Source: Candidatus Omnitrophota bacterium (GTDB taxonomy: Bacteria; Omnitrophota; Omnitrophia; Omnitrophales; Aquincolibacteriaceae). Taken from it: DNA of 64,000 nucleotides. The translations under genes and the position numbers were made by a program. The number at the start of each line of letters is the position of its first letter. Within the stretch, counting starts at the first letter, position 1. The stretch lies in NCBI GenBank assembly GCA_903856085.1, contig CAIOAT010000013.1:231430-295429 (forward strand), given 5' to 3'. The notes beneath the pieces were generated by a model. That model ran no database searches and was not told where the DNA came from. It worked only from the letters and a program-made list of their open reading frames with translations. This document shows positions 1 through 64,000 of this stretch, one piece after another.

Positions 1-1488
1 ATCCGCAAAAGACGCGATCTGAGGAAGATGGGTCACAAGCAGGACTTGCCGCTCTCCGGAGATACTTTTGAGTTTCTGGCCTGTAACATGCCCCAGACGA
101 CCGCCGATATTGGTATCGATCTCATCAAAAATAAGCACGGGAACGGGATCCACCTGCATCAGCGCTTTTTTCATGGCAAGCATCACGCGGGAAGCCTCGC
201 CTCCGGAAATGATCTTCGCGATCCCGAGCATCGGTTGGCCCGGATTCATGCGTGCCATGAATTCCACTCGATCCGTCCCTTCCGCTGAAAAATCCACCTT
301 TTCGATCCGAGCCTCGAACTCCGCGTGCATGATCTGAAGGTCCTTCAATTCAGATTCAATGGTTTTTTTAAGCAACGCCCCCGCTTTTTTACGTTTCTCG
401 GAGAACTTAAGCGCGGCCTCACGAAGTTTCGGCTCCAAGCCCCGAATGTCTTTTTGAAGATCGCTTTTCGTCATCTCCATATCGATCAGCTTATCGTATT
501 TCGCCTTGGCCTCCTGATAAAATTCGAGCACCTTGGCATGCGTTCCTCCGTATTTGCGTTTGAGATGCTCCAGAAGGTCTAACTTTTTTTCAAGCTCCTG
601 GAGACGGTCAGGATCAAACGTCAGTTTTTCCCGGTAGTCCCGTAACACGCTGACCACTTCCTGCAGCGAATACTGGACGTTCTCGCAATCGGTTTTGACC
701 TTCTCGATCGAGCTGTCGAATTTGACCAGCCCTCTCAAGTCACGCACGGCTTCGGAAAAAAAACTGTCCGCGCTCGTATCATTCTCATCCAGCACCGCAA
801 GCGCATGGGACACGATCTCCGCGAGCTTTTCAGCATTCGCGAGTCGCATCCGCTCGAGCTCCAGCTCTTCTTCGTTCAGATCCTTGATCTCCGCGCGCTC
901 GATCTCATCCACCTGGTATTTGAGCACGTCCAGTTCCCGCTCCTTGTGCTCCTCAAGCGCCGCGAGTTCTTCTTGCTCCCTCATCAAGTGCGAATATTTT
1001 TCATAAAGGGCCTGGTAATCCTCCTTGAGTCCCTCGATTTTCGCGAAACGGTCAATGATACCCAGATGAGACGCGCTATCAAGAAGCCGCTGGTGATCAT
1101 ACTGGCCGTGGATGTCAATCAGGTAAGCACCGGCTTCCTTCAGAATGGAGAGTGGAACCAGTCGGTTGTTAATCCACGCGCGCGTCTTTCCCTGGGCGAA
1201 TTCCCGGCGCAGGATGAGCAGATCGTCTTCAGCGAGGTATGGCTCAAATACGGTTTGTTTTTTAAGAAAAGGGTCTTGGAGTTCAAACGCAGCTTCCACC
1301 TGGCAGGGTTTATCATTCGCTTCTTGCCTCAGCCCGTCCATGCGTTCGCCCAGGACGAACCTGATCGCATCGATCAAAATAGATTTGCCCGCACCTGTTT
1401 CCCCGGTCATCACGTTCATTTGACCGGAGAATTCGAGCGTCAGGTCCTCGATCAGCGCGAAATTTTTAATATGGAGTTGGGTCAGCAC
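1..1488 (-). CDS. recN: DNA repair protein RecN, N-terminal ~495 aa; the 3' end runs off the window start
   Basis: The minus-strand frame is open from a GTG at 1486-1488 (preceded by an in-frame TAA) to the window edge. Translation starts (M)LTQLHIKNFALIEDLTLEFSGQMNVMTGETGAGKSILIDAIRFVLGERMDG, the canonical RecN N-terminus with Walker A GETGAGKS. It is absent from the ORF track because it has no in-window stop. The plus-strand ORFs 28..1503 are antisense artefacts. Confidence 0.8.
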   Translation of the reverse strand, partial: MLTQLHIKNFALIEDLTLEFSGQMNVMTGETGAGKSILIDAIRFVLGERMDGLRQEANDKPCQVEAAFELQDPFLKKQTVFEPYLAEDDLLILRREFAQGKTRAWINNRLVPLSILKEAGAYLIDIHGQYDHQRLLDSASHLGIIDRFAKIEGLKEDYQALYEKYSHLMREQEELAALEEHKERELDVLKYQVDEIERAEIKDLNEEELELERMRLANAEKLAEIVSHALAVLDENDTSADSFFSEAVRDLRGLVKFDSSIEKVKTDCENVQYSLQEVVSVLRDYREKLTFDPDRLQELEKKLDLLEHLKRKYGGTHAKVLEFYQEAKAKYDKLIDMEMTKSDLQKDIRGLEPKLREAALKFSEKRKKAGALLKKTIESELKDLQIMHAEFEARIEKVDFSAEGTDRVEFMARMNPGQPMLGIAKIISGGEASRVMLAMKKALMQVDPVPVLIFDEIDTNIGGRLGHVTGQKLKSISGERQVLLVTHLPQIASFAD

Positions 1489-1643
1489 AGGATTCTCATT
1501 TAATAAGGTTTATTGGAAATCAGTGCCAGAATCATTCGAACCATCAGTATAACGCAACGATCCCTATTGCGAGACCCACTTTTCAACTTTCAGCCCAAAG
1601 CCAGGACCTATGACTGCGCCAAAGGATACAGAAAATCATCAGT

Positions 1644-2057
1644 CTATTCATCCGCGGGTTGGGCTCGAAGTTTTTTAAGCGCACCATGCCTCTGCTTAGC
1701 ATCGAGCATTTTGTCTTTCGCTCGTTTGGAACGTTTGCGTTTCTGCCGCCGGATCTTGGCAATTTGCTTGGCAGCCTCACTCTCCCGGCCCAGGATCCGC
1801 GCCTCCAGCTTTTCAGTCAACATCCGGCGCGCCCAATACCGGTTCATACCTTGCGTACGTTCTTTTTGACATTTGATAAAAAGACCCGTGGGCCGATGCT
1901 TCAGGACCACGCACGTGGATACCTTATTAACGTTCTGACCCCCTGGTCCCCCAGAACACACGAACGATTCCTCAAGATCCTGCTCGCGGATCCCGATCCG
2001 CGCCATTTGGCTCGCAAGTCCCTGCTGCTTCTTTTCAGACACCGGATAAACATTCAT
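1644..2057 (-). CDS. arfB: Alternative ribosome-rescue factor ArfB (YaeJ), a peptidyl-tRNA hydrolase with a class I release-factor GGQ domain
   Basis: 137 aa with a GGPGGQNVNK GGQ motif followed by a highly basic K/R-rich C-terminal tail, the typical ArfB architecture. Confidence 0.7.
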   Translation of the reverse strand: MNVYPVSEKKQQGLASQMARIGIREQDLEESFVCSGGPGGQNVNKVSTCVVLKHRPTGLFIKCQKERTQGMNRYWARRMLTEKLEARILGRESEAAKQIAKIRRQKRKRSKRAKDKMLDAKQRHGALKKLRAQPADE

Positions 2058-2064
2058 AGAATTT

Positions 2065-2313
2065 TCATTCTTTTCCCTTGCTGGAAAAACAGCGTTTCCG
2101 CCCCTCGATAATAAGCGCCACGCCGGCCAAAAAGAAGGAGAGGAACCCCAGAAGCGAGAAAACCATGCTGGGCAAAGTCCCCACCCAGAACGCGCAACCG
2201 ATGAGTGCCAACCCAGGCAAGAGGTATTGCCAAAGATAATTTTTCATAACAGGCATTCTCGCAGAATCGATCGGCAACCGCAAGCGGGACGGAAACCTGG
2301 AAATCCAGAGCAC
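2065..2313 (-). CDS. Small hydrophobic hypothetical membrane protein; probably starts at the internal MKNYLWQYLLPGL
   Basis: The ORF lies immediately upstream of arfB. Its C-terminal 60 aa are strongly hydrophobic (LALIGCAFWVGTLPSMVFSLLGFLSFFLAGVALII). I recognise no motif. Confidence 0.25.
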   Translation of the reverse strand: MLWISRFPSRLRLPIDSARMPVMKNYLWQYLLPGLALIGCAFWVGTLPSMVFSLLGFLSFFLAGVALIIEGRKRCFSSKGKE

Positions 2314-2515
2314 AAAACAATCCCGAAAGACGGCCCACAGTGAAATACGCCCGAGGTCTGGTTCTTTGTTGTGCTATCTTGATTTGATCGGGATTCCAGA
2401 GTACCATCCTCTTCTTAGATTTTTTAAGAGAATGGCAGGGCTGGCCCTAATTTCTGCATTGCTGAAATTGATAGACCTTGGGACCCTAGGTGCGTCGAAA
2501 AGGAGACGGACATCA

Positions 2516-3397
2516 ATGACACAGGTTTTGTGGGACGCCTTGAAAGACACGTTTGGAATGATACCGTGGCTTTTGGGGATCTATATAGCGCTTGAGATTC
2601 TTGAGAACAAGTCGGAATCTTTTATCGGAGAAAAGATCAGTCACCGGATGGGCGCGGCGCCTCTTTTGGGTGCGCTTCTGGGCTGCATGCCCCAATGTGG
2701 TTTTTCGGTCATAGCGGCCACGCTTTATGCCCGCAGATGCATTTCAAGGGGAACACTTCTGGCCGTTTTCCTATCAACCTCGGACGAAGCGATCCCTGTC
2801 ATCCTCGCCCAGCACGACAAAGCCCCGCTCGTCCTTTGGCTACTGCTCGTGAAAGTGATCCTTGCGACGGTCGCCGGATATGCGATCGATCTTATTTTTA
2901 AAAAGGACGCTTCTAAAATATTGCATTCTCCGCACGGCCCCGTGGTTCCCGAGGGAGGGCACAGACACTGCGACTGCCATGCTCATGGCCGAGAAATCCC
3001 AAAATGGAAAACCTTTTTTCTTTTCCCTTTGAAACACACGATGAGAGTTTTATTTTTTATTTTTGCAGTTTCGCTTACGATCGCCTTCCTGGTCGCAAAA
3101 TTTGGGGAAAAGGGCTTAGGGCACATCTTTTTCGCAGGGACCTTTTTCCAGCCCATGATCGCGGTCTTGGTGGGACTGATCCCGAACTGCGCCGCTTCCG
3201 TCGCCATCACCGAGATCTACCTCAAAGGCGGCATCACTTTCGGTTCCGCCATTGCAGGTCTTTCGGCCAGTGGCGGCCTGGGACTGTTGGTTCTCCTAAA
3301 AGAGAATAAAAATCGTAAAGAAAACGCTCTCATCATCAGCCTCCTTATTTTCGTTAGCCTCCTCGCGGGGATTGTTATTAATATTCTAATGCGCTAA
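2516..3397 (+). CDS. Polytopic membrane permease, ArsP_2/PF11449-like putative 10-TM metal exporter family
   Basis: Multiple TM segments. Two internally repeated halves carry Cys-containing motifs (GCMPQCGFSV ... TSDEAIP and IPNCAASVAITEIY). Start chosen at MTQVLWDAL. The ORF track N-extension from 2366 is unlikely to be translated. The stop is 8 nt before mgtA. Confidence 0.45.
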   Translation: MTQVLWDALKDTFGMIPWLLGIYIALEILENKSESFIGEKISHRMGAAPLLGALLGCMPQCGFSVIAATLYARRCISRGTLLAVFLSTSDEAIPVILAQHDKAPLVLWLLLVKVILATVAGYAIDLIFKKDASKILHSPHGPVVPEGGHRHCDCHAHGREIPKWKTFFLFPLKHTMRVLFFIFAVSLTIAFLVAKFGEKGLGHIFFAGTFFQPMIAVLVGLIPNCAASVAITEIYLKGGITFGSAIAGLSASGGLGLLVLLKENKNRKENALIISLLIFVSLLAGIVINILMR

Positions 3398-3405
3398 ACT
3401 TTCCT

Positions 3406-5961
3406 ATGCCAAATTCTCAAAACCTTAAAAATCAAAAACCGATCTCCTTTTTTAGTGCGGCAACGGCCGAAGATCTCCTCAAAGAATTTATGACCTCGTG
3501 GGGGGGCTTGTCCGAAGAAGAAGCCTCTTTGCGCATCGAAAGACACGGCCCCAACGAGCCGGCAAGAAAGAAAAAAAGGGCCGTGCTGGGACAACTCCTC
3601 CAGAAATTCACGGATCCGCTCGTCATTGTCCTTGTGATCATCGCCACCTTTTCTCTCTGTTTCGGAGAAAAGATCCAGGCACTGCTCGTCCTGCTCATGA
3701 TCTTCCTCAGCGTCTTTTTGTCCTTTTTCCAGGAGTATCGTTCCCACAAAGAAGCCGAAAAGCTAAGTGAACTCGTACGCGCCACGGCCACGGTCAACCG
3801 TGACGGGAAACAGATCGAAATCAAAATGCGCGAGATCGTCCCGGGCGACATCGTGGATCTTTACGCGGGCGACATGATCCCCGCGGACCTCCGCATTCTT
3901 TCCTGCAAAGATCTTTTCATCAACCAGTCGTCCTTGACCGGAGAATCTTTCCCCATTGAAAAAACTGCAGCGCCGGTCAAAACCGAAAGCCTTTCCGTTA
4001 CAAATCTGACGAACATCGCATTCATGGGATCAAGCGTTGTCAGCGGGACCGCATTGGGTCTTGTTATCCGGACTGGCATTGAAACTCAATTCGGAGAGGT
4101 TTCCCGCCGGCTGGCCAGCATCCGCACGCAGACCAGCTTCGACAAAGGCATCCATCAGTTCGTTTGGCTCATGATTAAAGTGATGATGGTGATGGTCGCC
4201 GCGATCTTTGTGATCAATTTGGTCACCAAAGGCGATTGGAAGAACGCTTTGCTTTTTTCACTTGCGGTCGCCGTCGGCCTGACGCCAGAAATGCTGCCGA
4301 TGCTCGTGACGATCAATCTTTCCAAAGGCGCCATCGCCATGTCCAAAAAGAAGGTCATCGTGAAGCGCCTCAACTCGATCCAGAACCTCGGCGCCATGAA
4401 CGTGATCTGTACGGACAAGACGGGTACCCTCACGCTGGACGATGTCGTGCTCGAACGCCATTGCGATGTGGTCCGAGCAGAGAACGAAGAAGTCCTCAAA
4501 TATGCCTTCATCAATAGTTTCTATCAAACCGGTCTCAAAAACCTGCTTGATCGCGCGATTTTGAAGCACGAATTGGTGCTGGCCCAACAATATAAGAAAG
4601 AGGACGAGATCCCGTTCGATTTCTCGCGCAGGATCATGTCGGTGATCGTCGAATCCGAAGGAAAACAGACGCTTATTTCCAAGGGGGCACCCGAGGAGAT
4701 CTTCAAACGTTGTCGCTATTACGAACTCGACGGCGAGATTCTGGAGATGGAAAACCTGATCCTATCGGATCTTAAAGAAGAGTATGACAGCCTAAGCGCC
4801 GACGGTTTCCGGGTCCTGGCCGTGGCTTATAAAAATATGTCGGAGAGAAAAAGCGTTTACAGCAAGGACGATGAAAAGGACCTCGTCTTGATCGGCTACC
4901 TCGCATTCCTCGACCCGCCGAAACCCAGCGCCAAGGAGACGATCCATCGCCTGAAAAATCTTGGCATCGAATTTAAAGTGCTGACAGGCGACAACGAACT
5001 TGTGACCAAAAAGATCTGCAGCCATGTCGGGCTTGATGTTCACGAGATCGTTACAGGCGACAAATTGGAGGCCACGAGCGATATCGCGCTCCGGGAACTC
5101 GTCAAAAAAACCACGGTCTTCGCGCGTCTCTCACCCCTTCAAAAGGAACGCGTCATTCATGCGCTTCACGAGAACGGACAGATCGTCGGGTATCTTGGAG
5201 ACGGCATTAATGACGCCCCCGCCCTCAAGACTTCAGATGTCGGCATTTCTGTCAATAACGCCGTCGATATCGCCAAGGAATCTGCGGACATCATCCTGCT
5301 TGAAAAAAGTCTTTTGGTCCTGGAAGACGGCGTCTTGGAGGGCCGCAGAACCTTCGGGAACATTATGAAATACATCAAGATGGGTTCGAGTTCTAATTTC
5401 GGGAATATGATCAGCATGACCGGGGCGAGCCTTTTCCTTCCCTTTCTCCCGATGCTTCCGATCCAGATCCTGTTCAACAATTTCCTTTATGATGTTTCTC
5501 AGGTCGCCATTCCCACAGACAATGTGGACGTCGATTATTTGAAAACTCCCAAAGGATGGGACATCAAAGCCATTCGAAGGTTCATGCTCATCTTTGGCCC
5601 TATCAGCTCCCTCTTTGATTTTTTAACCTTTGGACTCCTGCTTTTTGTTTTCCACGCTTCTCAGGAATTTTTCCATACCAGCTGGTTCCTGGAATCGCTG
5701 TGCACTCAAACTTTCATTATTTATATCATCCGGACCGCCAAAATACCCTTTATCGAAAGCCGCCCGAGCCGCTTCCTGGTCCTGATGTCAGTTTTCATCA
5801 TCGGGACCGCCTTCGCCATCACTCTTTCCCCGTGGGGGAAATTCTTCGGTTTTGTGCCTCCGACCTGGAGCTACGGCTTTGCGGTCTTCATGATCGTCCT
5901 CGCCTATCTCGCCCTCACGCAAAAAATCAAAGCTTGGTACGTAAAAAAGTTCGGCTACTAA
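3406..5961 (+). CDS. mgtA: Magnesium-translocating P-type ATPase
   Basis: 851 aa. P-type ATPase phosphorylation motif CTDKTGTLT, hinge GDGINDAPAL, and an MgtA-type N-terminus and TM layout. Confidence 0.85.
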   Translation: MPNSQNLKNQKPISFFSAATAEDLLKEFMTSWGGLSEEEASLRIERHGPNEPARKKKRAVLGQLLQKFTDPLVIVLVIIATFSLCFGEKIQALLVLLMIFLSVFLSFFQEYRSHKEAEKLSELVRATATVNRDGKQIEIKMREIVPGDIVDLYAGDMIPADLRILSCKDLFINQSSLTGESFPIEKTAAPVKTESLSVTNLTNIAFMGSSVVSGTALGLVIRTGIETQFGEVSRRLASIRTQTSFDKGIHQFVWLMIKVMMVMVAAIFVINLVTKGDWKNALLFSLAVAVGLTPEMLPMLVTINLSKGAIAMSKKKVIVKRLNSIQNLGAMNVICTDKTGTLTLDDVVLERHCDVVRAENEEVLKYAFINSFYQTGLKNLLDRAILKHELVLAQQYKKEDEIPFDFSRRIMSVIVESEGKQTLISKGAPEEIFKRCRYYELDGEILEMENLILSDLKEEYDSLSADGFRVLAVAYKNMSERKSVYSKDDEKDLVLIGYLAFLDPPKPSAKETIHRLKNLGIEFKVLTGDNELVTKKICSHVGLDVHEIVTGDKLEATSDIALRELVKKTTVFARLSPLQKERVIHALHENGQIVGYLGDGINDAPALKTSDVGISVNNAVDIAKESADIILLEKSLLVLEDGVLEGRRTFGNIMKYIKMGSSSNFGNMISMTGASLFLPFLPMLPIQILFNNFLYDVSQVAIPTDNVDVDYLKTPKGWDIKAIRRFMLIFGPISSLFDFLTFGLLLFVFHASQEFFHTSWFLESLCTQTFIIYIIRTAKIPFIESRPSRFLVLMSVFIIGTAFAITLSPWGKFFGFVPPTWSYGFAVFMIVLAYLALTQKIKAWYVKKFGY

Positions 5962-6096
5962 ACACGCGCCGCTTGGAAAACGTTGCGCGTTTTTGCGATC
6001 CGCTTTCCTTTCACCCCGCCACACGTTTTAATCCCTTCCCCGCTCATTCCATTTAAGCTACAATCCTCCTCATCACTCACCTTCCCGGAGGCTTTT

Positions 6097-6369
6097 ATGG
6101 ATTGGAAAGTTTTTTTGGCCACATTAAGTGCTATTTTTTTTGCGGAGCTTGCGGACAAAACCCAGTTTGTGGGAATCACCATGGCTTCCAAAACTGGGAA
6201 ACCCTTTTCCGTATTTCTGGGTTCGATCGCAGGCTATGCGCTGGTGACACTGATCTCGGTGGTCATCGGAACCCTCTTGGCGAAATACATCAAGCCTGAG
6301 ATCATTCGCTACACTGGTGCGACGGCATTCGTGATCATCGGAATGTTGATGTTCTTTAATAAATTGTAA
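6097..6369 (+). CDS. UPF0016 (GDT1/TMEM165/MneA) family putative Mn2+/Ca2+ transporter, single half-size repeat
   Basis: About 90 aa with three TM segments and the family signature E-L-A-D-K-T (ELADKTQFV). Start at MDWKVF. The ORF-track extension from 5983 is non-hydrophobic leader. Confidence 0.6.
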   Translation: MDWKVFLATLSAIFFAELADKTQFVGITMASKTGKPFSVFLGSIAGYALVTLISVVIGTLLAKYIKPEIIRYTGATAFVIIGMLMFFNKL

Positions 6370-6551
6370 TGTCCGAAAGGACGTCATCCCCGAAGGGCTT
6401 AATCGGGGAGACATAAAACCAAGCTAGATTCCCGAGCTGAACGACCTATAAAGCTTCATAGGGAGTTGAGTGCGGCATTCGCTTTTAATGAAATCTTTAA
6501 TGAAAGCAAGCGCCGCTTTGACGGGAATGACAAAATAAAAAGGAGTACTCC

Positions 6552-6629
6552 ATGGCAAAAAAAGCGAAGAAAGTAGCAAAAAAGAAGACCAAGAAAGCCG
6601 CAAAAAAATCCAGTTGCTGCTGCCGTTAA
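6552..6629 (+). CDS. Candidate small ORF: a 25-aa polybasic peptide ending in CCCR (MAKKAKKVAKKKTKKAAKKSSCCCR)
   Basis: A strong SD, AAAGGAG, sits 6 nt upstream of the ATG. It is below the ORF-track length cutoff. A perfect 15-bp hairpin follows it. Confidence 0.3.
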   Translation: MAKKAKKVAKKKTKKAAKKSSCCCR

Positions 6630-6637
6630 CACATTCG

Positions 6638-6675
6638 CAAGCTACGAGGTTGAAAGGATCCAACCTCGTAGCTTG
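6638..6675 (+). promoter_or_regulatory. Perfect 15-bp inverted repeat (CAAGCTACGAGGTTG / CAACCTCGTAGCTTG, 8-nt loop) between the small ORF and the rluA-like gene
   Basis: Read directly from the sequence. No U-tract follows, so it is not a canonical intrinsic terminator. It could be an attenuator, a processing site or a protein-binding site. Confidence 0.5.
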
Positions 6676-6696
6676 AAATGGTTCTTGCTCAATTCA

Positions 6697-7431
6697 ATGA
6701 CAAACGCCCCTTACACGCAGTGCCCGATCCTCTTCGAAGACACGGACCTTCTTGTGATCAACAAGCCCGAAGGGGTTCTCTCCCATCCTAATCCCGGGAC
6801 TAAAAGTCCTGCTTCCGCTTTCGAAGGTCCTTATGATCTGGCTGAACGACGATTTCAAACGCCTCAAGGACCGATCTGGCTCATCCATCGCCTGGATCAA
6901 GACACCTCCGGAGTACTTCTGGCCGCAAAAAACAAGAAGAGTGTCGCGGCCTGTAGGAACGCTTTCGAGAACAGGCAAGTGAAGAAAAACTACATCGCCC
7001 TTGTTTCAAGACGGCCGATGCCACCCCACGGAATATGGCGCGACACGCTCATGGAAAACCGGTCCTCCGGCGGCATCCGTTCTGCCATCAATTATGCGGG
7101 AAAACCTAATGCTTTTTTAAATTACAAAATGAAAGAATATTTCCAGAAATTCAATCTGTCGCTTTTGGAGATCGAACTCTTGACCGGAAAAACGCATCAG
7201 ATCCGCGTGCAGTCGACCTATCGCGGCCACCCCGTCGCTGGTGACAGGATCTACGGAAATTTTACTCTCAATAAAGAGTTGCGGGCAGCTCTTGATCTGC
7301 ACAGGATGTTCCTACACGCCTGGCGGTTGGTCCTTCCACATCCCACGAGCGGAAAACTGCTCACCCTCGAATCCCCGCTCCCGGAAGACCTGGAAGATTG
7401 TCTGCTCAGAGTCTCTCCGCCGAAGCGATGA
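6697..7431 (+). CDS. RluA-family pseudouridine synthase
   Basis: HRLDQDTSGVLL catalytic-Asp motif and a TGKTHQIRVQ motif. Start taken at the ATG (MTNAPYTQ). The ORF track begins at an upstream TTG inside the hairpin. The stop overlaps the next gene by ATGA. Confidence 0.7.
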   Translation: MTNAPYTQCPILFEDTDLLVINKPEGVLSHPNPGTKSPASAFEGPYDLAERRFQTPQGPIWLIHRLDQDTSGVLLAAKNKKSVAACRNAFENRQVKKNYIALVSRRPMPPHGIWRDTLMENRSSGGIRSAINYAGKPNAFLNYKMKEYFQKFNLSLLEIELLTGKTHQIRVQSTYRGHPVAGDRIYGNFTLNKELRAALDLHRMFLHAWRLVLPHPTSGKLLTLESPLPEDLEDCLLRVSPPKR

Positions 7432-9065
7432 AGGTCCTGCTTTTACAACCTCCCGTGCAGGATTTCTACAATACCGATATTCGCCTCCAGCCGATCGGCC
7501 TGGCGTATCTGAAAGCCGCCGCCAGAAAATTTCTCCCCGAGGTGAGCGTCACGATCAAGGACTATCATCACGGCTGGGGCCGGCGAACGATCCCTCTCCC
7601 GCGAGAGCTCACCTATCTAAAAGATTATTATTCCAAAGACGACAAAAGTCCGTTTTCAACATTTCATCATTATTATCATTTTGGCGCAGATTTTGACATG
7701 ATCGCTGAAGAGGTCGCGAAAGAAAAACCCGACCTCGTTGGCATCGCCTCTCTTTTCGCGCCATATCACCGCGAGGTTCTGCACTGCGCCGAGGCGATTA
7801 AAAAACGCTTTCCTGTTCCCATCCTGCTCGGAGGCTCTCAGGTATCCGCGATGCCAGAAGCGATGCTCGTACATCCCGCGATCGATTTTGTGATCCAAGG
7901 CGAGGGCGAGCGGCCGTTTGTAGAACTTTTAAAGATTTTGAAAAGCGGCAAGAATTTCAAGAAAGTTTCCAATTTGGGGTATAAGAAAAATGGGCGGGTA
8001 GTCTTCAACCCCCGGAAAGGGAATTTCCCGATCGGAACACTTCCTTTCCCTGATCTTTCCGACCTTCCTCAAGGTCATTATCTTTTCGAAAAAAAACCTC
8101 TGTGCTTTATCATCACTTCCCGTGGCTGTCCTTACCGCTGCACCTTTTGCTCGGTCCATAAGACATTCGGCTATCAATGTCGGCGCCGTTCCGCAGAAAA
8201 CATTCTTTCTGAGATCAAGCAGCGTTACCAAGAGGGCTATCGCGTCTTTGACTTTGAGGATGATAACCTTACGTTTGATCGGAAAGAAATGACGGACCTT
8301 TGCGGAAAACTCATTCGGACGTTCCCCCCAAAAGACATCCAACTCCTCGCCATGAACGGGGTCTGCTACTGGACGCTGGATAGCACTATCCTCAAGCTCA
8401 TGCGCCGAGCGGGATTTACGCATCTGAATCTTTCTCTCGTCAGCACGAACACATCATTGCTCAAAACCGTCCACCGGCCCAACCCGCTTAGAAAATACCG
8501 CGACGTCGTAGAGAAAGCGGTAGCCATCGGCTTTAAGGTCGTCGCATATCAAATCCTCGGGCTTCCGGGTGACACGCTCCCTTCAATGATCAAGACACTT
8601 CTCTTTAACGCCAAACTCCCGGTGCTTTTGGGAGCTTCTCCTTTTTATCTTATTCCCCACTCGCCGATCGCCCGACATTTCGATGAACCCTCTGAAACAG
8701 ATGTCTTCAGGGCGCGCCTCACGGCTATGGCCATTGAAACCAAAAACTTCCAGCGCGGAGATCTTTACACACTCCTCATCACGACCCGAATCCTGAACTT
8801 TTTGAAAGGAATCCCTACGAGAACCTCAAAAACTACCCTTTCCAGGGCCCTGGAGATCGCCGAAAAACAGGGTCCTCGCTTAACTGTTGGCGTGGAAATC
8901 TTGCAAAGACTGTTGAAAGAAAAGAAGTTTTACGCCTCGACTGCGAAAGGCCTTGAACCGCTCCCCCGCTTCAAATCCGAACTATTCTTCCAATTGTGGC
9001 AAAAACTTGATAACATCAAAACCCAGGCAAATAAAACTATTGAACTTGGGGGAGACCGTCGATGA
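7428..9065 (+). CDS. B12-binding-domain radical SAM enzyme (class B rSAM), substrate unknown
   Basis: An N-terminal cobalamin-binding-like domain (MKVLLLQPP...) is followed by the radical-SAM CPYRCTFCS (CxxxCxxC) cluster. It has ATGA overlaps with both the upstream and the downstream gene. Confidence 0.7.
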   Translation: MKVLLLQPPVQDFYNTDIRLQPIGLAYLKAAARKFLPEVSVTIKDYHHGWGRRTIPLPRELTYLKDYYSKDDKSPFSTFHHYYHFGADFDMIAEEVAKEKPDLVGIASLFAPYHREVLHCAEAIKKRFPVPILLGGSQVSAMPEAMLVHPAIDFVIQGEGERPFVELLKILKSGKNFKKVSNLGYKKNGRVVFNPRKGNFPIGTLPFPDLSDLPQGHYLFEKKPLCFIITSRGCPYRCTFCSVHKTFGYQCRRRSAENILSEIKQRYQEGYRVFDFEDDNLTFDRKEMTDLCGKLIRTFPPKDIQLLAMNGVCYWTLDSTILKLMRRAGFTHLNLSLVSTNTSLLKTVHRPNPLRKYRDVVEKAVAIGFKVVAYQILGLPGDTLPSMIKTLLFNAKLPVLLGASPFYLIPHSPIARHFDEPSETDVFRARLTAMAIETKNFQRGDLYTLLITTRILNFLKGIPTRTSKTTLSRALEIAEKQGPRLTVGVEILQRLLKEKKFYASTAKGLEPLPRFKSELFFQLWQKLDNIKTQANKTIELGGDRR

Positions 9066-9541
9066 AATTAAAAAATTTTCTCAAATTTATTTTTGCGTTT
9101 ATCCTTTGTCAGGGTGCCGGCGCCGCAGGCTCGGTCTACACGCTGCCCGCCATCCCGGGTTGGTACAAGTCTCTCCAAAAACCATTCTTCTCGCCTCCTG
9201 ACTGGGTGTTTGGGCCTGTCTGGACCCTTCTTTTTACGCTGATGGCAGTTGCAGTCTGCCTTGTATGGGCCAAAGGCCTCAAAGAAGCGGACGTCCGAAA
9301 AGCACTTATCGTCTTTCTTGTACAGCTGGCTCTGAACAGCTTCTGGTGTTTTCTTTTCTTCGGCCTCCGGTCTCCGCTTTACGGCCTCATTGAGATTTTT
9401 GTTCTCTGGTTCATGATTTTGATTACAATACTCCAATTTCTCAAGGTTTCACGGTGGGCCGCAGGGCTGCTGGTTCCTTATCTTTTATGGGTAAGTTTTG
9501 CAAGCAGCCTCAATTTTGGAATATTTCTTTTAAACAGATAG
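9062..9541 (+). CDS. tspO: TspO/MBR family (tryptophan-rich sensory protein)
   Basis: GWYKSLQKPFFSPPDWVFGPVWTLLFTLMAV signature and five TM helices. Confidence 0.75.
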   Translation: MKLKNFLKFIFAFILCQGAGAAGSVYTLPAIPGWYKSLQKPFFSPPDWVFGPVWTLLFTLMAVAVCLVWAKGLKEADVRKALIVFLVQLALNSFWCFLFFGLRSPLYGLIEIFVLWFMILITILQFLKVSRWAAGLLVPYLLWVSFASSLNFGIFLLNR

Positions 9542-9622
9542 AAACATCGGGAAACGGGCAATGTGGGATGCAAAGAAATTCCGTTCCCCTTCATCCCTTT
9601 TCCAAGGAAACGGTTTAAAATC

Positions 9623-10252
9623 ATGGACTGGCTTCACGAATTTTTCTCGAAACTTTATCATTTCGAAGAACTGATCCGCTGGGGCGGGTATGTCGTCCTG
9701 GTGATTATTATCTACGCAGAAACAGGACTCCTCGCCGGATTCTTTTTGCCGGGCGATTCTCTGCTTGTCACGGCCGGGCTTTTCGCGGCGGTGGAAGGCG
9801 CGCTCCGTATCGAGGTCCTCATTCCCCTTCTCGCGGTGGCAGCTATCGCAGGCGATAACACCGGCTACTGGCTTGGCTACCATTTCGGCCCGAAGCTTTT
9901 CAGCAGGACCGATTCTTTTTTCTTTCACAAGGATCATCTGACCCGAACGCAAAAGTTTTATGACCAATACGGCCCCAAAACGCTCATTTTGGCACGCTTT
10001 GTTCCGATCGTCCGAACCTTTGCGCCAACGGTCGCCGGCGTTGGCCGTATGCCTTACCGAAAATTTCTTGCCTATAGCCTTGTCGGCGGCCTCGGCTGGA
10101 TCTCGAGCATGACACTTCTTGGATTTTCTCTCGGCCACTCGATCCCCAATATCGAAAAAAAAGTCCACTGGGTCATCCTGGCCGTGATCTTCCTCTCATT
10201 CCTTCCGATCCTGAAGGAATGGCTGCATTCGAGGAAAAAGCCTAGTGTATGA
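9623..10252 (+). CDS. DedA/VTT-domain (SNARE-associated) family membrane protein
   Basis: AETGLLAGFFLPGDSLLVTAG and ARFVPIVRTFAPTVAG motifs. Start at MDWLHEF. Confidence 0.7.
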   Translation: MDWLHEFFSKLYHFEELIRWGGYVVLVIIIYAETGLLAGFFLPGDSLLVTAGLFAAVEGALRIEVLIPLLAVAAIAGDNTGYWLGYHFGPKLFSRTDSFFFHKDHLTRTQKFYDQYGPKTLILARFVPIVRTFAPTVAGVGRMPYRKFLAYSLVGGLGWISSMTLLGFSLGHSIPNIEKKVHWVILAVIFLSFLPILKEWLHSRKKPSV

Positions 10253-10325
10253 GAGCGGTCCCAATACCCATCCATCGAAGCGTAGTGAGATCGGGACCGT
10301 CCAAGTTGCCGTTTTGGAGAAGAAA

Positions 10326-10662
10326 ATGAAAGTCTGGACGGTCGCACTTTTGGTGGTTTCCAATATTTTCATGACCGCGGCATGGTACGGCCATCTAAAA
10401 TTCAGGTCTTCCGCCCTCTGGAAAGTCATTGTCATCAGGCTGGTTGATCGCTTTTGTGGAATATTGTTTCCAGGTTCCCGCGAACAGGATCGGGTCTTAC
10501 CAGTTTTCGACCGCGCAGCTTAAAACGATCCAGGAAGTGATCACGCTTGTAGTCTTTTGCGGTTTTTCTGTTCTTTATCTCAAAGAAGAATTAAAATGGA
10601 ACTATCTGGTGGGTTTTGGTTTCATGGCCGTTGCCGTATTTTTTGTTTTTAAAAAGTGGTAA
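10326..10662 (+). pseudogene. DUF486 (DMT-superfamily) small membrane protein, split by a +1 frameshift near 10425-10435
   Basis: Two overlapping ORFs in different frames. 10245..10523 contains MKVWTVALLVVSNIFMTAAWYGHLKF. 10429..10662 contains SGWLIAFVEYCFQVPANRIGSYQFSTAQLKT. Together they reconstruct a ~111-aa DUF486 protein. This is either an authentic frameshift or an assembly indel. Confidence 0.5.
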
Positions 10663-10711
10663 CTTCCTGATTTAAAGACAATGAAAAATCAGGATAACCT
10701 GAAAGGTCGTT

Positions 10712-11458
10712 ATGGCTCTTAAAGAAACTTATGAAAAGCAGGGCGCATTCCTTTTCCGCGGCAGAAGCTATCTTCCCCTTTTGGTGGGACCTCTTGTCGT
10801 GGGCGCGCTCCTGGATCCCCAATACACCCATCCCTTGTTCAGCGGTTTTTCCGGTAGCCTCTGGAAAACGATTTGCGTACTTATTTCCTTTACGGGGCTT
10901 TTGATCCGCTGCCTTGTAGCCGGTTATGTACCTCTTGGCACATCGGGACGCAATACCGAGAGACAGGTCGCTGAAAGTTTAAACACAAAAGGTCTTTATT
11001 CCATGGTCCGGAATCCTCTTTATCTCGGGAATTTCCTCATCATCCTGGGGCTTCTCCTCTTCATCCAGGTCTGGTGGTTCACGCTTGCCGGGATCGCTAT
11101 TTTCTGGATCTTCTATGAACGTATTATTTTCACGGAAGAAGAATTCTTGCGTCAGAAATTCGGCACCACGTTCGTGGAATGGTCTTTAAAAACACCCGTC
11201 TTCATCCCTAAGTTCTCGGGCTGGCAAAAACCGGAACTTCCCTACGCGTGGAAAATCGTTCTTCGCCGTGAGCATTCGACCCAGTTCGGCATGGTTTCCA
11301 CACTTGCCGTACTCGGAATCGCCGCTGACCTTTTCACGAAACCTGACCACAAGATCGCCGCCTTTTGGTGGATCTTCTGGGGAACGTCACTCGTCATTTA
11401 TCTTGTTCTCCGTTTTTTAAAGAAAAAAACAAACGTCCTCAACATTCAGGGCCGTTAA
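10712..11458 (+). CDS. Isoprenylcysteine carboxyl methyltransferase (ICMT)/phospholipid methyltransferase-family membrane methyltransferase
   Basis: VRNPLYLGN and EEEFLRQKFG motifs characteristic of the ICMT/PEMT fold. Multi-TM. Confidence 0.6.
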   Translation: MALKETYEKQGAFLFRGRSYLPLLVGPLVVGALLDPQYTHPLFSGFSGSLWKTICVLISFTGLLIRCLVAGYVPLGTSGRNTERQVAESLNTKGLYSMVRNPLYLGNFLIILGLLLFIQVWWFTLAGIAIFWIFYERIIFTEEEFLRQKFGTTFVEWSLKTPVFIPKFSGWQKPELPYAWKIVLRREHSTQFGMVSTLAVLGIAADLFTKPDHKIAAFWWIFWGTSLVIYLVLRFLKKKTNVLNIQGR

Positions 11459-11477
11459 ACTACTTTTGAGGTGACCT

Positions 11478-12044
11478 ATGAAAAAATCGCTCGGCGCAAA
11501 AACCATGCTTTTCCCCACTCCCGTCCTGATCGTCTGTTCTTATGACGCCAAAGGTGTTCCTAATGCCATGAACGTCGCTTGGGGCGGTATCGCCTGCTCA
11601 GAACCGCCGTGCGTAGCCATCTCAATCCGCGACCATCGAAAAACCTATGAGAACATTATGGCAAACAAGGCCTTTACCGTGAATATCCCTTCCGAGAAAT
11701 ACATGAAAGAAGCGGATCATTTCGGGATCGTGTCGGGAAAAACCGAGGACAAATTCAAGGCCACAGGACTGACACCCGTCAAAAGCACTTTGGTCAACGC
11801 CCCTTACATCAAGGAGTTCCCCCTCGTATTGGAATGCTCCCTCAAAGAAACACACAGACTCGGCACCCATACGCAGTTCATCGGTGAGATCAAGGATGTG
11901 AAGGCTGAAGAATCTTCCCTCAATGCAAAGGGATTTCCGGATGCCGAAAAAATGAAAGCTTTCATGTTCGATCCGAGCACGAGCGCCTATTACGCAACCG
12001 GTAAGTTCCTCGCCCAGGCCTTCACGGTCGGCAAGAACAAGTAA
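11478..12044 (+). CDS. Flavin reductase-like (flavoredoxin) domain protein
   Basis: N-terminus PTPVLIVCSYDAKGVPNAMNVAWGG is typical of flavin reductase-like FMN-binding proteins. Confidence 0.65.
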   Translation: MKKSLGAKTMLFPTPVLIVCSYDAKGVPNAMNVAWGGIACSEPPCVAISIRDHRKTYENIMANKAFTVNIPSEKYMKEADHFGIVSGKTEDKFKATGLTPVKSTLVNAPYIKEFPLVLECSLKETHRLGTHTQFIGEIKDVKAEESSLNAKGFPDAEKMKAFMFDPSTSAYYATGKFLAQAFTVGKNK

Positions 12045-12059
12045 CACGGGAACTCTCTT

Positions 12060-12434
12060 ATGGCAAAGTGGCTGGGTTTGGCCGCAGGCGGTATCCTGGG
12101 AACCTTTGCCCGTTACTTCCTCTCGGGAACCGTCCACCGCATTTTCGGGGTCACATTCCCCTTCGGGACGCTTGTAGTCAATCTTGTGGGTTGTTTCGCG
12201 ATCGGATTTCTCGCCGTGCTCGCGGAAGAAAAGTTCTTGTTGGGCCCTACCGCAAGGATTTTCCTCATGATCGGTTTTTGCGGCGCCTTCACAACCTTCT
12301 CAACGTTTATCCTTGAGACCTCGAATCTCGTCAAGGACAGCGAAAGTCTTTATGCCTTTATGAACATCGCTTTGAGCGTGGGGCTTGGCTTTTTGGTCTT
12401 CCGCTTGGGCGTCATGCTCGCGCGGTGGATCTAA
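12060..12434 (+). CDS. crcB: Fluoride ion channel CrcB/Fluc
   Basis: 124 aa. GTFARY near the N-terminus and the GFCGAFTTFSTF signature. Confidence 0.85.
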   Translation: MAKWLGLAAGGILGTFARYFLSGTVHRIFGVTFPFGTLVVNLVGCFAIGFLAVLAEEKFLLGPTARIFLMIGFCGAFTTFSTFILETSNLVKDSESLYAFMNIALSVGLGFLVFRLGVMLARWI

Positions 12435-12449
12435 CCTCAGGAGAAACTT

Positions 12450-12782
12450 ATGAAAATTCCAGAAGATGGAAAACTTTTAAGGGTTTTTATCGGTGAGGCG
12501 GATAAATGGCAGGGTCGTCCGCTGTATGAAGCGATCGTATTGCTTGCCAAAAAAGAAAGCATGGCCGGCGCCACAGCGATCAAGGGTTTCATGGGCTTCG
12601 GCTGCAAGAGCCACCTGCACACGACAAAGATTCTGCGGCTTTCCGAGGACCTGCCTATCGTAATCGAGATCGTGGATAGCGAGGAAAAAATCGCGAAATT
12701 CCTTCCGCTCCTCGATCCCATGGTGAAAGAAGGCCTTGTCACCCTTGAAAATACGAACGTTATTTTGTATCGAGCGGGTTAA
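12450..12782 (+). CDS. DUF190 domain protein, the frequent crcB/fluoride-associated partner
   Basis: 110 aa with LLRVFIGEADKWQGRPLYEAIV. Positioned 15 nt after crcB. Confidence 0.65.
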   Translation: MKIPEDGKLLRVFIGEADKWQGRPLYEAIVLLAKKESMAGATAIKGFMGFGCKSHLHTTKILRLSEDLPIVIEIVDSEEKIAKFLPLLDPMVKEGLVTLENTNVILYRAG

Positions 12783-13371
12783 CCATGGAAGGCTTTGAAA
12801 GACTTCGTTTGATGGATTCGCGAAGAGAATAAATACAACCGCAATAATTTTGACGGTAAAACTTTTCCTCCCTCGTGATCTTCTCCATTTGTGCCTGACC
12901 GCCCATAAGCCGCCAGTTATGTTCCCAAAAAACAATCCCCGGAAATAAAAAAGCGACCCGCCTTCCCGCCCGGCTCACTTGCTCGAGGTCCTTCCACCGG
13001 GAGATACCGAGACTGGTCGAAAAAACTTTAAAACCATTCTCGGCCGCATAGGCCGCAGTTTTCCCAAGGCGCATTTCAAAGCAGAGAGTGCACCGCGCCC
13101 CCCTCTCCGCATCTTCCTCATGCCCCTTCGTCGTCTCAAGCCACCTATCGGCTTCGTAATCCGCATCCACAAACGGGATGTTCATTTTCTGAACATAGCG
13201 CACGACCTCTTGTTTCCGGTGCTCGTATTCCTCCCGAGGAGAGATATTAGGATTGTAAAAATAGACCGTGGGTTTTAGCCCGCTTTCAATCATGCTTTGA
13301 AGGATGGCGCAGGAGCAAGGCGCGCAACATGAGTGAAGCAAGATTTTTTTTTCGTTGTTGGGGACTTGCAT
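12760..13371 (-). CDS. queH: Epoxyqueuosine reductase QueH (DUF208)
   Basis: LLHSCCAPCS motif plus further conserved Cys residues. Start at MQVPNNEKK. Confidence 0.75.
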   Translation of the reverse strand: MQVPNNEKKILLHSCCAPCSCAILQSMIESGLKPTVYFYNPNISPREEYEHRKQEVVRYVQKMNIPFVDADYEADRWLETTKGHEEDAERGARCTLCFEMRLGKTAAYAAENGFKVFSTSLGISRWKDLEQVSRAGRRVAFLFPGIVFWEHNWRLMGGQAQMEKITREEKFYRQNYCGCIYSLRESIKRSLSKPSMVNPLDTK

Positions 13372-13566
13372 AAGTTCGGCGCCTACCAAAATTTTCGAAA
13401 CAGCTTCATTGCGAAAGAAGAATTCCTACCTTTTGAAAATTCCATCACGTGGAAGTTGGGGGCATTATACAGAGAAATCCGTTTCGTGGAATGGGAAACG
13501 TTCTTGTTCATCCTTGCCCGCGGAGCGCTTTCTGCCAAGCCTCGCTGGGTTCCCTACCAATGCTTT

Positions 13567-15987
13567 TTATGCGTTATCTTCATCGTCGGACTCGGCCTCG
13601 ACGGGAGTGGCTTCGGCATAGTCGCCGGTGGGATTCGGGAGAAGAATCTCCCGTTGCTTGGCGCCATCCTGAGGTCCGATCACGCCTGCGGCTTCTAGCT
13701 GATCCACCACGCGTGCCGCACGCGAGTACCCAAGCCGCAAACGCCTCTGGAGATAGGAAGTCGAGGCCTGACGCGTGGTGAGAACGATGCGCTTCGCTTC
13801 GTCAAACATTTCATCTTTCTCGCCGGCACCACCCGGCATCGAGCTATTTTGCGCAGCCTGGATCTCGGAATGGTATTCCGGTTTCCCTTGTTGGGCAGTA
13901 AAAGCCACGATCCGATTGATCTCTTCATCCTCAATGAGCGGTGCCTGCCCCCTGATCATATTGTCACTGCCAGGTTGTACAAAAAGCATATCCCCGCGCC
14001 CCAGCAATTTATCGGCCCCTTTATTATCCAGAATGGTCCTGGAATCTACGACCGAGGCAACCTTGAACGCAACGCGGGCCGGGAAATTCGCTTTAATGAC
14101 GCCGGTGATGACGTCCACCGAAGGCCTCTGGGTCGCAAGGATCAGATGAATGCCCACCGCACGGGAAAGTTGCGCAAGCCGTGTGATGGCCGTCTCGACC
14201 TTGTCCTGTGCCACAAGCATGAGATCCGCAAGTTCGTCGATAATAACCACAATGTAAGGGATTGAGGCTGGGATCACATTCTCGGAATCCCCCGCCGCTT
14301 CAACCTGTTTCACACCTTCTTCGGAAAGCTCGCGGGTGTTGAATCCCACAATATTCCTCACCCCGACCGTAGCAAAAAGACGGTACCGTTTTTCCATTTC
14401 CATCACGACCCAATTCAAGGTATTCGAGGCTTTTCGCACATCCGTCACCACCGGAGAAAGCATGTGCGGGATCTTGTTGTAAACGGCAAGTTCCACCATT
14501 TTCGGGTCCACCATGACCAGCTTCAGCTGAGACGGCGTGCAGTGATAAAGAAATCCGGCAATAATCGAATTAATGCAAACGGTCTTGCCGCTTCCTGTGG
14601 TCCCGGCAATCAGGATGTGAGGCATGGCAGCCAGGTCCGCGATCATAGGCCTCCCACTCGTGTCTTTTCCGAGAATCAAGGGCAGCATGCATTTCTGCGA
14701 ACGGAAATCGGGATTCTCGATCATCTCGCGTACAAGGATCGGCCGCGATATGGAATTGGGAACTTCGATCCCGATCGTCTGCTTTCCCGGGATTGGAATG
14801 ATCATCCGGATGCTTGTCGCCTTAAGCGCCATGGCGATATCGTCTTCATAGGTCGCGATCGAATTGGCGCGAACCCCGGGTGCCGGCAAAAGCTCATACA
14901 ATGTAATCTTGGGACCCTGCTCTACCTCCACCACCTTGACCTCGATCTCAAACTCAGCGAGCGTCGCCTCAATGGCCTTGGAATTGGCCGCGAGATCATC
15001 ACCTCCGCCGACCACATCCTCTTTCGGTCTTTTCAAGAGATCCACAGGAGGAAATTGATAGTTCGCATCCGCCTTGATCTGAGATCCGATCACACCTTTA
15101 AAGGAGACTTCATCGCTGGATTGGGACGCGGACTGTTTTTCCTTACCTGTAGGCTCCACGTTGGTGGCCCCAAGCTGGGGAGGCACCAGCTTCTTAACAA
15201 GTTCTTTGGGCTCTTCTTTAGGCTTCTTTTCAACCTTCGCCTTATCGTCAGTCATGCCCGCAGTGGGTTGATAAGTTTTGATCTTGAGCGGAATATCCGG
15301 AATCCGCGGCGCCGGCTTTTCCTTCTCTTTTTCTTTTTCCTTTTCCTTTTCTTTCTCTCTTTGCTTGAGTTCCTTAGCTTGTCTCTCCTGTTCCTTTTTA
15401 AGAGCAGCGGCATTCCCGTTCTTTTTAGAATCGCGAGGAAACCGTTCGGCAACACCTGAGAAAAGTGTTTGGCATTTTCCAACGATTGCACGAAACAAAG
15501 GATAGAGCAGGAAATCCGTGGCGAGCAGCAGGGAGAGCAAAAGCGCTGAACCCGCCAAGATATAGCTTCCGAGACGCCCAAAATAGCGCAGGAGGTGGTT
15601 CCCCGCCACATACCCGAACGCGCCGCCATAGACGAAGCGCTGTGCGGGCCCCACGGTAATGGTGACGATCGTCGCTATCGAAAGAAGTGCGATGGCAAGT
15701 CCGATAAATTTAAAAAGTTTTCGTTCCGGGACCTTTTGGAGAAAAAAACATTCCGCCCAGAGCAGGAAGACGAACGGGATCACAAAGGCGCTAAGGCCGA
15801 AAACGAGAAAAAGTCCGAACGCGAGATAAGCGCCAAAATCGCCTGCGTAATTCGCTACAGGGAACGTCGGATGAGATGAATAGAACGCGATATCTTCCGC
15901 GTGATAGAAGAAGAGACTTGCAAAGGTAAACAGCCCCAGCAAAAGGAAAAAAACACCCCAAATCTCGTTGACTCTTTCTTTTTTCAT
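13567..15987 (-). CDS. ftsK: DNA translocase FtsK
   Basis: N-terminal TM segments and a low-complexity EK-repeat linker. The C-terminal motor carries HILIAGTTGSGKTVCIN Walker A and the FtsK gamma region. Confidence 0.9.
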   Translation of the reverse strand: MKKERVNEIWGVFFLLLGLFTFASLFFYHAEDIAFYSSHPTFPVANYAGDFGAYLAFGLFLVFGLSAFVIPFVFLLWAECFFLQKVPERKLFKFIGLAIALLSIATIVTITVGPAQRFVYGGAFGYVAGNHLLRYFGRLGSYILAGSALLLSLLLATDFLLYPLFRAIVGKCQTLFSGVAERFPRDSKKNGNAAALKKEQERQAKELKQREKEKEKEKEKEKEKPAPRIPDIPLKIKTYQPTAGMTDDKAKVEKKPKEEPKELVKKLVPPQLGATNVEPTGKEKQSASQSSDEVSFKGVIGSQIKADANYQFPPVDLLKRPKEDVVGGGDDLAANSKAIEATLAEFEIEVKVVEVEQGPKITLYELLPAPGVRANSIATYEDDIAMALKATSIRMIIPIPGKQTIGIEVPNSISRPILVREMIENPDFRSQKCMLPLILGKDTSGRPMIADLAAMPHILIAGTTGSGKTVCINSIIAGFLYHCTPSQLKLVMVDPKMVELAVYNKIPHMLSPVVTDVRKASNTLNWVVMEMEKRYRLFATVGVRNIVGFNTRELSEEGVKQVEAAGDSENVIPASIPYIVVIIDELADLMLVAQDKVETAITRLAQLSRAVGIHLILATQRPSVDVITGVIKANFPARVAFKVASVVDSRTILDNKGADKLLGRGDMLFVQPGSDNMIRGQAPLIEDEEINRIVAFTAQQGKPEYHSEIQAAQNSSMPGGAGEKDEMFDEAKRIVLTTRQASTSYLQRRLRLGYSRAARVVDQLEAAGVIGPQDGAKQREILLPNPTGDYAEATPVEAESDDEDNA

Positions 15988-16109
15988 AGGATATGAAACC
16001 GGATTGTGAACTATTGCAGTTCCATTCTGTCATTTCCACGGAAGCAGAAATCCGACAACGTGGATCCCGCTAAAAACATGCGGGATAAAATTGTCATGCG
16101 CAAAACCGC

Positions 16110-16559
16110 TCAGTGGCCCGTGTGGCCGAAACCGCCTGCACCCCGATGTGTTCCATCAAGATTATCGACTGCCTCAAGCTTCGCCTTAACTACCTCGGCA
16201 AGAACCATTTGGGCGATCCGCATACCGCGCGTCACGGTGAAAGTTTCCTTCGCATGATTGATTAAAATGACCTGGATCTCGCCGCGATAGTCGGAATCGA
16301 TCGTCCCGGGGGTATTGAGAAGCGTGATCCCGTATTTGATCGCAAGACCGCTTCGGGGACGAATCTGGGCCTCGAGATTCTTCGGAAGAGCGATAATGAT
16401 TCCCGTGGGGACTAGAACCCGGTCCCCAGGATGAATTGTAATGGCCTCTTGGCAGGCAGCTAAGAGATCGATGCCGCTTGCTCCTTCGGTTTGATATTGA
16501 GGAAGAGGCAATCCTTCGAAATGGGGTAATGTTTTGACCTGAACTTGTATTTCTTTCAT
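16110..16559 (-). CDS. dut: dUTP diphosphatase
   Basis: 149 aa with dUTPase motifs ([14 protein letters not shown]). Confidence 0.9.
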
Positions 16560-16621
16560 GGGGAAAAAGTAAGGGGGTCAGGCACCTTCAAAAAACGAGA
16601 CGGTGCCTGACCCCCTAAATC

Positions 16622-18805
16622 TTATCGGCGAGGCCGGCCTCTTCCACCACGATCATCACGATCGCGCCTCGGAGGAGCTGCTTCCACAACCGTCCTTTGA
16701 TCTTCAGGAAGAATCGGAAGGGGTTCGGTCATCGCTTGCTTGATGCTCAAGCTCACTTTGCCTCGTTCATCGACGCTGAGAACCTTCACTTTAATTTTAT
16801 CACCCACGCGGAGATAATCCCCGGCGCTCTTAACGAATCCTTCGGTGATCTCGGAGACATGGCAAAGCCCGTCCTTGCCCGGCAAAATTTCGCAAAACGC
16901 GCCGAACGGCATGAGCTTCTGGACCGTGCTCTCGTAGATCTTGCCAATCTCGGCATCTTCGGTCACAGCCTGAACGCGCGCAATGGCGGCTGCGGAAGAC
17001 TCACTACTCACCGCAGCAATAAAAACACGACCATCATCTTCGATGTCAATCTTGGCGCCGGTTTCTTCGACGATCTTGCGAATGTTCTTGCCGCCCGGGC
17101 CGATAAGCATGCCTATCTTTTCGGGATCGATCTTAAGCGTCGTGATGCGCGGCGCAAATTCGGAAAGTTCCTTCGGCGTCTTGATACAACCCGCGATCAT
17201 GTCGAGGATCTTGAAGCGCGCCTGTTTCGCCTGATCAAACGCTTCCTTGAGCTGGGCTTCTGTGATGCCATCGATCTTCATGTCCATTTGAAGCGCTGTA
17301 AGTCCCTCGCGGGTCCCCGCAGCTTTAAAGTCCATATCACCCAAATGGTCTTCGATCCCGGCGATATCCGTCAGAACCTTCCAACGGTTCTTATCCGTCA
17401 CAAGTCCGATCGCGATCCCCGCGACCGGCGCCTTGATCGGCACCCCGGCATCCATCAGTGCGAGCGTTCCGCCACAAACCGTGGCCATTGAACTCGAACC
17501 GTTGGACTCCATGATCTCGGAAACGAGACGAATGGTATACGGAAAATCTTCCTGGGACGGGAGAATGGGTTCCAGCGCGCGTGACGCAAGCGCACCGTGA
17601 CCAATCTCACGACGGCCTGTTCCGCGGTTGGGGCCGACCTCGCCCACACTGTAATGCGGAAAGTTATAATGCAGCATGAAACGCCTGGAGTATTCTTTCT
17701 CCAAGGCATCGATGGTCTGCTCATCATCACCCGTACCAAGCGTGGTTACGCTCAAACTCTGGGTCTGACCGCGCGTAAAAAGCGAGGAGCCATGGGTTCT
17801 CGGCAAAATGCCGATCTCACAAGTAATTTTGCGAATATCGCGTTCCCCGCGTCCGTCCGGACGTTTTCCGGTGGAAAGAACAAAATCACGGATCTTTTCG
17901 TGCTCGAGCCGCGCGAACGCGATCTTCACGATAGCCTCGTCAAAGCCTTCGGCTTTGGTATCGCACTCGGCGAGAGCCTTTTCATAAAGACCTTTCAGGA
18001 AAGCTTCCTGCGCTTCTTTGCCCGGCTGGGAGAACAACTTCTCGAATTCGTTCCCGATCGCGGCCTTGATCTTCTGTTCCATGCCCGCCGCAAAGGCAAT
18101 CGGTTTCACAGTCTTCTTGGTCTTACCGGCTTTTTTCACAAGATCCAGCTGCAACTGCACAGCCTTCTTGACCGCTTCATGCCCGATCTTAAGCGCCTCG
18201 AACATCTGCTCTTCCGAGATCTCTTGGGCTCCCGCTTCGATCATCACGATCTTTTCGAGGGTACCGGCAACCACGAGGTCTAAAGCGCTCTTTTCAAGTT
18301 CCTGGTGGGTAGGGTTCACGATAAACTGTCCGTCCACAAGCCCGACACGCGCGGCGCCGAGAGCGGTCGCGTAAGGAATATCCGAGATCATAAGCGCCGC
18401 CGAAGCTGCGTTCATTGCGAAGATCTCGGTCATATTTTCGCCATCGATCGACAGCACGGTCACCGAAACCTGCACTTCGTTAAGATAATCTTCTGGAAAA
18501 AGCGGACGAATGGGCCGGTCGATCAGTCGCGAGGTCAGAATCTCCTTTTCGGAAGGACGCCCCTCACGTTTAAAAAAACCGCCTGGGATCTTCCCGGCGG
18601 CGTAAGTGCGTTCGCGATAATCCACGGTAAGCGGAAAGAAATCGCGGATCTCTTTCTTGTCAGCCGCGGCAACCACGGCCGCCAGGATCACGGTCCCGCC
18701 GCATTGAACAAGCACGGCACCATGGGCCTGTTTGGCCATGCGCCCAGTTTCCAGGGACACTTCATGGCCCCCGATTTGAGTAGAAACTTTTTCGATCTTT
18801 GTCAT
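16622..18805 (-). CDS. pnp: Polyribonucleotide nucleotidyltransferase (PNPase)
   Basis: 727 aa. Two RNase PH domains followed by KH and S1 domains. The C-terminal R/G-rich tail is unusual but tolerable. Confidence 0.9.
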   Translation of the reverse strand: MTKIEKVSTQIGGHEVSLETGRMAKQAHGAVLVQCGGTVILAAVVAAADKKEIRDFFPLTVDYRERTYAAGKIPGGFFKREGRPSEKEILTSRLIDRPIRPLFPEDYLNEVQVSVTVLSIDGENMTEIFAMNAASAALMISDIPYATALGAARVGLVDGQFIVNPTHQELEKSALDLVVAGTLEKIVMIEAGAQEISEEQMFEALKIGHEAVKKAVQLQLDLVKKAGKTKKTVKPIAFAAGMEQKIKAAIGNEFEKLFSQPGKEAQEAFLKGLYEKALAECDTKAEGFDEAIVKIAFARLEHEKIRDFVLSTGKRPDGRGERDIRKITCEIGILPRTHGSSLFTRGQTQSLSVTTLGTGDDEQTIDALEKEYSRRFMLHYNFPHYSVGEVGPNRGTGRREIGHGALASRALEPILPSQEDFPYTIRLVSEIMESNGSSSMATVCGGTLALMDAGVPIKAPVAGIAIGLVTDKNRWKVLTDIAGIEDHLGDMDFKAAGTREGLTALQMDMKIDGITEAQLKEAFDQAKQARFKILDMIAGCIKTPKELSEFAPRITTLKIDPEKIGMLIGPGGKNIRKIVEETGAKIDIEDDGRVFIAAVSSESSAAAIARVQAVTEDAEIGKIYESTVQKLMPFGAFCEILPGKDGLCHVSEITEGFVKSAGDYLRVGDKIKVKVLSVDERGKVSLSIKQAMTEPLPILPEDQRTVVEAAPPRRDRDDRGGRGRPRR

Positions 18806-18877
18806 GTGAGGTTACACCTTTCGCTTGTGAGGTTGGGACTTATTCAAGATAAGGACAGACAGGCTGAAACGAGGAAT

Positions 18878-19147
18878 TTATTTCCTCAGATCAAGGCGAG
18901 CGATGATCTGCTGGTATTTTTCAGGAGTCTCGCTTTGAAGATGCTTCAGAAGCCTTTTACGGCGACTGACCATCTTGATAAGTCCGTAACGCGAGTGGTG
19001 GTCTTTGACATTTTTTCCAAAATGCCCGGAAAGACCGTTGATGCGCTCTGTGAGAAGAGCAATCTGCACCTCATCGGACCCTGAATCGTTCTTACTGATC
19101 TTATATTTTGAAATAATCTCTTTTTTCTTCGTCTTTTCCAATGCCAT
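18878..19147 (-). CDS. rpsO: 30S ribosomal protein S15
   Basis: 89 aa from MALEKTKKKEIISKY. The ORF-track extension upstream is unlikely. Confidence 0.85.
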   Translation of the reverse strand: MALEKTKKKEIISKYKISKNDSGSDEVQIALLTERINGLSGHFGKNVKDHHSRYGLIKMVSRRKRLLKHLQSETPEKYQQIIARLDLRK

Positions 19148-19511
19148 TTTCTTTCCTAACTCCTCGTCTTTGTTGGATTTACGTCTTTTTTTTAGTCTCT
19201 GAAAGTCTCGGGAGTATACCCTACCCCCCCTGCGTTGTCCAGATTTTATTGATCGGATCGAGAAGTCATGATTCATCCATCAAAAAATCAGCGGGTAATC
19301 ATAACAATCCTTGTCAACCATCAGAGAAATAAAATTAAAGACAGGGATAGGAGCATCGGACTCCTAACGAAACCGCCCTGGATTTGCATTAATTGAATCA
19401 ATCGGAAAACTTAGGCTGCGCTCATTCCCTTGAAAAATCTATCGAAAATCCGTGCGTCCCAATTCATTGAGGATGGGGATCCAAACACTCGCCCCAAAAA
19501 CAAAAAAAACG

Positions 19512-20513
19512 CTACTTTTGTCTGTAATAGCGCCTTGCGGCCCGCGCATCCTTCTGGATCTGAATTTTAAGAGCTCCTTCTGTTTGAAACTTCTCCTCCG
19601 GACGAAGAAAGCGGTGGAGAGCAATCTCCATCATCTCGCCGTAAACTTGTCCTTTAAAATTCAGCAGGTGGAGCTCAAGCACCGGCCGCGGGGTTTCCTC
19701 CTTGGGATAGGTCGGACGTTTCCCAAAATTCATGACGCCGGGAAGCCAATGCCCCGTGCCACGGACCACACGCCATGCTCCACGAGTTTGTTTTGAGTTT
19801 TCACGTTGTCCGCAAGATAAGAATCTCGCCGAAGCAATATAAACACCCAGTGGCAGCAAAATCTCGGAATGGACTTCGAGATTCGCGGTCGGAAACCCGA
19901 TATGAAGGCCGTGACCTTTCCCTTTGATCACTTTGCCAAACATGCTGAAAGGCCGGCCAAGACATTGCCCTGCTTTCTCGACCTCCCCTTTCGCAAGCAG
20001 TTCACGGACTCGGGAACTTGAAACGGGTCTTCTGCCAATCATGACAGGTTTCATTTTTCTGAAAAGAAAACCGTTGGATCCGGCGAGTTGCTCCATCAAG
20101 CCCGTGTCCCCTTCCCGGCCACGACCGAAATGGGCATCATGCCCCATGCATATCTCGCGAATATGAAGTTTTTTCACGAGGACCTTTTCTGCAAAATCCC
20201 GTGGCGTCATTTTTGCGAAATCCGGCGTGAAGGACTGCAGGAAACAAAGATCCATCCCGGCTTGCGCCAGATAAAAAAGTTTCTGCTCGATACTCGTGAG
20301 CATCATAGGTTTACGTTCCGGATGAAGTATGCTATGCGGGTGCTGAGGAAACGTCAGGACCGCGGCAAGCGCATGCTGTCGTCTCGCCTGCTGGGCCACA
20401 TAACGCAGAAGCTTTTGATGGCCTAGATGGAACCCATCGAAATTCCCAAGCGCCAGGATGATGGGCCGGGATGAACGGGGTTTATATTCTTGAAGATCCG
20501 GAATGATCTGCAT
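19512..20513 (-). CDS. ribF: Bifunctional riboflavin kinase/FMN adenylyltransferase
   Basis: GNFDGFHLGHQ nucleotidyltransferase motif and a C-terminal riboflavin kinase domain. Confidence 0.85.
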   Translation of the reverse strand: MQIIPDLQEYKPRSSRPIILALGNFDGFHLGHQKLLRYVAQQARRQHALAAVLTFPQHPHSILHPERKPMMLTSIEQKLFYLAQAGMDLCFLQSFTPDFAKMTPRDFAEKVLVKKLHIREICMGHDAHFGRGREGDTGLMEQLAGSNGFLFRKMKPVMIGRRPVSSSRVRELLAKGEVEKAGQCLGRPFSMFGKVIKGKGHGLHIGFPTANLEVHSEILLPLGVYIASARFLSCGQRENSKQTRGAWRVVRGTGHWLPGVMNFGKRPTYPKEETPRPVLELHLLNFKGQVYGEMMEIALHRFLRPEEKFQTEGALKIQIQKDARAARRYYRQK

Positions 20514-21225
20514 GGAGTAACGTGGCGCTTAGGGGTATCACTTTTTCGCGAAGTTGAGCCGGGGTAAAGTTCTTCAAGTCTTCGATCGTAACGCTCTGTT
20601 CCAGCTTGAAAGTGCCGCTCCGACGACGGCGCAGACGCGCCATTGTCGCATAACAGCCCAGAGACTCGCCCAGATCGTTCACCAGAGTGCGGACATAGGT
20701 GCCTTTGGATACATACGCCAAAAATTCTACGAACTTCCCTTCTTTTTTCTCAAAACGAAATTCATGCACCGTAACCGGTCGGCCGTCACGCGGCACGGTC
20801 TTGCCTTGACGCGCGAGTTTGTAAAGCCGTGTCCCTTCATGTTTGAGGGCCGAAACCATCGGGGGCACTTGAATGATGTCGCCGGTGAACTCGGTTGCCG
20901 CCTTGGCACGAATTTCTTCGATCGTAATGTGCTCCCAAGGTGCTTCTGCGGTTACCTTTCCGTGCCGATCGTGAGAATCGGTCTGAATGCCAAGTTCCAA
21001 CGCTCCAAAATATTCCTTATCGCAGGCGCTAAGCTGCATGGAATTCTTGGTCGCCTTGCCAAGGAGAAGCACCAAAAGCCCTGTGGCAAGAGGGTCAAGG
21101 GTCCCGGCATGCCCCACTTTTTTAATCCCAAAACGACGGCGCACGAACGCGCACACGTCATGCGAGGTCCAGTTCTCAGGTTTGTCGACAAGCAGAACGC
21201 CGTCGATGAAATTCACATCCATCAT
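20482..21225 (-). CDS. truB: tRNA pseudouridine(55) synthase
   Basis: GVLLVDKP and GHAGTLDPLATGLL motifs. Confidence 0.85.
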   Translation of the reverse strand: MMDVNFIDGVLLVDKPENWTSHDVCAFVRRRFGIKKVGHAGTLDPLATGLLVLLLGKATKNSMQLSACDKEYFGALELGIQTDSHDRHGKVTAEAPWEHITIEEIRAKAATEFTGDIIQVPPMVSALKHEGTRLYKLARQGKTVPRDGRPVTVHEFRFEKKEGKFVEFLAYVSKGTYVRTLVNDLGESLGCYATMARLRRRRSGTFKLEQSVTIEDLKNFTPAQLREKVIPLSATLLHADHSGSSRI

Positions 21226-21303
21226 GCGGTCCTTGTTGTTTGTTTTATTTTTTGAAGATCCGGCAAGGGCTGGGCTGATAACCCTCCATGGAAAACATCA
21301 AAA

Positions 21304-21660
21304 TCAGCCCGCCTGGTCCTTTTCTTCAATCTTGCGAATGACCTGCCCTATTTCAAAATCCTTGTCGAGCGAATCGTCCAACTCGAATTGAAGCTTCGGC
21401 GTGTAACGCATCTTGATCGCCACACCCACCTCATGCTGAAGAAAACCGGCCGCACGCTCAAGGACCTTGAGCGTTTCTTCTTTCTTCTTTTTGTCTCCCA
21501 TAACGCTTATGAACACCACAGCCGATTTGAGATCCGGGGTGATCTTCACGTGCATGACGGTCACAAAACCCAGACGTGGGTCCTTGATCCGTTCGAGGAT
21601 AAGACTGCCAAGCTCCATCTGAAGGAGCGACGCCACACGTTCGGTCCGTTTCCCTTGCAT
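21304..21660 (-). CDS. rbfA: Ribosome-binding factor A
   Basis: 118 aa. RbfA KH-like fold sequence RVASLLQMELGSLILERIKDPRLGFVTV. Confidence 0.85.
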   Translation of the reverse strand: MQGKRTERVASLLQMELGSLILERIKDPRLGFVTVMHVKITPDLKSAVVFISVMGDKKKKEETLKVLERAAGFLQHEVGVAIKMRYTPKLQFELDDSLDKDFEIGQVIRKIEEKDQAG

Positions 21661-21827
21661 AAAGCACCTCTTAATTAAAAAGGCGTTACTGAAAGCGCCA
21701 GAACCAGAGCCCGGCCTCCTCCATCAGCAACGCCTCCTCAATACTGTTTCTATTGGAATGTTATGGATCAACGACACCCGCACCTCTAATTCATCATTTC
21801 TCTTTTGAATCGGTGCTGGATCGATGA

Positions 21828-24038
21828 TTATAATTTCGCGGCAAACTTATCCATGCGATAGGATTCCAACATATCCCCTTCATGGAGGTCATTGAAACCT
21901 TCAAGGGCAACCCCGCATTCATAACCCTCCGCAACTTCTTTGACGTCGTCTTTGAAACGCTTGAGGGACGAAAGTTTCCCGTCAAAAATCACGACGTTAT
22001 CGCGCACAAGCCTCACGCGATGTTGTCGCGCTATGCGGCCCTTCATCACAATCGCACCGCCAATATTCCCGACCCTGGAAGACTTGAAGATCTGGCGGAC
22101 TTTGGTTTTACCTTCCACGACTTCCTTGAGCTCCGGCTCCAGAATACCTTCCATGGCCTTGCGGATTTTTTCAACCGCGTCATAAATGATGCTGTAAAAA
22201 CGGATGTCCACGCCTTCCTTCTCAGCCAAGGCCTGAGCCTTCGGATCAGCTTTCACATGAAAACCGATGATGATCGCATCGGAGGCCGCGGCAAGCATCA
22301 CGTCCGATTCGTTGATCCCACCGACAATGCCATGGATCACGTGAAGTCGACATTTTTCTGAGCTGATCTTATCAAGCGACTGGGTAAGCGCCTCGATGGA
22401 ACCTTGCATATCTCCTTTGAGGATGATCTTAAGCTCCTTGAAATTCCCCTCCGAAAGTTTGGAGTAGAGGCTTTCAAGCGACATGTGTTTCGGGGTCCCA
22501 CGCATCTGGCGCTCGCGGAGTTCGAGGATCTTCTGCTCGGTAATCGTTTGGGCCGTCTTCTCATCCGCCACGGCATAAACCGTCTCTCCCGCTTCGGGCA
22601 CGCCGTTCAAACCAGAGAGCTCCACCGCATAGGCGGGTCCGGCCTCACGCACTGTTTTGGCGCGATCATTTTTCATAGCGCGAACGCGCCCTGTATAGGG
22701 CCCTGCCACCACAATATCGCCAAGCTTTAAGGTCCCTTTTTGTACAATCACGCTCGCCACAGGGCCGCTTCCTTTGGAAATATGACTCTCAATCACAACG
22801 CCCACGGCCAAACGATCGGGGTTCGCTTTCAGCTCAAGAACCTCGGCCTCCAGAAGTAGCATCCCCAGAAGATCTTCGATGCCTTTACCGGTCTTTGCAG
22901 AAACTTTCACAACAATCGTTTTGCCACCCCATTCTTCAGGCACGAGTCCGATCTTTTGAAGCTCGCCCATCACCTTTGCGGGATTGGCGATCGGGAGATC
23001 GATCTTGTTCATAGCCACAACGATCGGACAACCGGCTTCCCGCGCGTGGTCAATGGCCTCAATCGTCTGCGGCATCACGCCGTCATCGGCGGCCACCACG
23101 AGCACGACCACGTCCGTCACGTTTGCGCCGCGGGCACGCATGGCCGTAAAAGCCTCATGGCCCGGCGTATCCAGAAATGTCACGTGTCCTTTGCCGGGGA
23201 TATCAACGCCATAAGCACCGATATGCTGAGTGATAAAACCTTTTTCCTTGGACGCCACGTTGGTGTTTCGAATCGCATCCAAAAGTGACGTTTTCCCATG
23301 GTCGACGTGCCCCATCATGGTGACGACCGGCGGCCGCGGCTTCAGTTTAGAAGCGTCCTGGTCTTCAGCGCCTCCACTTTCGATGATCGCCTTGGCTTCG
23401 TCCGCCATTTTTTTAATTTCGATCCCGAGCGCTTCTCCAGCCGCGTAAACGATCTCTTCATTCAAGAGTTGGTTCACGTTCGCAAAAATCCCGATCCCCA
23501 TGAGAGCCTTGATGACTTCCGGAATCCTTCGACTCATCTTCTGTGCTAAATCCCCAACCGTAATCGGAAAGCGAATCGCAACAACGGGTTTTGCGGGAGG
23601 CGGCGGAATGACCGGCTTTGGAATTTCAGGAACAACGGCCTTGGGAGCTTCTGGAGCTTTGTGTTCCGCGGGCTTTGGCTCAGCCTTCTTTTCAGCAACG
23701 GTAACAACCGGAGGCAATTTTTTTTCAACGGTCGGAACAGCCGCTTTTTGAATAACCGCGACTACCGGTTTTACCACCGGGGCCTTTACTTCCACGGCAG
23801 GCTTTATTTCCACAATCGGTTTTGATTCGACGGCCGCTTTTTTCTCAGGGGCCTTAACTTCTCCGGAAGGTTTTTTAGAGGCTGCGGTCTTGACGACGGA
23901 TTTTTTCTCTTTAACTACTTTTGTTTCGGCAGTTTTTGTAGCGACTTTTTCGTGCGTTGCTTTTTTCTCGACGGGGATTTTTGCGGCTTTCTTGATGGTT
24001 TCTTTTTTCTCTTTCACTTTCTCTTTCTTTTCAACCAT
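21828..24038 (-). CDS. infB: Translation initiation factor IF-2
   Basis: GTPase G-domain ([21 protein letters not shown]) after a K/E/P-rich N-terminal region. Start set at MVEKKEK, 1 nt after the nusA stop. Confidence 0.9.
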
Positions 24039-24039
24039 G

Positions 24040-25284
24040 TTACCCACCCGCCTCTTCCCGCCCCTTTTCAGCATCAGGAGCCTTCTCTTCCGTTTCTTCT
24101 TCCGCGGCACCCGCCTCAATCACCTCCGCAGGAACCGCACTCTCGACAACCTTATTCTTCGCATTTTTTTTGGTTGCAGCTTCCTTGGCCGACGCGAGAA
24201 TCTTTTCGGCTGTCTTGAGACCAATGCCCGGGATCTCGGAAAGCTCTTCGACTGTTTTTTTAAGAAGCTCTCTGAGCCCCTGGATCCCCGCTTCCTTGAG
24301 GATCTCCTCCGTTTTTTCTCCAACTCCGTCCAATGCCCCGAGAGGAATTTTTTGCGTAGCGCTACGCACGTCAAGTTCCCAGCCGATCAATTTTGACGCA
24401 AGGCGCACATTCTGCCCTTTTTTCCCGATCGCAAGCGACAATTGATCGTCTTCGACCAGAATTTCGGCGCTTTGCCGATCTGGATTGAGCGTGATCTTTT
24501 TTAGTTCGGCCGGCGCCATGGCGTTCTTGATGTAGGTCTCGATGTCGTCGCTGTAACGGATGATATCGATCTTTTCACCCCCGAGCTCGCGCACAATACT
24601 TTTGACGCGCTGCCCCCGGACACCCACACAAGAGCCAACGCTATCGATCTTTTCATCGGAAGAAGTCACGGCGATCTTGGTGCGAGACCCCGCCTCACGC
24701 GCTACGGCCTTGACCTTCACGAGCCCGTCATGGATCTCCGGCACTTCCATTTCAAAAAATTGTGTCACAAGGTCCGGATGCGTTCTTGATAAAATGACCT
24801 CCGGTCCTTTGGAAGTCTTTTTAACTTCCATCACATACGCGCGCACCACATTTCCCTGACGGAAACTGTCAAGCGGCGATTGTTCACGCGCGGGCAAAAT
24901 ACCTTCGGTCTTTCCAAAATCCACGATGATGGCCTTGGACTCAATGCGATGAACACTGCCGGAAACGATATCGCCCTGCTTATGGCTATACTCTTCAAAA
25001 ATGGATTCGCGCTCGGCTTCGCGGATCTTCTGAATGATGACTTGTTTGGCGGTCTGCGCGGCAATGCGACCGAAACGAGGATCGTGGATCTCTTTACCGT
25101 CGAGAAACATGGTGATACGAAAGGTCTTGGGATCGATCTGAACGTCAAAGGCATCTCCCTTTTCAGGCGAGCCCTTGCGACAGGCGGAGATCAGGGCGTG
25201 ACGAAGCGCATCCAAGAGGACCTCTTTGGTGATCCCCTTCTCCTTCTCTATGTATTCCAGTGAAGCCAGCAAATCTTGTGACAT
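24040..25284 (-). CDS. nusA: Transcription termination/antitermination factor NusA
   Basis: N-terminal domain plus S1 and two KH domains. An acidic C-terminus. Confidence 0.9.
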   Translation of the reverse strand: MSQDLLASLEYIEKEKGITKEVLLDALRHALISACRKGSPEKGDAFDVQIDPKTFRITMFLDGKEIHDPRFGRIAAQTAKQVIIQKIREAERESIFEEYSHKQGDIVSGSVHRIESKAIIVDFGKTEGILPAREQSPLDSFRQGNVVRAYVMEVKKTSKGPEVILSRTHPDLVTQFFEMEVPEIHDGLVKVKAVAREAGSRTKIAVTSSDEKIDSVGSCVGVRGQRVKSIVRELGGEKIDIIRYSDDIETYIKNAMAPAELKKITLNPDRQSAEILVEDDQLSLAIGKKGQNVRLASKLIGWELDVRSATQKIPLGALDGVGEKTEEILKEAGIQGLRELLKKTVEELSEIPGIGLKTAEKILASAKEAATKKNAKNKVVESAVPAEVIEAGAAEEETEEKAPDAEKGREEAGG

Positions 25285-25308
25285 TTTGTCCCTGCTCTCC
25301 TCGGTATT

Positions 25309-25347
25309 TTGAGAAAAAAAAGAAGTGGGTTTGTGCGCCCACTTCTT
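25309..25347 (-). terminator. Intrinsic-terminator-like hairpin (10-bp stem, 8-nt loop) followed by a U8 tract on the minus strand, ending ~25 nt upstream of the nusA ATG
   Basis: Plus strand reads AAGAAGTGGG tttgtgcg CCCACTTCTT, preceded by GAGAAAAAAAA. On the minus strand this is a stem-loop followed by a TTTTTTTT tract. Confidence 0.5.
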
Positions 25348-25507
25348 CGCATTCCCAAAATTGATGGACGTATTATATGAAGAATCCCGCGAAAGTCAAC
25401 GAGAGTATGTTGGACCCTCCTTGAGGGGGAAGAGATCAAACGAAGGCTTTTTTTATTCTAACTCTTTGTCAGAAAAAGAGTTACGTGTAAATATTTTTTG
25501 ACAGGTG

Positions 25508-26410
25508 CTAAGAATTTTGATTCGGAGGAATCCGCCAGCGACGATGGGCCCAAAGCCAGTCGCCGGGCCGTTTTCGTATCTCTTCCTCGATCTTCGCAAC
25601 ATACTGCTGGGTATTGGCCAAAAGGTCTGCCTGAAGGTCCCCGGTCCTGATCAGCGGAAACAACGGACCATATTTAATTTTCGAATAACCATTCTCGTCG
25701 CGATAAAAGAACGCCGGCAGCACCGGATATTCATATTTAAGAGCAAGCATCGCAGGCAGCATACTCGTAGCGGCTTTACGTCCAAAAAAATCCACACGCA
25801 CCGACCCCCGACTTTCATGCTGGTCGATAAGCACCGCAAGGATCCCTCGCTGCTTGAGCACCTCGATGGAAGATCGCACGGCGCCTGACTTCTCGATATT
25901 GGTCAGATTCGCCGCTTCGCGCATTTCCTGAATATAACGGTAAAGATAAGGATTCTTCAACGGACGGCCCACCGCGTGCACATGAAGCCCGTATTTTTTA
26001 ATGGGGATCGCAAGCCACTCCCAATTTCCAAAATGCGAAACGATCGCGATAAAACCGCCTTTTTTATCCACGGCTTCCATAAGCGCCGTCACCTCGGGCG
26101 GCTCGATATAGCGCTCGGGATTGGCAGACGCTTCAGGCGTGCGAATAAATTCGACGGCAAGCTTGCAGAGGTTCTGTATCGATTGCTCAGCGATCCGGAG
26201 AAGCTCGGATTCTTTTTTTCCATCTCCAAACGCAAGCCGAAGATTTTTCATCATAGTTTCGCGCCGAATGCCAAGCACCCTGACAGCGAACACTCCGAGG
26301 GCATCCGCAATCCTGTAACTTATCCGAAGCGGAATGAGACGGAGGAGAAATGCCAAAAGCCTGAAGGCGGCATATTCGAGGAGGTAACAGATTTTTTGAA
26401 TAGGAGTCAT
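25508..26410 (-). CDS. Lipid A biosynthesis acyltransferase (LpxL/HtrB/MsbB family)
   Basis: 300 aa with the HFGNWEW acyltransferase motif and an N-terminal membrane anchor. Confidence 0.65.
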   Translation of the reverse strand: MTPIQKICYLLEYAAFRLLAFLLRLIPLRISYRIADALGVFAVRVLGIRRETMMKNLRLAFGDGKKESELLRIAEQSIQNLCKLAVEFIRTPEASANPERYIEPPEVTALMEAVDKKGGFIAIVSHFGNWEWLAIPIKKYGLHVHAVGRPLKNPYLYRYIQEMREAANLTNIEKSGAVRSSIEVLKQRGILAVLIDQHESRGSVRVDFFGRKAATSMLPAMLALKYEYPVLPAFFYRDENGYSKIKYGPLFPLIRTGDLQADLLANTQQYVAKIEEEIRKRPGDWLWAHRRWRIPPNQNS

Positions 26411-26570
26411 AAGAAGAATTATATTGTTAGGAGCGCCCTAAACTACATCGGAGTCAGAACTGCGTTTCGATCTTCGTTCGGCGCTTTCTTCTCGCGACTC
26501 AAAAAGAGTGCGGTCGCCGTACAAGGTTTTCCTTAAAAAGTGACGGCGCCGTGTTGATTCATTAGAAATC

Positions 26571-26641
26571 AGCGGGCAGCGGGAATCGAACCCGCATGAC
26601 TAGCTTGGAAGGCTAGGACATTACCATTATGCTATGCCCGC
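26571..26641 (-). tRNA. tRNA-Gly (anticodon TCC)
   Basis: Cloverleaf reads GCGGGCA..CTAGC-CTTCCAA-GCTAG..GCGGG-TTCGATT-CCCGC-TGCCCGC-T. Anticodon loop CTTCCAA. Confidence 0.8.
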
Positions 26642-26805
26642 ATGTTGGACGCACGAAACGGGAGTCATTCTAATCAAGAAAAGCGATGCTAGCAACTCTC
26701 TTTAGCTTGCTAATGTAAACTAAAGCTTTGCGACAAAAGTCTTAAAGACGTATCGCGTGAGTCTGGAGTCTGCTCAGACTTTTGTTTGCATTTACTGACT
26801 GGCAA

Positions 26806-27657
26806 TCAGGATTGCCCTGCTTTCCGCTCGGCGCCAATGGATGGAGACTGTGTCCGCGGATCCCCGATCCTCTCCGGCTGGTACATCCATCTTGTGAAAA
26901 ACACGGTGAGACGCCGTGGACCCAACCTCTCGGCGTAAATCATGAGTTTGTTCCAAAAGCCATAGATCGCCGACGGCTGGTTGGTCTTCAAAAATTTTCT
27001 AAGCGCGAATCGCGCGACATCGGCAGCCGACGCGCTAAAAAACATACGCTGTTTATCGATCCCTGCGGTCTGGTGGAAACGCGTCATTGTATTTCCAGGA
27101 CAAAGACAAAAAATACGCACGCCGCGGTTTTGACATTCTCCCCAAAGCGCCTCAGAAAAATTAAGCACGAATGCCTTGGTCGCTGCGTAGACCGAAAGAA
27201 AAGGAAGCGGTTGAAAGCCAGCCGTAGAAGCCACGTTCAAAACTCCCCCTGTTTTTCTTTCTAACATCGACGGAAGAAAAAGCCTCGTCAAATGCGTCAG
27301 GGCATGAATGTTCAGGTCTAGCATAGCGCCCGTATCTTCAAAACTCGCCGCTTCAAAGGAGCCGTAATGCGCGAGACCGGCGTTATTCACAAGGACGTCC
27401 ACGGTAATCCCGCTTTTCTGGATCCATGCAAAAAGTTCCAGGCGATCTTCTAGACACGCCAGATCCTCGGGAAAAACGTGCACGTTCACGCCAAAACGTG
27501 TCCTGAGATCTTCCGCTTCCTGTTCCAATCGTTGGGCATTGCGCGAGACAAGGACCAGATGGGCACCCTGCAAGGCCAATTCCCGAGCCAGGGCCTTTCC
27601 GATTCCGGAGGAGGCGCCCGTGACAAGCGCGGTAATCTTCTTAAAGGATCGCATCAT
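26806..27657 (-). CDS. Short-chain dehydrogenase/reductase (SDR) family oxidoreductase
   Basis: TGASSGIG Rossmann motif, NNAG, and a YxxxK region. Confidence 0.8.
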   Translation of the reverse strand: MMRSFKKITALVTGASSGIGKALARELALQGAHLVLVSRNAQRLEQEAEDLRTRFGVNVHVFPEDLACLEDRLELFAWIQKSGITVDVLVNNAGLAHYGSFEAASFEDTGAMLDLNIHALTHLTRLFLPSMLERKTGGVLNVASTAGFQPLPFLSVYAATKAFVLNFSEALWGECQNRGVRIFCLCPGNTMTRFHQTAGIDKQRMFFSASAADVARFALRKFLKTNQPSAIYGFWNKLMIYAERLGPRRLTVFFTRWMYQPERIGDPRTQSPSIGAERKAGQS

Positions 27658-27662
27658 AATCC

Positions 27663-27767
27663 AATGAAAATCATGGCGCCCAGATTCTCCTTGAGTTGTT
27701 GATCGGAAGCCAGGACAGTCATGATTCCTTATTATGTTCCAATTTAATGAAAATCATGGCGCCCAGA
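27663..27767. repeat. Exact 22-bp direct repeat AATGAAAATCATGGCGCCCAGA, copies at 27663..27684 and 27746..27767
   Basis: Copy 2 is the last seven codons plus stop of recR (minus strand). Copy 1 forms the 5' leader immediately upstream of the SDR start. Confidence 0.8.
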
Positions 27768-28346
27768 AAAGGCGCGGGAAAGTGTAGCCTGGTCTGTATA
27801 TTCGATGTGACTGCCGACCGGGATGCCGCGCGCAAGGCGCGTCACTTTCACCTTGGAAGGCGCCAAAACCTTCGCGAGATAGAGCGCGGTCGTATCCCCT
27901 TCGGTGTTGGGGTTTGTCGCAAGAATGATTTCCCGGATTTTTTTTTGCTTTACACGTTCCAGCAGATCTTGAATGCAGATCTGATCCGGTCCGATCCCGT
28001 CCAGCGGCGACAGCGCCCCAAGAAGAACGTGATAGACCCCGGGATGGCTTCCGGTCTTTTCGATCGCTACAACATCCTTGGGATCCTCGACCACACAAAT
28101 AAGACCCTGGTCGCGACCCGGATCCGAACAGACGTGGCAAAGCTTCTGATCCGAAAAATTATGGCAAACACTGCAAAAAACCACGCTCTCGCGAAGTTGT
28201 TTGATGAGCTCCCCGAGCGTGAGAGCTTCTTCTTTTTTCGTTTTTAGGAGATAAAAAACCATGCGCTCGGCCGAACGCTTACCAATCCCTGGCAGTTTAG
28301 AGAGCGCATCGACCAATTTTGTCATTAACTCAGAATAGGCTTTCAT
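27744..28346 (-). CDS. recR: Recombination protein RecR
   Basis: HhH motif PGIGKRSAERM, a C4 zinc finger CSVCHNFSDQKLCHVC, and a Toprim region. Confidence 0.9.
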   Translation of the reverse strand: MKAYSELMTKLVDALSKLPGIGKRSAERMVFYLLKTKKEEALTLGELIKQLRESVVFCSVCHNFSDQKLCHVCSDPGRDQGLICVVEDPKDVVAIEKTGSHPGVYHVLLGALSPLDGIGPDQICIQDLLERVKQKKIREIILATNPNTEGDTTALYLAKVLAPSKVKVTRLARGIPVGSHIEYTDQATLSRAFSGRHDFH

Positions 28347-28366
28347 GGCGTGGGCTTTCGGAGAGG

Positions 28367-30058
28367 TCAGTCTTTGCGTATCACTTTGGAACCGTCAAAA
28401 ATCTCAAGGGCCTTCGAAACAATGTCCGGCACGTCTTCATCTTTGGTTGGGGTCCTATCCCCCCCCATGTCCTGAATCGTTCCTTCGCGTTCGGTCACGA
28501 CACATTGAACCCGGACCTTCTTGTTAAGCGCCTGCGCAAACGCTTCTTCAATAACCTGTTTGTTCAACTCCTTTTCGAGCGTTTCTTTATGAAAACGGAA
28601 CTCCGACGGAAGCCCCAGCACGATCACAGAACCTTCCACTTCCGCTGGTTCGGCTTCGGCAAGATAAAGACTCAGGGACATGCGCTTCGCCTTGACAAGC
28701 TCAATCACTTGAGGCCATACCCTCTCGACATCATTGAGCGTTAGGCCTTCTTCGGAAGAAGCTCCGACAGCATGAGATCGTAAAGAAACTTCTGCTTGCG
28801 CCACAACTTTGGGAAGCGCTGTGGCTTTCGTAGCGTTGTAAGAAGGAGTTCCCGCTTCTCTAGCGGCCTCTACTGATTTTTGTGTTTTTTTTTCCACAGC
28901 AGGGATCGCGGAGGCACTCTTTTGTCCGGAGGACGCGTACTGAATGAGATCTTCGACGGATTTCAACCCATCCATATAAACGAGTTTGAGAAGTGCAGCC
29001 TCAAGAAGCAGTTTTGGCGAAGCTACGGGTCGTCGCAGCTGGATCTGAAGGTTCTGCAAGATCGAAAGGGCCAAAAGCAACTCACCTTGCTGGAAATCAA
29101 CTGTTAGCTTTCGCAATTTCACGATCATTTCAGCACTGGCTTCGATCAGCACCTCCGCCTTGGACGCAGTCTTCAGGACCAGGAGATGCCTAAAAACCTC
29201 GAACAGGCCCTTCGCGAATTGTGCAAGATCGGCACCTTCTTCGTAAAGTTTTTTCACGAGTCCGAAAATCTCATCCCCCTTTTTCTCACGGATCGCGGCA
29301 AGCACTGAAACATACATCTCCTCCGGCGCAAGTCCGAGAAGGGTCAGAACATCTTCTTCCTTGATCTTCCCCTCAGAAAAACTTGCAAGCTGATCGAGGA
29401 GGCTTTCCGCATCCCGGAGCGCTCCTTCCGTGGCTTTCGCGATCATAAAAAGCGCGTTCTTCTCACATTTCAATTTTTCCTTCCGCGCGATCTCCTCAAG
29501 CTTTCCCACCGCTTCAAGCACAGAGATCCTTTTAAACTGGAGCCTCTGACAGCGCGACAGGATCGTAAGGGGTACTTTGTGGGATTCCGTCGTGGCAAAA
29601 ATGAATTTCACATGCGCCGGCGGTTCTTCGAGGGTCTTTAAGAGCGCGTTAAAGGCATCGCCGGTCAAGGAATGGACTTCGTCAATAATGTAGATCTTGT
29701 AGCGACCCGCAGAGGGTTTGAATTTCACGTTCTCGCGAAGCGTGCGGATCTCCTCAATGCCGCGATTCGATGCGCCGTCAACTTCGAGAACATCCATGGA
29801 ATTCCCCTGCTCGATCTCTTTGCAGGAAATACATTTACCGCAAGGTTTTTCCGTGGGGCCTTCTTTGCAATTCAAGGCCTTTGCGAGAATGCGCGCGGTC
29901 GAAGTCTTCCCCACGCCACGCGGACCCGAGAAAAGGAAGCTTTGCGGAACGCGTTCCTGGCGGATGGCATTCTTCAAGGTCGTGGTGATAGTTTCCTGCC
30001 CCACGATCTCTTCAAATGTCTGCGGTCTGAATTTCCTAGCGTAGATCAGATATTCCAT
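28367..30058 (-). CDS. dnaX: DNA polymerase III subunit gamma/tau
   Basis: AAA+ clamp loader with GPRGVGKTSTARILAKALNC Walker A and a zinc module CGKCISC. Confidence 0.9.
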   Translation of the reverse strand: MEYLIYARKFRPQTFEEIVGQETITTTLKNAIRQERVPQSFLFSGPRGVGKTSTARILAKALNCKEGPTEKPCGKCISCKEIEQGNSMDVLEVDGASNRGIEEIRTLRENVKFKPSAGRYKIYIIDEVHSLTGDAFNALLKTLEEPPAHVKFIFATTESHKVPLTILSRCQRLQFKRISVLEAVGKLEEIARKEKLKCEKNALFMIAKATEGALRDAESLLDQLASFSEGKIKEEDVLTLLGLAPEEMYVSVLAAIREKKGDEIFGLVKKLYEEGADLAQFAKGLFEVFRHLLVLKTASKAEVLIEASAEMIVKLRKLTVDFQQGELLLALSILQNLQIQLRRPVASPKLLLEAALLKLVYMDGLKSVEDLIQYASSGQKSASAIPAVEKKTQKSVEAAREAGTPSYNATKATALPKVVAQAEVSLRSHAVGASSEEGLTLNDVERVWPQVIELVKAKRMSLSLYLAEAEPAEVEGSVIVLGLPSEFRFHKETLEKELNKQVIEEAFAQALNKKVRVQCVVTEREGTIQDMGGDRTPTKDEDVPDIVSKALEIFDGSKVIRKD

Positions 30059-30263
30059 GACTGCCTTGTAGTGCCGTTTTTATTTATTTTTATGGGTTAA
30101 CAATACAGCCCTGCGAGCCCATAGAATCAACAGTAACACAGTGCTAGGAGAAATTAAATGCACTGAAAAGGGGGTTGCGAGGCACCATGATGAGGGAAAA
30201 GAACCTGATTTTCAAGAAGTACTTATCGAGAGAAAAACGCCTTGGAATTTTCTTGAAAAAAAT

Positions 30264-30887
30264 CTATTTTTTAAATTTAAACGTTTTTAAAACATTCTCA
30301 AATATGGGAGCGTAATCTTTGTACTGAGCAGCGACCGTCTCTATCATCAATTCGTAGGAACGGCCATTTCTCATCAAATAAACCCGTTGCCCTCTCAGTA
30401 AAACAGGCGGAGCTTTCATGTTGAACAACGGAAAGGATTCGTATTCATAGACAACAGAAAACGCTTTTTCTCGACCGACCTCTTTGACATCCTTATGAAG
30501 TATTCTGAATTTCGTAAGATTGGAGTCCGTTTTGAGACAGGCCTCCAAAAGATCGGGGGCGGTTTTCCCAACTTCAAGCGGCCGCACGGTAGCATGAATG
30601 AGCGTCGTGAATCCGTTTTCTTTATTAACAGGCCCCTGTAAATAAACCTGGTCATATTTTTCGATGCTTCCCTGGGCTTCGACAGGCTGCCACCCCTTCT
30701 CAGGGTACTCGAACGTAAAGTCTAGTACCGGATTTTTAGACTGAAAATTATGATTTTTCATTGCCGCTCGACTTTGAATGGGTGCCTTCGGTTTGAGAGG
30801 ATGAACGCCGAAAATAATTGTGACCACGAGCATTGTAACACTGAGAACCCCTAAAACCATGGCTCCCTCTTTTATTTTTATTTTCAT
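30264..30887 (-). CDS. Hypothetical exported/membrane-anchored protein
   Basis: N-terminal hydrophobic segment MVLGVLSVTMLVVTIIFGV. No recognisable motif. Last gene of the TPR, pilin-fusion, hypothetical operon. Confidence 0.35.
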   Translation of the reverse strand: MKIKIKEGAMVLGVLSVTMLVVTIIFGVHPLKPKAPIQSRAAMKNHNFQSKNPVLDFTFEYPEKGWQPVEAQGSIEKYDQVYLQGPVNKENGFTTLIHATVRPLEVGKTAPDLLEACLKTDSNLTKFRILHKDVKEVGREKAFSVVYEYESFPLFNMKAPPVLLRGQRVYLMRNGRSYELMIETVAAQYKDYAPIFENVLKTFKFKK

Positions 30888-30907
30888 AGGACCTCGTCAG
30901 ATTTTGA

Positions 30908-32095
30908 TTAATATTCCGGCAAATTATATTGAGCGTACCACTCGCGAACCTTAGCCTTCGCGGAACTTTCAGCCTTTAAAGTGCCGTTATCATTTGCGAA
31001 CGAACTAGCCTGAGAATTGACCCGCGCCCCTAATCCTGCCGAGTCAAACACCTGGTTGGGAGGTTTTTTCAAATCCATCCAGATCTGAGCTCCTGTTGAA
31101 AAAGCGGTATACTCATCATCGATCGTGCCATGCTGCGCATCGCCCGAGCGTGTATCCCCCAATAAAGGATTTGGAACACCATATTGCACCGGAGGAAAGG
31201 GGAAACTCACGTGTTTTTGCCAATCATCGTGCCATATAGCATGTTTGGTCTCATGCGCGAGCACATACGCCGCTGCGTATTGATTGCCTTCCAGCTCGGT
31301 ACTCAGTACGATGGATTTTGAGGTGCCATTCCAAGAAAAAACCCCCCAATTTCCAGCCCCCGGATCACCGAATGAAACGGGCACACTGTTGGTACGAAGC
31401 CAATCAGCAAGCTGAGTCCCTGATCCCATGCCAGAAATATCTAACGTAGTCGTTGACGATGCCAAGGTATCGAGAACTTTCGTAATTTCAGTCGTATAAC
31501 CTGTAAAAGGCGGCAAGGGCGCACTCTCCGGAAGCGTCTGCGTACTATCGGGGATACCCCCACCACCGCCCGAGCCACCACCGCCGGAACCACCACCGGA
31601 ACCACCACCGGAACCGCCGCCGGAACCGCCACCATCACCGCCGCCACCACCATCGGAACCGCCGCCGGAGCCACCACTACTGCCACCACCGCCGCCGTCG
31701 CCCGGCGAATACCCTACAAAACCGTCTTTGTCGATCTTCATTTCTTGAAGCCAGCTTTCTAATAATTCGAGAGGGGTTGCGACCGCCAGAAAATTCTCTG
31801 CGCTGGCGTCGATGATCTTGTAGCGATAGAAAAGCCCTTTGATCAAAAGTCCAAGCGCGGATTCAATCCCGGCTTCATCATCTGCTGCAACAAACTGTCC
31901 GGTCATGCCATGGCGCAGAAGTTCGGCGGCGCGGATAGCCCCGAGATTGTTGGCAGCTTCGGCTTCTTTGGCTTTTTCGGCCTGATGGAAAATATGGGGA
32001 ACCACGAGGGCAGCAAGAACCGCAAGGATCACAACCGCGATTAACACTTCAACCATCGTAAAACCGTTTTTTTTATGCTGTAGGGGATTTTTCAT
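30908..32095 (-). CDS. Type IV pilin-like protein (prepilin N-methylation domain) fused via a Gly/Ser-rich linker to a C-terminal domain carrying an HExxH motif
   Basis: Leader MKNPLQHKKNG|FTMVEVLIAVVILAVLAALVVP is a class III signal peptide. A ~45-aa (GGGS/GGGD)n linker follows. The ~220-aa C-domain contains AHETKHAIWHDDWQKH. Start at MKNPLQ. The ORF-track extension to 32206 is unlikely. Confidence 0.6.
   Translation of the reverse strand: MKNPLQHKKNGFTMVEVLIAVVILAVLAALVVPHIFHQAEKAKEAEAANNLGAIRAAELLRHGMTGQFVAADDEAGIESALGLLIKGLFYRYKIIDASAENFLAVATPLELLESWLQEMKIDKDGFVGYSPGDGGGGGSSGGSGGGSDGGGGGDGGGSGGGSGGGSGGGSGGGGSGGGGGIPDSTQTLPESAPLPPFTGYTTEITKVLDTLASSTTTLDISGMGSGTQLADWLRTNSVPVSFGDPGAGNWGVFSWNGTSKSIVLSTELEGNQYAAAYVLAHETKHAIWHDDWQKHVSFPFPPVQYGVPNPLLGDTRSGDAQHGTIDDEYTAFSTGAQIWMDLKKPPNQVFDSAGLGARVNSQASSFANDNGTLKAESSAKAKVREWYAQYNLPEY
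31558..31702. repeat. Imperfect (GGN/CCN)n trinucleotide tract encoding the poly-Gly/Ser linker of the pilin fusion
   Basis: Plus strand reads CACCACCGCCCGAGCCACCACCGCCGGAACCACCACCGGAACC..., a low-complexity tract prone to slippage. Confidence 0.7.
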
Positions 32096-33416
32096 TTTTA
32101 TTACCCTGCATGACCTCTTCCAATAGTTTTTTGTCCCGGAGTGCGGACTCCAGCTTGGGGTCCAACTCGAGCGCGCGGTTCCATTCCTTGAGAGCATTAT
32201 TGACATCAGGCATCAAAGCATAAGCCAAGCCGGCGTTTGTGTGCGCTTTCGCGTCCAGGTCATTTTTAGAAAGAATTTTCTGAAAGATCTCGAGAGCATC
32301 TTTGGGTTGGTTCATCTTAACGTAAACCAGCCCGATACTGCTGGCAATCGCCAGATTATCCGGATCTTTTTTCGCCAACTGTTCATATTGGGCAATCGCC
32401 TTTTGGTATTCTCCTTTTTGAATAAAAACCTGCGCCAACCCGCGGACCGCTCCCAAAGACGCGGGATCCTTCGCGAGGGCTTCATTAAAAGCCGCTTCGG
32501 CCATCGACCATTCTTTTATATCGAGATATAACAATCCGAAACCGAACGAAATTCGAGGATCTTTAGGATCCCGGGATAAAGCTTCATGATACTGCGTCTC
32601 GGCCTGGGAATAATTCTTCCGCAACCGTAAGATCTCCGCCTTATAAAGATACACCCTCGAGATCGCAGAAGAATTTTTGATCAAGGGCTCAAGAATCATG
32701 TCCCCCTTGTCTAATTCGCCTGCTTGGATATAAGCCGCTGCGGCATTACACGCGGCCACAACATCGTTGTTCTTGTTCACTTCTTCAAAGAACTTCGCCG
32801 CTCCCAAATAATCCCCTGACATATAAAGGCAATAAGCCATATTCCTTTTAACATCCGAGGCATCCGGCTTGAGCGTAATGATTTTTTGGTAATAGGAAAC
32901 GGCGGCTTTGTAATTCTTGGAAGTCTCATAGAGATGCGCCAAATTTAAAAGCGTATCAAGGTTGTTGGGTTTTTCCCCCAGCGCTTTGAGGAAATTCGCC
33001 TCAGCTTTTCTAATTTCACCAACGGAAGCATAAGCACTGCCGAGATTGGCATAAATGAGGGCGTTTTCGGCGCCCGAAACAATGGATTTTTCGAAAGCAT
33101 CCGCGGCATCCTGGAACCGCCCTTCCTTGTAGAGCTCCATGCCTTTGGCAAAAAAGACCTGCCTCCCCCGGACCTCAAGAAGCTCCTCCTTGCCCCCGCG
33201 CCAAATCGTTTGGATATCGCTCTTGGGAATCTTGACTTCCCCTCCCGGAGCTTGGACGGTCACGAACTTTTCGTTCTCTTTAAGGATTTTTGTTTCGATG
33301 GCATTGCCATTCTTGAGTTGGAGGATTTCGCAACGACCATTTTGCAAAAAGGAAAAAAGCAGTACGGCAAAAAGCAAGGCGCTTTTGCGTATAAGCGGGT
33401 TTGTTTTCTTTTTCAA
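32073..33416 (-). CDS. Secreted tetratricopeptide-repeat (TPR) protein
   Basis: Many TPR units of the form A..Y..A..Y.KAL. Probable TTG start giving MKKKTNPLIRKSALLFAVLLFSFLQNG, a signal peptide. The ORF track extends to 33506. Confidence 0.6.
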   Translation of the reverse strand: MKKKTNPLIRKSALLFAVLLFSFLQNGRCEILQLKNGNAIETKILKENEKFVTVQAPGGEVKIPKSDIQTIWRGGKEELLEVRGRQVFFAKGMELYKEGRFQDAADAFEKSIVSGAENALIYANLGSAYASVGEIRKAEANFLKALGEKPNNLDTLLNLAHLYETSKNYKAAVSYYQKIITLKPDASDVKRNMAYCLYMSGDYLGAAKFFEEVNKNNDVVAACNAAAAYIQAGELDKGDMILEPLIKNSSAISRVYLYKAEILRLRKNYSQAETQYHEALSRDPKDPRISFGFGLLYLDIKEWSMAEAAFNEALAKDPASLGAVRGLAQVFIQKGEYQKAIAQYEQLAKKDPDNLAIASSIGLVYVKMNQPKDALEIFQKILSKNDLDAKAHTNAGLAYALMPDVNNALKEWNRALELDPKLESALRDKKLLEEVMQGNKNEKSPTA

Positions 33417-33483
33417 AAAAAACTCCCTTGTTTGGGATGGAACAGACGGTGTGAAGTCCGCGGTCCTGTCCTTCCTTAGAAGA

Positions 33484-33846
33484 TCAAAGGGCCATTCCCA
33501 AAACATTTTTAATTTTCTTGATAATCGCCCCTGCGGGAGTCGCCTTGGAAATAAGTACGCGCCCGTGGATTTTATCCTCGTCGCCTTGGGTCACCATACC
33601 GCTTATATAAACGATGGGGATGTTTTTTGTCTTTGGATTATCCGATAAAACCCGGGCAACATCCCCTCCATCCATGCCGGGCATATTAATATCAAGAAGT
33701 ATCAAATCCGGATGCTCTGTTTTTGCCAGATTCAAACCGTCGCTTCCATTATTTGCGAGCAAGGCAAGAAATCCTGCGGGACGCAGCATGGAGGCAAGGC
33801 TTTCCGCAACTTCTTTCTCATCATCCACAATCAAGATTTTAGCCAT
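33484..33846 (-). CDS. Stand-alone response-regulator receiver domain (CheY-like)
   Basis: 120 aa with ILIVDDE, DLILLDINMPGMDG, and a conserved K near the C-terminus. Confidence 0.8.
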   Translation of the reverse strand: MAKILIVDDEKEVAESLASMLRPAGFLALLANNGSDGLNLAKTEHPDLILLDINMPGMDGGDVARVLSDNPKTKNIPIVYISGMVTQGDEDKIHGRVLISKATPAGAIIKKIKNVLGMAL

Positions 33847-33930
33847 AAAGGTCTCCTTCAGAGCATGCGGCGATCATCGCAGATGAACTTCCTTAGTCCA
33901 TCACGATGTCGCCATTGTTCACAGGAACAA

Positions 33931-34017
33931 CGGAGAGGATAGGATTCGAACCTATGAGGCCCTTGCGAGCCTAACGGTTTTCGAGACCGCCGCATTCGAC
34001 CACTCTGCCACCTCTCC
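33931..34017 (-). tRNA. tRNA-Ser (anticodon CGA)
   Basis: 87 nt. GGAGAGG acceptor stem, long variable arm, anticodon loop CTCGAAA, T-arm GGTTCGAATCC. Confidence 0.8.
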
Positions 34018-34117
34018 TTAACTCGATACCGCGTACGGAGTAACCGCACACTTTACAAAATTAAAAACGAGCTAAAGTCTATGTGTTCCGACCCTTCCGG
34101 TCAAGACACGAGAAAGA

Positions 34118-35890
34118 CTATCGGTCCTCCCTGCAGACCCGATTCCGGCCGTTGTCCTTAGCCCGGTAAAGCGCGGCATCGGCCCTCCGAACCATCGGGT
34201 CGGGAATATTCTCTCCGGGATGGAGCGCGGCCACTCCAAAACTGGCCGTGACAGAGATCGGTTTGCCTTCCCATTCACAGGTCAAAGCTGCGATCTTTTC
34301 CCGGAGACGCTCCGCCACATCCTCCGCGGCCTCTTTCAAATCCGCCCTCCGGAGCATAATAATGAATTCCTCGCCTCCGTAGCGAGCCGCAAAATCGATC
34401 TGGGAGAATGACCGCTTCCTGCGGATATGCGCCTCAAGGGTTTGGGCCACTTTCTTGAGCACCATATCTCCGGCCGGATGACCGTAGGTGTCGTTAATCT
34501 TTTTAAAGTGATCGATATCCAGCAAAATGACCGAAAGGGGTTGTTTCCCATTTTTTGATTCCATCACAATCTGGTTCATGATTAACCGAAAATGTCGGAT
34601 CACATAAAGGTCGGTCAAGCCGTCGCGCGTAGCAAGATGAAAGAGGCGGGATCTTTCGCGCGTCGCGGTAATCTGGACATAGATTGCCGAAAAAATAAAA
34701 AGGCAGAGCATGAGCAAGACGGGATAGACCACGTAGAACCCAAGATGCCATTTCGCAAAAGCCACAAAACAAAACGCGAGCCATCCCAAAGCAAGTAAAA
34801 GTCCCGCCACAAGCGACCCTGCCCCGGGGAGCAGGACAAAGAGGACCAGGGTCAAGCCACCGATTCCAAGAAGACAGAGCATATTCCCCAAAAACGGAAC
34901 CGGGCGCACCCAGTTTCCGGTCAGAGCAGCGTTCAGCACCTGCGCGTAGACACCGATCTTCGGATACGTAAGGCTGAAAGGCGTGATCTTGAGTTCCGAC
35001 GTCCCCGACGCTGTGGGCCCCACCAGGCATATCTTCCCGGCAATCTTTCCCGGATCCATGACTGGCCGCATCCCTTTCTGGATCGCATAAAAACTATGAA
35101 TCAAGTCCGCATAATTGTAACGCACAAAACCACGGTCCCAGACCTCGCTCCAAGGAATCAGGACTTTCCCCCGGTGATCCTCAAAGCTCCCCCATTCCTC
35201 GGCCAGCGGGATGGGTTTTTTCATTTGGTCGAACGCCACGCGCAGCGGCAGAAAAAGGCGCCTTTCTTTTCCTTCCGCGATAAAAGGATCGAACCGTCTC
35301 AGAACGCCATCCGAATCCGACGTAAGAAAGCTGTGCCCCGTCGCCCGCACCTGTTTTTCGAACTCCGGCATCGCGTGAGACCAGTACACTTTCCCTCCGC
35401 CTTGATCCAAAACCACGGGCATCCCATGCAACCAAAATTTTTTCTCTTTTTGCTGTTTCAGATCCACGGGCAAGTAAAAAGAAGTTCCCGTTTTGGAAAG
35501 CGCTTGGGCCAGGTCTGCATCGTCCTTCGGATCGGTCGGTTCTGAGAGATCAAGATCGAACACGATCGCTGCCGCCTTCCATTCGCTCAAAAGGCGTGCT
35601 GTAATCGCGTGATAACTTCGCGGCCACGGCCAAGGACCGATCTCGTCCAAAGATGTTTCCGATATTTCAATGAGAACAATGTCCGGGTGAGCTTTGCCCC
35701 AGGCGGCATGTTTTAGAAAACCGTCGCGGACCAAATCCTCAAATCGATCGAGCCGATGAGTCCCCAAAAGAAAAGCAAATACCCCAATAATGAGAAAATA
35801 AGTTCCGAGCCGGACCCAACCTTGATAATCCCGAGAGCGAATACGGGTGAAAAGTTTTTCGGTCGCTTCAATGGGTTCGTGGGGAGTCAT
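34118..35890 (-). CDS. Membrane sensor diguanylate cyclase (CHASE2-like N-terminal region plus GGDEF)
   Basis: An extracytoplasmic region flanked by TM segments, then a GGDEF domain with RYGGEEF. Confidence 0.75.
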   Translation of the reverse strand: MTPHEPIEATEKLFTRIRSRDYQGWVRLGTYFLIIGVFAFLLGTHRLDRFEDLVRDGFLKHAAWGKAHPDIVLIEISETSLDEIGPWPWPRSYHAITARLLSEWKAAAIVFDLDLSEPTDPKDDADLAQALSKTGTSFYLPVDLKQQKEKKFWLHGMPVVLDQGGGKVYWSHAMPEFEKQVRATGHSFLTSDSDGVLRRFDPFIAEGKERRLFLPLRVAFDQMKKPIPLAEEWGSFEDHRGKVLIPWSEVWDRGFVRYNYADLIHSFYAIQKGMRPVMDPGKIAGKICLVGPTASGTSELKITPFSLTYPKIGVYAQVLNAALTGNWVRPVPFLGNMLCLLGIGGLTLVLFVLLPGAGSLVAGLLLALGWLAFCFVAFAKWHLGFYVVYPVLLMLCLFIFSAIYVQITATRERSRLFHLATRDGLTDLYVIRHFRLIMNQIVMESKNGKQPLSVILLDIDHFKKINDTYGHPAGDMVLKKVAQTLEAHIRRKRSFSQIDFAARYGGEEFIIMLRRADLKEAAEDVAERLREKIAALTCEWEGKPISVTASFGVAALHPGENIPDPMVRRADAALYRAKDNGRNRVCREDR

Positions 35891-36061
35891 GAGAAAAGGA
35901 AGGTCGTGGTGGGAAAGCGGCCATATCTTTTACAAAGATGTGTCATAGGGAAAAATTCTACCGTACTTTTCCTTAAAGAGACAGCAATACGTAAGGGATG
36001 CGGTGTTGTTAAACCGAAAAAGTTTAACCGCGGTACTCCGTACGCTTCACGCCGTACTGTT

Positions 36062-39000
36062 TTAAGAACACCCCATGCTGTTGCCGCAATTGAGACACTT
36101 GTAGCAGGAACCGCTCCGCACAGTCACATGGCCGCAATTCGTGCAGAAGGGCGCGTCTCCCATCATGTTCGAGAGGTGTTCGTTCGCACCCGCAGCGCTA
36201 AGCGAAACGTTCTTTTTGATGGCACTCGTATGAGGCGCCGGATCTTTCACGGGAGTTTCGATCATGGGCGCTTGGGCGACACTCGGAACAGTTCTCTTAT
36301 AGATCTGCAGATCTTCGGGAGCGGGAGGGATCTGGACAAATTCCGTCATTCCAAGATATTCCATACCTAGAACGCGGAAAAGATAGTCCACGATCGAAGT
36401 GGAGAGTTTGATATTCGGATGATCGACAAGCCCCTGGGGCTCAAAGCGCGTGAACGTGAAGACGTTCACGAATTCTTCAAGCGGTACACCATATTGCAGG
36501 CCGAGTGAGACCGCGATCGCGAAGCAGTTCATCATGGAGCGGAACGCAGCGCCTTCCTTATGCATGTCGACAAAAATCTCGCCGATCGATCCGTCCGGAT
36601 ATTCCCCGGTCCGCAGATAGATCTTCTGTCCCCCGACACGAGATTCCACCGTGATCCCCGCGCGTTTTTTAGGCAAACGTTTGCGCTGCAACACGGGAGG
36701 ATGCGCGGCCTGGAGTTCGTTCTTTTTTTCAGATTTTTTATCAGAAGCCGAATCACCGGATTTTGTGTTAAGCGGCTGGGACAACTTGGAACCGTCCCGG
36801 TAAAGCGCGACGGCCTTGAGTCCCATCTTCCAGGATTCCACATAGATTTTTTCGATCTCTTCGACTGTGCTTTCGTGCGGCAAATTCACAGTCTTAGAAA
36901 TGGCACCGGAAATGAACGGTTGCGCCGCGGCCATCATGCGGACATGCGTCATGGGCTCGATGAAACGCTCGCCGTATTTTCCACATTTGTTCGCGCAATC
37001 GAAGACCGGTAAATGTTCGGGCTTGAGCAGCGGAGCCCCTTCAATGGTCATCATACCGCACACCACATTGTTGGCCTCCGTGATTTCTGATTTTGAGAAT
37101 CCGAGCGCTTCGAGTACGTTGAACCGGAGATGATTGTAATCCTCGGGTTTGAGGCCGAGACGCTTCAGCGTGTCTTCCCCGAGCGTCCACTTCGTGAAAG
37201 CAAAACTAAGATCAAAAACCGACGGCAGCATGACATCGATCTTGTCCAGCTCCGCATGGCTGAAGCCTTTCGCTGTAAGAGTCTCACGATTGATCCACGG
37301 AGTCCCTTCCAGACGCGAGGTGCCCTGGATATACTCGATGATGTTCTGGATCTCACTCTCGGCATACCCAAGTTTGTGAAGGGCCGCAGGAACGCACTGA
37401 TTGATGATCTTGAAATAGCCGCCGCCCGCGAGCTTCTTGAACTTTACAAGAGCGAAGTCCGGTTCAATCCCCGTAGTATCACAATCCATGAGAAGACCAA
37501 TCGTACCGGTCGGTGCGATCACGGAAACCTGTGCATTGCGATAGCCATACAGTTTTCCAATCTCGAAGGCATCCTCCCAATCTTCATGTGCCGCAACCAG
37601 AATATCCTGCCAGCAATGCTCCTGAGAGATCTTATGAGCGGCCGCACGGTGTTTCTCGATCACGCGCACCATAGAACTTTCATTCCTTTTATAATCGGGA
37701 AAAGCACCTTTGGAGGCCGCGATCTCCGCGGAAGTTCTATAGGCATGCCCAGTCAAAATCGCCGTGAGTGCGCTGCAGATCGCAGATGCCTGCGGGCTGT
37801 CGTAGGGAATACCGCTGACCATGAGCAGGCTTCCGAGATTAGCATAGCCAATCCCAAGCGGCCGGTAGGTATGACTGTTCCGGGTGATTTGCTCGGTCGG
37901 ATAAGAAGCATAGTCCACCAGAATATCCATCGCCGTAATGAAAACGCGAGTCGTGTGACGAAACCCTTCGACATCGAAAGTTCCATCCGCCCTCAGATAT
38001 TTCATAACATTGAGAGATGCCAGGTTACAGGCCGAATCATCCAGAAACATGTACTCCGAGCAAGGGTTGGACGCGTGGATACGGTCGGTGTTGGCGCAGG
38101 TATGCCAATCATTGATCGTAGTATCGAACTGGACGCCGGGATCAGCACACGCCCAAGCGGCAAATGCGATCTGGTCCATCAGATCCTTGGCCTGAAAAGT
38201 TTCGTGAACATCTCCGGTTGTGCGGAAACGCGTCTGCCATTTTCCGTCATTCAAGTAAGCGCGCATGAACTCATCGGAGATCCTCACCGAATTATTAGAA
38301 TTTTGTCCGCCCACCGTTTTATAAGCCTCGCCATTGAAATCCGAGGAGTATCCGGCAGCGATCAGCGCAGCGACCTTCTTTTCTTCGCGAACCTTCCAAT
38401 TAATAAAATCCATGATCTCCGGATGATCGAGATCCAGACACACCATCTTTGCCGCGCGGCGCGTGGTCCCGCCGGATTTCGTCGCACCCGCTCCGCGGTC
38501 CAGCACCTCCAAAAAGGACATAAGTCCTGACGAGGTGCCGCCGCTTGAGAGTTTTTCCTGCCTTCCCCGAAGCTTGGAGAAATTCGTTCCTGTCCCCGAT
38601 CCATATTTGAAAAGCCGGGCCTCGTTCTTGATCAGGTCAAAAATGGACATCAGGCTATCATCCACGGACTGAATAAAACAAGCCGAGCACTGCGGGTTCG
38701 AATAAGAATCCGTCGCCTGACGGATCGTGTCCGTCACAGGATCCCAGTAAAAATTACCACCGCTTCCCTTGATCCCGTAAAGATCCATTCCACAATTGAA
38801 CCAAACGGGAGAATTAAAGGCGCATTTCTGGTGAATCAGGAGGTGCAGCAATTCTTCTTCAAAGATTTGAGCATCTCCGATAGCCTTAAAGTAACCGCCG
38901 AGCTTTTCCCCTGCGATCCGGATCGAGCGGGCAATGCGCAACACCACCTGGCGGGCACTCACCTCAGAACCTGTCTCAGGGACACCGGCTTTTCGGAAAT

Positions 39001-39238
39001 ATTTTGAAACAATGATATCCGTCGCGAGCTGACTCCAGCTCTCCGGGACCTCCACGTTCTCCATCTTGAAGACCACGGAGCCGTCCGGGTTGGTAATCAC
39101 CGAGCTGCGCTTGACATATTTGATCTCATCCAGCGGATGCACGTCCGGTTTCGTAAAAAACCTCTTAAAAACAAGACCTTTCCCTGAATGCGTTGCTTCC
39201 TGGAGCGCAGATAGCTTCTCGGTCTTCATAATACTCAT
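36062..39238 (-). CDS. nrdJ: Adenosylcobalamin-dependent (class II) ribonucleotide reductase
   Basis: 1058 aa. Class II RNR N-terminal region, an active-site region [21 protein letters not shown], and a C-terminal Cys-rich zinc module [21 protein letters not shown]. Confidence 0.85.
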   Translation of the reverse strand: [1058 protein letters not shown]

Positions 39239-39269
39239 TCTCCTCTTAAACTTTTTAAAAGCTTATTAA

Positions 39270-39320
39270 ACATTACTATATGTTGATGTATCTGATGGAG
39301 CTATCCACTACATATAGTAT
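39270..39320. promoter_or_regulatory. Two candidate NrdR-box-like imperfect palindromes (ACATTACTATATGTTGA and CCACTACATATAGTAT) about 33 bp apart, upstream of nrdJ
   Basis: They resemble the NrdR operator consensus acaCtATATaTagtGt. Tandem arrangement in a 430-bp AT-rich non-coding leader. Confidence 0.35.
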
Positions 39321-39665
39321 CGCTTTCGAATTTTTTTTCTTTAATCTTTTTTCGTTGATGGAATCTCTTGGGTGTTAAGGCTTACGTGCTTTTCCGCCCT
39401 AATCTTCTTGTTTTTCGTTAAGAGTGATCCGGAGCGCCCTGATGGCCGTTATATTTTTTTACTATTAAAAATCAAGGTTTTTCAAAATTCAAGAATGCTT
39501 CACGAATACTTTGAATTATAAAAATCTTTTAATTTTAAAAACTTTGCTCTCAACGCGCAATCCCACATGATATTTTTTCGACAGCTCGTTCAGCGAGTGG
39601 AATTCTAACAAAGAAATTTTCGAAGTCAAACGGTTATTAAATTTTTTTTCAAAAATTTTTATTAA

Positions 39666-41057
39666 TTATTTACCAATGCAGAATTCCGAGAAGATCACGT
39701 CCAAAAGATCCTCGGAATAGACCTCTCCGGTCAGTTCTTTTATGGCCTCCAGGGTTACGCGAAGGTCCGGCGTCACGAACTCAAGCGACATTCTTTCTTG
39801 GAACGACTGTTCGGCTCGCCGCAAAGTTTCAAGTGAAGCTTCTAAAGCTTTTTTGTGCCGCAGCTTGGTGATCTGTTCCCCCGTTTCGGAAGTTTCCTGC
39901 TCCAAAAAATCCGCGATCTGCTGTTCCAGCTCTTTAAAGCCTTCGCGCGTCTTGGCAGAAAGATGGATGGCGGATTTATCGCCGACGAACGACTTCATTT
40001 CCTTCTCTTGGATCCGGGACGAGAGATCGGACTTGTTCAGCAACACAATCACCTTCTTGTCTTGAGGAATATGTTGAAAAACATGCCGATCGGTCTCTTC
40101 GAATGAAGCGGAGCTGTCCACTGTGAACAAAACCATATGACTTTCGTGAAGCGCATCAATCGTCCGGTCCATGCCCATCTTGTCAAGCGGATGCCCCGCC
40201 GCGGAGATCAGTCCCGCGGTATCGCGCAATCGCACAAAAAATCCGCGGATCTCGAGCGCTTCTTCCAGTTGATCGCGCGTGGTGTGCGGCAGATCGGAAA
40301 CAAGCGCACGGTCACGTTCGAGAAGCGCGTTAAAGATAGAAGATTTCCCGACATTGGGTTTTCCCACCAACGTGACGAGAATGCCCTCACGGATCAACTG
40401 ATTGCGTGCAAAGCCCGTAATGAGTGCGCTGATTTTTTCCCGGACCTTCGTGAATTGTCCCTGCATACCGTCCTTCACATCCACCGCTAGATCTTCTTCT
40501 GGAAAATCAAGATGGGCCTCCATATGCGCCAAAAGACGAATGAGCTCGTCCTTTAATTCTTTGAACGTGCGCGAAAGCGAGCCGGAAAGTTGGCGAATGG
40601 CACTATCGAGTGAGCGTTCGCTTTTAGCATGGATCAGATCGAGCACGGCCTCGGCCTGCGTGAGATCGAGTTTTCCGTTCAGGAATGCACGGCGCGTGAA
40701 TTCTCCAGGCTCAGCGTGACGGACACCCCTCCCGAGCAGGAGCGCCAGGATCTTTTTTGTGACCGCGAGCCCTCCGTGACAGCTGATTTCAATCACGTCC
40801 TGGCCTGTATAGGATTGAGGAGCGCGGAAAATACTGACCAGCACCTGGTCTACGGGGAGCCCGGCTGGGTCCATGAATTTCCCCCAACAAATCGTATTCG
40901 CCGGCCTCGAGCTCAGTTTTTTATCTTCATGCGCGACAAAGAACGGCTCGACCGCTTCGAATGCCCCTGGGCCGCTCACACGGATCACCGCAATGCCGCC
41001 CTCTCCAGCTGGAGTCGCAACCGCTGTAATCGTGTCATCTAATTCAAATTTAGTCAT
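39666..41057 (-). CDS. mnmE: tRNA modification GTPase MnmE (TrmE)
   Basis: N-terminal THF-binding domain (DTITAVATPAGEGGIAVIRVSG), a G-domain GKPNVGKSSIFNAL, and the C-terminal CIGK. Confidence 0.9.
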   Translation of the reverse strand: MTKFELDDTITAVATPAGEGGIAVIRVSGPGAFEAVEPFFVAHEDKKLSSRPANTICWGKFMDPAGLPVDQVLVSIFRAPQSYTGQDVIEISCHGGLAVTKKILALLLGRGVRHAEPGEFTRRAFLNGKLDLTQAEAVLDLIHAKSERSLDSAIRQLSGSLSRTFKELKDELIRLLAHMEAHLDFPEEDLAVDVKDGMQGQFTKVREKISALITGFARNQLIREGILVTLVGKPNVGKSSIFNALLERDRALVSDLPHTTRDQLEEALEIRGFFVRLRDTAGLISAAGHPLDKMGMDRTIDALHESHMVLFTVDSSASFEETDRHVFQHIPQDKKVIVLLNKSDLSSRIQEKEMKSFVGDKSAIHLSAKTREGFKELEQQIADFLEQETSETGEQITKLRHKKALEASLETLRRAEQSFQERMSLEFVTPDLRVTLEAIKELTGEVYSEDLLDVIFSEFCIGK

Positions 41058-41075
41058 AGGGCTCTCGCACAACGA

Positions 41076-42380
41076 TCATCCATCGACACGCAACGAAATG
41101 CTTTTCCGTTGCGCTGATTTTAAAATCTTTCTAGCCTCGCCTACTAAATAGAACGATCCTGTCACAACCACTCGTGCTCCGGGATCCGTTGCTTGCCTGA
41201 CGATTTTCAAGGCTTCATCGATATTCTGGGCCGTGAGAACGCATTTGAAAAGCCCTTTCGCTTCTTCAACGAGCATCGCGATAGGTTTAGCGCGATTTCC
41301 CGCGATCCCGGCCAGAATCACTTTCGGGAATAATCCGCTAGCCACCTTCAGCATCTCACGGCTGTTTTTATCATTCATAGCGCCGAACACCAGCCATAGA
41401 TCTCTTTCCTTGTTCGCACCGGATGTGGCTGAGGAAGGCCGGAGCGATCTAACAAGCTCCTTCATCGAGATCGGATTGTGCGCACCGTCTAAAATGAACC
41501 GGCGACCGCTTCGTTGAAAACTTTCCATCCGTCCTTTCCAGTTCCGGCCTCTCAGTCCTTCCTTTGATCGTTCAAGAGACAGGGAAATATCAAAATACTC
41601 CGTTAATACAGTCGCCACCTTCAAAGCAACGCCAGCATTCATCTTTTGGAAATCTCCGGCAAGCCCGATCGGAATACTGGAGACAGGTTTTGCCTTCCAT
41701 AAAGTGCCTTGGTTTGCTTTCACCGCGCGGCGGATTACGCGCAAAGCGGCCGGAAATTGTTTACCGATCACCACATGACCATGAGGTTTGATGATCGCGG
41801 CTTTCTCTCTGGCGATCTTGGTGATCGTATTACCAAGGAATGCTTCATGATCGAGGTGAATGGGTGTCAGGATCACAAGCGGCGCTTTAAGAACATTCGT
41901 CGCATCAAGTCGCCCGCCAAGCCCGATCTCAAAAATACCGACTCTGACACCTTTCTTCGCAAAGATCCAAATGGCAAGAAATGTCAAAATCTCAAAATAG
42001 GTCAGAACGCCCCATCCCTTGGGAAGAGGTTTTGTCTGAAGCCGTTTCCGGATCACAGAAAGACCTTCGGCCCAAAGTTTCGGGGAGACCATGTCCCCCT
42101 GAACGCGTATTCTTTCCCGCGGATCTTCAACATGGGGCGAGTGATAATAACCGGCCTGAACACCATTAGCTTTCAGGATGGATTCGAGAAAAAACCCGGT
42201 TGACCCTTTTCCTGTGGTGCCTGCAACCAGAATGGAGAAAAATTTTCTTTCCGGATGGCCGCCGCCTTTGAGCAAATGCTCCATTCTCCGGAGATTGAAA
42301 AATGGATTCTTGGGGAACTGCGCGAGCTTCTCGAGGTCGGTAAAGGAATTCAGATAGCGAAGAGCTTCGGAGTAGTTCAT
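41076..42380 (-). CDS. folC: Bifunctional folylpolyglutamate synthase/dihydrofolate synthase
   Basis: Mur-ligase family. P-loop VAGTTGKGST. Confidence 0.8.
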   Translation of the reverse strand: MNYSEALRYLNSFTDLEKLAQFPKNPFFNLRRMEHLLKGGGHPERKFFSILVAGTTGKGSTGFFLESILKANGVQAGYYHSPHVEDPRERIRVQGDMVSPKLWAEGLSVIRKRLQTKPLPKGWGVLTYFEILTFLAIWIFAKKGVRVGIFEIGLGGRLDATNVLKAPLVILTPIHLDHEAFLGNTITKIAREKAAIIKPHGHVVIGKQFPAALRVIRRAVKANQGTLWKAKPVSSIPIGLAGDFQKMNAGVALKVATVLTEYFDISLSLERSKEGLRGRNWKGRMESFQRSGRRFILDGAHNPISMKELVRSLRPSSATSGANKERDLWLVFGAMNDKNSREMLKVASGLFPKVILAGIAGNRAKPIAMLVEEAKGLFKCVLTAQNIDEALKIVRQATDPGARVVVTGSFYLVGEARKILKSAQRKSISLRVDG

Positions 42381-42452
42381 GTTCTCGGGAAGCGGGAAAC
42401 GTCAAACGGGGAACGATTCGTTAACCGTTCAGCGTTTCCCGTTCCTCGCATT

Positions 42453-44030
42453 TTAATGTTTAAAATGCCGCTCGCCGGTAAAAGCCATGGCAATGCCAGC
42501 CTGATCACAAGCCGCGATCACGTCCGCGTCGCGGATCGAACCGCCGGGTTGAATGATGGCCTTGATCTTATGCTTGGCCGCCATTTCGATGGAGTCCGGC
42601 ATGGGGAAAAAAGCATCACTACCGAGCATTGCGCCTTCGGTAAGATACCCTGCTTTTTGCATCGCGATCTGGACTGAATCTACACGTGACATCTGCCCCG
42701 CTCCGATCCCGACCGTATGCTTGCCCTGTGTGAGGACAATGGCATTCGACTTCACAACTTTGGAGCACTGGAAAGCAAAGATCAGCTCCTCAGTCTCCGC
42801 CTCCGAAAGCTTGGCTTTCGTGACAAAGTTCAGTTTCTTTTTCAACCCTGCCATGTGATCCTTGATGGGCCTGTTTTTCTCTTGAACGAGAATCCCCGTA
42901 CGCAGAAATTTGACGTCATAAAGGTTTTCATCGCGAAACTGATGGACCTCGATCAGCCGGAGATTCTTCCGGGCCTTGAGAAGCTTCAGCGCTCCGGGTT
43001 TAAAAGACGGGGCGACCAACACTTCGAAAAACGCGAGCTTCTCGAGAACTTTTTCCGCGATCTTGCGATCACAACAACGGTTCACCCCTACGATCCCGCC
43101 GAAGGCTGAAAGAATATCGCCGTCGATTGCTTTGTCGACCGCCACCAAAGCCTGCGTGTCCTGCGCGATACCGCAAGGATTGTTGTGTTTGATCACACAC
43201 GCCGCCGGCGCGTTGAATTCGGCAAGTACATCGAGCGTCGCGTCGACATCCATGAGATTGTTGAAAGAAAGTTCCTTGCCATGAAGCTGGGTCCAGGAAG
43301 CCGAAGCCTTGTGGGTCGTCGGGATATAATAAGCCGCCTTTTGGTGCGGGTTCTCGCCGTACCGGAGATCCTGGGCCTTTTTGAAATGGAATACGAATTG
43401 CGGCGGCAACGCGGGTTCTTCGCTGGTCTTTTTCTTATGCTTTGCCATGAACTGACTGATCACGGCATCATAGGCAGAAGTTTTCTCGAAAACCTTTTGG
43501 GAAAGAGCGAAGCGTGTTTCGTCCGTCACGCTTCCTTTGTGCTGATCGAGTTCTTGGGCCACGCGCTCATAATCCGCCACATCCGTGATCACGGTCACCG
43601 ACTGATAGTTCTTCGCTGCGGAACGGAGCATCGAAGGACCTCCGATATCAATAAATTCTTTGGCGTCGTCCATGCTCAGGTTTCCCTTGCTCGTAGCTTC
43701 CTCGAAAGGATAGAGATTCACGACCACAAGGTCGATGGGCTTAATGCCATGCGCCTTAACTTGTTTTTGGTGGCTTTTTTTGTGGCGGAGAAAAAGAAGA
43801 CCCCCGTGGATCTTCGGGTGAAGAGTCTTCACGCGCCCGTCGAGCATTTCCGGAAATCCCGTGTAATCTTCAACCGCCATCGCTGGAACTTTGGCTTCCT
43901 TAAGGGCTTTCAAAGTGCCGCCGGTGGAGAGAATTTCCGCGCCATGCTTGCGCAGTGTTTTAGCAAAAGGAATAAGACCGGTTTTGTCAGAGACGCTGAT
44001 GAGTGCGCGGCGAACGGTATGGCGTGACAT
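42453..44030 (-). CDS. purH: Bifunctional AICAR transformylase/IMP cyclohydrolase
   Basis: MGS-like N-terminal domain (RALISVSDKTGL) and a C-terminal AICARFT domain. Confidence 0.9.
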   Translation of the reverse strand: MSRHTVRRALISVSDKTGLIPFAKTLRKHGAEILSTGGTLKALKEAKVPAMAVEDYTGFPEMLDGRVKTLHPKIHGGLLFLRHKKSHQKQVKAHGIKPIDLVVVNLYPFEEATSKGNLSMDDAKEFIDIGGPSMLRSAAKNYQSVTVITDVADYERVAQELDQHKGSVTDETRFALSQKVFEKTSAYDAVISQFMAKHKKKTSEEPALPPQFVFHFKKAQDLRYGENPHQKAAYYIPTTHKASASWTQLHGKELSFNNLMDVDATLDVLAEFNAPAACVIKHNNPCGIAQDTQALVAVDKAIDGDILSAFGGIVGVNRCCDRKIAEKVLEKLAFFEVLVAPSFKPGALKLLKARKNLRLIEVHQFRDENLYDVKFLRTGILVQEKNRPIKDHMAGLKKKLNFVTKAKLSEAETEELIFAFQCSKVVKSNAIVLTQGKHTVGIGAGQMSRVDSVQIAMQKAGYLTEGAMLGSDAFFPMPDSIEMAAKHKIKAIIQPGGSIRDADVIAACDQAGIAMAFTGERHFKH

Positions 44031-44865
44031 CGTGTTGAACCCTCCTCTTAAAGAAACGGTGCAGTTTTGAAGTGACGAGCCCCGGTTTCCCCGAACCGAT
44101 CACGCGACCATCCAGCTCACGGACCGGCAAAATCCCCCAGGAAGTATTGCAAAGAAAAGCTTCATCAGCATTGAAAAATTCATGCCGTGTCAGCGGAATT
44201 TCTCGAACATGAAACCCGGATTCGAGGGTGCATTTTATCACAAACCTCCGAGTCACTCCATTCAAGATTAGGTGCTCCGGCGGCGTGAAGAGCGTCGCGC
44301 CACCCTTTTCTCCAGACCCAACGAATGGGGAACGATATTTGACGAGGAAAAAGTTGCCGATGCGGGTTTCGGTCAGAAAGTTTTGGTGATCCAGGAATAC
44401 CCATTCATAGATCCTGTCCGAATGCGGTTCGGTACTCGCCAGTATCGCCTGCTGGTAGGCGGAGGCCTTGGCTTGCCAAGGGAAGGTATTCGGCCCGCCG
44501 CGCGGAAAAGACGCGGTCTTGAGAACCACTCCTTTTTTATAAAGTTCTTTCGCATGTTCCCGACTGCCCAGGATCACAAATGTCTGTCCTTCCCATAACG
44601 TCAGACGGACATAACAGTCCTTTTGCCCAAAGGCCCGAAGCGCCGCTTTCAATTCCCGCCGGAGCTCCGCCGATTCAGGAAATGGCCGGTACCCCACCGT
44701 CCTTGCCGATTCCAAAAGCCGGGAGAGATGATCTTCCTCGTGAAGGATCCGGCCGCCGTAAGCACGCATGCTCTCAAAAATGCCGACCGCTTCCGTTCGC
44801 ATGAGATCAAACGGAAGTTCTCCATTCACTTCTTTGCCGTTTTGGTAGATTTTATAGTTCATCAT
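43987..44865 (-). CDS. pabC: Aminodeoxychorismate lyase (class IV aminotransferase fold)
   Basis: Class IV aminotransferase motifs. Stop-start ATGA overlap with pabB. A 44-nt overlap with the purH start. Confidence 0.6.
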   Translation of the reverse strand: MMNYKIYQNGKEVNGELPFDLMRTEAVGIFESMRAYGGRILHEEDHLSRLLESARTVGYRPFPESAELRRELKAALRAFGQKDCYVRLTLWEGQTFVILGSREHAKELYKKGVVLKTASFPRGGPNTFPWQAKASAYQQAILASTEPHSDRIYEWVFLDHQNFLTETRIGNFFLVKYRSPFVGSGEKGGATLFTPPEHLILNGVTRRFVIKCTLESGFHVREIPLTRHEFFNADEAFLCNTSWGILPVRELDGRVIGSGKPGLVTSKLHRFFKRRVQHDVTPYRSPRTHQRL

Positions 44866-46319
44866 GATTGGTATAGCGTGCGGGGTACGGAATGCGGCGA
44901 AAAGATACCCGCGCTGTACGAGGTGCGGCGCACGCCTTTCTCGGAGCTGGCAGAAACCAGCGCCGAAATAAGCGCTCTAGCCTTATGCAATGTTTCTTCG
45001 TATTCTTTTTCAGGATCTGAATCATTCACGATCCCGGCGCCCACCTGCAAATGTCCTTTGCCCTTCCGCAAGAGCATCGTCCGGATCACAATATTCAGGT
45101 CCATATCCCCGCAAAGATCGATATAACCGAGTGAGCCCGTGTAAACCCCGCGGCGCACGGGTTCCAATTCGTCAATAATTTCCATACACCGGATCTTGGG
45201 ACATCCCGTGATCGTCCCTCCCGGAAACAAGGCCTGGATCACGTCCAGCGCGTCTTTTCCTTTTTGGAGATGCCCCGTAACCTTGGAAACGATATGCACC
45301 ACGTGGGAATATCTTTCAAGCGTCATAAACTCCCGAACTTTCACGGAGCGATAGTCGCAGACACGACCGAGATCGTTGCGCTCGAGATCCACAAGCATCA
45401 AATGCTCGGCCTTCTCTTTTTCATTTTGAAGGAGCTTTTTACGCCATGCCACAAATTGCCTCGCAGGACCGTGGGCGGGGCACGTCCCTGCGATCGGCCG
45501 AGTCTCGCAAACGCGTCCCTTCTTCAGGATCAGTCTTTCCGGCGACGAGCTGACGATCTCAAGATCTCCGGTTTTCAAAAAACAGGAAAAAGGCGACGGA
45601 TTGATCGCGCGGAGCTTTCCATACAACGCCAGCGAAGAACCTTCGTAGCCGAAAGAAAAACGTTGTGACAGATTCGCCTGATAAATATCCCCAGCCGCGA
45701 TGTAGTCTTTGGCCTTTTCCACCATCGATTGAAATCGCTCTTTCGTCATCTCTGCCGTAAACTTTTTCAGCTTAAAAGGCTTCCCTTTTCTTCCTATTGA
45801 ATTTTTAAAGTAAGTTTTGATTTTTTTCGCACGCCGCACGCCGCAAGCTTTACTAGCGTTCTGCCTCGCCAAATAATAAACCTTTTTTTTGTGATCATAC
45901 ACGATCACATCCCGGAACAACGCGAAATAGACATGGGGAGCGTCTGGCGCAGGCTTCGTCCTGAATTTTATTTTGTCACAAAGGTCCGCGGCTTCGTATC
46001 CAAAATAACCAACAAATCCACCGGCAAAAAACGGACGCGCGCTTCTGGGAGAAATCTGGTATTTTTTGAGGATTTTCCTGAGCATTGGGAAAAGTTCGTC
46101 GGCAGGATATTTTCCGCACTCTTCCCCCTTTATATGAAGACCGTCTCTGTCGAGCCGAATCTCAAGAGAAGGGTCCATCCCGATATAGGAATACACCTGG
46201 TCGGGCGGCGCATAGTGGGGACTGTCCAGAAAGAAACAAGTTTGGGAATCCGCGTAAACGGCTTGAAAAACTTCCCAGGGGGTTTTGGAAGAATGGAAGG
46301 TTTCGATCACAAGGGGCAT
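44862..46319 (-). CDS. pabB: Aminodeoxychorismate synthase component I
   Basis: Chorismate-binding enzyme family (GDIYQANL, PGGTITGCPK, SLGYID). Assigned PabB because it is coupled to pabC. It could instead be TrpE. Confidence 0.6.
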   Translation of the reverse strand: MPLVIETFHSSKTPWEVFQAVYADSQTCFFLDSPHYAPPDQVYSYIGMDPSLEIRLDRDGLHIKGEECGKYPADELFPMLRKILKKYQISPRSARPFFAGGFVGYFGYEAADLCDKIKFRTKPAPDAPHVYFALFRDVIVYDHKKKVYYLARQNASKACGVRRAKKIKTYFKNSIGRKGKPFKLKKFTAEMTKERFQSMVEKAKDYIAAGDIYQANLSQRFSFGYEGSSLALYGKLRAINPSPFSCFLKTGDLEIVSSSPERLILKKGRVCETRPIAGTCPAHGPARQFVAWRKKLLQNEKEKAEHLMLVDLERNDLGRVCDYRSVKVREFMTLERYSHVVHIVSKVTGHLQKGKDALDVIQALFPGGTITGCPKIRCMEIIDELEPVRRGVYTGSLGYIDLCGDMDLNIVIRTMLLRKGKGHLQVGAGIVNDSDPEKEYEETLHKARALISALVSASSEKGVRRTSYSAGIFSPHSVPRTLYQS

Positions 46320-46361
46320 AAAACATCCCAGAAACGTTCGAGGATTTCGCGGATTTTGAAA

Positions 46362-47696
46362 TTATGCTTTATGCGAATAAAAAACAAGCCCAGTAGCGAG
46401 CTTGGGATAGAAATAGGTGGATTTCTGCGGCATGCGTTCGTTCACGGCGCCCATTTTCTCGAGCATTTCGACCTTGGGCGGCTGCAGGAGAAAAACAGCT
46501 TGTGCCTCGCCCTTTTGGAGCGGTGCCACAGCCCCATCGACCGTGTGTTCGAATTTCAGGACCCCCTCCCACCGGTCTTCCGTAAGCCCAAGCAATTCAG
46601 CAAAGATCAAATGCGCGAGCACGTTCACATTAAGATCGTACCAGATTGCGGGCTTCCCTTGGATCATCTTCTTTTTAGCTTTTTCTTTATCGATCAGGGT
46701 GAGAAGGAAATTCCCCTCCTTGACCACCAACCCGAATGTCCGCCCCGCATGATCGTAGGAAGCTGTCATCTTTTTCAGTTCTGAAAGCGGGACTTTTTCC
46801 ACCTTAAAATATTCTCCGAGCCGGCGGAGGATCTCGCCATCCGTCATATCAAGTTTCGTCACGATCCGGTGCGTGGGAAGGACAATGAAACCCGGATCAT
46901 CAAAACTCACGAGGGCCATATACATATAATCGCATGGGGAAATGACCTTGCCAGAGGCCTTCTGTTCTTCCCGCTTTAACCGGGCATATTCCAGGGCGGT
47001 TTCATAACGGTGATGCCCGTCCGCGATATAGATCTTTTTGGATTGCAAGGCGTTGTGAAGTTTGACGAGAATATCCGCATCTTCGATGGCCAAAAGCTTG
47101 TGAGTTATCTTGTCATCATCTTCCGCTTCGAACACGGTCTTGGAATTCATAGGGTCCTGAATGATGACCCCGACCTGCAATCCTTCATCTTTATAAAGAC
47201 CAAATACCGGAGAAAAATTGGTTTGCACGGTTTTGAGAAGCCGCATCCGATCCGCCTTTGGGCCGCTGAGCGTTTTTTCATGAGGAACGATAATGCCTTT
47301 TTCGAACGGCTCAAGCCGGACACGCCCGAGCAGCGCGGATCGATTCTTGACGGAACCTGTCGCGGGATCCTTAAAGGTCTGGCGATATACATAGAAGCAG
47401 GGCTCCTTCTCCTGGATCAAAATGCCTTGCTCTTGCCATGCCTTGAATGCGTCGCGAGCGCGCGTATAGCTGTTACTTTGGTCGGTATCGGCGGGATCTT
47501 TCTTATTCAGAATAAGACGGATGCAATTAAACGGTGATCGGTCATAAAGTTTCTGCTGTTTTTCCGGGGAGATCACATCGTAGGGCGGCGCTAGAACGGT
47601 GGAAATATTGACACGATCCGTGTTGTAACGCCACGCCTTCAAAGGTTGGAAATCGAGATTCGCTTTTGAGGCTGTGGAAGCTTGCGGGCTGTTCAT
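46362..47696 (-). CDS. DUF1015 domain-containing protein
   Basis: LKAWRYNTDRV, VLAPPYDVIS and IADGHHRYE signatures. Start set at MNSPQAST. The ORF track's 173-aa low-complexity N-extension was rejected. Confidence 0.6.
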   Translation of the reverse strand: MNSPQASTASKANLDFQPLKAWRYNTDRVNISTVLAPPYDVISPEKQQKLYDRSPFNCIRLILNKKDPADTDQSNSYTRARDAFKAWQEQGILIQEKEPCFYVYRQTFKDPATGSVKNRSALLGRVRLEPFEKGIIVPHEKTLSGPKADRMRLLKTVQTNFSPVFGLYKDEGLQVGVIIQDPMNSKTVFEAEDDDKITHKLLAIEDADILVKLHNALQSKKIYIADGHHRYETALEYARLKREEQKASGKVISPCDYMYMALVSFDDPGFIVLPTHRIVTKLDMTDGEILRRLGEYFKVEKVPLSELKKMTASYDHAGRTFGLVVKEGNFLLTLIDKEKAKKKMIQGKPAIWYDLNVNVLAHLIFAELLGLTEDRWEGVLKFEHTVDGAVAPLQKGEAQAVFLLQPPKVEMLEKMGAVNERMPQKSTYFYPKLATGLVFYSHKA

Positions 47697-47934
47697 AAGG
47701 ACGGGATAGTAGCATACGGTCTCTTCTTTGACAAGAATATCACTGCGTAGGACGTACGAAGTACGGCTCACTGACTCGCCCGCAAAGGTTTCAAGAAATT
47801 CATTACCGCACCCGCTTGTAAAAGAGTTTTTACTGAATGAAGGACAAGTGCGACAGAGAGCAAATTTTTGTTTGGGGAACGATGACGGCGTTATAAGATA
47901 GCTCCTATTATCAGACTGGGGAGACGTTTTCACT

Positions 47935-49068
47935 ATGGACGAAAAGCCAACATTAAGTGTCATTCTCCCCTGCCTCAACGAAGAGGCGGGGCTGGAGTTC
48001 TGCCTTTCCAAGATCAAGTCGGTCCTTTCACGAATGAATGTCCCCGCGGAAGTGATCGTGATCGATAATGGTTCTACGGACCGGAGCGCCGAGATCGCCT
48101 CAAAGAATGGCGCGCATGTTGTCCTGGAACCTGTCCAGGGATATGGCGCGGCCTGTGAGAAGGGTTTTGAGACCGCTCGGGGAGAATACTGCTTTCTCGC
48201 TGACGCCGATGGCACCTACGATTTTGAGGAGATCCCGAAATTTTTGGCTGCCTTTTCTCAAGGGTGGGATCTTATCATCGGGAACCGGTTCAAAGGCAAG
48301 ATCGATCCGGGGGCCATGCCCTGGTCGCACCGACATATCGGCAACCCGCTACTTTCCTCCGTGTTACGTCTGTTCTTTAAGACCAAGATCCACGACACTC
48401 ATTGCGGCATGCGGGCGATCACTAAGAAAGCTTATCAAAGCCTGTCCCTCATGACCATTGGCATGGAGTTCGCCTCGGAAATGATCGTCATGGCCTTAAA
48501 AAAAGACCTCCGGATCCTCGAACTCCCTGTCGATTACCACAAACGAAAAGGCATCTCCAAGCTGAAACGATTCTCGGACGGGTGGCGGCATTTGAGGTTC
48601 ATGCTTCTTTACAAGCCGCTTTTCCTCTTTTTTATGCCGGGGATTTTAATGCTATCTATCGGGATGATCTCGCTACCTCTTTTTTATTTTGACGCGATCA
48701 GCCTGCCCGGCATCCGTTTCTACTATCACCCCATGTTTTTTTCTTCGCTTTTTATCATCACGGGGTTTCAGCTGGTCCTTTTTTCGGTCTTTGCCAAGAC
48801 ATACGCCATCACGCATCTTGGGGACAGCCCTGTCTTAGAAAAATTCTACCGCTACATGAACATCGAACGTGCCAGTCTTCTGGGGCTGTTTGGAGTGGGT
48901 CTGGGAGGCTTCATGTATATGAAGATCTTCGTCAAATGGCTGGAGACTCACCTGGGACCGCTCAACGAGATCAAGAATTCCATCCTGGCTCTTACGCTCA
49001 TCGTCCTGGGGATCCAAACCATTTTTTCCGCGTTCATGCTTAGCATTCTAGGGATCAAACGAAAGTGA
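47935..49068 (+). CDS. Family 2 glycosyltransferase (DPM1/ArnC-like polyprenyl-phosphate glycosyltransferase) with a C-terminal TM domain
   Basis: LSVILPCLNEE, VIVIDNGSTD and FLADADG (DxD) motifs, plus four C-terminal TM helices. Confidence 0.8.
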   Translation: MDEKPTLSVILPCLNEEAGLEFCLSKIKSVLSRMNVPAEVIVIDNGSTDRSAEIASKNGAHVVLEPVQGYGAACEKGFETARGEYCFLADADGTYDFEEIPKFLAAFSQGWDLIIGNRFKGKIDPGAMPWSHRHIGNPLLSSVLRLFFKTKIHDTHCGMRAITKKAYQSLSLMTIGMEFASEMIVMALKKDLRILELPVDYHKRKGISKLKRFSDGWRHLRFMLLYKPLFLFFMPGILMLSIGMISLPLFYFDAISLPGIRFYYHPMFFSSLFIITGFQLVLFSVFAKTYAITHLGDSPVLEKFYRYMNIERASLLGLFGVGLGGFMYMKIFVKWLETHLGPLNEIKNSILALTLIVLGIQTIFSAFMLSILGIKRK

Positions 49069-49069
49069 A

Positions 49070-50110
49070 CTAGGAAGCTTTTCGGCAACACTCCCCCGAT
49101 GATCGGAACGCCAATTTTCCAGCGCCCCAATTCCGTATCCGGCTAAGCATCTTAAAGAATGGAACGGTCCGGAAACAACGCAAGCGAAAATCCCGAAGGT
49201 CCGCCGCGCCAGAGATCAATTGCTGGATCGCCTCCGGCTTATCCCCCAAGTATTTCGGCAGATCCTTTTTTATAAAATCAAGAATCTCGTCAAACAGCGC
49301 GTCCGGCAAAAGCAGGATTTCCCCAAAACCAAAAAGATGCTCCGGAAGTTTTTGGGGGAAATGCTTGGCGAGAAACCTCATCCTGTTCTTCAAAATAAGA
49401 ACTTGCTTCAAAGCATCCATTCTCCGAGGACCTCGAAGCCTGTGATAAACAAAACTGCGCGGCGCAAACACGATCTTATACCCGAGACTCCGCAACCGGT
49501 AATTCATATCAAGATCTTCGGAATACATGTGGAAATCCTCGTCAAAAAAACCGGCTTTCTCTAAGGCTTCCTTTTTATAGAGCGCCGAAACATTCGAAAC
49601 GCTCGTCACTTCTTCGGTTCGGGAATACTGTCCTTGATCCGCTTCTTTGAGGCCCCGGTCCCCCCAGTGGTAATGGGGCAGTTGCTCATGTCCGGCGCTT
49701 TGGATCCTTCCGTCAAAAAAAAGAACTTTGCTGCCAACGGCGCCAATGCCCTCGGAGGACTGGGCGGCACGAACGAGCTCCACCAACCAGTGCCGGTCTA
49801 CTTTCGTATCATTATTGAGCAACGCGACATATTCCCCCCGCGCTTCCCGAATTCCAAGATTATTGGCGCTACAGTAGTTATTAAGATCGTTCGCAAGAAC
49901 CCGAACCTCCGGATAGCTCCGATTGATATATTTCACCGACCCATCCGTCGAACCATTATCCACCACAAGAACTTCGCGTTTGTCCCTTGGATAATCCAGA
50001 CCCCGCAAAGAATCCAGGCATTCCTTGATAAGACGCTTTCCATTTCGGTGAACAATGATGACCGTGACGAATGGAAACGAGCCTTCCTGCTTTGGATCAT
50101 TCTTTTGCAT
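49070..50110 (-). CDS. Family 2 glycosyltransferase
   Basis: VTVIIVHRNG and VLVVDNGSTDGS motifs. Confidence 0.75.
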   Translation of the reverse strand: MQKNDPKQEGSFPFVTVIIVHRNGKRLIKECLDSLRGLDYPRDKREVLVVDNGSTDGSVKYINRSYPEVRVLANDLNNYCSANNLGIREARGEYVALLNNDTKVDRHWLVELVRAAQSSEGIGAVGSKVLFFDGRIQSAGHEQLPHYHWGDRGLKEADQGQYSRTEEVTSVSNVSALYKKEALEKAGFFDEDFHMYSEDLDMNYRLRSLGYKIVFAPRSFVYHRLRGPRRMDALKQVLILKNRMRFLAKHFPQKLPEHLFGFGEILLLPDALFDEILDFIKKDLPKYLGDKPEAIQQLISGAADLRDFRLRCFRTVPFFKMLSRIRNWGAGKLAFRSSGECCRKAS

Positions 50111-51242
50111 GGGACGATCTCCCTGGGCCTGTCGCATTAAGACTGAGACTGATTTCACTTTTTATCTTTTCTATAAAAACCCCGGTACCAAACCGGCGCG
50201 CTGAAATTTGGCAAGCTTCACGATATTTCGCGGGATCGTGAGCCAGTTCTTCTCCCAATTTCAAAATGGCGTTGCGGAGTTTATTCTCATCAATAGCATC
50301 GATCAGAATACCGGTTTGACCGTGAACGACCGTCTCCCGGTAACCTCCCTCGTCCGGGGCGATGACGGGTTTTCCGGAGGCCATCGCCTCCACCGCATTC
50401 ATCCCGAAATCTTCATCCTGTGAGGTGGTGATCAAACCTTTGCAATGCGCGTACAATTCTACCAGTTCTTCATGAGAGACCCAGCTTTTGATTTCGACGT
50501 TATTCGGTTTTATTTTTTCGCAAGAAGCCGCATACTCGAGAAAATGGTCTGACTGCTCATAGCTTCCGACAATGACGAGCCGCTCCCCGGGAAGCCCGGC
50601 AAAAGCCTTCATCTGCAGTTCGATCCTCTTGTGTTTTATAAGCCGGTTCACTGAAAGCCAATAACCCTTCGACGGGGCCTCATGGAATTTTGATATCTCA
50701 ATGGGAGGATGGATCACGGTGGCGTCCCTCTGAAGAAACTGTTTCACCCGCTTCTTTGTATTTTCAGAATTGCAAACTACGCGTCCCACGGCAACTACAT
50801 ATTTCCGGTTGAGATACCGGTTGACCATGACCCAGAGATCGAAAAACAGCCGGCACCAGGAAGGAACCATGCTTTCTCTCACGTAGGGATACAGGTCCCA
50901 GATCTCCCGGATCGGAGAGTGGACATACCAGAGATTAGGCCGGTTTTTGACCGCTCCCGACATAGCCCAGTCACCGGCAATAATAAAAAAATCATACTTT
51001 GCTTTTAAATCGAGGCGCCGGAACTTCCCCTGGGCGATCTGCTGTCTCCAGGGAGGATTGAGCGGGACTTTTCCAATCGAGAAAACCCTCGGAAGCACAT
51101 CGGAAAAACCCATGTGGCGGATCTTGATGGGATCAATATTGGTCGTATAAATATCGGCCCCCAATTCCCGGGCCAACGTCAGGGACACAATCTCCGCCCC
51201 TCCGATATTGTCGATAAAGTTATGGAAGATCGCAATCCTCAT
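50097..51242 (-). CDS. Family 4 (GT-B, group 1) glycosyltransferase
   Basis: EDFGMNAVEAMASGKPVIA E-x7-E motif region. A GGAG SD lies before the MRIAIFHN start. Confidence 0.8.
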   Translation of the reverse strand: MRIAIFHNFIDNIGGAEIVSLTLARELGADIYTTNIDPIKIRHMGFSDVLPRVFSIGKVPLNPPWRQQIAQGKFRRLDLKAKYDFFIIAGDWAMSGAVKNRPNLWYVHSPIREIWDLYPYVRESMVPSWCRLFFDLWVMVNRYLNRKYVVAVGRVVCNSENTKKRVKQFLQRDATVIHPPIEISKFHEAPSKGYWLSVNRLIKHKRIELQMKAFAGLPGERLVIVGSYEQSDHFLEYAASCEKIKPNNVEIKSWVSHEELVELYAHCKGLITTSQDEDFGMNAVEAMASGKPVIAPDEGGYRETVVHGQTGILIDAIDENKLRNAILKLGEELAHDPAKYREACQISARRFGTGVFIEKIKSEISLSLNATGPGRSSHAKE

Positions 51243-51247
51243 GGAGT

Positions 51248-53002
51248 TTATTTCTCCTTCATCAGATCGTGGGCCAAACGTAAGTTCGCCGCGGCTTCCT
51301 GATAACGGGGATTGATCTTTAAAGCCTCCTGAAACTGCATAGCGGCCTGCTGATACTCGCCCATCAGTCCATAGGTCATCCCAAGATTGTTCCATCCTTC
51401 TTCGAACCAGGGGGCCATTTTGACGGCGTTTTGTCCATATAGAAGCGCATTCTTATAATCCCCCGTAAGGGCATAGGCATACCCCAGGTTGCTCTGTGCC
51501 TGATAATTTTTCGGATCCAACTCGACCGCTTGGCGGCAAAAATAAATCCCCTCCTGATATTTTTTCATTTCTCCATAAAGCGACCCCAGGTTGTTATAGA
51601 GCTGGGCCAAAGGTTCCCTGAGCCCCTGATGGAACTTTAAAGCCATTTGATAAGCCTCAATCGCCTTCTGCGGCTGACCCCTTCTCTGGTACTCAACCCC
51701 CAGGTTGACATACGGCCGTGACTTCCGGGGTGATTGACTGACGGCATCCTGCCAAAACACGAGCGCGTTGGTCCAAACTTCGTTTCGCCGGTAGGTCAAC
51801 GAAGAGAAAATAAGAATGATTCCGATCATACTCAGGAGAAAAAGTCTGTAATTTTTTATCAAATAATAAAGGCCCGCGCAAAACGCGATTAAAAAACCTA
51901 TGGAAGGAAGATAAAGCCGATGCTCAAAAATGGCATCCTTAAGCGGTACAAAGCTCGAAGTGACAGACAAAGTGAGGAAAAACCAAAGCACGCCGAACCC
52001 GACCAGCGGAAAGCGACGGATCGATCGAAACGCCAGAAGAAAAATCGCAAGAAGCACGAGAGCGCTTGCAAGAGTCGAGCCGTCCAACAACCCGTGAGAC
52101 CAGGCAAAATCATAATCAACGTTTTGCCGCACGGGAAGGAACAACAACCCGATGTACTTGAGGATCACACGGAATTCGGTTAAAAGGTAGGTCCCGCTGG
52201 TAATGCCAATCTCTGCATGCTGCGAAAACACCCCTCGAAGATTGATAGAGAGACAAAAAAGAATCAGAACCATTAATAGAAGAACGATCCCGCTATAAAT
52301 CCACGGTTTCTTCCAGAACGACCCAGGCTCTTTCAGAAAGCTCAGAGGGGCCGGCTCCTTGAGAAAGATCCATTCGATCAAAACCAGTGCCGCTGGCAGT
52401 GTAAAAACAATTTCTTTGGTGAAAGCTCCCAAGATCGCTGCCACAACTGAAAGCATGAAAAAAGCAGTCCCTTGAAGAGGACGTTCGGAGCTCATTCTCC
52501 CCTTCAGATAAAGACAGAGTGAGAGCACGTAGAAAAGAGTGGCCAGACATTCGAACCGTTGAGTGATATAGGTCACTGCTTCTGTCTCGATCGGATGGGA
52601 TACAAAAAGCCATCCGACAAGGAGAGCTATCGCATAGTTGTGCTTTGCGATGTTTTCTTCCCGCAGACGCGGCGTCTTAAGGAGCAGCAATAAAAACCAG
52701 CCCACAGAAAGAGCGGTAAAAATGTGAATGGCCATATTGACGGCATGATAGCCGGCGACATCATTTCCATGGACGTGATAGTTCAGAGCAAAGGAAGAGA
52801 ACGCGACGAAACGTTTGCGGTAACTCAGATCCTGCCAAAGCGCCGGATCCCCAAGCTGTCTAATAGCAGGATTTTTCAGGATGAATTTTTCATCGTCGAA
52901 CAGAAAGGGCCCTCTCAAGGTGTTCGAGTAGAGAAGAAAACCCCACACACACAGAGCCACAAGCGCAGCAAAGAACATCATCTGTTTTTTTGAAATACTC
53001 AA
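51248..53002 (-). CDS. TMTC/PMT_2 (DUF1736, GT39-like) polytopic membrane protein with C-terminal TPR repeats; putative glycosyltransferase
   Basis: About 11 N-terminal TM helices with a GYHAVNMAIHIFTAL motif, then four or more TPR units. Confidence 0.5.
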   Translation of the reverse strand: MSISKKQMMFFAALVALCVWGFLLYSNTLRGPFLFDDEKFILKNPAIRQLGDPALWQDLSYRKRFVAFSSFALNYHVHGNDVAGYHAVNMAIHIFTALSVGWFLLLLLKTPRLREENIAKHNYAIALLVGWLFVSHPIETEAVTYITQRFECLATLFYVLSLCLYLKGRMSSERPLQGTAFFMLSVVAAILGAFTKEIVFTLPAALVLIEWIFLKEPAPLSFLKEPGSFWKKPWIYSGIVLLLMVLILFCLSINLRGVFSQHAEIGITSGTYLLTEFRVILKYIGLLFLPVRQNVDYDFAWSHGLLDGSTLASALVLLAIFLLAFRSIRRFPLVGFGVLWFFLTLSVTSSFVPLKDAIFEHRLYLPSIGFLIAFCAGLYYLIKNYRLFLLSMIGIILIFSSLTYRRNEVWTNALVFWQDAVSQSPRKSRPYVNLGVEYQRRGQPQKAIEAYQMALKFHQGLREPLAQLYNNLGSLYGEMKKYQEGIYFCRQAVELDPKNYQAQSNLGYAYALTGDYKNALLYGQNAVKMAPWFEEGWNNLGMTYGLMGEYQQAAMQFQEALKINPRYQEAAANLRLAHDLMKEK

Positions 53003-53113
53003 AATTTACGGCCCTTTCGTTTGATGCCAAGTATCCCTTGAGAATGCCGGCGAAATCTCAGGTTAAAAACTTAGCCGAGAGGCAGACCCTTTGCACGCCT
53101 CATCATAATACGA

Positions 53114-53938
53114 TCATCCGTGAATGCCTAAAAAATCCAAGAACCTGCTCCACTCACAGTGGACCATGTCCCTGGCATTTTGCCAAAGGGAGGGGTTGGG
53201 AATCGTTCGAAACGGTTCGAAGCAAACCGTACGGAAACAGCTTCCCTGTTTTTTGGCCATAAGCACCAAAAGCCTCTCGATCGCGTGGGCCAACGTCCCA
53301 TTGCGCCGGATCGCTTTACCTCCCGGAAAATCCTCAAAGGTAAGCCCGAGCCCAAATAACTGGGCGAGCGCCCTCGGGCGAAACCAGAACATAGAACCGG
53401 CCGGAAACCTAAGCTGGCTTTTTTCCGGGAGCGGTAATTCTAATCGCGCGGCGAGCGCCACGCAACTATCCCAGTCCGAAGGCAATGGATCTTCCAATCC
53501 CGCTTTAAGGGGCGCAATCGCTTCAGGATAAACCAGCCCGAGAGTTTTGTCTTCTTCGAACATCCGCAGGATCGAATCGATAATCTCCGGAGATCCTGCA
53601 AGGTTTCTCATTAAATATTCACCCCAACCCTTAAGCCATAACCTGTGGGGACTTTTTTTTGTGTGCAGCTTGAGAACCAGGTCATAAGACGGATAAACAT
53701 CCCCAAACATGCAGACGAACGGGGCAATGTCATAGCCCCTGTTCGGAACCACCCGGAGCGTGATCTTTTTACCCGGGAACATTTCATCCAGAAGATTTTT
53801 CACCCACTCGCTTTTCTCCACCGGCACGGAGACATAAAGATCGAACTCAAAAGAGAGCTTCCCGAGAAGCTTGAGGATCGCTTCCGTCTCCTCCCTGTAA
53901 AATAAATGCGCCACTACTGCCATCTTGGAAACATCCAT
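53114..53938 (-). CDS. Rhamnan synthesis protein F (RgpF)-like glycosyltransferase
   Basis: VVAHLFYREE N-terminus and overall RgpF-like composition. Confidence 0.45.
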   Translation of the reverse strand: MDVSKMAVVAHLFYREETEAILKLLGKLSFEFDLYVSVPVEKSEWVKNLLDEMFPGKKITLRVVPNRGYDIAPFVCMFGDVYPSYDLVLKLHTKKSPHRLWLKGWGEYLMRNLAGSPEIIDSILRMFEEDKTLGLVYPEAIAPLKAGLEDPLPSDWDSCVALAARLELPLPEKSQLRFPAGSMFWFRPRALAQLFGLGLTFEDFPGGKAIRRNGTLAHAIERLLVLMAKKQGSCFRTVCFEPFRTIPNPSLWQNARDMVHCEWSRFLDFLGIHG

Positions 53939-53969
53939 TAAAACCTCCGCACTGTCTGAGCCGGTGCTT

Positions 53970-55046
53970 TCATTTCGATTCTTTTGGAAGCAAATTAATG
54001 ACAGTGGCCTTTATTTTTTCAGCGGCCAAAGCATTACCCGCAATATTCCAGTGGGTATCCCTTGGCTTGTATAAGGCCGCCCCACCCGCTTTAAACGCAT
54101 CCAAAAGATCCATGTAAGGAATCCCGAGTCCTGAAAGATATTGCCCGAGCACCCTGTTGGGAACCTCCCACTGCATTTTCCCGACGGGAATCTCTCTTGG
54201 AAATCTCTCCGAGAGCTGCTGCTGAAGCTCGGGGTCGACCTGCATCTGGTCGGGGATCAAGACAAAAGCCAGAGCCACACCGTTCTTCCGGCAGATAGAG
54301 TCCATTTCTTTGATTTTCAACAAGACGTTTCGCATTCTCTTTCGCAAGACATCGTTGTCTTTTCGAAACAAAACACTTCGAATCTTTTCAATTTCAAAGA
54401 ACTTTTCCTTTTTGAAGGTCGGGACATAATCGCGATAAGCACGGAAAGCCGCCAGCGATCTTTCCACGGATCTAAAAAAGCCATGGCAGTATTTCGCAAA
54501 CTGGTAAATATAAAATCGCTCGAACCATTGAAGCGGCGGGTGAAAATCGATGAAATCGTTCCCGATGAAGAAGGACACTAGCACGATATCCGGGTGAAAG
54601 AACAACGCCTCATGGCGAAGCATGTATAGATATTCCTCGGGACCGATACCAGGAATCCCCATATTAAGAACGTCCACATCAAGCCCGTCTGACTGCAAGC
54701 TCCGCTCCAGCAGCGTCAGATAATTGTATTCACGGGGGACGATTCCCCAGGCGAAAGAATCACCGAGTGCGACAACGCGAACTCTGTGATTTTTCTTAAT
54801 AGAAAAGTCCGCATCCTTAAAACCAAAATTGTTCAGCTTAACATTACCCCAGACTTGTCCAGGATATCTGTTTACTGACAGGCGATCTGAATCGACAAGG
54901 AGACTGATCGGAAATAAATGCTGGGCAATCCGCAAGCCGCCTTCCAATATCAGCAAACTCACAATGATACCCATGCAGAGCGCAATACATCGCTTGCGCC
55001 AATCGTGGGATCGCAGAGAGGGGCCCCGGCCGATTTCAGACTTCAC
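53970..55046 (-). CDS. SGNH/GDSL hydrolase-fold protein of the AlgJ/AlgX/DltD type; putative polysaccharide O-acyltransferase
   Basis: Block I VVALGDSFAWG and a C-terminal RDTHWN (DxxH). N-terminal membrane anchor. Confidence 0.65.
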   Translation of the reverse strand: MKSEIGRGPSLRSHDWRKRCIALCMGIIVSLLILEGGLRIAQHLFPISLLVDSDRLSVNRYPGQVWGNVKLNNFGFKDADFSIKKNHRVRVVALGDSFAWGIVPREYNYLTLLERSLQSDGLDVDVLNMGIPGIGPEEYLYMLRHEALFFHPDIVLVSFFIGNDFIDFHPPLQWFERFYIYQFAKYCHGFFRSVERSLAAFRAYRDYVPTFKKEKFFEIEKIRSVLFRKDNDVLRKRMRNVLLKIKEMDSICRKNGVALAFVLIPDQMQVDPELQQQLSERFPREIPVGKMQWEVPNRVLGQYLSGLGIPYMDLLDAFKAGGAALYKPRDTHWNIAGNALAAEKIKATVINLLPKESK

Positions 55047-55207
55047 GGATCATCCACGCCCCCAAAACATCGTAACTACTTCCTTCACTAAAATCCTGCT
55101 CCTGCATAAGACACTTCACCTCATCCAACCTGCTATCTGAAATTTTTTCTTGATACTACTCATGTCCATTGCGCAAAACTTAAGAAATGCAGGACGCCAA
55201 CGTCTTT

Positions 55208-57043
55208 TTACACCCGTAATCTCTGGCTTGTCCACAAATTGAAGAACAGGCCTTTCTTATAGATCAACTCCCGCAGAGTGCCCGACTCAAGGATTCTACC
55301 TTGATCAAGATAGACGATTTTATCGGCTCTTCTGATTGTAGAAAGCCTGTGGGCAATAAGGATCAGCGTTTTCTCACCTCGCGTCTGCAAAATAAAGTTG
55401 TGGACCCAGGCTTCCGTCCCAGAATCAAGAGCGCTCGTGGCTTCATCCATGATCAAGATCTCCGGGTCCTTGATAAGCGCCCGTGCGATCGAAAGCCTTT
55501 GCCGCTCACCCCCCGAAAGACGGGCACCCCTTTCGCCGACAAGGGTCTCATATTTCTGCGGCATCTTTTTGACAAAATCATGGATGCGAACCCTGATGCC
55601 AAGGTACCTTAAACGTTCCTCATGAACATCCGAAGAGGCACCATAAACAATGTTGTTACGGATCGTATCGTTAAAGAGAATCACTTCCTGACTCACGAAC
55701 GCCATACGCTGTCGCAGCGAAGCGACGTCATACCCCCGGATGTCATGACCATCCACTAAAATCGTCCCGGGAGAACAATCATAAAATCTTAAAAGCAAGT
55801 TCACGAGCGTACTTTTGCCCGAACCCGAAGGTCCCACAATGGCAACAATCGATTTTTTTTCTACGGAAAAATTGAGTTTTTCCAGAACCCAAGGTTCCTT
55901 TTCTCCGTATCGAAAAGAAAGGTCCTTGAACTGTATCACTTTCTTGAGGCCTGTGAATTTCTGTGAGCCACTCACCACCAGAGTGGTCCCTTCATAGTGA
56001 AGGACTTGCTCGATATCGCGCAATGCAGAAGCGGCGCCCGCAGACCCCATTTTAAACTTACCGAACGCGGCGAACCCCGGAACAACCCGCATCGCCAGAT
56101 AAAAGAAAACAAAGGCTTGCGACGCGTCCAGAGTGTGGTCGATCCGCATCACGAGCGCCAATCCAAAAGCAACACATAGGATCCCGGTCATCGCTCCCAG
56201 ATCCTCGACCGGCTCCGCGAGGCTGCTCAACCGTTGCGTTTTAAATGCTTGCGCGATCTCTTGTTCACTTGCACGCGAAAATTTTTCTATCTCTTCCTGC
56301 TCCTTGGCAAAACTTCGTATGACCGGCATGCAGTAAAGCATATTGAAGATCTTTTCATGAAGATTCTTGGCCACACGATCGTGCTCCAGCCAGGCGGCAC
56401 GAATCCTCAGGATGATCCCATGCGTCACAAATTGCGTCAGGGGAACCGCGATGATCGCAACACAAGTCAGCTTCCAGGAGGTTTTGAGCATGAGACTGAG
56501 ATAGACGACGAGCAATAAGAATTGCGAGAGGAACCCCTGAAAGAGATCGAACTGGGATTCGATCATGCCGGTCGCTTTCGTAAGAACAGTGTGCAAAAAC
56601 GCGGTCGTGTTCTTATCGTAAAAACTTTTGCTGTAACCCAGACATTTCTTGACCAGCAATTGGCGAACATTTGCCGTGGCAAGTCGCGCCTGGGTCTGGC
56701 TGCACAAAGAGGCTAAATAAAGACAGGCGTTTTTAAGAATGACAATAATATAGAACCAGAATGCGGCAAGCGCGAAAAGCTTATTGGAGGTATTAAAAAA
56801 ATTTGGAAAGCGCCTGACGAAAAAATGAACGCCTGCCATATCCACCATATGGCTGAAATCCCCTTGGATGATCCCGTGTGTCAGAGGAAACAACAAGTTG
56901 ACGGAGTAGAGGGCCGAAAGACTGAAGCAGACAGAGAGAACGACAGACAATGCCAGAAACCACATATTAACCTGGCTCATTTTCAAAAAAGCAAAAAGTT
57001 TTTTTGCGTTTGAGAAGATATCGTTTCTTTTCTCAGAACTCAT
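55208..57043 (-). CDS. ABC exporter, fused permease/ATPase (MsbA-like)
   Basis: A six-TM domain plus an NBD with GPSGSGKST, LSGGERQRLSIARAL and ILIMDEATSALD. Confidence 0.85.
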   Translation of the reverse strand: MSSEKRNDIFSNAKKLFAFLKMSQVNMWFLALSVVLSVCFSLSALYSVNLLFPLTHGIIQGDFSHMVDMAGVHFFVRRFPNFFNTSNKLFALAAFWFYIIVILKNACLYLASLCSQTQARLATANVRQLLVKKCLGYSKSFYDKNTTAFLHTVLTKATGMIESQFDLFQGFLSQFLLLVVYLSLMLKTSWKLTCVAIIAVPLTQFVTHGIILRIRAAWLEHDRVAKNLHEKIFNMLYCMPVIRSFAKEQEEIEKFSRASEQEIAQAFKTQRLSSLAEPVEDLGAMTGILCVAFGLALVMRIDHTLDASQAFVFFYLAMRVVPGFAAFGKFKMGSAGAASALRDIEQVLHYEGTTLVVSGSQKFTGLKKVIQFKDLSFRYGEKEPWVLEKLNFSVEKKSIVAIVGPSGSGKSTLVNLLLRFYDCSPGTILVDGHDIRGYDVASLRQRMAFVSQEVILFNDTIRNNIVYGASSDVHEERLRYLGIRVRIHDFVKKMPQKYETLVGERGARLSGGERQRLSIARALIKDPEILIMDEATSALDSGTEAWVHNFILQTRGEKTLILIAHRLSTIRRADKIVYLDQGRILESGTLRELIYKKGLFFNLWTSQRLRV

Positions 57044-57218
57044 GCGGGGTAGCTCCGATAATTTAACGCAACGCTTGTGGGATATGATAACTGCAAGGAG
57101 GGATTATGAAAAGGAAAGAACGCAGGAAATACCGACACTTGCCCGCTTGTGGCCAGGAGATAATGAGTCGGAGGTTTTGGAAAATCCTTCGAAAGGACCT
57201 GCGGAAAATAAAACCGGA

Positions 57219-58067
57219 CTAAGCCTGCCCCCAAGACTCTGGGAGCTTAGAAAATCTAGCGCTTAACGCATCGTAAGTATCTTTTAGCTTCGCTTTGAGT
57301 TTTTTATCAATTTCATTCGAAAAATCAAAATCGTGCGTCACATTAACTTTGCGTTCTAATCGCTCTTCAGGAAGTGCCACTGCGGCAACTTCAAGAAAAT
57401 CGGTGATCTGATTGATGGCCTTTTGTTTGTTCCGCATAAGATCTTCGTAGAAAAGAAACAATAAATCCTCCGGCCTGAAATGCTCTTGCAGCTTTTGGAC
57501 GGTAACATGATATGAAGACTTTTCGATAATCATATCGGAATACGCTAGTTCAACAAGCTCTTCTCTCGTAACATCACGAATATCCGTATTTTGCATTTCA
57601 AAGAAATAACGCATCGCTGACTTAGCCCGATCGACCGGATCTCTCATTATAAAAAGTATTTTTTTATTTTGGCACACTCTTTTTATATTTTCAAATCCCG
57701 CGTCAGGCAGGAGGGCATATTCCGGTGAAAAATCAGCCGCATATTTCTTCCCACTATGAGAAAACAACTTTATATACCACTGATCATTGACAGGTGATAA
57801 TAACTCGTGGATGACTTTATTAACAGGCTTGCCAGACGATACATTTGAAAAATAGCGTTCTAATGCCGAACGCTTTTCTTTCAGGATCCGTTCCAGTTCA
57901 TTTACTTTTCTTCTCGTCAGCAGAATGCTGTCGCAATACAACGTGTTGAAATAATGGACCTCTTTCACGCCTGAAAAACCGATTTCCGGATGATCTTTTA
58001 ACTGCGCGTACAACCAGGTGGTACCTGCCTTTTGTGCACCCACACATAAAAATAAATTTTTTATCAT
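57219..58067 (-). CDS. PAPS-dependent sulfotransferase family protein
   Basis: 5'-PSB motif GAQKAGTTWL. Start at MIKNLF. Confidence 0.65.
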   Translation of the reverse strand: MIKNLFLCVGAQKAGTTWLYAQLKDHPEIGFSGVKEVHYFNTLYCDSILLTRRKVNELERILKEKRSALERYFSNVSSGKPVNKVIHELLSPVNDQWYIKLFSHSGKKYAADFSPEYALLPDAGFENIKRVCQNKKILFIMRDPVDRAKSAMRYFFEMQNTDIRDVTREELVELAYSDMIIEKSSYHVTVQKLQEHFRPEDLLFLFYEDLMRNKQKAINQITDFLEVAAVALPEERLERKVNVTHDFDFSNEIDKKLKAKLKDTYDALSARFSKLPESWGQA

Positions 58068-58264
58068 AATGCGCTTTTCCATCCCCTGAATAATTAACAA
58101 AAATAGCCCGCCTGTTTTCCGTACTCAAGCGCGCTCAGAGCGTCAAACGTTCCATGAAGCTTTCTGTGATTCTAATTCATTTCTACGCGTTCGAGGATCA
58201 TTCTTTTCTTTCGGCCATCCGTAAAATCTTGTGACTGTCTCGGTCGGCAGAACATCCCCACGTC

Positions 58265-59146
58265 TTAATACTTTAGGGTGCTCCCCAAAAGATCTTCCAC
58301 CTCTTTAAGTTGGTCCGTAAACAGGCCATCAAGCCGTGCCATAGCCTCAGGTCCTGGGGAATACTCCACCTCCGAGGCATTGAACATTGTCTTAAAGGCG
58401 GGTTTGAGATGTTTCTCATCAAAAGCAAGGTCAAGAAACCGCGATAAATTTTCAAGCATCCCGGAAGGATTGTCAATAATGTCGTCATACGGCAAAAGCA
58501 GGACATTGCTGAAACATTTACTATATTTCTCAAAAGCTAATTTATAATTGCCGAATTCTCTCTGCGTTCTTATCCACAAGCGATTTCCAGTCAATAAGGA
58601 CAGAAAGAATCGTTCTCTCTCCTCAGGCAAAACTTCGTCCTCACCACCACCGAGCCGTAAACGAAAAGCAGAGATCGTTCGTTTTATCGGATTGCGGCAC
58701 ATCAATACTATGCGAGCATCACCTACGAGCTCCCTCATCCGAGAAATCTGTGCATCTTGGAGCAACATGTATTCGGGCGTGGACTCTCCCAAAAACTTTA
58801 CGCCCTCATCCTCTCCGAGGCCGGAGAAGAGATCGAGATAATTGATTTTTTCAATCGGCGTTGTAAAAAAATGAAAATGTGTCTTAAGATGACATTGCCA
58901 ATCAGGATTGATAAAACCAAACTCCTTGGTCTGGCAAAGCTTATCAATCTCTAGGGCTAAAGACTTTTTTGAAAACACCCTTAACTTCTCTTCCGGTCTA
59001 ATCCCATAAAGCGTATCGAAATAATGGAGCTCCTTAACCGGGTGCATTTTGATCTGCGGATGCAGTCCGAGCAATCGCCATAAAAATGACGAGCCTGCGC
59101 GTTGAGAACCCACACCGATAATAAATTTTTTTTCCATAATGTTCAT
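58265..59146 (-). CDS. PAPS-dependent sulfotransferase family protein; paralog of the previous gene
   Basis: GSQRAGSSFLW 5'-PSB-like motif. Same length and layout as its neighbour. Confidence 0.6.
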   Translation of the reverse strand: MNIMEKKFIIGVGSQRAGSSFLWRLLGLHPQIKMHPVKELHYFDTLYGIRPEEKLRVFSKKSLALEIDKLCQTKEFGFINPDWQCHLKTHFHFFTTPIEKINYLDLFSGLGEDEGVKFLGESTPEYMLLQDAQISRMRELVGDARIVLMCRNPIKRTISAFRLRLGGGEDEVLPEERERFFLSLLTGNRLWIRTQREFGNYKLAFEKYSKCFSNVLLLPYDDIIDNPSGMLENLSRFLDLAFDEKHLKPAFKTMFNASEVEYSPGPEAMARLDGLFTDQLKEVEDLLGSTLKY

Positions 59147-59319
59147 TTCGAAATATTAGAGAATACCCCTTCTGATCATTTTATAATTCCCTGAGCAATC
59201 CACTCCGGGGTTGACAAGCCCTGAAACGCCGGAGTTATTATACTGCTCCCCATTTCGTTAAAGTTCAAACAGTTAAAACTTGAAATAGATGAAATCATAA
59301 GAATCAACGCCTGCAAATA

Positions 59320-60717
59320 TCATAAGTAGCAAGCCTGCGACAGCATAAAAGAAAACCCGTAAACCTCATCTAGATCCCAAGACTTCCGCCTTTGCCACCC
59401 TTGCCAAAGCATCGAAACAAGCAGCGGTATCGAATAAAACAGAAATACGCAAAGCAGAACCAGCACGACATCCCCATCAGCATAAGACTTCGCAAAGAGC
59501 GGCCGGCCACCATGCCATGGAATCTCCACCTTGACCTGGTCCCATAAAAATCCAAGAGATGGCGTACGAACCAATAGAAATCCGATATTGACCAGAAAAT
59601 AGGTTATGAGAATCGAAAATGCGCGTGTAAGGAAATTCTCTTTCCACACACGATCGAGAGCTGGCTTAAATATCAGCTGATACAAAATAATAATAGCGGC
59701 ATAATAAAGACCCCAGATAAGATATTTCCACTCCGCACCATGCCAGAGCCCGATAAAGCCCCATGAAATGATGATCGCGACAACATATCCGAGAAAAGGA
59801 CGCTTCTTGGTCAGACGAACCACCAAGGGCATGTAAATATAGTCTTTCATCCACTGCGTGAGAGAAATGTGCCATCGGTTCCAGAAATCCGAAGGATTCC
59901 TTGCGAGAAAAGGTCTGTCAAAATTCTTCATCAATTCAAGTCCCAACAATTTAGCGGATCCCCGGGCCAGGTCTGTGTACGCTGAAAAATCAGCAAACAA
60001 TTGGCTGCCAAAGCCAAAGCCTCCCAGGAGAAGAAGCCCAGCCGAAGGATTCTTAAGGGCGAATATCATGTTCACATAGAGCCCAAGGTTGTTTGCCACC
60101 ACAAGTTTTTTCACGAGACCCCAGACGATCAAGTCAATCCCCTGCATGAATTGGCTCTTGCTAAAAACACGATCTCGCGCGATCTGGCCAAGGAGTGCTT
60201 TGGGCTTCTCGATAGGCCCGGCGAGAAGCTTCGGGAAAAAAGCAATAAACAGAGCCAACTCGGGAAAGGAATCGACGGGATCTATAACACCCCTGTAAAT
60301 ATCAATGACATAACTCAATAACTGGAAGGTATAAAAAGAAATACCCAGAGGTAAGATGATCTCAAGATGCAAATTCGTCGCGTCCACATTCCAAAAGCCA
60401 AGAAGTCCGGCCAGAGAATCAATAAAAAAATTATAATATTTGAAAAAACAAAGCATCCCGATGCTCAAAAACACGGCCCCGAAAAAGAATGCTTTGCGCT
60501 CGAACGCGCTTGGGGCCCGCTTGATACGCTGGCCGGAAAAAAATACCACGACCGTCGCACCCATGATCAGCCCCAAAAACCGCCAATCCCAGCTTGCGTA
60601 AAACACATAACTGGCCGTAAGGAGCAGCATATTCTGCCACCGACGCGATAGCCTCCAGTAAAGAAGTACAACAGCTACAAGAAAAATAAAATATCCCCAA
60701 GACGGAAAAATAATCAT
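59320..60717 (-). CDS. MBOAT-family membrane O-acyltransferase (DltB/AlgI-like)
   Basis: Polytopic, with the conserved FWNRWHISL histidine motif. ATGA overlap with the upstream ligase gene. Confidence 0.8.
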   Translation of the reverse strand: MIIFPSWGYFIFLVAVVLLYWRLSRRWQNMLLLTASYVFYASWDWRFLGLIMGATVVVFFSGQRIKRAPSAFERKAFFFGAVFLSIGMLCFFKYYNFFIDSLAGLLGFWNVDATNLHLEIILPLGISFYTFQLLSYVIDIYRGVIDPVDSFPELALFIAFFPKLLAGPIEKPKALLGQIARDRVFSKSQFMQGIDLIVWGLVKKLVVANNLGLYVNMIFALKNPSAGLLLLGGFGFGSQLFADFSAYTDLARGSAKLLGLELMKNFDRPFLARNPSDFWNRWHISLTQWMKDYIYMPLVVRLTKKRPFLGYVVAIIISWGFIGLWHGAEWKYLIWGLYYAAIIILYQLIFKPALDRVWKENFLTRAFSILITYFLVNIGFLLVRTPSLGFLWDQVKVEIPWHGGRPLFAKSYADGDVVLVLLCVFLFYSIPLLVSMLWQGWQRRKSWDLDEVYGFSFMLSQACYL

Positions 60718-62966
60718 GCCTGAACGCCTCCTTTTGGATCATCGCCCTTCTCGGATGCGCTCCCGAGAAACCAGGGCTTCTCTGAAATACCGGACTTTAT
60801 GGAATGAATATAAATCGTCGGAAGAGGTGGATTGACCCCTGCATATTCGAGGTCATTATGCGTAAAGAACACCGCCCCTGCGCAATACCGTGCGATGGGT
60901 TCGCGTTCCGCCATCACAATGGCATAATACCTTCGCGCAGCTCTCTGGGAATCCTCCTGAGGCTGCCGTCTCTCCGCCTGTTTGATAAATTGATCCTTGA
61001 GAGAAAACTCCTGCCATAGCCTGTTAAAGGCCGGATCTTCTAACTGTTTAAGGATATCATCAAAAATAAGTCCGGCCTGTGCCCAGATCTCGCTCAAATA
61101 GATATTGTCAAAACCACGCCTCCGGCACTCTTCGGTAATAGCTCTAAAATAACTCCGGGCCGATGCCTCGGGCACGAGATTGCAACGACCGTGGATATCC
61201 GCCAAAATAAGCGTAAGCCTGACCCAAGGCTTGTTGACACATCGGTTCGCTTCATCAACAAGCATACGCAGATGATCCAGCGCGGCCCTATCGTGTTCAT
61301 CCGCAAAATCCCGCTGCCCCACCCCCCAATATCCGACGAGGCAGAACGGAGTATCATCGATCAAAGAGTCCTGAATAGCTTTCAAGATGGCCTCTTTATC
61401 CGGCGTCTTGGCCTTTCTGTAACGGGCTTTGTCGAAGATCGCGAAAAGATCCCGAGCCGTCTGTCCGGAAATATATTCCCTGAGCTTTTTCAGATCGACC
61501 TTACCGAGACTGTTCTTGGGCAAGCACCGGAAGAACACAAATTGATCCGGCATATTTTGCGCAGAGACACTTCCCCGGACAAAATCATACAACTCAGCTT
61601 CGATCTCCGGCGTCCTCTCCTTCAAAACGCACGCCGTGACAACCCGTTCCCCGAGCATGTCATCAGGAATGCCGAAAGTACACGATTCCGCGATATGACC
61701 GTAACGCCCGACAGCAATATCAATATCCTCGGGAATCACAAGCTGTCCTTTACGCTTGATGATATTCTTGATCCGTCCGACGATCACGAGTTGGCCATCT
61801 CTATCTAGAAAACCGATATCACCCGTCTTGAGCCAGCCATCCACAAGCACAGCCTTGGTGGCTTCGGGATTACCCCAATAGCCTTTCATAATGATATCTC
61901 CACGAATCAAAACTTCCCCGCTTCCTTCCGGCAACCCCTCGGCGGAGATCAAACCCGATCGGCCAATACGCACCTCGCAATCGACAGGAATCCCCGCGGA
62001 ATCATAACGCTTTCTCTCATCCCTGGGGGTCATGACGGCCCAAGTCGTCGTCTCTGTAAGCCCATAGCCCTGAAAACAGGGAATATGAAATCGGGCCTCA
62101 AAGGTCTTCCAAAGAGACTCTTTCAGGTGAGCCGTACCGACCAACGCATACTCGATGGAAGAAATATCCTTTGACGCGCCCGCCGGATACATATCGCTCA
62201 AGGAAGCCATGATCGACGGTGTTATGCTCAGAACCTGGATCTTATGTTGCTCGACAATATCCCAGATGCTTCGGGCCACAGAAAACCCGAAGACCTCTGT
62301 AAGAAAAACATGCGCCCCGGCACTAATGCACGCAAGCCCTGTGACCATCGGCGCGTTGATATGGTAGAAGGGAAGCATCGAAAGAAACTTCTGGCCTTGT
62401 TGAAAACCATAGAAAGACGAAAAAGCCTTTGCCATTACAGTGAGATTTTTATGAGAGAGCGCGATCCCCTTGCTGTTGGCTGTTGTCCCAGATGTATAAA
62501 TAATAAGGACTGCCTTCCCGTCTCCCTCCTCGCCGGCCAAAGGACCACTGTCGTAAGACCCGTCTTCTGCACCGGCCAGGCAAAGCATATCCTGGCTGTT
62601 GACCTGGATCTTCTCGGAATTCTCAAAGCTCTCCGCCAAGGGTAGCCACTCCTCGTCAAAAAAAATAACCCCGGGAGACAGTTGTTTTACAATATGCTGT
62701 AATTCATCAGTATGCATTTTGGGATTCAAGGGAATCAGGGCGGCCCGTCGTGAGGCACAAGCAAATATCAAAGGAAAGAAAAACGCCGAGTTAACCGTCA
62801 GATAAACGATCTTGTCCCCAGGGGCGATCATCCTCTTTTCAAGCAGTCGGGCAAGGCTCAGGCTCGCTTTGCGCAGATCCTCATAACTATAACTTTTATG
62901 ACTTCTCAAATCCGTCAAGAACATCTGCCGGCCGTCCAGATGATCCAATAAAGAAGAGAGGTTCAT
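60714..62966 (-). CDS. Adenylate-forming enzyme (DltA/acyl-AMP ligase-like, ~510 aa) fused to a ~240-aa C-terminal domain of unknown function
   Basis: YTSGTTANSKG, GYGLTET and GWLKTGD AMP-binding motifs. The C-terminal region (DTPFCLVGYWGVGQ...LADIHG...FFTHNDLEY) matches nothing I recognise. Confidence 0.7.
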   Translation of the reverse strand: MNLSSLLDHLDGRQMFLTDLRSHKSYSYEDLRKASLSLARLLEKRMIAPGDKIVYLTVNSAFFFPLIFACASRRAALIPLNPKMHTDELQHIVKQLSPGVIFFDEEWLPLAESFENSEKIQVNSQDMLCLAGAEDGSYDSGPLAGEEGDGKAVLIIYTSGTTANSKGIALSHKNLTVMAKAFSSFYGFQQGQKFLSMLPFYHINAPMVTGLACISAGAHVFLTEVFGFSVARSIWDIVEQHKIQVLSITPSIMASLSDMYPAGASKDISSIEYALVGTAHLKESLWKTFEARFHIPCFQGYGLTETTTWAVMTPRDERKRYDSAGIPVDCEVRIGRSGLISAEGLPEGSGEVLIRGDIIMKGYWGNPEATKAVLVDGWLKTGDIGFLDRDGQLVIVGRIKNIIKRKGQLVIPEDIDIAVGRYGHIAESCTFGIPDDMLGERVVTACVLKERTPEIEAELYDFVRGSVSAQNMPDQFVFFRCLPKNSLGKVDLKKLREYISGQTARDLFAIFDKARYRKAKTPDKEAILKAIQDSLIDDTPFCLVGYWGVGQRDFADEHDRAALDHLRMLVDEANRCVNKPWVRLTLILADIHGRCNLVPEASARSYFRAITEECRRRGFDNIYLSEIWAQAGLIFDDILKQLEDPAFNRLWQEFSLKDQFIKQAERRQPQEDSQRAARRYYAIVMAEREPIARYCAGAVFFTHNDLEYAGVNPPLPTIYIHSIKSGISEKPWFLGSASEKGDDPKGGVQA

Positions 62967-63223
62967 GTCACGGGCCTCTTCGAGATCACGAACTGTTCGA
63001 TCTTTTCCAATGAACTAATCCTGTCATTGGCGAGATCCGCCACAGCGACCGTCACCGCGAATTCCTTCTCTAAAATCGCGATCACCTTGATGAGATCAAA
63101 TGAATCAAAGAGGTTCTTTTTGATAAAATCCTCGGTCTCCAGAAGCTTGCCGATCAAATGCGCCTTACTCCCGAAATTTTGCACCAAGAGCTCGCGAACC
63201 TTCTCTCTTATAGCCTTTTCCAC
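62963..63223 (-). CDS. Acyl/aminoacyl carrier protein (DltC-like)
   Basis: 86 aa. Phosphopantetheine-attachment context NLFDSFDLIKVIAILE. ATGA overlap with the ligase gene. Confidence 0.6.
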   Translation of the reverse strand: MEKAIREKVRELLVQNFGSKAHLIGKLLETEDFIKKNLFDSFDLIKVIAILEKEFAVTVAVADLANDRISSLEKIEQFVISKRPVT

Positions 63224-63393
63224 ACCACCACCTCATTTATCCTTTGGACCGCCTTACACCTGGCCCTCGAAGCCGTCCGAATATTTTCGTCCTTGATATG
63301 CGGGTCGCATCATCTTCTAAAAACCGTGCGCCTCTTTTCCCGTTTTATTCCATCTGTTATTTCGTCTTTGATTCGCTCTGGGTCACGAACTAA

Positions 63394-64000
63394 TCACTTC
63401 ACAATGCCTTGAGCAACCAACTCCCGGGCTAACAACTCCTGCACTATTGCAGGATGGTTCATATGCTTCCAGTCCAAAAAAAGATCCGGGCTATTTAAAT
63501 CCTTACGATCCCATAAAGAAATATATTTGATCCCATTATTCGCAAGGTAATCTTCCAATTTCGCATAATATTGTTTTTTCTGATCGTACGAAAACCCTTC
63601 CTCGACCTGAGGATAGGTAGGAAGCACGACGACAAAAAGATCGATGTTGTATTTATGTTTTAAAGCCACGATCCACGGAAGAAGCGATTCCTTCATCTCC
63701 TTGTCAAAATCATAGCTTTGAACTTGGCGGCTTTTAGGAAGAGAGTCTGCATCATTTCTAAATTTTCCAAGGCGAAACTTCTTATTCAAGACATCTTCCA
63801 CATTTGCTCCGGGGGCGATTTTTCCAAATATTCCTGTTACAAAATGATGCAAAAGGTCTTTAGCCATATCTTCAGCACACCTCGACAGAAAAATATGCTC
63901 CCGCAAAATCTCTCCCACCGAAAGTTTTCTCTTCCCCCCCGGCTCAAAATCAGAGATCCTCTCCCGACTCCCAAGTTGCCCCATATATTTGGCTGCAAGA
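63394..64000 (-). CDS. DltD/AlgJ-like SGNH-fold protein, C-terminal part; the ORF stays open to the window end
   Basis: The C-terminal DLFLDWKHMNHP (DxxH) resembles the DltD catalytic tail. The frame continues past 64000 without a stop. Confidence 0.4.
   Translation of the reverse strand, partial: LAAKYMGQLGSRERISDFEPGGKRKLSVGEILREHIFLSRCAEDMAKDLLHHFVTGIFGKIAPGANVEDVLNKKFRLGKFRNDADSLPKSRQVQSYDFDKEMKESLLPWIVALKHKYNIDLFVVVLPTYPQVEEGFSYDQKKQYYAKLEDYLANNGIKYISLWDRKDLNSPDLFLDWKHMNHPAIVQELLARELVAQGIVK

Follow-up and report, generated by a model that had tools for sequence, protein, structure and literature searches.

The locus considered here lies within a 64-kb stretch of Candidatus Omnitrophota DNA (the window) and begins with a GDT1/UPF0016 cation transporter gene of 90 amino acids on the forward strand (6097..6369; Pfam PF01169, 74.7 bits), which is called in public assemblies. 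On the same strand, an RluA-family pseudouridine synthase gene, recognized both by family search and in public annotation, occupies 6697..7431, with its true start at the ATG at 6697. It is followed by genes for a B12-dependent radical-SAM enzyme and TspO, and a family search placed a PEMT/ICMT-fold methyltransferase gene at 10712-11458; this family assignment covered nine ORFs between 2366 and 12044. Between GDT1 and rluA, a forward-strand ORF of 25 codons plus stop (6552-6629) translates to MAKKAKKVAKKKTKKAAKKSSCCCR, a product with 11 Lys, one Arg, no acidic residues, an AKKA-type repeat and a CCC tail, in which Lys and Arg make up 48% of the residues. It is preceded by the Shine-Dalgarno sequence AAAGGAG (6539-6545, forward strand; AAGGAG core at 6540-6545, with the ATG 6 nt on) and followed, starting 8 nt past the stop codon, by a perfect 15-bp stem with an 8-nt loop on the forward strand (6638-6652 / 6661-6675), identified by inverted-repeat search and folding. 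The initial annotation of this stretch had described the flanking genes (UPF0016, rluA-like, B12-radical SAM and TspO), the ORF with its strong ribosome site and a 15/15 perfect inverted repeat lacking a U-tract, and our analysis found each of these in place. The ORF is uncalled in every public annotation examined; standard gene callers skip genes of fewer than 30 codons. Searches of Pfam, NCBIfam and PDB with the peptide returned no family membership (DUF466, SaoC, ArsD, HMA and metallothionein included), the expected number of matches to a degenerate DNA pattern for the peptide was 0.00 in shuffles of the window, and a literature search for polylysine/cysteine small proteins or Omnitrophota small proteins yielded nothing relevant.

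The interval between the UPF0016 and rluA-like genes had been taken for a 300-bp leader, which was not borne out: the GDT1-to-ORF spacer measures 182 nt here but only 17-44 nt in 15 of the 25 relatives compared, and its length in this genome reflects lineage-specific hairpin insertions. Inverted repeats and folding place two short stem-loops on the forward strand past the GDT1 stop (6371-6382 and 6383-6412), common only to the close relatives L008-L010; the second contains the TCCCCGA/TCGGGGA hairpin (6387-6393 / 6403-6409) that the initial annotation had picked out. Next, also on the forward strand, folding predicts a 5'-UTR stem, ATTCCCG/CGGGAAT, around an insertion of about 85 nt that forms a three-way junction (6428..6528). 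The insertion is lineage-specific, L008-L010 having a plain hairpin at this place, and the element has neither an Rfam match nor a second copy in the window. A conserved riboswitch in the 182-nt spacer is ruled out by the 17-44 nt spacers of the relatives and the lineage-specificity of the hairpins. A sigma-70 consensus scan found no full promoter; comparison of loci suggests a possible -10 element, TAGATT, inside AAGCTAGATT (6425..6430, forward strand), and loci without GDT1 have AGCTAGAAT or AGCTACAAT at the equivalent place. The region 6370-6700 as a whole folds at z = -5.2 and matched no Rfam family, whether at E≤10 on 5800-7300 or at the gathering threshold over the window; the full window gave two tRNAs, and the hairpin past the ORF only sub-threshold, miRNA-like noise.

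The case for a gene at 6552-6629 comes from its orthologues. The ORF is present in all 30 Omnitrophota loci that have this gene cluster, among which RluA identity falls from 89% to 51%, and in all 30 the ATG, an AGGAG-type ribosome site and the in-frame stop are kept. Its length ranges from 24 to 31 codons and the differences are of whole codons only. A neighbour-blind pattern scan of metagenomes recovered 21 further Omnitrophota-type copies, all within the same gene cluster and all with ATG, frame and stop intact. Pairwise nucleotide differences among the 30 loci are distributed over codon positions 1, 2 and 3 as 1840/990/4448, 61% of them at position 3, and codon differences are synonymous in 3007 cases vs non-synonymous in 2306, with plentiful wobble changes in Lys (AAA/AAG) and Ala (GCN) codons. 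What is kept is a recognizable peptide plan, consisting of an N-terminal MAKK, a polylysine/alanine body in which non-Lys residues are spaced about 3.5 positions apart (11-14 Lys codons per gene) and two to four Cys at the C-terminus, in tails such as CCCR, CCCC, CGCCCS, CGCCCG and CCR. The initial annotation had staked the ORF on conservation of its reading frame in orthologous loci, which proved decisive, at 30 of 30; the frame being conserved, the ORF is therefore real and selected as a protein. Judged by this conservation, 6552-6629 is a bona fide, independently translated protein-coding microgene with a product of 24-31 residues in a deep clade of Candidatus Omnitrophota. Few features of the locus are as clearly constrained, and yet it is unannotated; its case shows that genome comparison is by itself sufficient to establish a microprotein in a phylum whose ultra-small bacteria are uncultivated.

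The stem-loop that follows the microgene is exceptional both within the window, where it is the sole perfect stem of at least 11 bp and the second most stable 45-nt segment, and, across the orthologous loci, in comparison with other gene ends. The 60 nt past the stop codon have a median folding energy of -28.2 kcal/mol in the 30 loci vs -9.9 at 182 other gene ends, and folds of -20 kcal/mol or lower occur at 22 of the 30 microgene ends vs 5% of controls (p = 6e-10). Fourteen of the hairpins could be aligned; 97% of their cells pair, and compensatory changes occur in 11 of 15 pairs, a score reached by 0 of 500 shuffles. The hairpin begins 3-12 nt past the stop across loci and is missing in eight of the 30, in five of which the next ORF begins within about 4-25 nt. 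By this record of pairing and stability, the hairpin is the microgene's own selected RNA structure. Like Rho-independent terminators and intercistronic stabilizer hairpins, it is a GC-containing stem-loop shortly past a stop, with compensatory changes and, in some relatives (L002, L019 and L026-L028), a classic U-tract 3' of the stem. Unlike Rho-independent terminators, in this genome it has no U-tract (AAATGGTTCT comes next, without a T-run, and a terminator scan finds no terminator), and its stem far exceeds in strength what is found where other genes in these genomes end. It would most plausibly serve as a terminator or as a stabilizer of the mRNA 3' end, rather than as an attenuator, ending or protecting a short, abundant transcript. 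Since rluA begins only 21 nt past the hairpin, with no obvious ribosome site of its own or promoter space, termination cannot be complete, and partial read-through into the next genes is thus to be expected.

The microgene is part of a cluster of cation and metal(loid) transporter genes that all read in one direction: an ArsP_2-type exporter comes first, next come MgtA, an MgtE_N-CBS protein or a PII-like protein, and after these GDT1 and the microgene. Of 51 loci, 44 have GDT1 as the neighbour directly upstream and 32 have an ArsP_2 gene in the fetched upstream flank; on the other side, the adjacent gene is rluA in 28 and CysORF2/ArsP_1 in 22. CysORF2, a second Cys-tailed small protein, of 49 amino acids, lies downstream of the microgene in 22 of 51 loci; its last codons overlap the ATG of ArsP_1 (TCATGCTGC) in all five junctions read, and this ArsP_1 exporter is of the SaoE/SO_0444-like type with a CSC motif. 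CysORF2 has more than 400 database members, and in distant genomes the CysORF2-ArsP_1 pair is found beside ArsR/SmtB-type HTH_5 regulators, Thioredoxin_3, DsbD_2 and outer-membrane efflux genes. Four such distant, ArsR-linked contexts lack the microgene, ruling out that CysORF2-ArsP_1 needs it. At locus L100, from a different lineage (GC 0.43), the trio is reordered as a CysORF2-like gene, ArsP_1 and a microgene encoding a polylysine peptide with a CGCCCC tail. Comparison of the two small proteins by hhalign aligned KAAKKSSCCCR of the microprotein with DKAKKSGCCCA of CysORF2 at 56% probability, over 11 columns of low complexity, so that homology between them is suggestive only. The polyK-polyC peptide and CysORF2 thus each define a family of small, Cys-tailed proteins that has no name as yet, and both are tied to the poorly understood ArsP_1/ArsP_2/GDT1 transporters.

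We infer that the microprotein would most likely act as a thiolate metal(loid)-handling accessory peptide, which is the leading candidate for its function and one to be held tentatively. Clustered cysteines, a small protein and an adjoining metal(loid) transporter gene all come together in the microgene, and metal handling by the cysteines would fit better than lipidation, attenuation or radical-SAM modification. The Cys tail may bind thiophilic metal(loid)s such as As(III), Cu(I), Zn, Cd or Hg, while the +12 polybasic segment would keep the peptide on a polyanion, the most plausible being the negatively charged inner leaflet of the membrane near the exporters; there it could buffer the substrate or pass it to Cys-motif exporters, as a minimal ArsD/CopZ-type metallochaperone. 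ArsD, CopZ, SmtA/BmtA and MymT are folded domains of 50-120 amino acids with CxxC, CC...C or CxC patterns. The likeness we propose to these proteins is that clustered cysteines hold soft metal(loid)s and either buffer these or pass them on to an exporter whose gene lies close by; the microprotein differs in being a probably unfolded polycation of 25 residues with a single Cys cluster, and homology was searched for and not found. Closer in organization are YbdD/YjiX (DUF466), which end in RCC-COOH and adjoin CstA-type transporters, and SaoC, which ends in CC-COOH and adjoins the ArsP-family SaoE (bioRxiv 10.1101/2022.07.06.499078). Like these, the microprotein is short, carries adjacent cysteines close to or at its C-terminus and is encoded next to a transporter gene, SaoE being of the ArsP family and carrying a CSC motif. 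Unlike them, it has only 25 residues, with three or four contiguous cysteines and an extreme polylysine body, and shares no sequence similarity with either; it is also cytoplasmic, without a signal peptide, whereas SaoC has one. The explanation in full, that is, a real microgene with its own selected hairpin and a role in thiolate metal(loid) handling beside exporters, a role that we infer entirely, seems to us evenly poised between right and wrong. If metal binding at the membrane holds true, the peptide would provide a minimal model of a metallochaperone and could serve as a natural template for polycationic peptides that bind metals.

It is possible, if rather doubtful, that the 25-residue peptide alone would amount to a complete metallochaperone, its polylysine tethering it electrostatically to the anionic inner leaflet of the membrane or to another polyanion, its three or four contiguous cysteines capturing the metal(loid) and CysORF2 relaying it to the ArsP-type exporters. 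The microprotein and the amphipathic, Cys-tailed CysORF2 would then form a two-peptide thiolate relay feeding these Cys-motif exporters. Such a relay would include the smallest known genetically encoded metal-trafficking component, in a family invisible to current annotation.

Several observations count against a role in metal handling. Part of the synteny may be owed to common descent within a single clade and not to function. The GDT1 family is known for Mn2+ and Ca2+, hard cations that are poorly bound by thiolates, and it is a member of this family that is the most constant neighbour of the microgene. The CysORF2-ArsP_1 module does without the microgene in the distant loci, and the presence of rluA directly downstream in 28 of 51 loci would fit a role in RNA binding equally well. 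PolyK-polyC micro-ORFs of other lineages, moreover, have neighbours unrelated to those seen here.

A polycationic peptide might instead bind nucleic acid or the ribosome, and this we consider unlikely while still giving it a real share of the probability. Protamines combine basic runs with cross-linking cysteines, and histone H1 and the chlamydial Hc1/Hc2 proteins have DNA-binding tails of AKKA repeats; with these, as with tiny ribosomal proteins, the microprotein might share a mode of action, its Lys/Ala segment neutralizing RNA or DNA, possibly sparing Mg2+, and its cysteines cross-linking peptides through metal bridges. Its Lys/Arg content and AKKA-type repeat, and its general nature as a Lys/Ala-rich polycation, are in agreement with such a role, as is the co-transcription of the microgene with the gene of an rRNA/tRNA pseudouridine synthase of the RluA family in the 28 loci mentioned above. 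The cluster also includes Mg2+ genes (MgtA and the MgtE_N-CBS protein), the strong ribosome site and stabilizing hairpin suggest high expression, and in other lineages similar polyK-polyC micro-ORFs occur without transporters nearby, in unrelated contexts such as by an [FeFe]-hydrogenase or after a TrpRS/TyrRS-class gene, among others. The microprotein is, however, far shorter than H1, Hc1/Hc2 and the protamines, has no detectable homology to them and is tightly linked to transporter genes; this linkage, and the reshuffled trio of L100, would not be expected of a general nucleoid or ribosome component. Nor does it resemble solved ribosomal or chromatin proteins to any significant degree, and the contiguous, conserved Cys cluster has no obvious RNA-binding role. 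A likeness to ribosomal proteins was rejected, the top PDB profile match, eL27 (E = 0.21), being judged to reflect composition only. Were RNA or DNA binding nonetheless to prove true, the peptide would be a protamine-like bacterial factor.

The initial annotation had also raised a leader or attenuator peptide, whereby a ribosome positioned on the Lys and Cys codons would determine formation of the hairpin and hence expression of rluA, the radical-SAM gene and tspO. The layout invites this reading, which we nevertheless think very improbable: a short ORF with runs of Lys codons and three or four consecutive Cys codons stands right before a strong hairpin, and the same-strand rluA (or CysORF2) follows, rluA 21 nt past the hairpin and without signals of its own. 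There is also a precedent in the mycobacterial polycysteine leader ORFs, which are leaderless, lie upstream of cysteine-metabolism operons and reportedly act as cysteine-responsive attenuators with no functional peptide (bioRxiv 10.1101/834739). The microgene resembles them in its very small size, its consecutive Cys codons and the other genes downstream on the same transcript, and differs in its strong ribosome site, conserved peptide body, lack of an antiterminator and unrelated, variable downstream genes. Indeed, no antiterminator pairs with the 5' arm of the hairpin, and the ORF region is unstructured in both the MFE and centroid folds; with the hairpin 3-12 nt past the stop, a terminating ribosome need not melt it. 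Its absence from eight of 30 loci and the alternation of the downstream gene between rluA (28) and CysORF2-ArsP_1 (22) further count against attenuation, no downstream gene belongs to a Cys or Lys pathway, and conservation extends beyond the cysteines to the N-terminus and Lys spacing of the peptide, unlike in typical leader peptides.

We regard as more improbable still that the locus encodes no protein and has been conserved as an A-rich, hairpin-bearing RNA, such as an sRNA with ARN repeats, or for a gene on the opposite strand. AAA/AAG triplets do match (ARN)n motifs and sRNAs typically end in a hairpin; the antisense frame that shares its wobble positions stays open in 29 of the 30 loci, and its product (FFAAFLVFFFA) would be hydrophobic. 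Against these readings, the ATG, ribosome site, stop and Cys codons are kept in all loci, indels are of whole codons and there are no Rfam matches, while the wobble-sharing antisense frame has a start codon in just one of 30 loci, and the Lys/Ala/Cys codon composition accounts for its being open. The remaining antisense frames have stops in five and nine loci, ruling out an opposite-strand gene there. A hairpin-stimulated programmed frameshift at A_AAA_AAG into rluA was also discarded, because the ORF and rluA stand in different relative phases (0, 1 and 2) from locus to locus and, in seven of 14 loci, the rluA frame does not stay open across the interval that separates them. The longest A-run averages 6.8 in the orthologues and 7.9 in codon shuffles, a difference in the direction that selection against long A-runs would give; with P > 0.05 in 28 of 30 loci, the trend was set aside as evidence.

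There remains little probability that the peptide is a RiPP precursor whose cysteines are modified by the neighbouring B12-dependent radical-SAM enzyme, a substrate relationship that the initial annotation had suggested checking by co-occurrence. A Cys-rich small peptide gene does lie about 0.8 kb upstream of the radical-SAM gene, and the enzyme gives weak partial matches to RiPP methyltransferase models, among many others; it falls below every NCBIfam cut-off, however, its top partial matches being of the P-methyltransferase, BchE and HpnJ types, and only B12-binding and Radical_SAM domains were found, with no SPASM or peptide-recognition domain. Between the two genes lie the microgene's own hairpin and one to three genes (rluA, in some loci together with CysORF2-ArsP_1). 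Genes for a protease, an exporter or a recognition domain were not seen, and the peptide lacks a leader/core architecture. Moreover, the microgene persists in L014, L019, L028 and L029 without a radical-SAM gene in the fetched flank; the radical-SAM gene is dispensable for the presence of the microgene.

Equally remote is the idea that the polybasic-plus-Cys tail is prenylated or S-acylated and then carboxyl-methylated by an ICMT-like enzyme, as a Ras-like membrane anchor, in the manner of K-Ras4B-type GTPases, which combine a polybasic region with a CaaX anchor and methylation by ICMT: a run of Lys followed immediately by C-terminal Cys does resemble the eukaryotic anchors, and a PEMT/ICMT-fold gene lies 4 kb downstream, but the likeness is one of formal analogy only, with a CaaX box in 0 of about 50 orthologues, no prenyltransferase among the nine family-assigned ORFs (2366-12044), and a free peptide in a bacterial host in place of the tail of a folded protein. 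The ICMT-family methyltransferase of the initial annotation is indeed present as a gene of the PEMT/ICMT fold at 10712-11458; it reaches only 42 bits on the isoprenylcysteine methyltransferase model NF040696 (cut-off 160), and its top model is the lipid A 1-phosphate methyltransferase LmtA, at 223 bits (cut-off 325), so that this neighbour looks LmtA-like.

Our comparison of related loci showed, at the sequence level, a conserved and apparently translated gene for a microprotein, its 3' hairpin under selection, within a co-directional cluster of cation and metal(loid) transporter genes. The ORF and ribosome site that the initial annotation had described are present in the window: the microgene occupies 6552-6629 (+), is translated as MAKKAKKVAKKKTKKAAKKSSCCCR* and has an AAGGAG site (6540-6545, +) 6 nt 5' of its ATG. 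Relatives were gathered by scanning a genome collection with the RluA alignment, which gave 80 loci, and every named RluA homologue came from Candidatus Omnitrophota. The microgene ORF was found in all 30 loci that share the window's gene cluster (L001-L030), in which RluA identity falls from 89% to 51%, and in none of the loci L031-L081. Each of the 30 copies has an ATG, an AGGAG-type upstream site and an in-frame stop, and their length varies from 24 to 31 codons by whole codons only. The peptide consensus is M-A-K-K-x-K-K-x-x-K-K-K-x-K-K-x-x-K-K-S-x-C(G)CCC-x, with non-Lys residues spaced about 3.5 positions apart. The conservation check suggested at the outset thus found the reading frame kept in 30/30 related loci, with abundant wobble changes in AAA/AAG and GCN codons. 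Pairwise nucleotide differences at codon positions 1, 2 and 3 numbered 1840, 990 and 4448, and codon differences comprised 3007 synonymous vs 2306 non-synonymous changes. A pattern scan of metagenome contigs that ignored neighbouring genes recovered 21 more Omnitrophota-type copies, and 0.00 matches to the degenerate peptide pattern were expected in shuffles. The features of the microgene and its hairpin are not chance, and we are highly confident that the microgene is a real gene. ORF and hairpin are real, conserved and not annotated before, the ORF because public gene calls of the contig are empty between GDT1 and rluA; the microprotein family has no match in Pfam, NCBIfam, Rfam or PDB. The wobble-sharing antisense frame (window 6552-6629, minus strand) is open in 29/30 loci because of the Lys/Ala/Cys codon composition, and would encode a hydrophobic helix, FFAAFLVFFFA; this artefact could mislead small-ORF predictors. 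An antisense gene was rejected, as that frame has a start codon upstream of the stretch in 1/30 loci only.

The perfect 15-bp inverted repeat (6638-6652 / 6661-6675, +, loop of 8 nt) begins 8 nt past the stop and, as initially described, has no U-tract, because AAATGGTTCT comes after the stem; a terminator scan found no terminator at this hairpin. It is the sole perfect stem of at least 11 bp in the 64 kb and, among 45-nt windows, ranks second in stability. Across the 30 loci, the 60 nt past the microgene stop fold at -20 kcal/mol or lower in 22 (median -28.2), vs a median of -9.9 for 182 other gene ends of the same loci, only 5% of which reach -20 (Mann-Whitney p = 6e-10). The stem begins 3-12 nt past the stop and its sequence differs between loci; among the 14 that can be aligned, 97% of cells pair and compensatory changes affect 11/15 pairs, a level that no shuffle out of 500, and no shifted register, approached. 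By these measures the hairpin is under selection and is the microgene's own structure. A strong hairpin is missing in 8/30 loci, in five of which (L014, L017, L020, L022, L024) the next ORF lies about 4-25 nt past the stop. A canonical U-tract follows the stem in L002, L019 and L026-L028, and also in two copies from unrelated lineages (L108, L143). In the window, the rluA start lies 21 nt past the stem, where there is neither a ribosome site nor space for a promoter. The stem therefore cannot be a complete terminator; we infer a partial terminator and/or 3'-end stabiliser that keeps the yield of the tiny cistron high relative to downstream genes. Only one 45-nt window in the 64 kb is more stable than the microgene hairpin: 16571-16615 (-32.8 kcal/mol), another hairpin, GGGGGTCAGGCACC...GGTGCCTGACCCCC. 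A nearly identical stem, GGGGTCAGACACC, forms the U-tract terminator of the microgene in L002 and L185, and stems of this type may therefore recur in these genomes as terminators or REP-like elements.

On the 5' side, the initial framing of the region as a structured leader did not hold. A spacer of 17-30 nt separates GDT1 and the ORF in 12 relatives, and one of 38-44 nt in three others; extra hairpins, unrelated in sequence, occur only in the window lineage, where the spacer measures 182 nt, in L005 (198 nt) and in a few others (71-102 nt). The TCCCCGA/TCGGGGA inverted repeat noted earlier does exist (6387-6409, +). Downstream of it, in the microgene 5' UTR, a predicted three-way junction (6428-6528, +) arises from an insertion of about 85 nt (6435-6521) in the loop of an ATTCCCG/CGGGAAT hairpin. 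The insertion is specific to the window lineage, with L008-L010 keeping the simple hairpin; it matches no Rfam family and does not recur in the window. The Rfam check proposed for the whole region likewise matched no family. A conserved riboswitch was ruled out, since the hairpins are lineage-restricted, most relatives have short spacers and Rfam gave no match. In L007, L011, L012 and L029 the spacer contains hairpins of a different family, made of repeats like GCGCAACG/CGTTGCGC, and hairpin insertions seem to favour this site. A common AGCTAGAWT motif is a possible -10 element.

The flanking genes were correctly identified. The 90-aa GDT1/UPF0016 gene (6097-6369, +) lies directly upstream. 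Before it come the genes of an ArsP_2 "arsenic efflux" family permease and of an MgtA-type Mg2+ P-type ATPase, the latter scoring 1016 bits and passing the family cut-off. The RluA-family pseudouridine synthase gene (+) has its real start at ATG 6697, as in public assemblies, and is followed by B12-binding radical-SAM, TspO, DedA/VTT and PEMT/ICMT-fold methyltransferase genes; frameshift fusion of the microgene into rluA was considered and ruled out. Over 51 loci, some from the same populations, the immediate upstream gene is GDT1 in 44, ArsP_2 in 3, PII-like in 2 and MgtE_N-CBS in 2, and the immediate downstream gene is rluA in 28 and, in 22, a 49-aa ORF (CysORF2) followed by an ArsP_1 permease gene. 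The slot between ArsP_2 and GDT1 holds the MgtA-type ATPase in the window (3406-5961) and a PRC-barrel/MgtE_N/CBS cytosolic protein or a PII-like protein elsewhere (L008, L009, L021-L023, L026), which suggests that a module for cation sensing or transport can be exchanged there.

The CysORF2-ArsP_1 pair is absent from the window. CysORF2 (L003-L026 at about 1890-2055, e.g. L011:1888-2049; L100:60-180; L201-L210) encodes about 49 aa of the form ...KKGFFAKLFEKIDKKLEEKAKKSGCCC...SCCG, in which the amphipathic helix KKGFFAKLFEKIDKKLEEKAKK leads into CC(C)...CC(G), and its final codons overlap the ATG of the permease gene (TCATGCTGC). The permease belongs to PF03773, its nearest NCBIfam models being SaoE and SO_0444 Cu/Zn efflux. 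A CysORF2 profile retrieved 423 database proteins, all "hypothetical" and, where named, all Omnitrophota; it is a protein family without a name. In distant genomes, the pair adjoins genes for ArsR/SmtB-type regulators, Thioredoxin_3, DsbD_2 and outer-membrane efflux (OEP) proteins, and was therefore marked as a metal(loid)-efflux module; these ArsR-linked loci have no polylysine microgene. L100, from a different lineage (GC 0.43), retains the trio in a changed order: CysORF2-like, ArsP_1 and a polyK-CGCCCC microgene. The microprotein tail KAAKKSSCCCR aligns weakly with the CysORF2 centre DKAKKSGCCCA (hhalign 56%).

The microprotein, putative in function, is best described as one of the transporter-associated Cys-tail small proteins, and from its sequence and setting we tentatively suggest a role in metal handling. 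Its Cys3-4 tail would bind thiophilic metal(loid)s, its +12 Lys/Ala segment would hold it against an anionic surface, for which the inner membrane leaflet is the most plausible candidate, and it would buffer the substrate or hand it over to Cys-motif exporters, the translations of which contain CSC (ArsP_1) and CIPQC (ArsP_2). Such an action would resemble that of ArsD or CopZ, to which the peptide is not related. Against this role, GDT1 relatives are known for Mn2+/Ca2+, synteny within one clade may reflect descent and not function, and other lineages have similar peptides in other gene settings. Other small proteins with C-terminal Cys-Cys are encoded beside transporters, namely YbdD/YjiX, and SaoC beside the ArsP-family SaoE, and heavy-metal contacts have been argued for them in a preprint (10.1101/2022.07.06.499078). 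The main rival, a polycationic binder of RNA, DNA or the ribosome, is compatible with the adjacent rluA and Mg2+ genes, but we consider it unlikely.

While its observation was confirmed, the three functional guesses of the initial annotation are not supported. An attenuator would sit poorly with a conserved peptide body, a hairpin dispensable in some loci, the lack of an antiterminator and variable downstream genes unrelated to Cys/Lys supply; the likeness to mycobacterial polycysteine leaders, as outlined in 10.1101/834739, is therefore only superficial. Nor does the peptide appear to be a radical-SAM substrate, the enzyme scoring above no RiPP family cut-off and the microgene persisting without it. 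Lipidation likewise lacks support: there is no CaaX box, and the methyltransferase (10712-11458) is LmtA-like. Along its whole length it fits the model of Leptospira LmtA, a lipid A Kdo2 1-phosphate O-methyltransferase, at 223 bits (below the 325 cut-off), vs only 42 bits on the protein isoprenylcysteine methyltransferase model. In relatives, this gene is accompanied by DedA/VTT and flavin reductase genes.

PolyK-polyC micro-ORFs (e.g. MAKKKKVVKKKATKKKTTQKKSGCCCCC, MAKKVVKKTVKKAKKKCGCCCDC) also occur in other lineages and unrelated contexts, some with classic terminators (L108:1907-2005(-), L143:2050-2136(-), L121:3709-3780, L184:14008-14079, L110:4480-4584, L131:2139-2225, L157:4881-4958, L176:506-583, L188, L189). 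One type neighbours an [FeFe]-hydrogenase gene, another comes right behind a TrpRS/TyrRS-class gene on low-GC contigs, and a further ORF is located on a high-GC contig; these micro-ORFs may form a wider class or be convergent. The same pattern scan returned longer Lys/Cys-rich ORFs, such as MAKKCCENCCKEGPCAPDKKCCENCCC... (142 aa, L106:2832-3260) and MAKKKEKKDNKKKRDPKKKTCCCGKTDCACMK... (78 aa, L159 about 269-500, minus strand), which look metallothionein-like.

Follow-up and report, generated by a model that had tools for sequence, protein, structure and literature searches.

A putative modular type IV pilin with a tethered zincin-like module in a conserved three-gene cassette of uncultivated Omnitrophota

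In an uncultivated Omnitrophota bacterium, a gene on the minus strand of the 64,000-nt stretch of DNA analyzed here (the window) probably encodes a modular type IV pilin or pseudopilin, a reading to which we assign a probability of roughly 0.55. The gene (30908..32095, minus strand) specifies a 395-aa prepilin composed of a leader, a pilin module, a Gly/Ser tether and a zincin-like module, and it is the second member of a three-gene cassette whose open reading frames are all present on the minus strand at the coordinates given in a first-pass annotation of the same DNA. The cassette opens with the gene of a secreted TPR protein of 447 aa (32073..33416, minus strand), read from a TTG codon that is also the start called in other assemblies, its open frame extending upstream to 33506, and it closes with the gene of a PsbP-like protein of 207 aa (30264..30887, minus strand). 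The end of the TPR gene overlaps the start of the pilin gene by 23 nt, which suggests translational coupling, and 20 nt separate the pilin stop codon from the start of the PsbP-like gene. A response regulator with a stand-alone receiver domain (33484..33846, minus strand; Pfam Response_reg, 4.8e-18) lies 67 nt upstream of the TPR gene; it adjoins the cassette here but falls outside its conserved part, being missing from that position in the related loci L081, L088 and L091. Further upstream, a tRNA-Ser(CGA) gene (33931..34017, minus strand; ARAGORN; Rfam tRNA, 59.7 bits) provides an upstream landmark for the variable interval housing the cassette, and the same tRNA gene is found upstream in L081, L088 and L001.

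Class III signals comprise a short hydrophilic leader ending in Gly and some 20 hydrophobic residues, with Phe or Met at +1 and Glu at +5. The leader of the Omnitrophota protein, MKNPLQHKKNG (32063..32095, minus strand), ends in the cleavage-site Gly and is followed by FTMVEVLIAVVILAVLAALVVP, reading FTMVEV from +1. It exceeds the cut-offs of both Pfam N_methyl (33.1 versus 21.2 bits; 3.7e-8) and TIGR02532 (29.1 versus 16.3 bits; 5.7e-7), and no other prepilin motif is found in the six frames of the 64 kb. The first-pass annotation had called a class III prepilin leader and had named the lack of Glu+5 and of the PilD-site context in an alignment as an observation that would speak against it; across 13 aligned sequences, G11 (G-1), F12 (F+1) and E16 (E+5) are all invariant. 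The mature pilin module (aa 12–131; 31703..32062, minus strand) consists of an α1 helix and a four-stranded head. In the lollipop fold of type IV pilins, an α1 helix of about 50 residues packs on a head made of an antiparallel β-sheet, and the AF2 model of the module (pLDDT 62–83) features a helix spanning residues 14–65 and four strands between residues 90 and 127. The stalk proposed at first reading is corroborated by Foldseek, with Thermus PilA4 (6xxd; E 1.7e-3, TM-target 0.67) as the best match and PilV (5v23) and PilE (4noa) among further ones, and the closest relatives outside the family are small pilins bearing Pfam Pilin_GH (PF16734). The pilin module is also the better conserved half of the protein: its mean pairwise identity is 55%, versus 32% for the cargo module, it is the higher of the two in 54 of 55 pairs, and its head contains 23 invariant positions. 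This stronger conservation argues for specific contacts and against a passive anchor.

Between the two modules lies a linker of 49 residues (aa 132–180; 31556..31702, minus strand), close to the 45 or so first estimated and composed solely of Gly, Ser and Asp. Residues 130–196 are modeled by AF2 with pLDDT below 50, as a disordered segment, and the linker could reach up to ~17 nm, since it comprises 49 residues of ~0.35 nm each. Each of the 13 full-length or N-terminal homologs contains a Gly/Ser run of 30–57 residues, the length of which varies among orthologs, and the long tether is under selection. At the DNA level, the linker is encoded by an imperfect (GGN GGN GGN TCC)n repeat with a period of 12 and 8.7 copies (73% matches), in which the longest perfect tandem duplication amounts to 2 x 12 nt. 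The repetitive tract described in the first-pass annotation is hence present, but its characterization as slippage-prone is weakly supported, because the repeat is imperfect. The suggested variation of linker length across strains was not seen on the 13 contigs that carry the identical protein, which come from a look-up restricted to exact matches.

The C-terminal module (215 aa, aa 181–395; 30911..31555, minus strand), announced as a HExxH domain of about 220 aa, models as a zincin fold and is a divergent relative of Pfam DUF6782. The outcome that the first-pass annotation had named as refuting its reading, a common non-catalytic pilin head or adhesin fold with HExxH residues that vary among homologs, was thus not observed. 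In the zincin fold (MEROPS clan MA), a HExxH helix follows a mixed β-sheet with an edge strand lining the cleft, and the third metal ligand is a Glu, His or Asp provided by the C-terminal subdomain or by an extension of the motif. The AF2 model of the module (pLDDT 87.1) begins with two helices and a three-stranded sheet; the HExxH helix comes next, and after it a loop, a helix starting with D-x-E-Y, two further helices and a tail ending in Tyr. Foldseek agrees with a zincin fold, and the HExxH lies on the helix that follows the β-sheet. The domain contains AHETKHAIWHDD, where the HExxH is HETKH (31241-31255), and the extended metal-site motif H281-E-T-K-H285-A-I-W288-H-D-D291 (31223..31255, minus strand) falls within the predicted helix 272–297. 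Among 19 aligned C-domains, HExxH, W288 (W+7) and D291 (D+10) are invariant, as are G306 and R316. The D326-D-E328-Y329 segment (31109..31120, minus strand), which opens the long helix 325–343 and supplies a candidate third metal ligand and a candidate catalytic Tyr, lies 34–48 residues past HExxH in all members, with the Glu and the Tyr invariant and the Asp nearly so. There are thus two candidate sources of the third ligand, both at invariant sites: D291, within HExxHxxWxxD, and E328/D326, at the start of helix 325–343. The C-terminal tail, L-P-E-Y-COOH (30911..30922, minus strand), is conserved as well, and the last residue is a Tyr (once a Phe) in all complete family members.

The C-domain of the window protein matches no Pfam or NCBIfam family at its curated threshold, and PDB sequence searches yielded no significant match. 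Across family members, sub-threshold Pfam matches are to metallopeptidase families only (DUF6782, SprT-like, Zn_peptidase_2, eCIS_core, YgjP-like and M91). The link to DUF6782, an uncharacterized putative metallopeptidase family (PF20573), runs through a stand-alone relative, P0022, which passes the DUF6782 gathering score (29 versus 27 bits), aligns to the profile of the pilin-zincin family with an hhalign probability of 98.9%, and shares with it the LAHExxH..W and SIDQEY motifs and the LPEY tail. Five other members show sub-threshold DUF6782 matches, four of them within the C-domain alignment (best of these, E 0.0086), whereas the window C-domain gives no match at E up to 5, short of the 27-bit gathering threshold. 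Because it passes through P0022, the relationship is transitive and distant, and does not amount to membership by the curated test; the pilin-fused branch differs further from P0022 in an extra loop that carries the invariant Gly306 and Arg316. The SprT-like HExxH...H spacing originally read into the sequence is unsupported, because H289 and H295 of AHETKHAIWHDDWQKH vary and the invariant residues are instead W288, D291, G306, R316, E328 and Y329. The SprT-like/Wss1/SPRTN pattern (HExxHxxxxxH) was accordingly rejected as an assignment, the residue six positions past H285 being an invariant Asp (D291) and not a His; Pfam SprT-like itself appears, below threshold, in only 2 of 19 members. In peptidases of the HExxHxxGxxH/D type, a Gly three residues past the second His permits a turn through which the third ligand reaches the metal, and metzincins also have a Met-turn. 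Assignment to the metzincins or Asp-zincins was likewise rejected, given that the Gly position is occupied by the invariant W288 and that the AF2 helix continues unbroken to residue 297. The His-to-Asp spacing of the family is the same as in the Asp-zincins (PMC3890501). In its compact scaffold, with a three-stranded sheet, the HExxH helix and one ligand helix, the module resembles the mini-zincins or minigluzincins, and its fold matches include Acel_2062/DUF1025 (3e11), proabylysin (4jiu), projannalysin (4jix), selecase (4qhf) and SprT/Wss1/SPRTN. Acel_2062 carries HEXXHXXGXXD, and its C-terminal Tyr carboxylate contacts the first His of the HExxH (PMC3890501).

The order of TPR, pilin-zincin and membrane-anchored PsbP-like genes recurs in all related loci that could be read, bearing out the proposal of a three-gene module. 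The cassette is kept in the window, in L081, L085, L086, L087, L088, L091 and L094, and in the P0002 contig, with overlaps between the TPR and pilin genes of 17–26 nt across these loci. It is usually followed by dnaX, in housekeeping surroundings (dnaX-recR-nusA-infB), and it occupies the same position in genomes with 75–84% identical DnaX, where it appears to be vertically inherited. The cassette is nonetheless dispensable, since L001, the closest relative by DnaX (92% identity), is devoid of it. The TPR protein, which is periplasmic, comprises an N-terminal signal peptide, a small β domain and TPR repeats (Pfam TPR_2, 1.3e-39, among others), with a sub-threshold match of its N-terminal region to the NCBIfam LA_0442/LA_0875 N-terminal domain (35.4 versus 43 bits). 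At every readable locus, the gene of one of its orthologs (38–63% identity) immediately precedes that of the pilin-zincin homolog, and the TPR protein partially matches the TPR region of BepA (NF052400, 2.1e-9), PilW, Tgl and LapB, far below their cut-offs. The third protein, initially described as an exported hypothetical, can be specified as an N-terminal membrane anchor followed by a PsbP/PsbP_2-like domain. The window copy scores 14.5 bits against a Pfam PsbP cut-off of 23.5; among five orthologs, Pfam PsbP is matched in three (best 9.9e-4) and PsbP_2 in two (best 1.4e-6). In L081, L085, L087, L088 and L094, the gene after that of the pilin encodes such an ortholog (33–62% identity).

An exhaustive HMMER scan recovered 21 cluster representatives of the fusion protein family, the full-length members of which present a single architecture. 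Orthologous fusions, which the first reading had proposed to look for, do exist: the four-part architecture is found in 12 independent homologs with C-domain identities of 25–71%, and an exact-match look-up returned the identical 395-aa protein on 13 contigs from several metagenomes, which together are more than chance would produce. It would take an assembly or gene-calling chimera, merging a pilin gene with a separate HExxH gene over the low-complexity GGN repeat, to explain the fusion away. The G-rich tract does disturb assemblies, as seen in P0023, where the contig runs out within the linker, and in P0024, where a frameshift falls within it. Such a chimera is nevertheless highly improbable: the contigs bearing the identical frame derive from several samples and assemblers, the 12 homologs (from JGI, ENA, NCBI and Logan assemblies) maintain the same module order in one frame with differing linker sequences, and neither half is seen as a stand-alone gene beside the TPR gene.

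For the pilin-zincin, we infer both catalysis and filament display. After Sec export, the protein would be cleaved behind Gly11 by a prepilin peptidase whose gene would lie in another part of the genome, and its α1 helix would hold it in the inner membrane. The pilin module would then enter, probably at low abundance, a filament of the type IV class, either a pilus or a pseudopilus of the T2SS type. In this way, the putative Zn-dependent peptidase module would be displayed outside the cytoplasmic membrane at the end of its tether. Within that module, His281 and His285 are the likely metal ligands and Glu282 the likely general base, with the third ligand presumably contributed by Glu328/Asp326, in a gluzincin arrangement, or by Asp291, with Asp-zincin spacing; the carboxylate of the C-terminal Tyr may be placed in the active site, like its counterpart in the mini-zincin Acel_2062. 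The most likely role of the TPR and PsbP-like proteins would be to dock the enzyme, to chaperone it or to hold it in check.

A bolder elaboration of filament display, a "protease on a rope," would have a retractable filament carry the tethered active zincin to prey or host cells or to polymers, as a weapon or foraging device of host-dependent Omnitrophota, with the fast-evolving cargo tracking its targets and the TPR protein serving as loading chaperone, while the co-varying PsbP-like protein would be a cognate inhibitor or provide immunity. It is a rather unlikely scenario, which if true would make the pilin-zincin the first protease to be displayed on a pilus in enzymatically active form with an immunity/chaperone pair dedicated to it. 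A possible, if on balance doubtful, alternative dispenses with filament display altogether, and casts the protein as a periplasmic envelope-maintenance protease whose pilin-like helix is only an inner-membrane anchor, or an element docking to the base of a T2SS or T4P system; the tether would span the periplasm and the enzyme, together with its TPR partner, might act on envelope proteins by analogy with BepA. The housekeeping neighborhood and apparent vertical inheritance of the cassette are in line with this alternative, as are the overlap that suggests coupled translation of the TPR and pilin genes and the partial TPR matches to BepA, PilW, Tgl and LapB. So is the genomic context: the 64-kb window has no gene for a prepilin peptidase, a pilus ATPase, a platform protein or a secretin, such genes are also missing in sister assemblies from the 10 kb past either end, and none of the orthologs has a second pilin gene in its vicinity. 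The sole nearby filament genes, in L081, are Tad-type, and Tad systems normally rely on Flp-type pilins. However, a mere anchor needs no complete pilin head, let alone one conserved above the catalytic module, the TPR matches are to generic repeats and all fall far under family cut-offs, and the absence of the cassette from L001 is not what a core envelope function would lead one to expect. It is improbable, in turn, that the HExxH module has a role other than that of a peptidase, be it another metal chemistry, such as that of α-ketoglutarate/Fe oxygenase-like enzymes, or non-catalytic binding on a zincin scaffold. HExxH oxygenases of RiPP pathways have been documented (PMC12636437) and for some mini-zincins no activity can be detected (PMC3890501). 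Yet the module is predicted to be exported, having a class III signal and two partners with signal or anchor sequences, which makes the use of α-KG/Fe(II) co-substrates implausible outside the cytoplasm; the cassette contains no RiPP precursor or biosynthetic genes, and the catalytic Glu of the motif is invariant, which speaks against a scaffold with a solely structural role.

The usual view of type IV filaments is that of adhesive, motile or DNA-binding fibers. The family described here occurs in a candidate phylum of almost unknown cell biology. If its module is active and displayed on a filament, type IV filaments would gain a further function, proteolysis at a distance; were it instead a tethered periplasmic protease, it would solve envelope quality control in a new way. 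Enzymatic pilin cargo has hitherto only been predicted, from domain databases (PMC8179133). With a small, confidently modeled cargo, a mutable catalytic motif, a selected tether and two partner genes, the pilin-zincin family is a clean candidate for putting this prediction to the test. No curated profile captures this zincin branch, so that the family escapes domain-based surveys of both modular pilins and metallopeptidases.

Among known systems, BepA, a β-barrel assembly-enhancing protease, combines an M48 zincin with a TPR domain. It is one of the fold matches of the C-terminal module, and in both cases a zincin and a TPR module would meet in the cell envelope, but pilin-zincin and TPR protein are separate polypeptides and the zincin adds a pilin module and a tether. 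The absence of a Pfam or NCBIfam M48 match indicates that the pilin-zincin is not an M48 peptidase, and the resemblance to BepA is a functional analogy only. The type IVb minor pilins CofB and TcpB likewise have a pilin module, a flexible linker and extra C-terminal domains that are thought to be located at the filament tip (PMC8179133). Their extra domains, however, are β-repeat or β-sandwich adaptors devoid of HExxH, their genes lie within pilus operons, and the pilin-zincin shows no sequence or fold match to them. The closest parallel is found in the modular pilins, defined by a pilin module, a linker and an extra module not specific to pilus biology, of which more than 1,200 in 264 architectures have been compiled, including some whose extra module is a predicted peptidase of the S74 or M26 type (Raynaud et al., 2021; PMC8179133); the PilB (vWA module) and PilC (lectin module) of Streptococcus sanguinis are examples (PMC8179133). 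With its pilin (aa 12–131), linker (aa 132–180) and zincin (aa 181–395), the pilin-zincin fits this definition, sharing the class III signal, the small pilin carrier and the functional module grafted C-terminally through a linker, and the initial claim of an undescribed architecture was hence overstated (PMC8179133). It differs in having a nearly pure Gly/Ser linker of 30–57 residues, as opposed to the "short linker" of modular pilins (PMC8179133), and in being encoded outside a pilus operon, with two dedicated conserved partners; lacking a threshold Pfam/InterPro-type signature, its cargo would have been invisible to the survey of Raynaud et al. What is new here is a zincin module without a threshold Pfam or NCBIfam match, together with its conserved partners.

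The pilin-zincin (395 aa; 30908-32095, minus strand) divides, from its N-terminus, into a Gly-terminated leader of 11 residues, a mature pilin module of 120 residues that begins FTMVEV, a 49-residue linker of Gly, Ser and Asp, and a 215-residue C-domain that holds the string HETKHAIWHDD. Its prepilin motif clears the curated cut-offs of both Pfam N_methyl and TIGR02532, and is the only one encoded in any frame of the window. Gene calls identical to this protein occur on 13 contigs spanning several samples, which rules out an assembly artefact as the source of the fusion. Each family member checked has a Gly/Ser stretch 30-57 residues long, so selection evidently maintains a long flexible tether but not an exact length. 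The GGN-rich tract encoding the linker disturbs the assemblies and gene calls of some family members: one ortholog (P0023; locus L091, 10001-10445) is cut off within the linker by the end of its contig and bears the NCBI annotation 'type II secretion system GspH family protein, partial [Candidatus Omnitrophica bacterium]', and another (P0024) carries a frameshift inside the linker. Database copies are therefore often truncated, and come to resemble ordinary small pilins.

In a full-length model built on a 13-sequence alignment, the linker is disordered (pLDDT < 50, residues 130-196) and the pilin module comprises a helix (residues 14-65) and four strands, with Foldseek matches to Thermus PilA4, meningococcal PilV and Pseudomonas PilE. 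The C-domain, modelled alone from 19 sequences (pLDDT 87.1, pTM 0.86), is predicted to contain two helices, a three-stranded sheet and a long helix bearing HExxH, followed by a loop, a second long helix starting D-D-E-Y and two further helices. Structural matches to the predicted fold were obtained (M3, M32, botulinum light chains, Wss1, BlaR1, CapP, lethal factor and VgrG2b; SPRTN, proabylysin, IrrE/PprI, M48, BepA and Acel_2062), and Foldseek returns a concordant set (SPRTN, M48, selecase, jannalysin and MATCAP). The first-pass annotation had proposed a pilin anchoring a putative metallopeptidase or effector domain, and the modelling indicates a zincin fold to which no solved family is close. 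Searches of PDB sequences with the single sequence and with a profile gave nothing significant, the best matches being an mGluR7 construct (E 0.4) and IrrE (E 0.91).

The C-domain of the window protein falls below every curated family threshold. Sub-threshold Pfam matches across 19 members are nearly all to metallopeptidase families, namely DUF6782 (4 members), SprT-like (2), Zn_peptidase_2, eCIS_core, YgjP-like and M91. The family profile also recovers a stand-alone relative of 190 aa (P0022; E 6.8e-11), which scores 29 bits against a DUF6782 gathering score of 27, reaches an hhalign probability of 98.9% when aligned to the family profile, and has in common with the pilin-zincins the LAHExxH..W motif, SIDQEY and an LPEY tail. 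This sequence evidence makes the cargo module a divergent branch, fused to a pilin and related to DUF6782, an uncharacterised family labelled 'putative metallopeptidase'. The gene for the stand-alone relative (L082, 5843-6415, and also in L083 and L084) lies directly downstream of a 916-aa DUF87 (HerA/VirB4-like) ATPase, with several unannotated genes around it, in a context quite unlike the pilin cassette. A defence-system reading of the pilin cassette was dropped, since the PADLOC models gave no match for the pilin-zincin or the PsbP-like protein encoded by the third gene, their matches being limited to generic TPR and REC hits.

The pilin-zincins form a small family, detectable only by exhaustive search. 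Word-indexed homology searching gave no match when the query was the C-domain alone and only three proteins when it was the family profile; exhaustive HMMER scanning, over 1.84 billion representatives, yielded 21, with 11 of them below 1e-10. When metagenomes were scanned with the full protein, the DGGGGGDG linker pattern dominated the result and the one match was an irrelevant pilin; the exact window protein is absent from a 15-billion-protein cluster table. The same module order is found in the full-length members P0001, P0002, P0004, P0008, P0009, P0011, P0012, P0015, P0019 and P0021, five full-length members bearing an extra Cys-containing insert of ~110-130 residues, with no Pfam match, between linker and C-domain. 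This insert is beta-rich, displays the motif NDGW...G(W/F)...YCY and marks a sub-branch (P0008, P0012, P0015, P0019, P0021 and P0018; loci L086, L087 and L094). Conservation across the family extends to the signal (G11, F12 and E16 invariant), to 20 further invariant positions in the pilin head, and to H281, E282, H285, W288, D291, G306, R316, E328 and Y329 in the C-domain, with D326 and the C-terminal Tyr nearly invariant. The histidines that gave the C-domain its SprT-like third-ligand spacing in the first-pass annotation, H289 and H295, vary among homologs, and the pattern of motif conservation rules out membership in both the SprT-like and metzincin groups. Of 55 pairwise comparisons, 54 show the mature pilin module to be better conserved than the cargo (mean identity 55% vs 32%), which argues against a role as a mere anchor.

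In the window, the gene sits within three co-directional minus-strand genes (30264-33416). The upstream TPR gene (32073-33416, minus strand) encodes 447 aa from a TTG start, the form called in other assemblies, in an open frame that runs on to 33506, and its stop overlaps the pilin-zincin start by 23 nt; the third gene (30264-30887, minus strand; 207 aa) follows after 20 nt, and lies 205 nt from dnaX (28367-30058). Every readable related locus (L081, L085, L086, L087, L088, L091, L094 and the P0002 contig) has the same order of a TPR protein of 440-485 aa, a pilin-zincin and a protein of ~200 aa, with orthology of all three upheld by tblastn and a TPR/pilin overlap of 17-26 nt. The third product combines an N-terminal membrane anchor with a probable PsbP/PsbP_2-like domain: of five orthologs, three match PsbP and two match PsbP_2, with a best E of 1.4e-6. 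Identities of the zincin and third genes co-vary over four loci (60/62, 40/43, 46/37.5 and about 30/33%), giving only a hint of co-evolution. The N-terminus of the TPR protein (residues ~30-75) holds a small beta domain, ILQLKNGNAIETKILKE...VKIPKSDIQTIWRG, which is kept in the L081 ortholog and resembles the N-terminal domain of Leptospira LA_0442/LA_0875 below threshold (35.4 vs 43 bits).

As in the window, dnaX-recR follows the cassette in L081, L085 and L088, where DnaX is 75-84% identical to that of the window, and the tRNA-Ser(CGA) gene found upstream in the window (33931-34017) is also upstream in L081 and L088. This shared setting suggests that the cassette is ancestral at the dnaX position within a clade, outside which the top-scoring DnaX matches come from Omnitrophota MAGs (~42% identity). 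The source organism is probably itself a member of the Omnitrophota. The nearest relative by DnaX (L001; 92%) lacks the cassette: its nucleotide homology to the window ends at the tRNA and restarts exactly at the dnaX start, and two other genes (L001, 855-2768), one an unrelated TPR gene of 359 aa and the other a gene of 179 aa, stand in place of the block comprising the receiver, TPR, pilin and PsbP-like genes. The interval between tRNA-Ser(CGA) and dnaX (window 30058-33931) is hence a replaceable segment, replaced in L001 only. The tRNA-Ser beside a variable segment had raised the possibility of an integrative island, which is ruled out for the cassette by its synteny with dnaX at 75-84% DnaX identity.

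Directly upstream of the cassette, the window encodes a stand-alone receiver-domain protein (33484-33846) and a CHASE2-GGDEF diguanylate cyclase (34118-35890), in place of which L091 has a dCache-PAS histidine kinase; a signalling input from upstream genes is possible, and is not conserved. Rfam models over 29900-34300 detected the tRNA only, with no riboswitch or leader RNA, and promoter and terminator scans gave signals too near background to delimit a transcription unit.

The architecture, the conservation of signal, head, tether and HExxH-centred motifs, the predicted zincin fold and the three-gene cassette are all established, and from them we infer how the protein may act. A prepilin peptidase would cleave the leader, the pilin module would insert into a type IV filament, and the zinc peptidase would be presented on a tether of up to ~17 nm. 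H281 and H285 would bind the metal, with E282 as general base and a third ligand provided by E328 or D326 where the next helix begins, in gluzincin or aspzincin-like fashion, or by D291. The spacing of D291 is that of the Asp-zincin HExxHxxGxxD motif, although the C-domain has Trp for Gly and its helix is predicted to continue (PMC3890501). In Acel_2062, the carboxylate of the C-terminal Tyr touches the motif's first His (PMC3890501), and the near-universal C-terminal Tyr of the family recalls this arrangement, making a self-capping tail a reasonable idea by analogy. HExxH modules can also support non-peptidase chemistry, as in alpha-KG oxygenases (PMC12636437), an unlikely reading here given that the domain is exported.

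The main rival to filament display is a tethered periplasmic envelope protease that would act with the TPR protein by analogy with BepA. Filament machinery was not found in the window, which carries housekeeping, c-di-GMP and polysaccharide genes, nor within 10 kb past each window end in sister assemblies, and none of the orthologs has another prepilin gene nearby; the higher conservation of the pilin module speaks for more than anchoring. In L081, which encodes a 70%-identical ortholog, the stretch 5-10 kb upstream of the cassette holds a Tad-like set (1-4473; a ParA/CpaE-like gene, a T2SSE ATPase, two T2SSF genes and DUF192), with nothing like it in the window. Tad systems normally use pilins of the Flp type, and the bearing of this set on the pilin-zincin is hence doubtful. 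A large gene cluster for the modification of surface polysaccharide or lipid (window 49070-62966, minus strand) encodes GT2 and GT4 glycosyltransferases, a TPR protein, RgpF-like and AlgX/SGNH proteins, an ABC exporter, two sulfotransferases, an MBOAT and a 750-aa AMP-binding enzyme, and has other upstream neighbours in a sister assembly (L092).

The pilin-zincin family is real and conserved and lends itself to experiment; its catalysis, display on a filament and biological role are putative. The architecture, thought undescribed in the first-pass annotation, belongs to an established class: over 1,200 modular pilins are listed, spanning 264 architectures and including pilin modules joined to predicted S74 and M26 peptidases, and many more are expected with modules that lack database signatures (Raynaud et al., 2021; PMC8179133). 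The pilin-zincin family is exactly such a signature-less case, and it differs from published modular pilins in its unclassified zincin cargo, its unusually long Gly/Ser tether, the location of its gene outside a pilus operon and its two dedicated partner genes.

Follow-up and report, generated by a model that had tools for sequence, protein, structure and literature searches.

The 64,000-nucleotide window analysed here, a stretch of an Omnitrophota contig, ends in a group of minus-strand genes that make up a carrier-protein-dependent acylation module. From low to high coordinates, these encode a DltB-like MBOAT (59320..60717; a 465-aa ORF truncated by a frameshift), a 750-aa adenylating ligase (60714-62966), an 86-aa phosphopantetheine carrier protein with a GTG start (62963..63223) and a membrane-anchored protein with DltD-like (SGNH-type) features, whose C-terminal ~200 codons (63394..64000) lie in the window while the gene continues past its end. 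The complete DltD-like protein has 329 aa (L001:8584-9573), and further upstream of its gene lie a 331-aa paralogue with 54% identity (L001:7092-8087) and a 72-aa fragment. The original prediction had recognised this Dlt-like parts list (carrier, adenylating ligase, MBOAT and SGNH-type partner), but its view of four genes in the order D-C-A-B, all joined by ATGA overlaps, was in part a misreading. Four-nucleotide ATGA overlaps couple the MBOAT to the ligase (60714-60717) and the ligase to the carrier (62963-62966), whereas the carrier and the DltD-like ORF are separated by a 170-bp gap with no ATGA overlap.

The genes are co-conserved in related genomes, as had been expected: four other Omnitrophota MAG loci contain carrier, ligase and MBOAT as a set, and in three of these the DltD-like gene comes immediately after the MBOAT gene and overlaps its 3′ end. 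The flanking genes differ from locus to locus, and the Omnitrophota loci hold no further biosynthetic genes beside the cassette. Downstream of the module, the window encodes two sulfotransferases, an ABC exporter, an AlgX-like SGNH protein, RgpF and glycosyltransferases. The glycan-locus setting described earlier thus exists in this window, but it is not conserved between genomes and is therefore weak evidence for the acceptor. We know of no teichoic acids in Omnitrophota, and the view that this is not a teichoic-acid system is supported. Many unrelated metagenomic loci have this ligase fusion next to a carrier gene; outside Omnitrophota, an adjacent MBOAT was found in about 3 of 22 metagenomic ligase-fusion loci. 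Because most of these fusions have no MBOAT next to them, the ligase is not tied to an MBOAT-type transferase.

The carrier protein and the two-domain ligase

The carrier barely exceeds the cut-off of PF00550 (PP-binding) with 21.4 against 20.8 bits (E=3e-4), and its top NCBIfam matches are ACP and DltC models, every one under its cut-off and the DltC models far so (E=0.003-0.04). In the alignment, Asp40-Ser41 is invariant across seven homologues, which bears out the predicted conserved serine in a DS context; the Ser41 codon (63101-63103) lies within an FDSFD motif. The protein counts as a carrier, though not as a demonstrable orthologue of DltC. A crude motif scan of the window found no PPTase gene, for which a search had been suggested.

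Residues 1-500 of the ligase (61467..62966) form an ANL adenylating domain of the acyl-CoA-ligase/luciferase type, with Pfam matches to AMP-binding (2e-62) and AMP-binding_C (3e-8). Its top NCBIfam match is NF004837, a long-chain-fatty-acid-CoA ligase (308 bits), and no DltA model is among the best 25 NCBIfam matches listed. Among PDB sequences, the best 60 matches listed are all luciferases or acyl-CoA ligases, headed by luciferase, oxalate-CoA ligase, FadD13, feruloyl-CoA synthetase and 4CL. DltA and NRPS A domains carry an FDxS motif, the Asp of which binds the alpha-amino group. In the ligase, the A4 region reads LPFYHINA, with a His at the position of the amine-binding Asp, and LP(F/Y)(Y/H)H(I/M)N is common to the homologous fusion proteins. 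Judged by this motif, the ANL domain would fit a substrate without a free alpha-amine. A DltA-type D-alanine ligase was rejected on account of these matches and of LPFYHINA in place of FDxS. As regards the comparison with DltA and NRPS codes that had been proposed as a guide to the substrate, the A4 motif is PFYH instead of FDxS, and the sequence matches place the enzyme with fatty-acyl/aryl-CoA ligases and luciferases. Of the two functions originally envisaged, aminoacylation or acylation, the former in the style of DltA is unlikely given the ligase type and the missing Asp, while the latter stands.

Modules of a ligase and a carrier are also known from Gram-negative envelope and exopolysaccharide loci, namely the exosortase-A-associated cassettes (TIGR03098) and the Bordetella dra locus. 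The Omnitrophota genes share this composition. However, the proposed comparison with the exosortase-associated cassettes failed at the ligase, which reaches 149.5 bits on TIGR03098 (exosortase-A-associated acyl-CoA ligase), far under the cut-off of 592.35, so that membership was rejected.

The remaining ~250 aa at the C terminus (residues 501-750; 60717..61466) form a distant member of the PvcA/IsnA/Dit1 isonitrile-synthase fold. An additional C-terminal domain had been foreseen correctly and, in the window's own protein, it gives no Pfam, NCBIfam or PDB sequence match; the earlier description of it as lacking any recognisable motif and as no known standard domain nevertheless has to be amended. 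Among 36 relatives, seven match PF05141 (best 6.4e-8) and two match the NCBIfam PvcA model (at 1e-4), while the domain of the window has the PvcA fold and stays below the PF05141 threshold. All family-invariant residues (G48, H92, N96, Y106, Y180, P213 and W232) are found in it. At the sequence level, the alignment to the PvcA family is limited to a block around D-x-H. Compared with PvcA/IsnA/Dit1, the domain is ~60-80 residues shorter, has 11-14% identity (measured against PvcA/PIsnA) and bears signature motifs of its own (GxWGxG, D-x-H-A-x-x-N-G, RYY...E, LPxLPTxY and PWF). It further differs from that family in being found fused to ANL ligases or AsnB-like enzymes, and in that no IsnB/PvcB-type Fe/2OG partner gene is present. 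The same fold is also common to TyrRS and cyclodipeptide synthases.

The MBOAT and its DltD-like partner

The MBOAT matches PF03062 (2e-13), and its top NCBIfam match is the DltB model TIGR04091 (1.9e-52), although its 178.8 bits are well short of the cut-off of 375. His283 and His326 are invariant in five orthologues, as in an MBOAT domain of the PatAB type with its conserved His. Four orthologues share 57-80% identity with the protein; at 483-512 aa, each of them is longer at the C terminus, and the in-frame MBOATs of the four orthologous Omnitrophota loci (L003-L006) end in DFIYF(K/R)F; that of a more distant cassette (L048) ends in AFIYFQF. FxYxxF is an acyl-shuttle motif, experimentally shown for PatA and DltX, and its location on the MBOAT itself is the arrangement of non-Dlt MBOATs (PMC12148441). 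A DltB accompanied by a separate DltX was rejected in view of the TIGR04091 score and of the shuttle motif on the orthologous MBOATs themselves. By its sequence, the MBOAT belongs to the PatA/AlgI kind, in which the Tyr shuttle is part of the MBOAT's own C terminus. Since the DltB-like MBOATs of the four orthologous loci end in the FxYxxF typical of PatA/AlgI, we regard the system as a Dlt/Pat hybrid.

The assignment of the 329-aa protein to the DltD/SGNH type is a weak one that draws on sequence features. Its N-terminal hydrophobic (TM) helix is conserved, Gly56-x-Ser58 (G-S-S) and His307 are invariant among the homologues, and Asp304 of the D-x-x-H motif is present in five of six, with Asn in the other. 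Five of the six homologues match DltD (TIGR04092; best 1.4e-5), all far under the cut-off, and the protein encoded in the window reaches 14 of the required 150 bits. Profile searches found no SGNH protein among PDB sequences, and its AF2 model is of low confidence (pLDDT 42).

A proposed acylation relay and its alternatives

The best explanation for this set of genes includes a cassette that combines Dlt and PatA/PatB (AlgI/AlgJ) features. As in DltABCD/DltX of Firmicutes, an adenylating enzyme would make the acyl donor and a small phosphopantetheinyl carrier would bear it, genes are translationally coupled, and a DltB-like MBOAT is joined by a membrane-anchored partner with DltD-like sequence features. 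In contrast to that system, the ligase lacks the amine-binding Asp and carries the extra PvcA-fold domain, a DltX microprotein is absent here, and the host belongs to the Omnitrophota, with the Dlt equivalog models far under their cut-offs. PatA/PatB, AlgI/AlgJ/AlgX and WssH/WssI have in common with the cassette an MBOAT whose additional C-terminal helices terminate in FxYxxF and a separate extracytoplasmic transferase of the SGNH type, which in the cassette is putative; they modify envelope polymers, as the cassette is proposed to do. These O-acetylation systems use acetyl-CoA as donor and have neither carrier protein nor ligase (PMC12148441). The Omnitrophota donor side is instead Dlt-like and carrier-dependent: the translationally coupled carrier and ligase suggest that the donor is carrier-bound, unlike that of PatA, and the transferred acyl group is probably not acetate.

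We tentatively propose, at slightly less than an even chance, a self-contained trans-membrane acylation cassette that relays an isocyano or N-formyl amino acid via the carrier protein onto an envelope glycan or lipid, in which (i) the PvcA/IsnA-fold domain would act on an amino acid, changing its alpha-amino group to an isonitrile or N-formyl group; (ii) the ANL domain, which like the carrier is clearly identified, would adenylate the putative isocyano/N-formyl acid and thioesterify it onto the Ser41-phosphopantetheine of the carrier; (iii) the MBOAT would unload the carrier and pass the acyl group to the Tyr within its own FxYxxF on the outside of the membrane, a chemistry modelled on PatA and DltX, the motif itself being seen in the orthologues; (iv) the conserved Ser of the DltD-like protein would hand the acyl group to an extracytoplasmic glycan or lipid at one of its hydroxyls. 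The nearby candidate acceptor in this window is a possibly sulfated polysaccharide, the product of the neighbouring genes for glycosyltransferases, sulfotransferases and the ABC exporter. The N-formyl variant of step (i) has a parallel in Dit1, which makes the N-formyl equivalent of the isonitrile. For the overall logic, fungal CrmA may serve as a precedent by analogy: its isocyanide-synthase domain is joined to adenylation, thiolation and transferase domains, and its products are small molecules, O-esters in which valine-isocyanide/N-formylvaline is attached to mannitol or a hexose (PMC9381783). In both systems, an isonitrile-synthase-type domain is found together with adenylation and thiolation (carrier) functions. 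However, CrmA unites all of these in one eukaryotic polypeptide that starts with the isocyanide-synthase domain and includes a cytosolic transferase domain, whereas the Omnitrophota domain is remotely homologous and falls outside PF05141, a separate protein serves as carrier and transfer is proposed to proceed across the membrane by way of the MBOAT and its SGNH-type partner. The fusion of a PvcA-like domain to an activating enzyme hints at an unusual cell-surface decoration.

A simpler acylation or lipidation is possible though doubtful: the ANL domain would take a common fatty, hydroxy or aryl acid as its substrate for carrier-dependent MBOAT/SGNH transfer, and the PvcA-fold domain, rather than forming an isonitrile or formamide, would serve in substrate binding, regulation, docking or other (e.g. 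aaRS/CDPS-like) chemistry. The resemblance of the ANL domain to long-chain fatty-acyl-CoA ligases, FadD13, 4CL and luciferases would suit this, as would the low identity of the C-terminal domain to PvcA/PIsnA, its position under every Pfam/NCBIfam model, the sharing of its fold with TyrRS and cyclodipeptide synthases, and the absence of the Fe/2OG partner gene. We consider it improbable that the PvcA-like ligase and carrier instead make a small isonitrile-type metabolite that the MBOAT and SGNH-type protein esterify or export as a free or lipid-linked product. CrmA does make small molecules, and in other lineages the ligase fusions and stand-alone homologues of the domain lie in secondary-metabolism-like clusters with an acyl-CoA dehydrogenase, B12-radical-SAM enzymes, a carbamoyltransferase and further ANL enzymes; the Omnitrophota cassette, however, has no such adjoining genes, and all characterised bacterial MBOAT/SGNH pairs with FxYxxF named in PMC12148441 acylate extracytoplasmic polymers. 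A true Dlt/dra-type aminoacylation, by which ester-linked D-Ala, or some other free amino acid, would make an envelope polymer less negatively charged, is very unlikely, for although the parts correspond to dltA-D, DltB and DltC models match the MBOAT (as top hit) and the carrier (weakly), and DltD is the sole consistent match of the SGNH-type protein, it conflicts with the non-DltA ligase, its A4 motif, the subthreshold Dlt equivalog scores and a shuttle motif fused to the MBOAT in place of DltX, and it leaves the PvcA-fold domain unexplained.

The frameshifted shuttle tail in this strain

The proposed isocyano/N-formyl relay depends on the MBOAT shuttle, and in this strain the gene, although present and DltB-like as predicted, has a truncated ORF. 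Relative to the orthologues, a 7-nt deletion at about 59355/59356 shifts the tail out of frame, the DNA at this site reading GGGTTGCGGGTTTTC in L004 and GGGTTTTC in the window. FxYxxF is thus a feature of the MBOAT gene family that the ORF of the window has lost. Three-frame translation recovered the tail intact in the -1 frame, on the minus strand at 59273..59365, with the last TM helix and the acyl-shuttle motif (GLRVFFYAVAGLLLMIFAGVDSYDFIYFKF*). Because the last helix and the shuttle Tyr are out of frame, the relay is probably disrupted in this strain or dependent on recoding, and the module may be inactive there. The DNA of L001 and L002 is identical to that of the window at the deletion site, and the index of the collection lists the identical truncated MBOAT for 33 blocks; 18 contigs carrying it were read.

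Gene organisation and conservation of the cassette

The minus-strand genes at the high end of the window most probably form a carrier-dependent MBOAT/SGNH acylation cassette whose ligase bears a PvcA-fold domain. Three complete ORFs encode the MBOAT (59320–60717, 465 aa), the ligase (60714–62966, 750 aa) and the carrier protein (62963–63223, 86 aa), the last starting at a GTG preceded by the Shine–Dalgarno-like sequence GAGGTGG; the DltD-like gene ends at 63394 and runs past the window end. The original prediction had described four genes coupled by ATGA overlaps. Genuine 4-nt ATGA overlaps join the MBOAT to the ligase and the ligase to the carrier, whereas the DltD-like gene is separated from the carrier start by a gap of 170 bp. 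Two independent lake metagenome assemblies (L001 and L002) recover the same contig, with 1 mismatch in 13.3 kb relative to the window, and give the full-length DltD-like protein as 329 aa. Upstream of its gene (L001:8584–9573), just past the high end of the window, lie an intact 331-aa paralogue, 54% identical (7092–8087), and a third copy reduced to 72 aa (6769–6987). Between 59000 and 64000, a promoter and terminator scan gave counts no higher than in shuffled controls, and a crude Sfp/AcpS motif scan of the window for a PPTase found none.

The source organism belongs to Candidatus Omnitrophota, and Omnitrophota MAGs were its sole close relatives in either GTDB genomes or NCBI; the single-protein locus scan found three Omnitrophota loci. 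The proposed module is co-conserved, as four further Omnitrophota loci (L003–L006) keep carrier, ligase (58–82% identical) and MBOAT side by side. Three of these have the order carrier–ligase–MBOAT–DltD-like (C-A-B-D), with a single DltD-like gene overlapping the MBOAT 3' end, and L004 has no DltD-like gene within 10 kb. Relative to that single copy in relatives, the DltD-like gene of the window's genome is relocated to a position upstream of the carrier and duplicated, which suggests a recent rearrangement of the cassette. The flanking genes are unrelated among loci (ATP synthase operon, ammonium transporter and RuvB in L006; efflux pump and pyruvate:ferredoxin oxidoreductase in L004; a secretin in L003), and the cassette is therefore a self-contained module. 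The glycan genes that adjoin the cassette in the window, as originally described, do not form a conserved partner of it.

In the window this glycan locus spans about 49.0–64.0 kb, comprising GT2, GT4, TPR membrane protein, RgpF, AlgX-like SGNH protein, ABC exporter and two sulfotransferase genes, and goes on past the window end with genes for a 1078-aa GT4 protein and a double-GT2 protein. The sulfotransferase genes (57219–59146 and 55208–57043) lie between the MBOAT and the MsbA-like ABC exporter. Their position with RgpF, the AlgX-like SGNH protein and the GT2/GT4 genes suggests that the product may be a sulfated, O-acylated exopolysaccharide. Diguanylate cyclase genes of the CHASE2-GGDEF type lie on both sides of the region, at 34118–35890, some 13 kb lower than the glycan locus, and at the far end of that locus (L001:1–832), so the polysaccharide may be under c-di-GMP control.

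The ligase and its PvcA-like domain

The carrier passes the Pfam PP-binding model marginally (21.4 bits, cut-off 20.8) and scores under the cut-offs of the DltC models. Its Asp40-Ser41 pair (FDSFD) is invariant across seven homologues, two of them distant, which bears out its original identification as a phosphopantetheine carrier. Residues 1–500 of the ligase constitute a complete ANL adenylating enzyme (AMP-binding and AMP-binding_C), in whose translation the A3 P-loop, A5, A7, A8 and the A10 Lys were recognised by eye. The P-loop at 62430–62475 (residues ~165–178) reads TSGTTANSKG instead of the canonical TSGTTGxPKG (Gly to Ala, Pro to Ser), and related fusion ligases also have Ser or Ala in place of this Pro. 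Among the matches listed, long-chain fatty-acyl-CoA ligases, FadD13, oxalate-, feruloyl- and 4-coumarate-CoA ligases and luciferases come closest, and neither DltA nor NRPS A domains appear. In DltA and NRPS enzymes, an Asp at A4 binds the α-amino group of the substrate. The A4 position of the ligase reads LPFYHINA, with His at the site of this Asp, and LP(F/Y)(Y/H)H(I/M)N is common to the homologous fusion proteins. Because His replaces the amine-binding Asp and the nearest families are not DltA or NRPS, DltA-style activation of a free amino acid appears unlikely.

For the extra C-terminal domain of the ligase (residues 501–750, 60717–61466), there is no separate match in Pfam, NCBIfam or the PDB sequences. 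Word-indexed searches, whether with this domain, with the DltD-like protein or with the family alignment, gave only one or two matches each, and the family was revealed by an exhaustive HMMER search, which recovered 345 representative clusters (50% identity) at E ≤ 1e-3. Among the best 150 of these, about one third are C-terminal fusions on ANL ligases of ~750 aa, about half are proteins of at most 300 aa, many of which proved on inspection to be stand-alone proteins of 220–290 aa, and three are proteins of ~1030 aa that carry the domain at the C terminus. In these last (P0071, P0111 and P0144; loci L019, L023, L040, L052, L054 and L057), the N-terminal part appeared by eye asparagine-synthase (AsnB)-like and the middle NMT1/SsuA-like. 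This AsnB-like/NMT1-like fusion is a putative, uncharacterised second architecture of the family. At L007:1276–4763, which also informed this reading of the parts, adjacent unfused genes encode a Pfam NMT1 protein, an extra-domain protein and an Asn_synthase protein, beside ABC-transporter genes.

An alignment of 36 members shows invariant G48, H92, N96, Y106, Y180, P213 and W232 and the motifs GxWGxG, D-x-H-A-x-x-N-G, RYY...E, LPxLPTxY and PWF. Seven of the 36 match Pfam DIT1_PvcA (best 6.4e-8) and two the NCBIfam PvcA model; the family profile matches the isonitrile synthase PIsnA (9DHM/9DH4) at E = 0.005, with the family A-D-x-H aligned with the IsnA S-D-G-H. The family alignment yields a confident AlphaFold2 model (pLDDT 94.4, pTM 0.90), whose top Foldseek matches are PIsnA (1.3e-6) and PvcA (3.9e-5); catalytic domains of TyrRS and cyclodipeptide synthases come next. 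On these profile matches, the predicted structure and the Foldseek ranking, the extra domain is assigned as a remote member of the PvcA/IsnA/Dit1 branch (isonitrile or N-formyl synthases) of the class-I-aaRS-like Rossmann superfamily, and the fold assignment is robust. The original statement that the domain carries no known motif consequently stands where standard domain libraries are concerned, yet fails once folds are compared: the PvcA fold is present, but the window's own sequence misses the Pfam family threshold. With its ~345 clusters at 50% identity, the family forms a large bacterial branch of this fold that has gone unannotated and is repeatedly joined to carboxylate-activating enzymes.

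The MBOAT tail and the DltD-like protein

The MBOAT matches Pfam MBOAT at 2e-13, and its best NCBIfam model is DltB (1.9e-52, 179 bits against a cut-off of 375). Four orthologous MBOATs (483–512 aa) terminate in ...FAG(V/I)(D/N)xxDFIYF(K/R)F, whose end is the FxYxxF acyl-shuttle hexapeptide. PatA auto-acylates the Tyr of FxYxxF, DltX has the same motif as a separate microprotein, and DltB itself has neither the motif nor the two additional helices (PMC12148441).

The window's MBOAT ORF ends early, at DLDEVYGFSFMLSQACYL followed by a stop. Read in the −1 frame of the minus strand (59273–59365), the lost tail, GLRVFFYAVAGLLLMIFAGVDSYDFIYFKF, is still intact and comprises the last TM helix and the FIYFKF shuttle. 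The break is a 7-nt deletion with its junction at ~59355/59356, where L004 reads GGGTTGCGGGTTTTC against GGGTTTTC in the window; the sequence indicates that it arose between short direct repeats. The collection indexes this very 465-aa truncated protein in 33 blocks, and 18 contigs with it were read; the truncation is thus a real population allele and no assembly error. A programmed −1 frameshift was rejected, as neither an X_XXY_YYZ slippery heptamer in the zero frame nor any convincing slippery site was found at the break. Separate translation of the tail as a DltX-like microprotein is unlikely, since the available start codons give only 16–19 aa, too short for a TM helix. The frameshift in the window's copy is probably disabling, with the acyl relay probably interrupted in this strain, and it is probably recent, because the tail is no less conserved than the remaining protein.

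In the DltD-like protein, an N-terminal hydrophobic helix precedes an invariant G-x-S (LLGSSAL), and the His of the C-terminal D-x-x-H is likewise invariant. TIGR04092 (DltD) was the only consistent match, found for five of six homologues (best 1.4e-5) and in all cases far under the cut-off, and the family profile matched no SGNH or DltD sequence in the PDB. Its AlphaFold2 model, from an alignment of only three sequences, has a pLDDT of 42.5. Aligned with the window's AlgX-like protein by hhalign, the DltD-like family gives a weak match (probability 4%) with the DxxH in register.

Proposed reaction sequence and distribution in other lineages

MBOAT–SGNH acylation systems comprise carrier-dependent Dlt with DltX and acyl-CoA-dependent PatA/AlgI with a fused Tyr shuttle, and the non-Dlt systems have no carrier protein (PMC12148441). 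The cassette does not reach the DltA, DltB or DltD equivalog cut-offs; it is not a Dlt system, yet it is Dlt-like in how its donor side works. The gene family, though not the window's ORF, has the MBOAT with C-terminal shuttle that defines the PatA type, from which the Omnitrophota cassette differs in having a carrier and a ligase. Since the orthologous MBOATs bear FxYxxF, the cassette joins a Dlt-type donor side (ligase, carrier, DltB-like MBOAT core) to a PatA-type fused shuttle, which shows the halves to be exchangeable. In the searchable literature, whose coverage is incomplete, we found no description of carrier-dependent MBOATs with a fused shuttle or of bacterial ANL–PvcA-like (isonitrile-synthase) fusions.

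Starting from the observed domain identities, gene coupling, co-conservation, PvcA fold and orthologues' shuttle motif, we infer the function and acceptor of the cassette as a hypothetical multistep scheme in which (i) the PvcA-like domain would turn the α-amine of an amino acid into an isonitrile or N-formyl group; (ii) the fused ANL domain, lacking the amine-binding Asp, would activate the modified acid and load the carrier; (iii) the MBOAT would pass the acyl group onto its own C-terminal Tyr at the outer face of the membrane; and (iv) the DltD-like Ser would hand it on to an envelope glycan or lipid, at a hydroxyl group. For the amine modification and the activation and carrier-loading steps, the nearest precedent is the fungal CrmA, which combines domains for isocyanide synthesis, adenylation, thiolation and transfer and yields valine-isocyanide or N-formylvaline esters of mannitol or a hexose (PMC9381783). 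Taken as a whole, this best explanation has slightly less than an even chance, and the specific isonitrile/N-formyl chemistry is doubtful. Equally tentative is the wider proposal that Omnitrophota and a few other uncultured lineages esterify an extracytoplasmic glycan or lipid with isocyano- or N-formyl-aminoacyl groups, using a bacterial isonitrile-synthase branch not recognised before and fused to an ANL ligase, a Dlt-type carrier donor and a PatA-type MBOAT with a built-in Tyr shuttle.

Among the alternatives, plain acylation, with the PvcA-fold domain in a non-isonitrile role, is a possible if unlikely reading, and a small-molecule pathway is improbable. True Dlt-type aminoacylation, with which the list of parts would agree, is very improbable given that A4 reads LPFYHINA and offers no amine-binding Asp.

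If the proposed isonitrile/N-formyl scheme is true, it would for the first time connect isonitrile-synthase-type chemistry with envelope-polymer acylation, and would give a first functional handle on a ~345-cluster family that is also fused to AsnB-like enzymes. Were such acids made, Omnitrophota envelope polymers would bear a metal-binding, reactive group, which to our knowledge is not known on bacterial surfaces except in the small glycoside rhabduscin. Omnitrophota are, as far as we know, a candidate phylum without well-studied cultured members. The cassette also supplies concrete enzymes testable by biochemistry.

A degenerate-motif scan of metagenome contigs yielded about 42 true extra-domain family loci, about 24 of them ANL fusions, often beside a carrier gene. 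All-against-all BLAST and Pfam counts of the neighbours of ligase fusions revealed no family common to most loci. In L011 and L012, obtained by protein look-up, the ligase fusion has a carrier gene and GDSL-type genes nearby, but no MBOAT. A 299-aa protein beside the L011 ligase was considered LpxL/AlmG-like from an H-x4-E seen by eye, and was rejected as Pfam gave no support. The stand-alone family member P0016 (10001–10705) lies in a large cluster (L008/L009:7027–20705) with a corrinoid protein, a URO-D-type methyltransferase and a RACo activator, two B12-radical-SAM enzymes, PanC, CoaBC, type III pantothenate kinase, Orn/Arg decarboxylase, acyl-CoA dehydrogenase and an ANL ligase; from its gene content, it looks like an unknown metabolite pathway.

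An adjacent MBOAT occurs among the scanned loci only in L031 (Omnitrophota-like), L038 and L048, and the L048 MBOAT terminates in AFIYFQF. In L038 (1682–10946), from another lineage, a GDSL protein, an MBOAT, an 86-aa carrier, an acyl-CoA dehydrogenase, an ANL–PvcA-like ligase and a second GDSL/SGNH protein are encoded together. The MBOAT is DltB-sized (398 aa) and lacks the FxYxxF tail, and the acyl-CoA dehydrogenase, whose gene lies between those of the carrier and the ligase, suggests that the carrier-bound acyl group may be desaturated.
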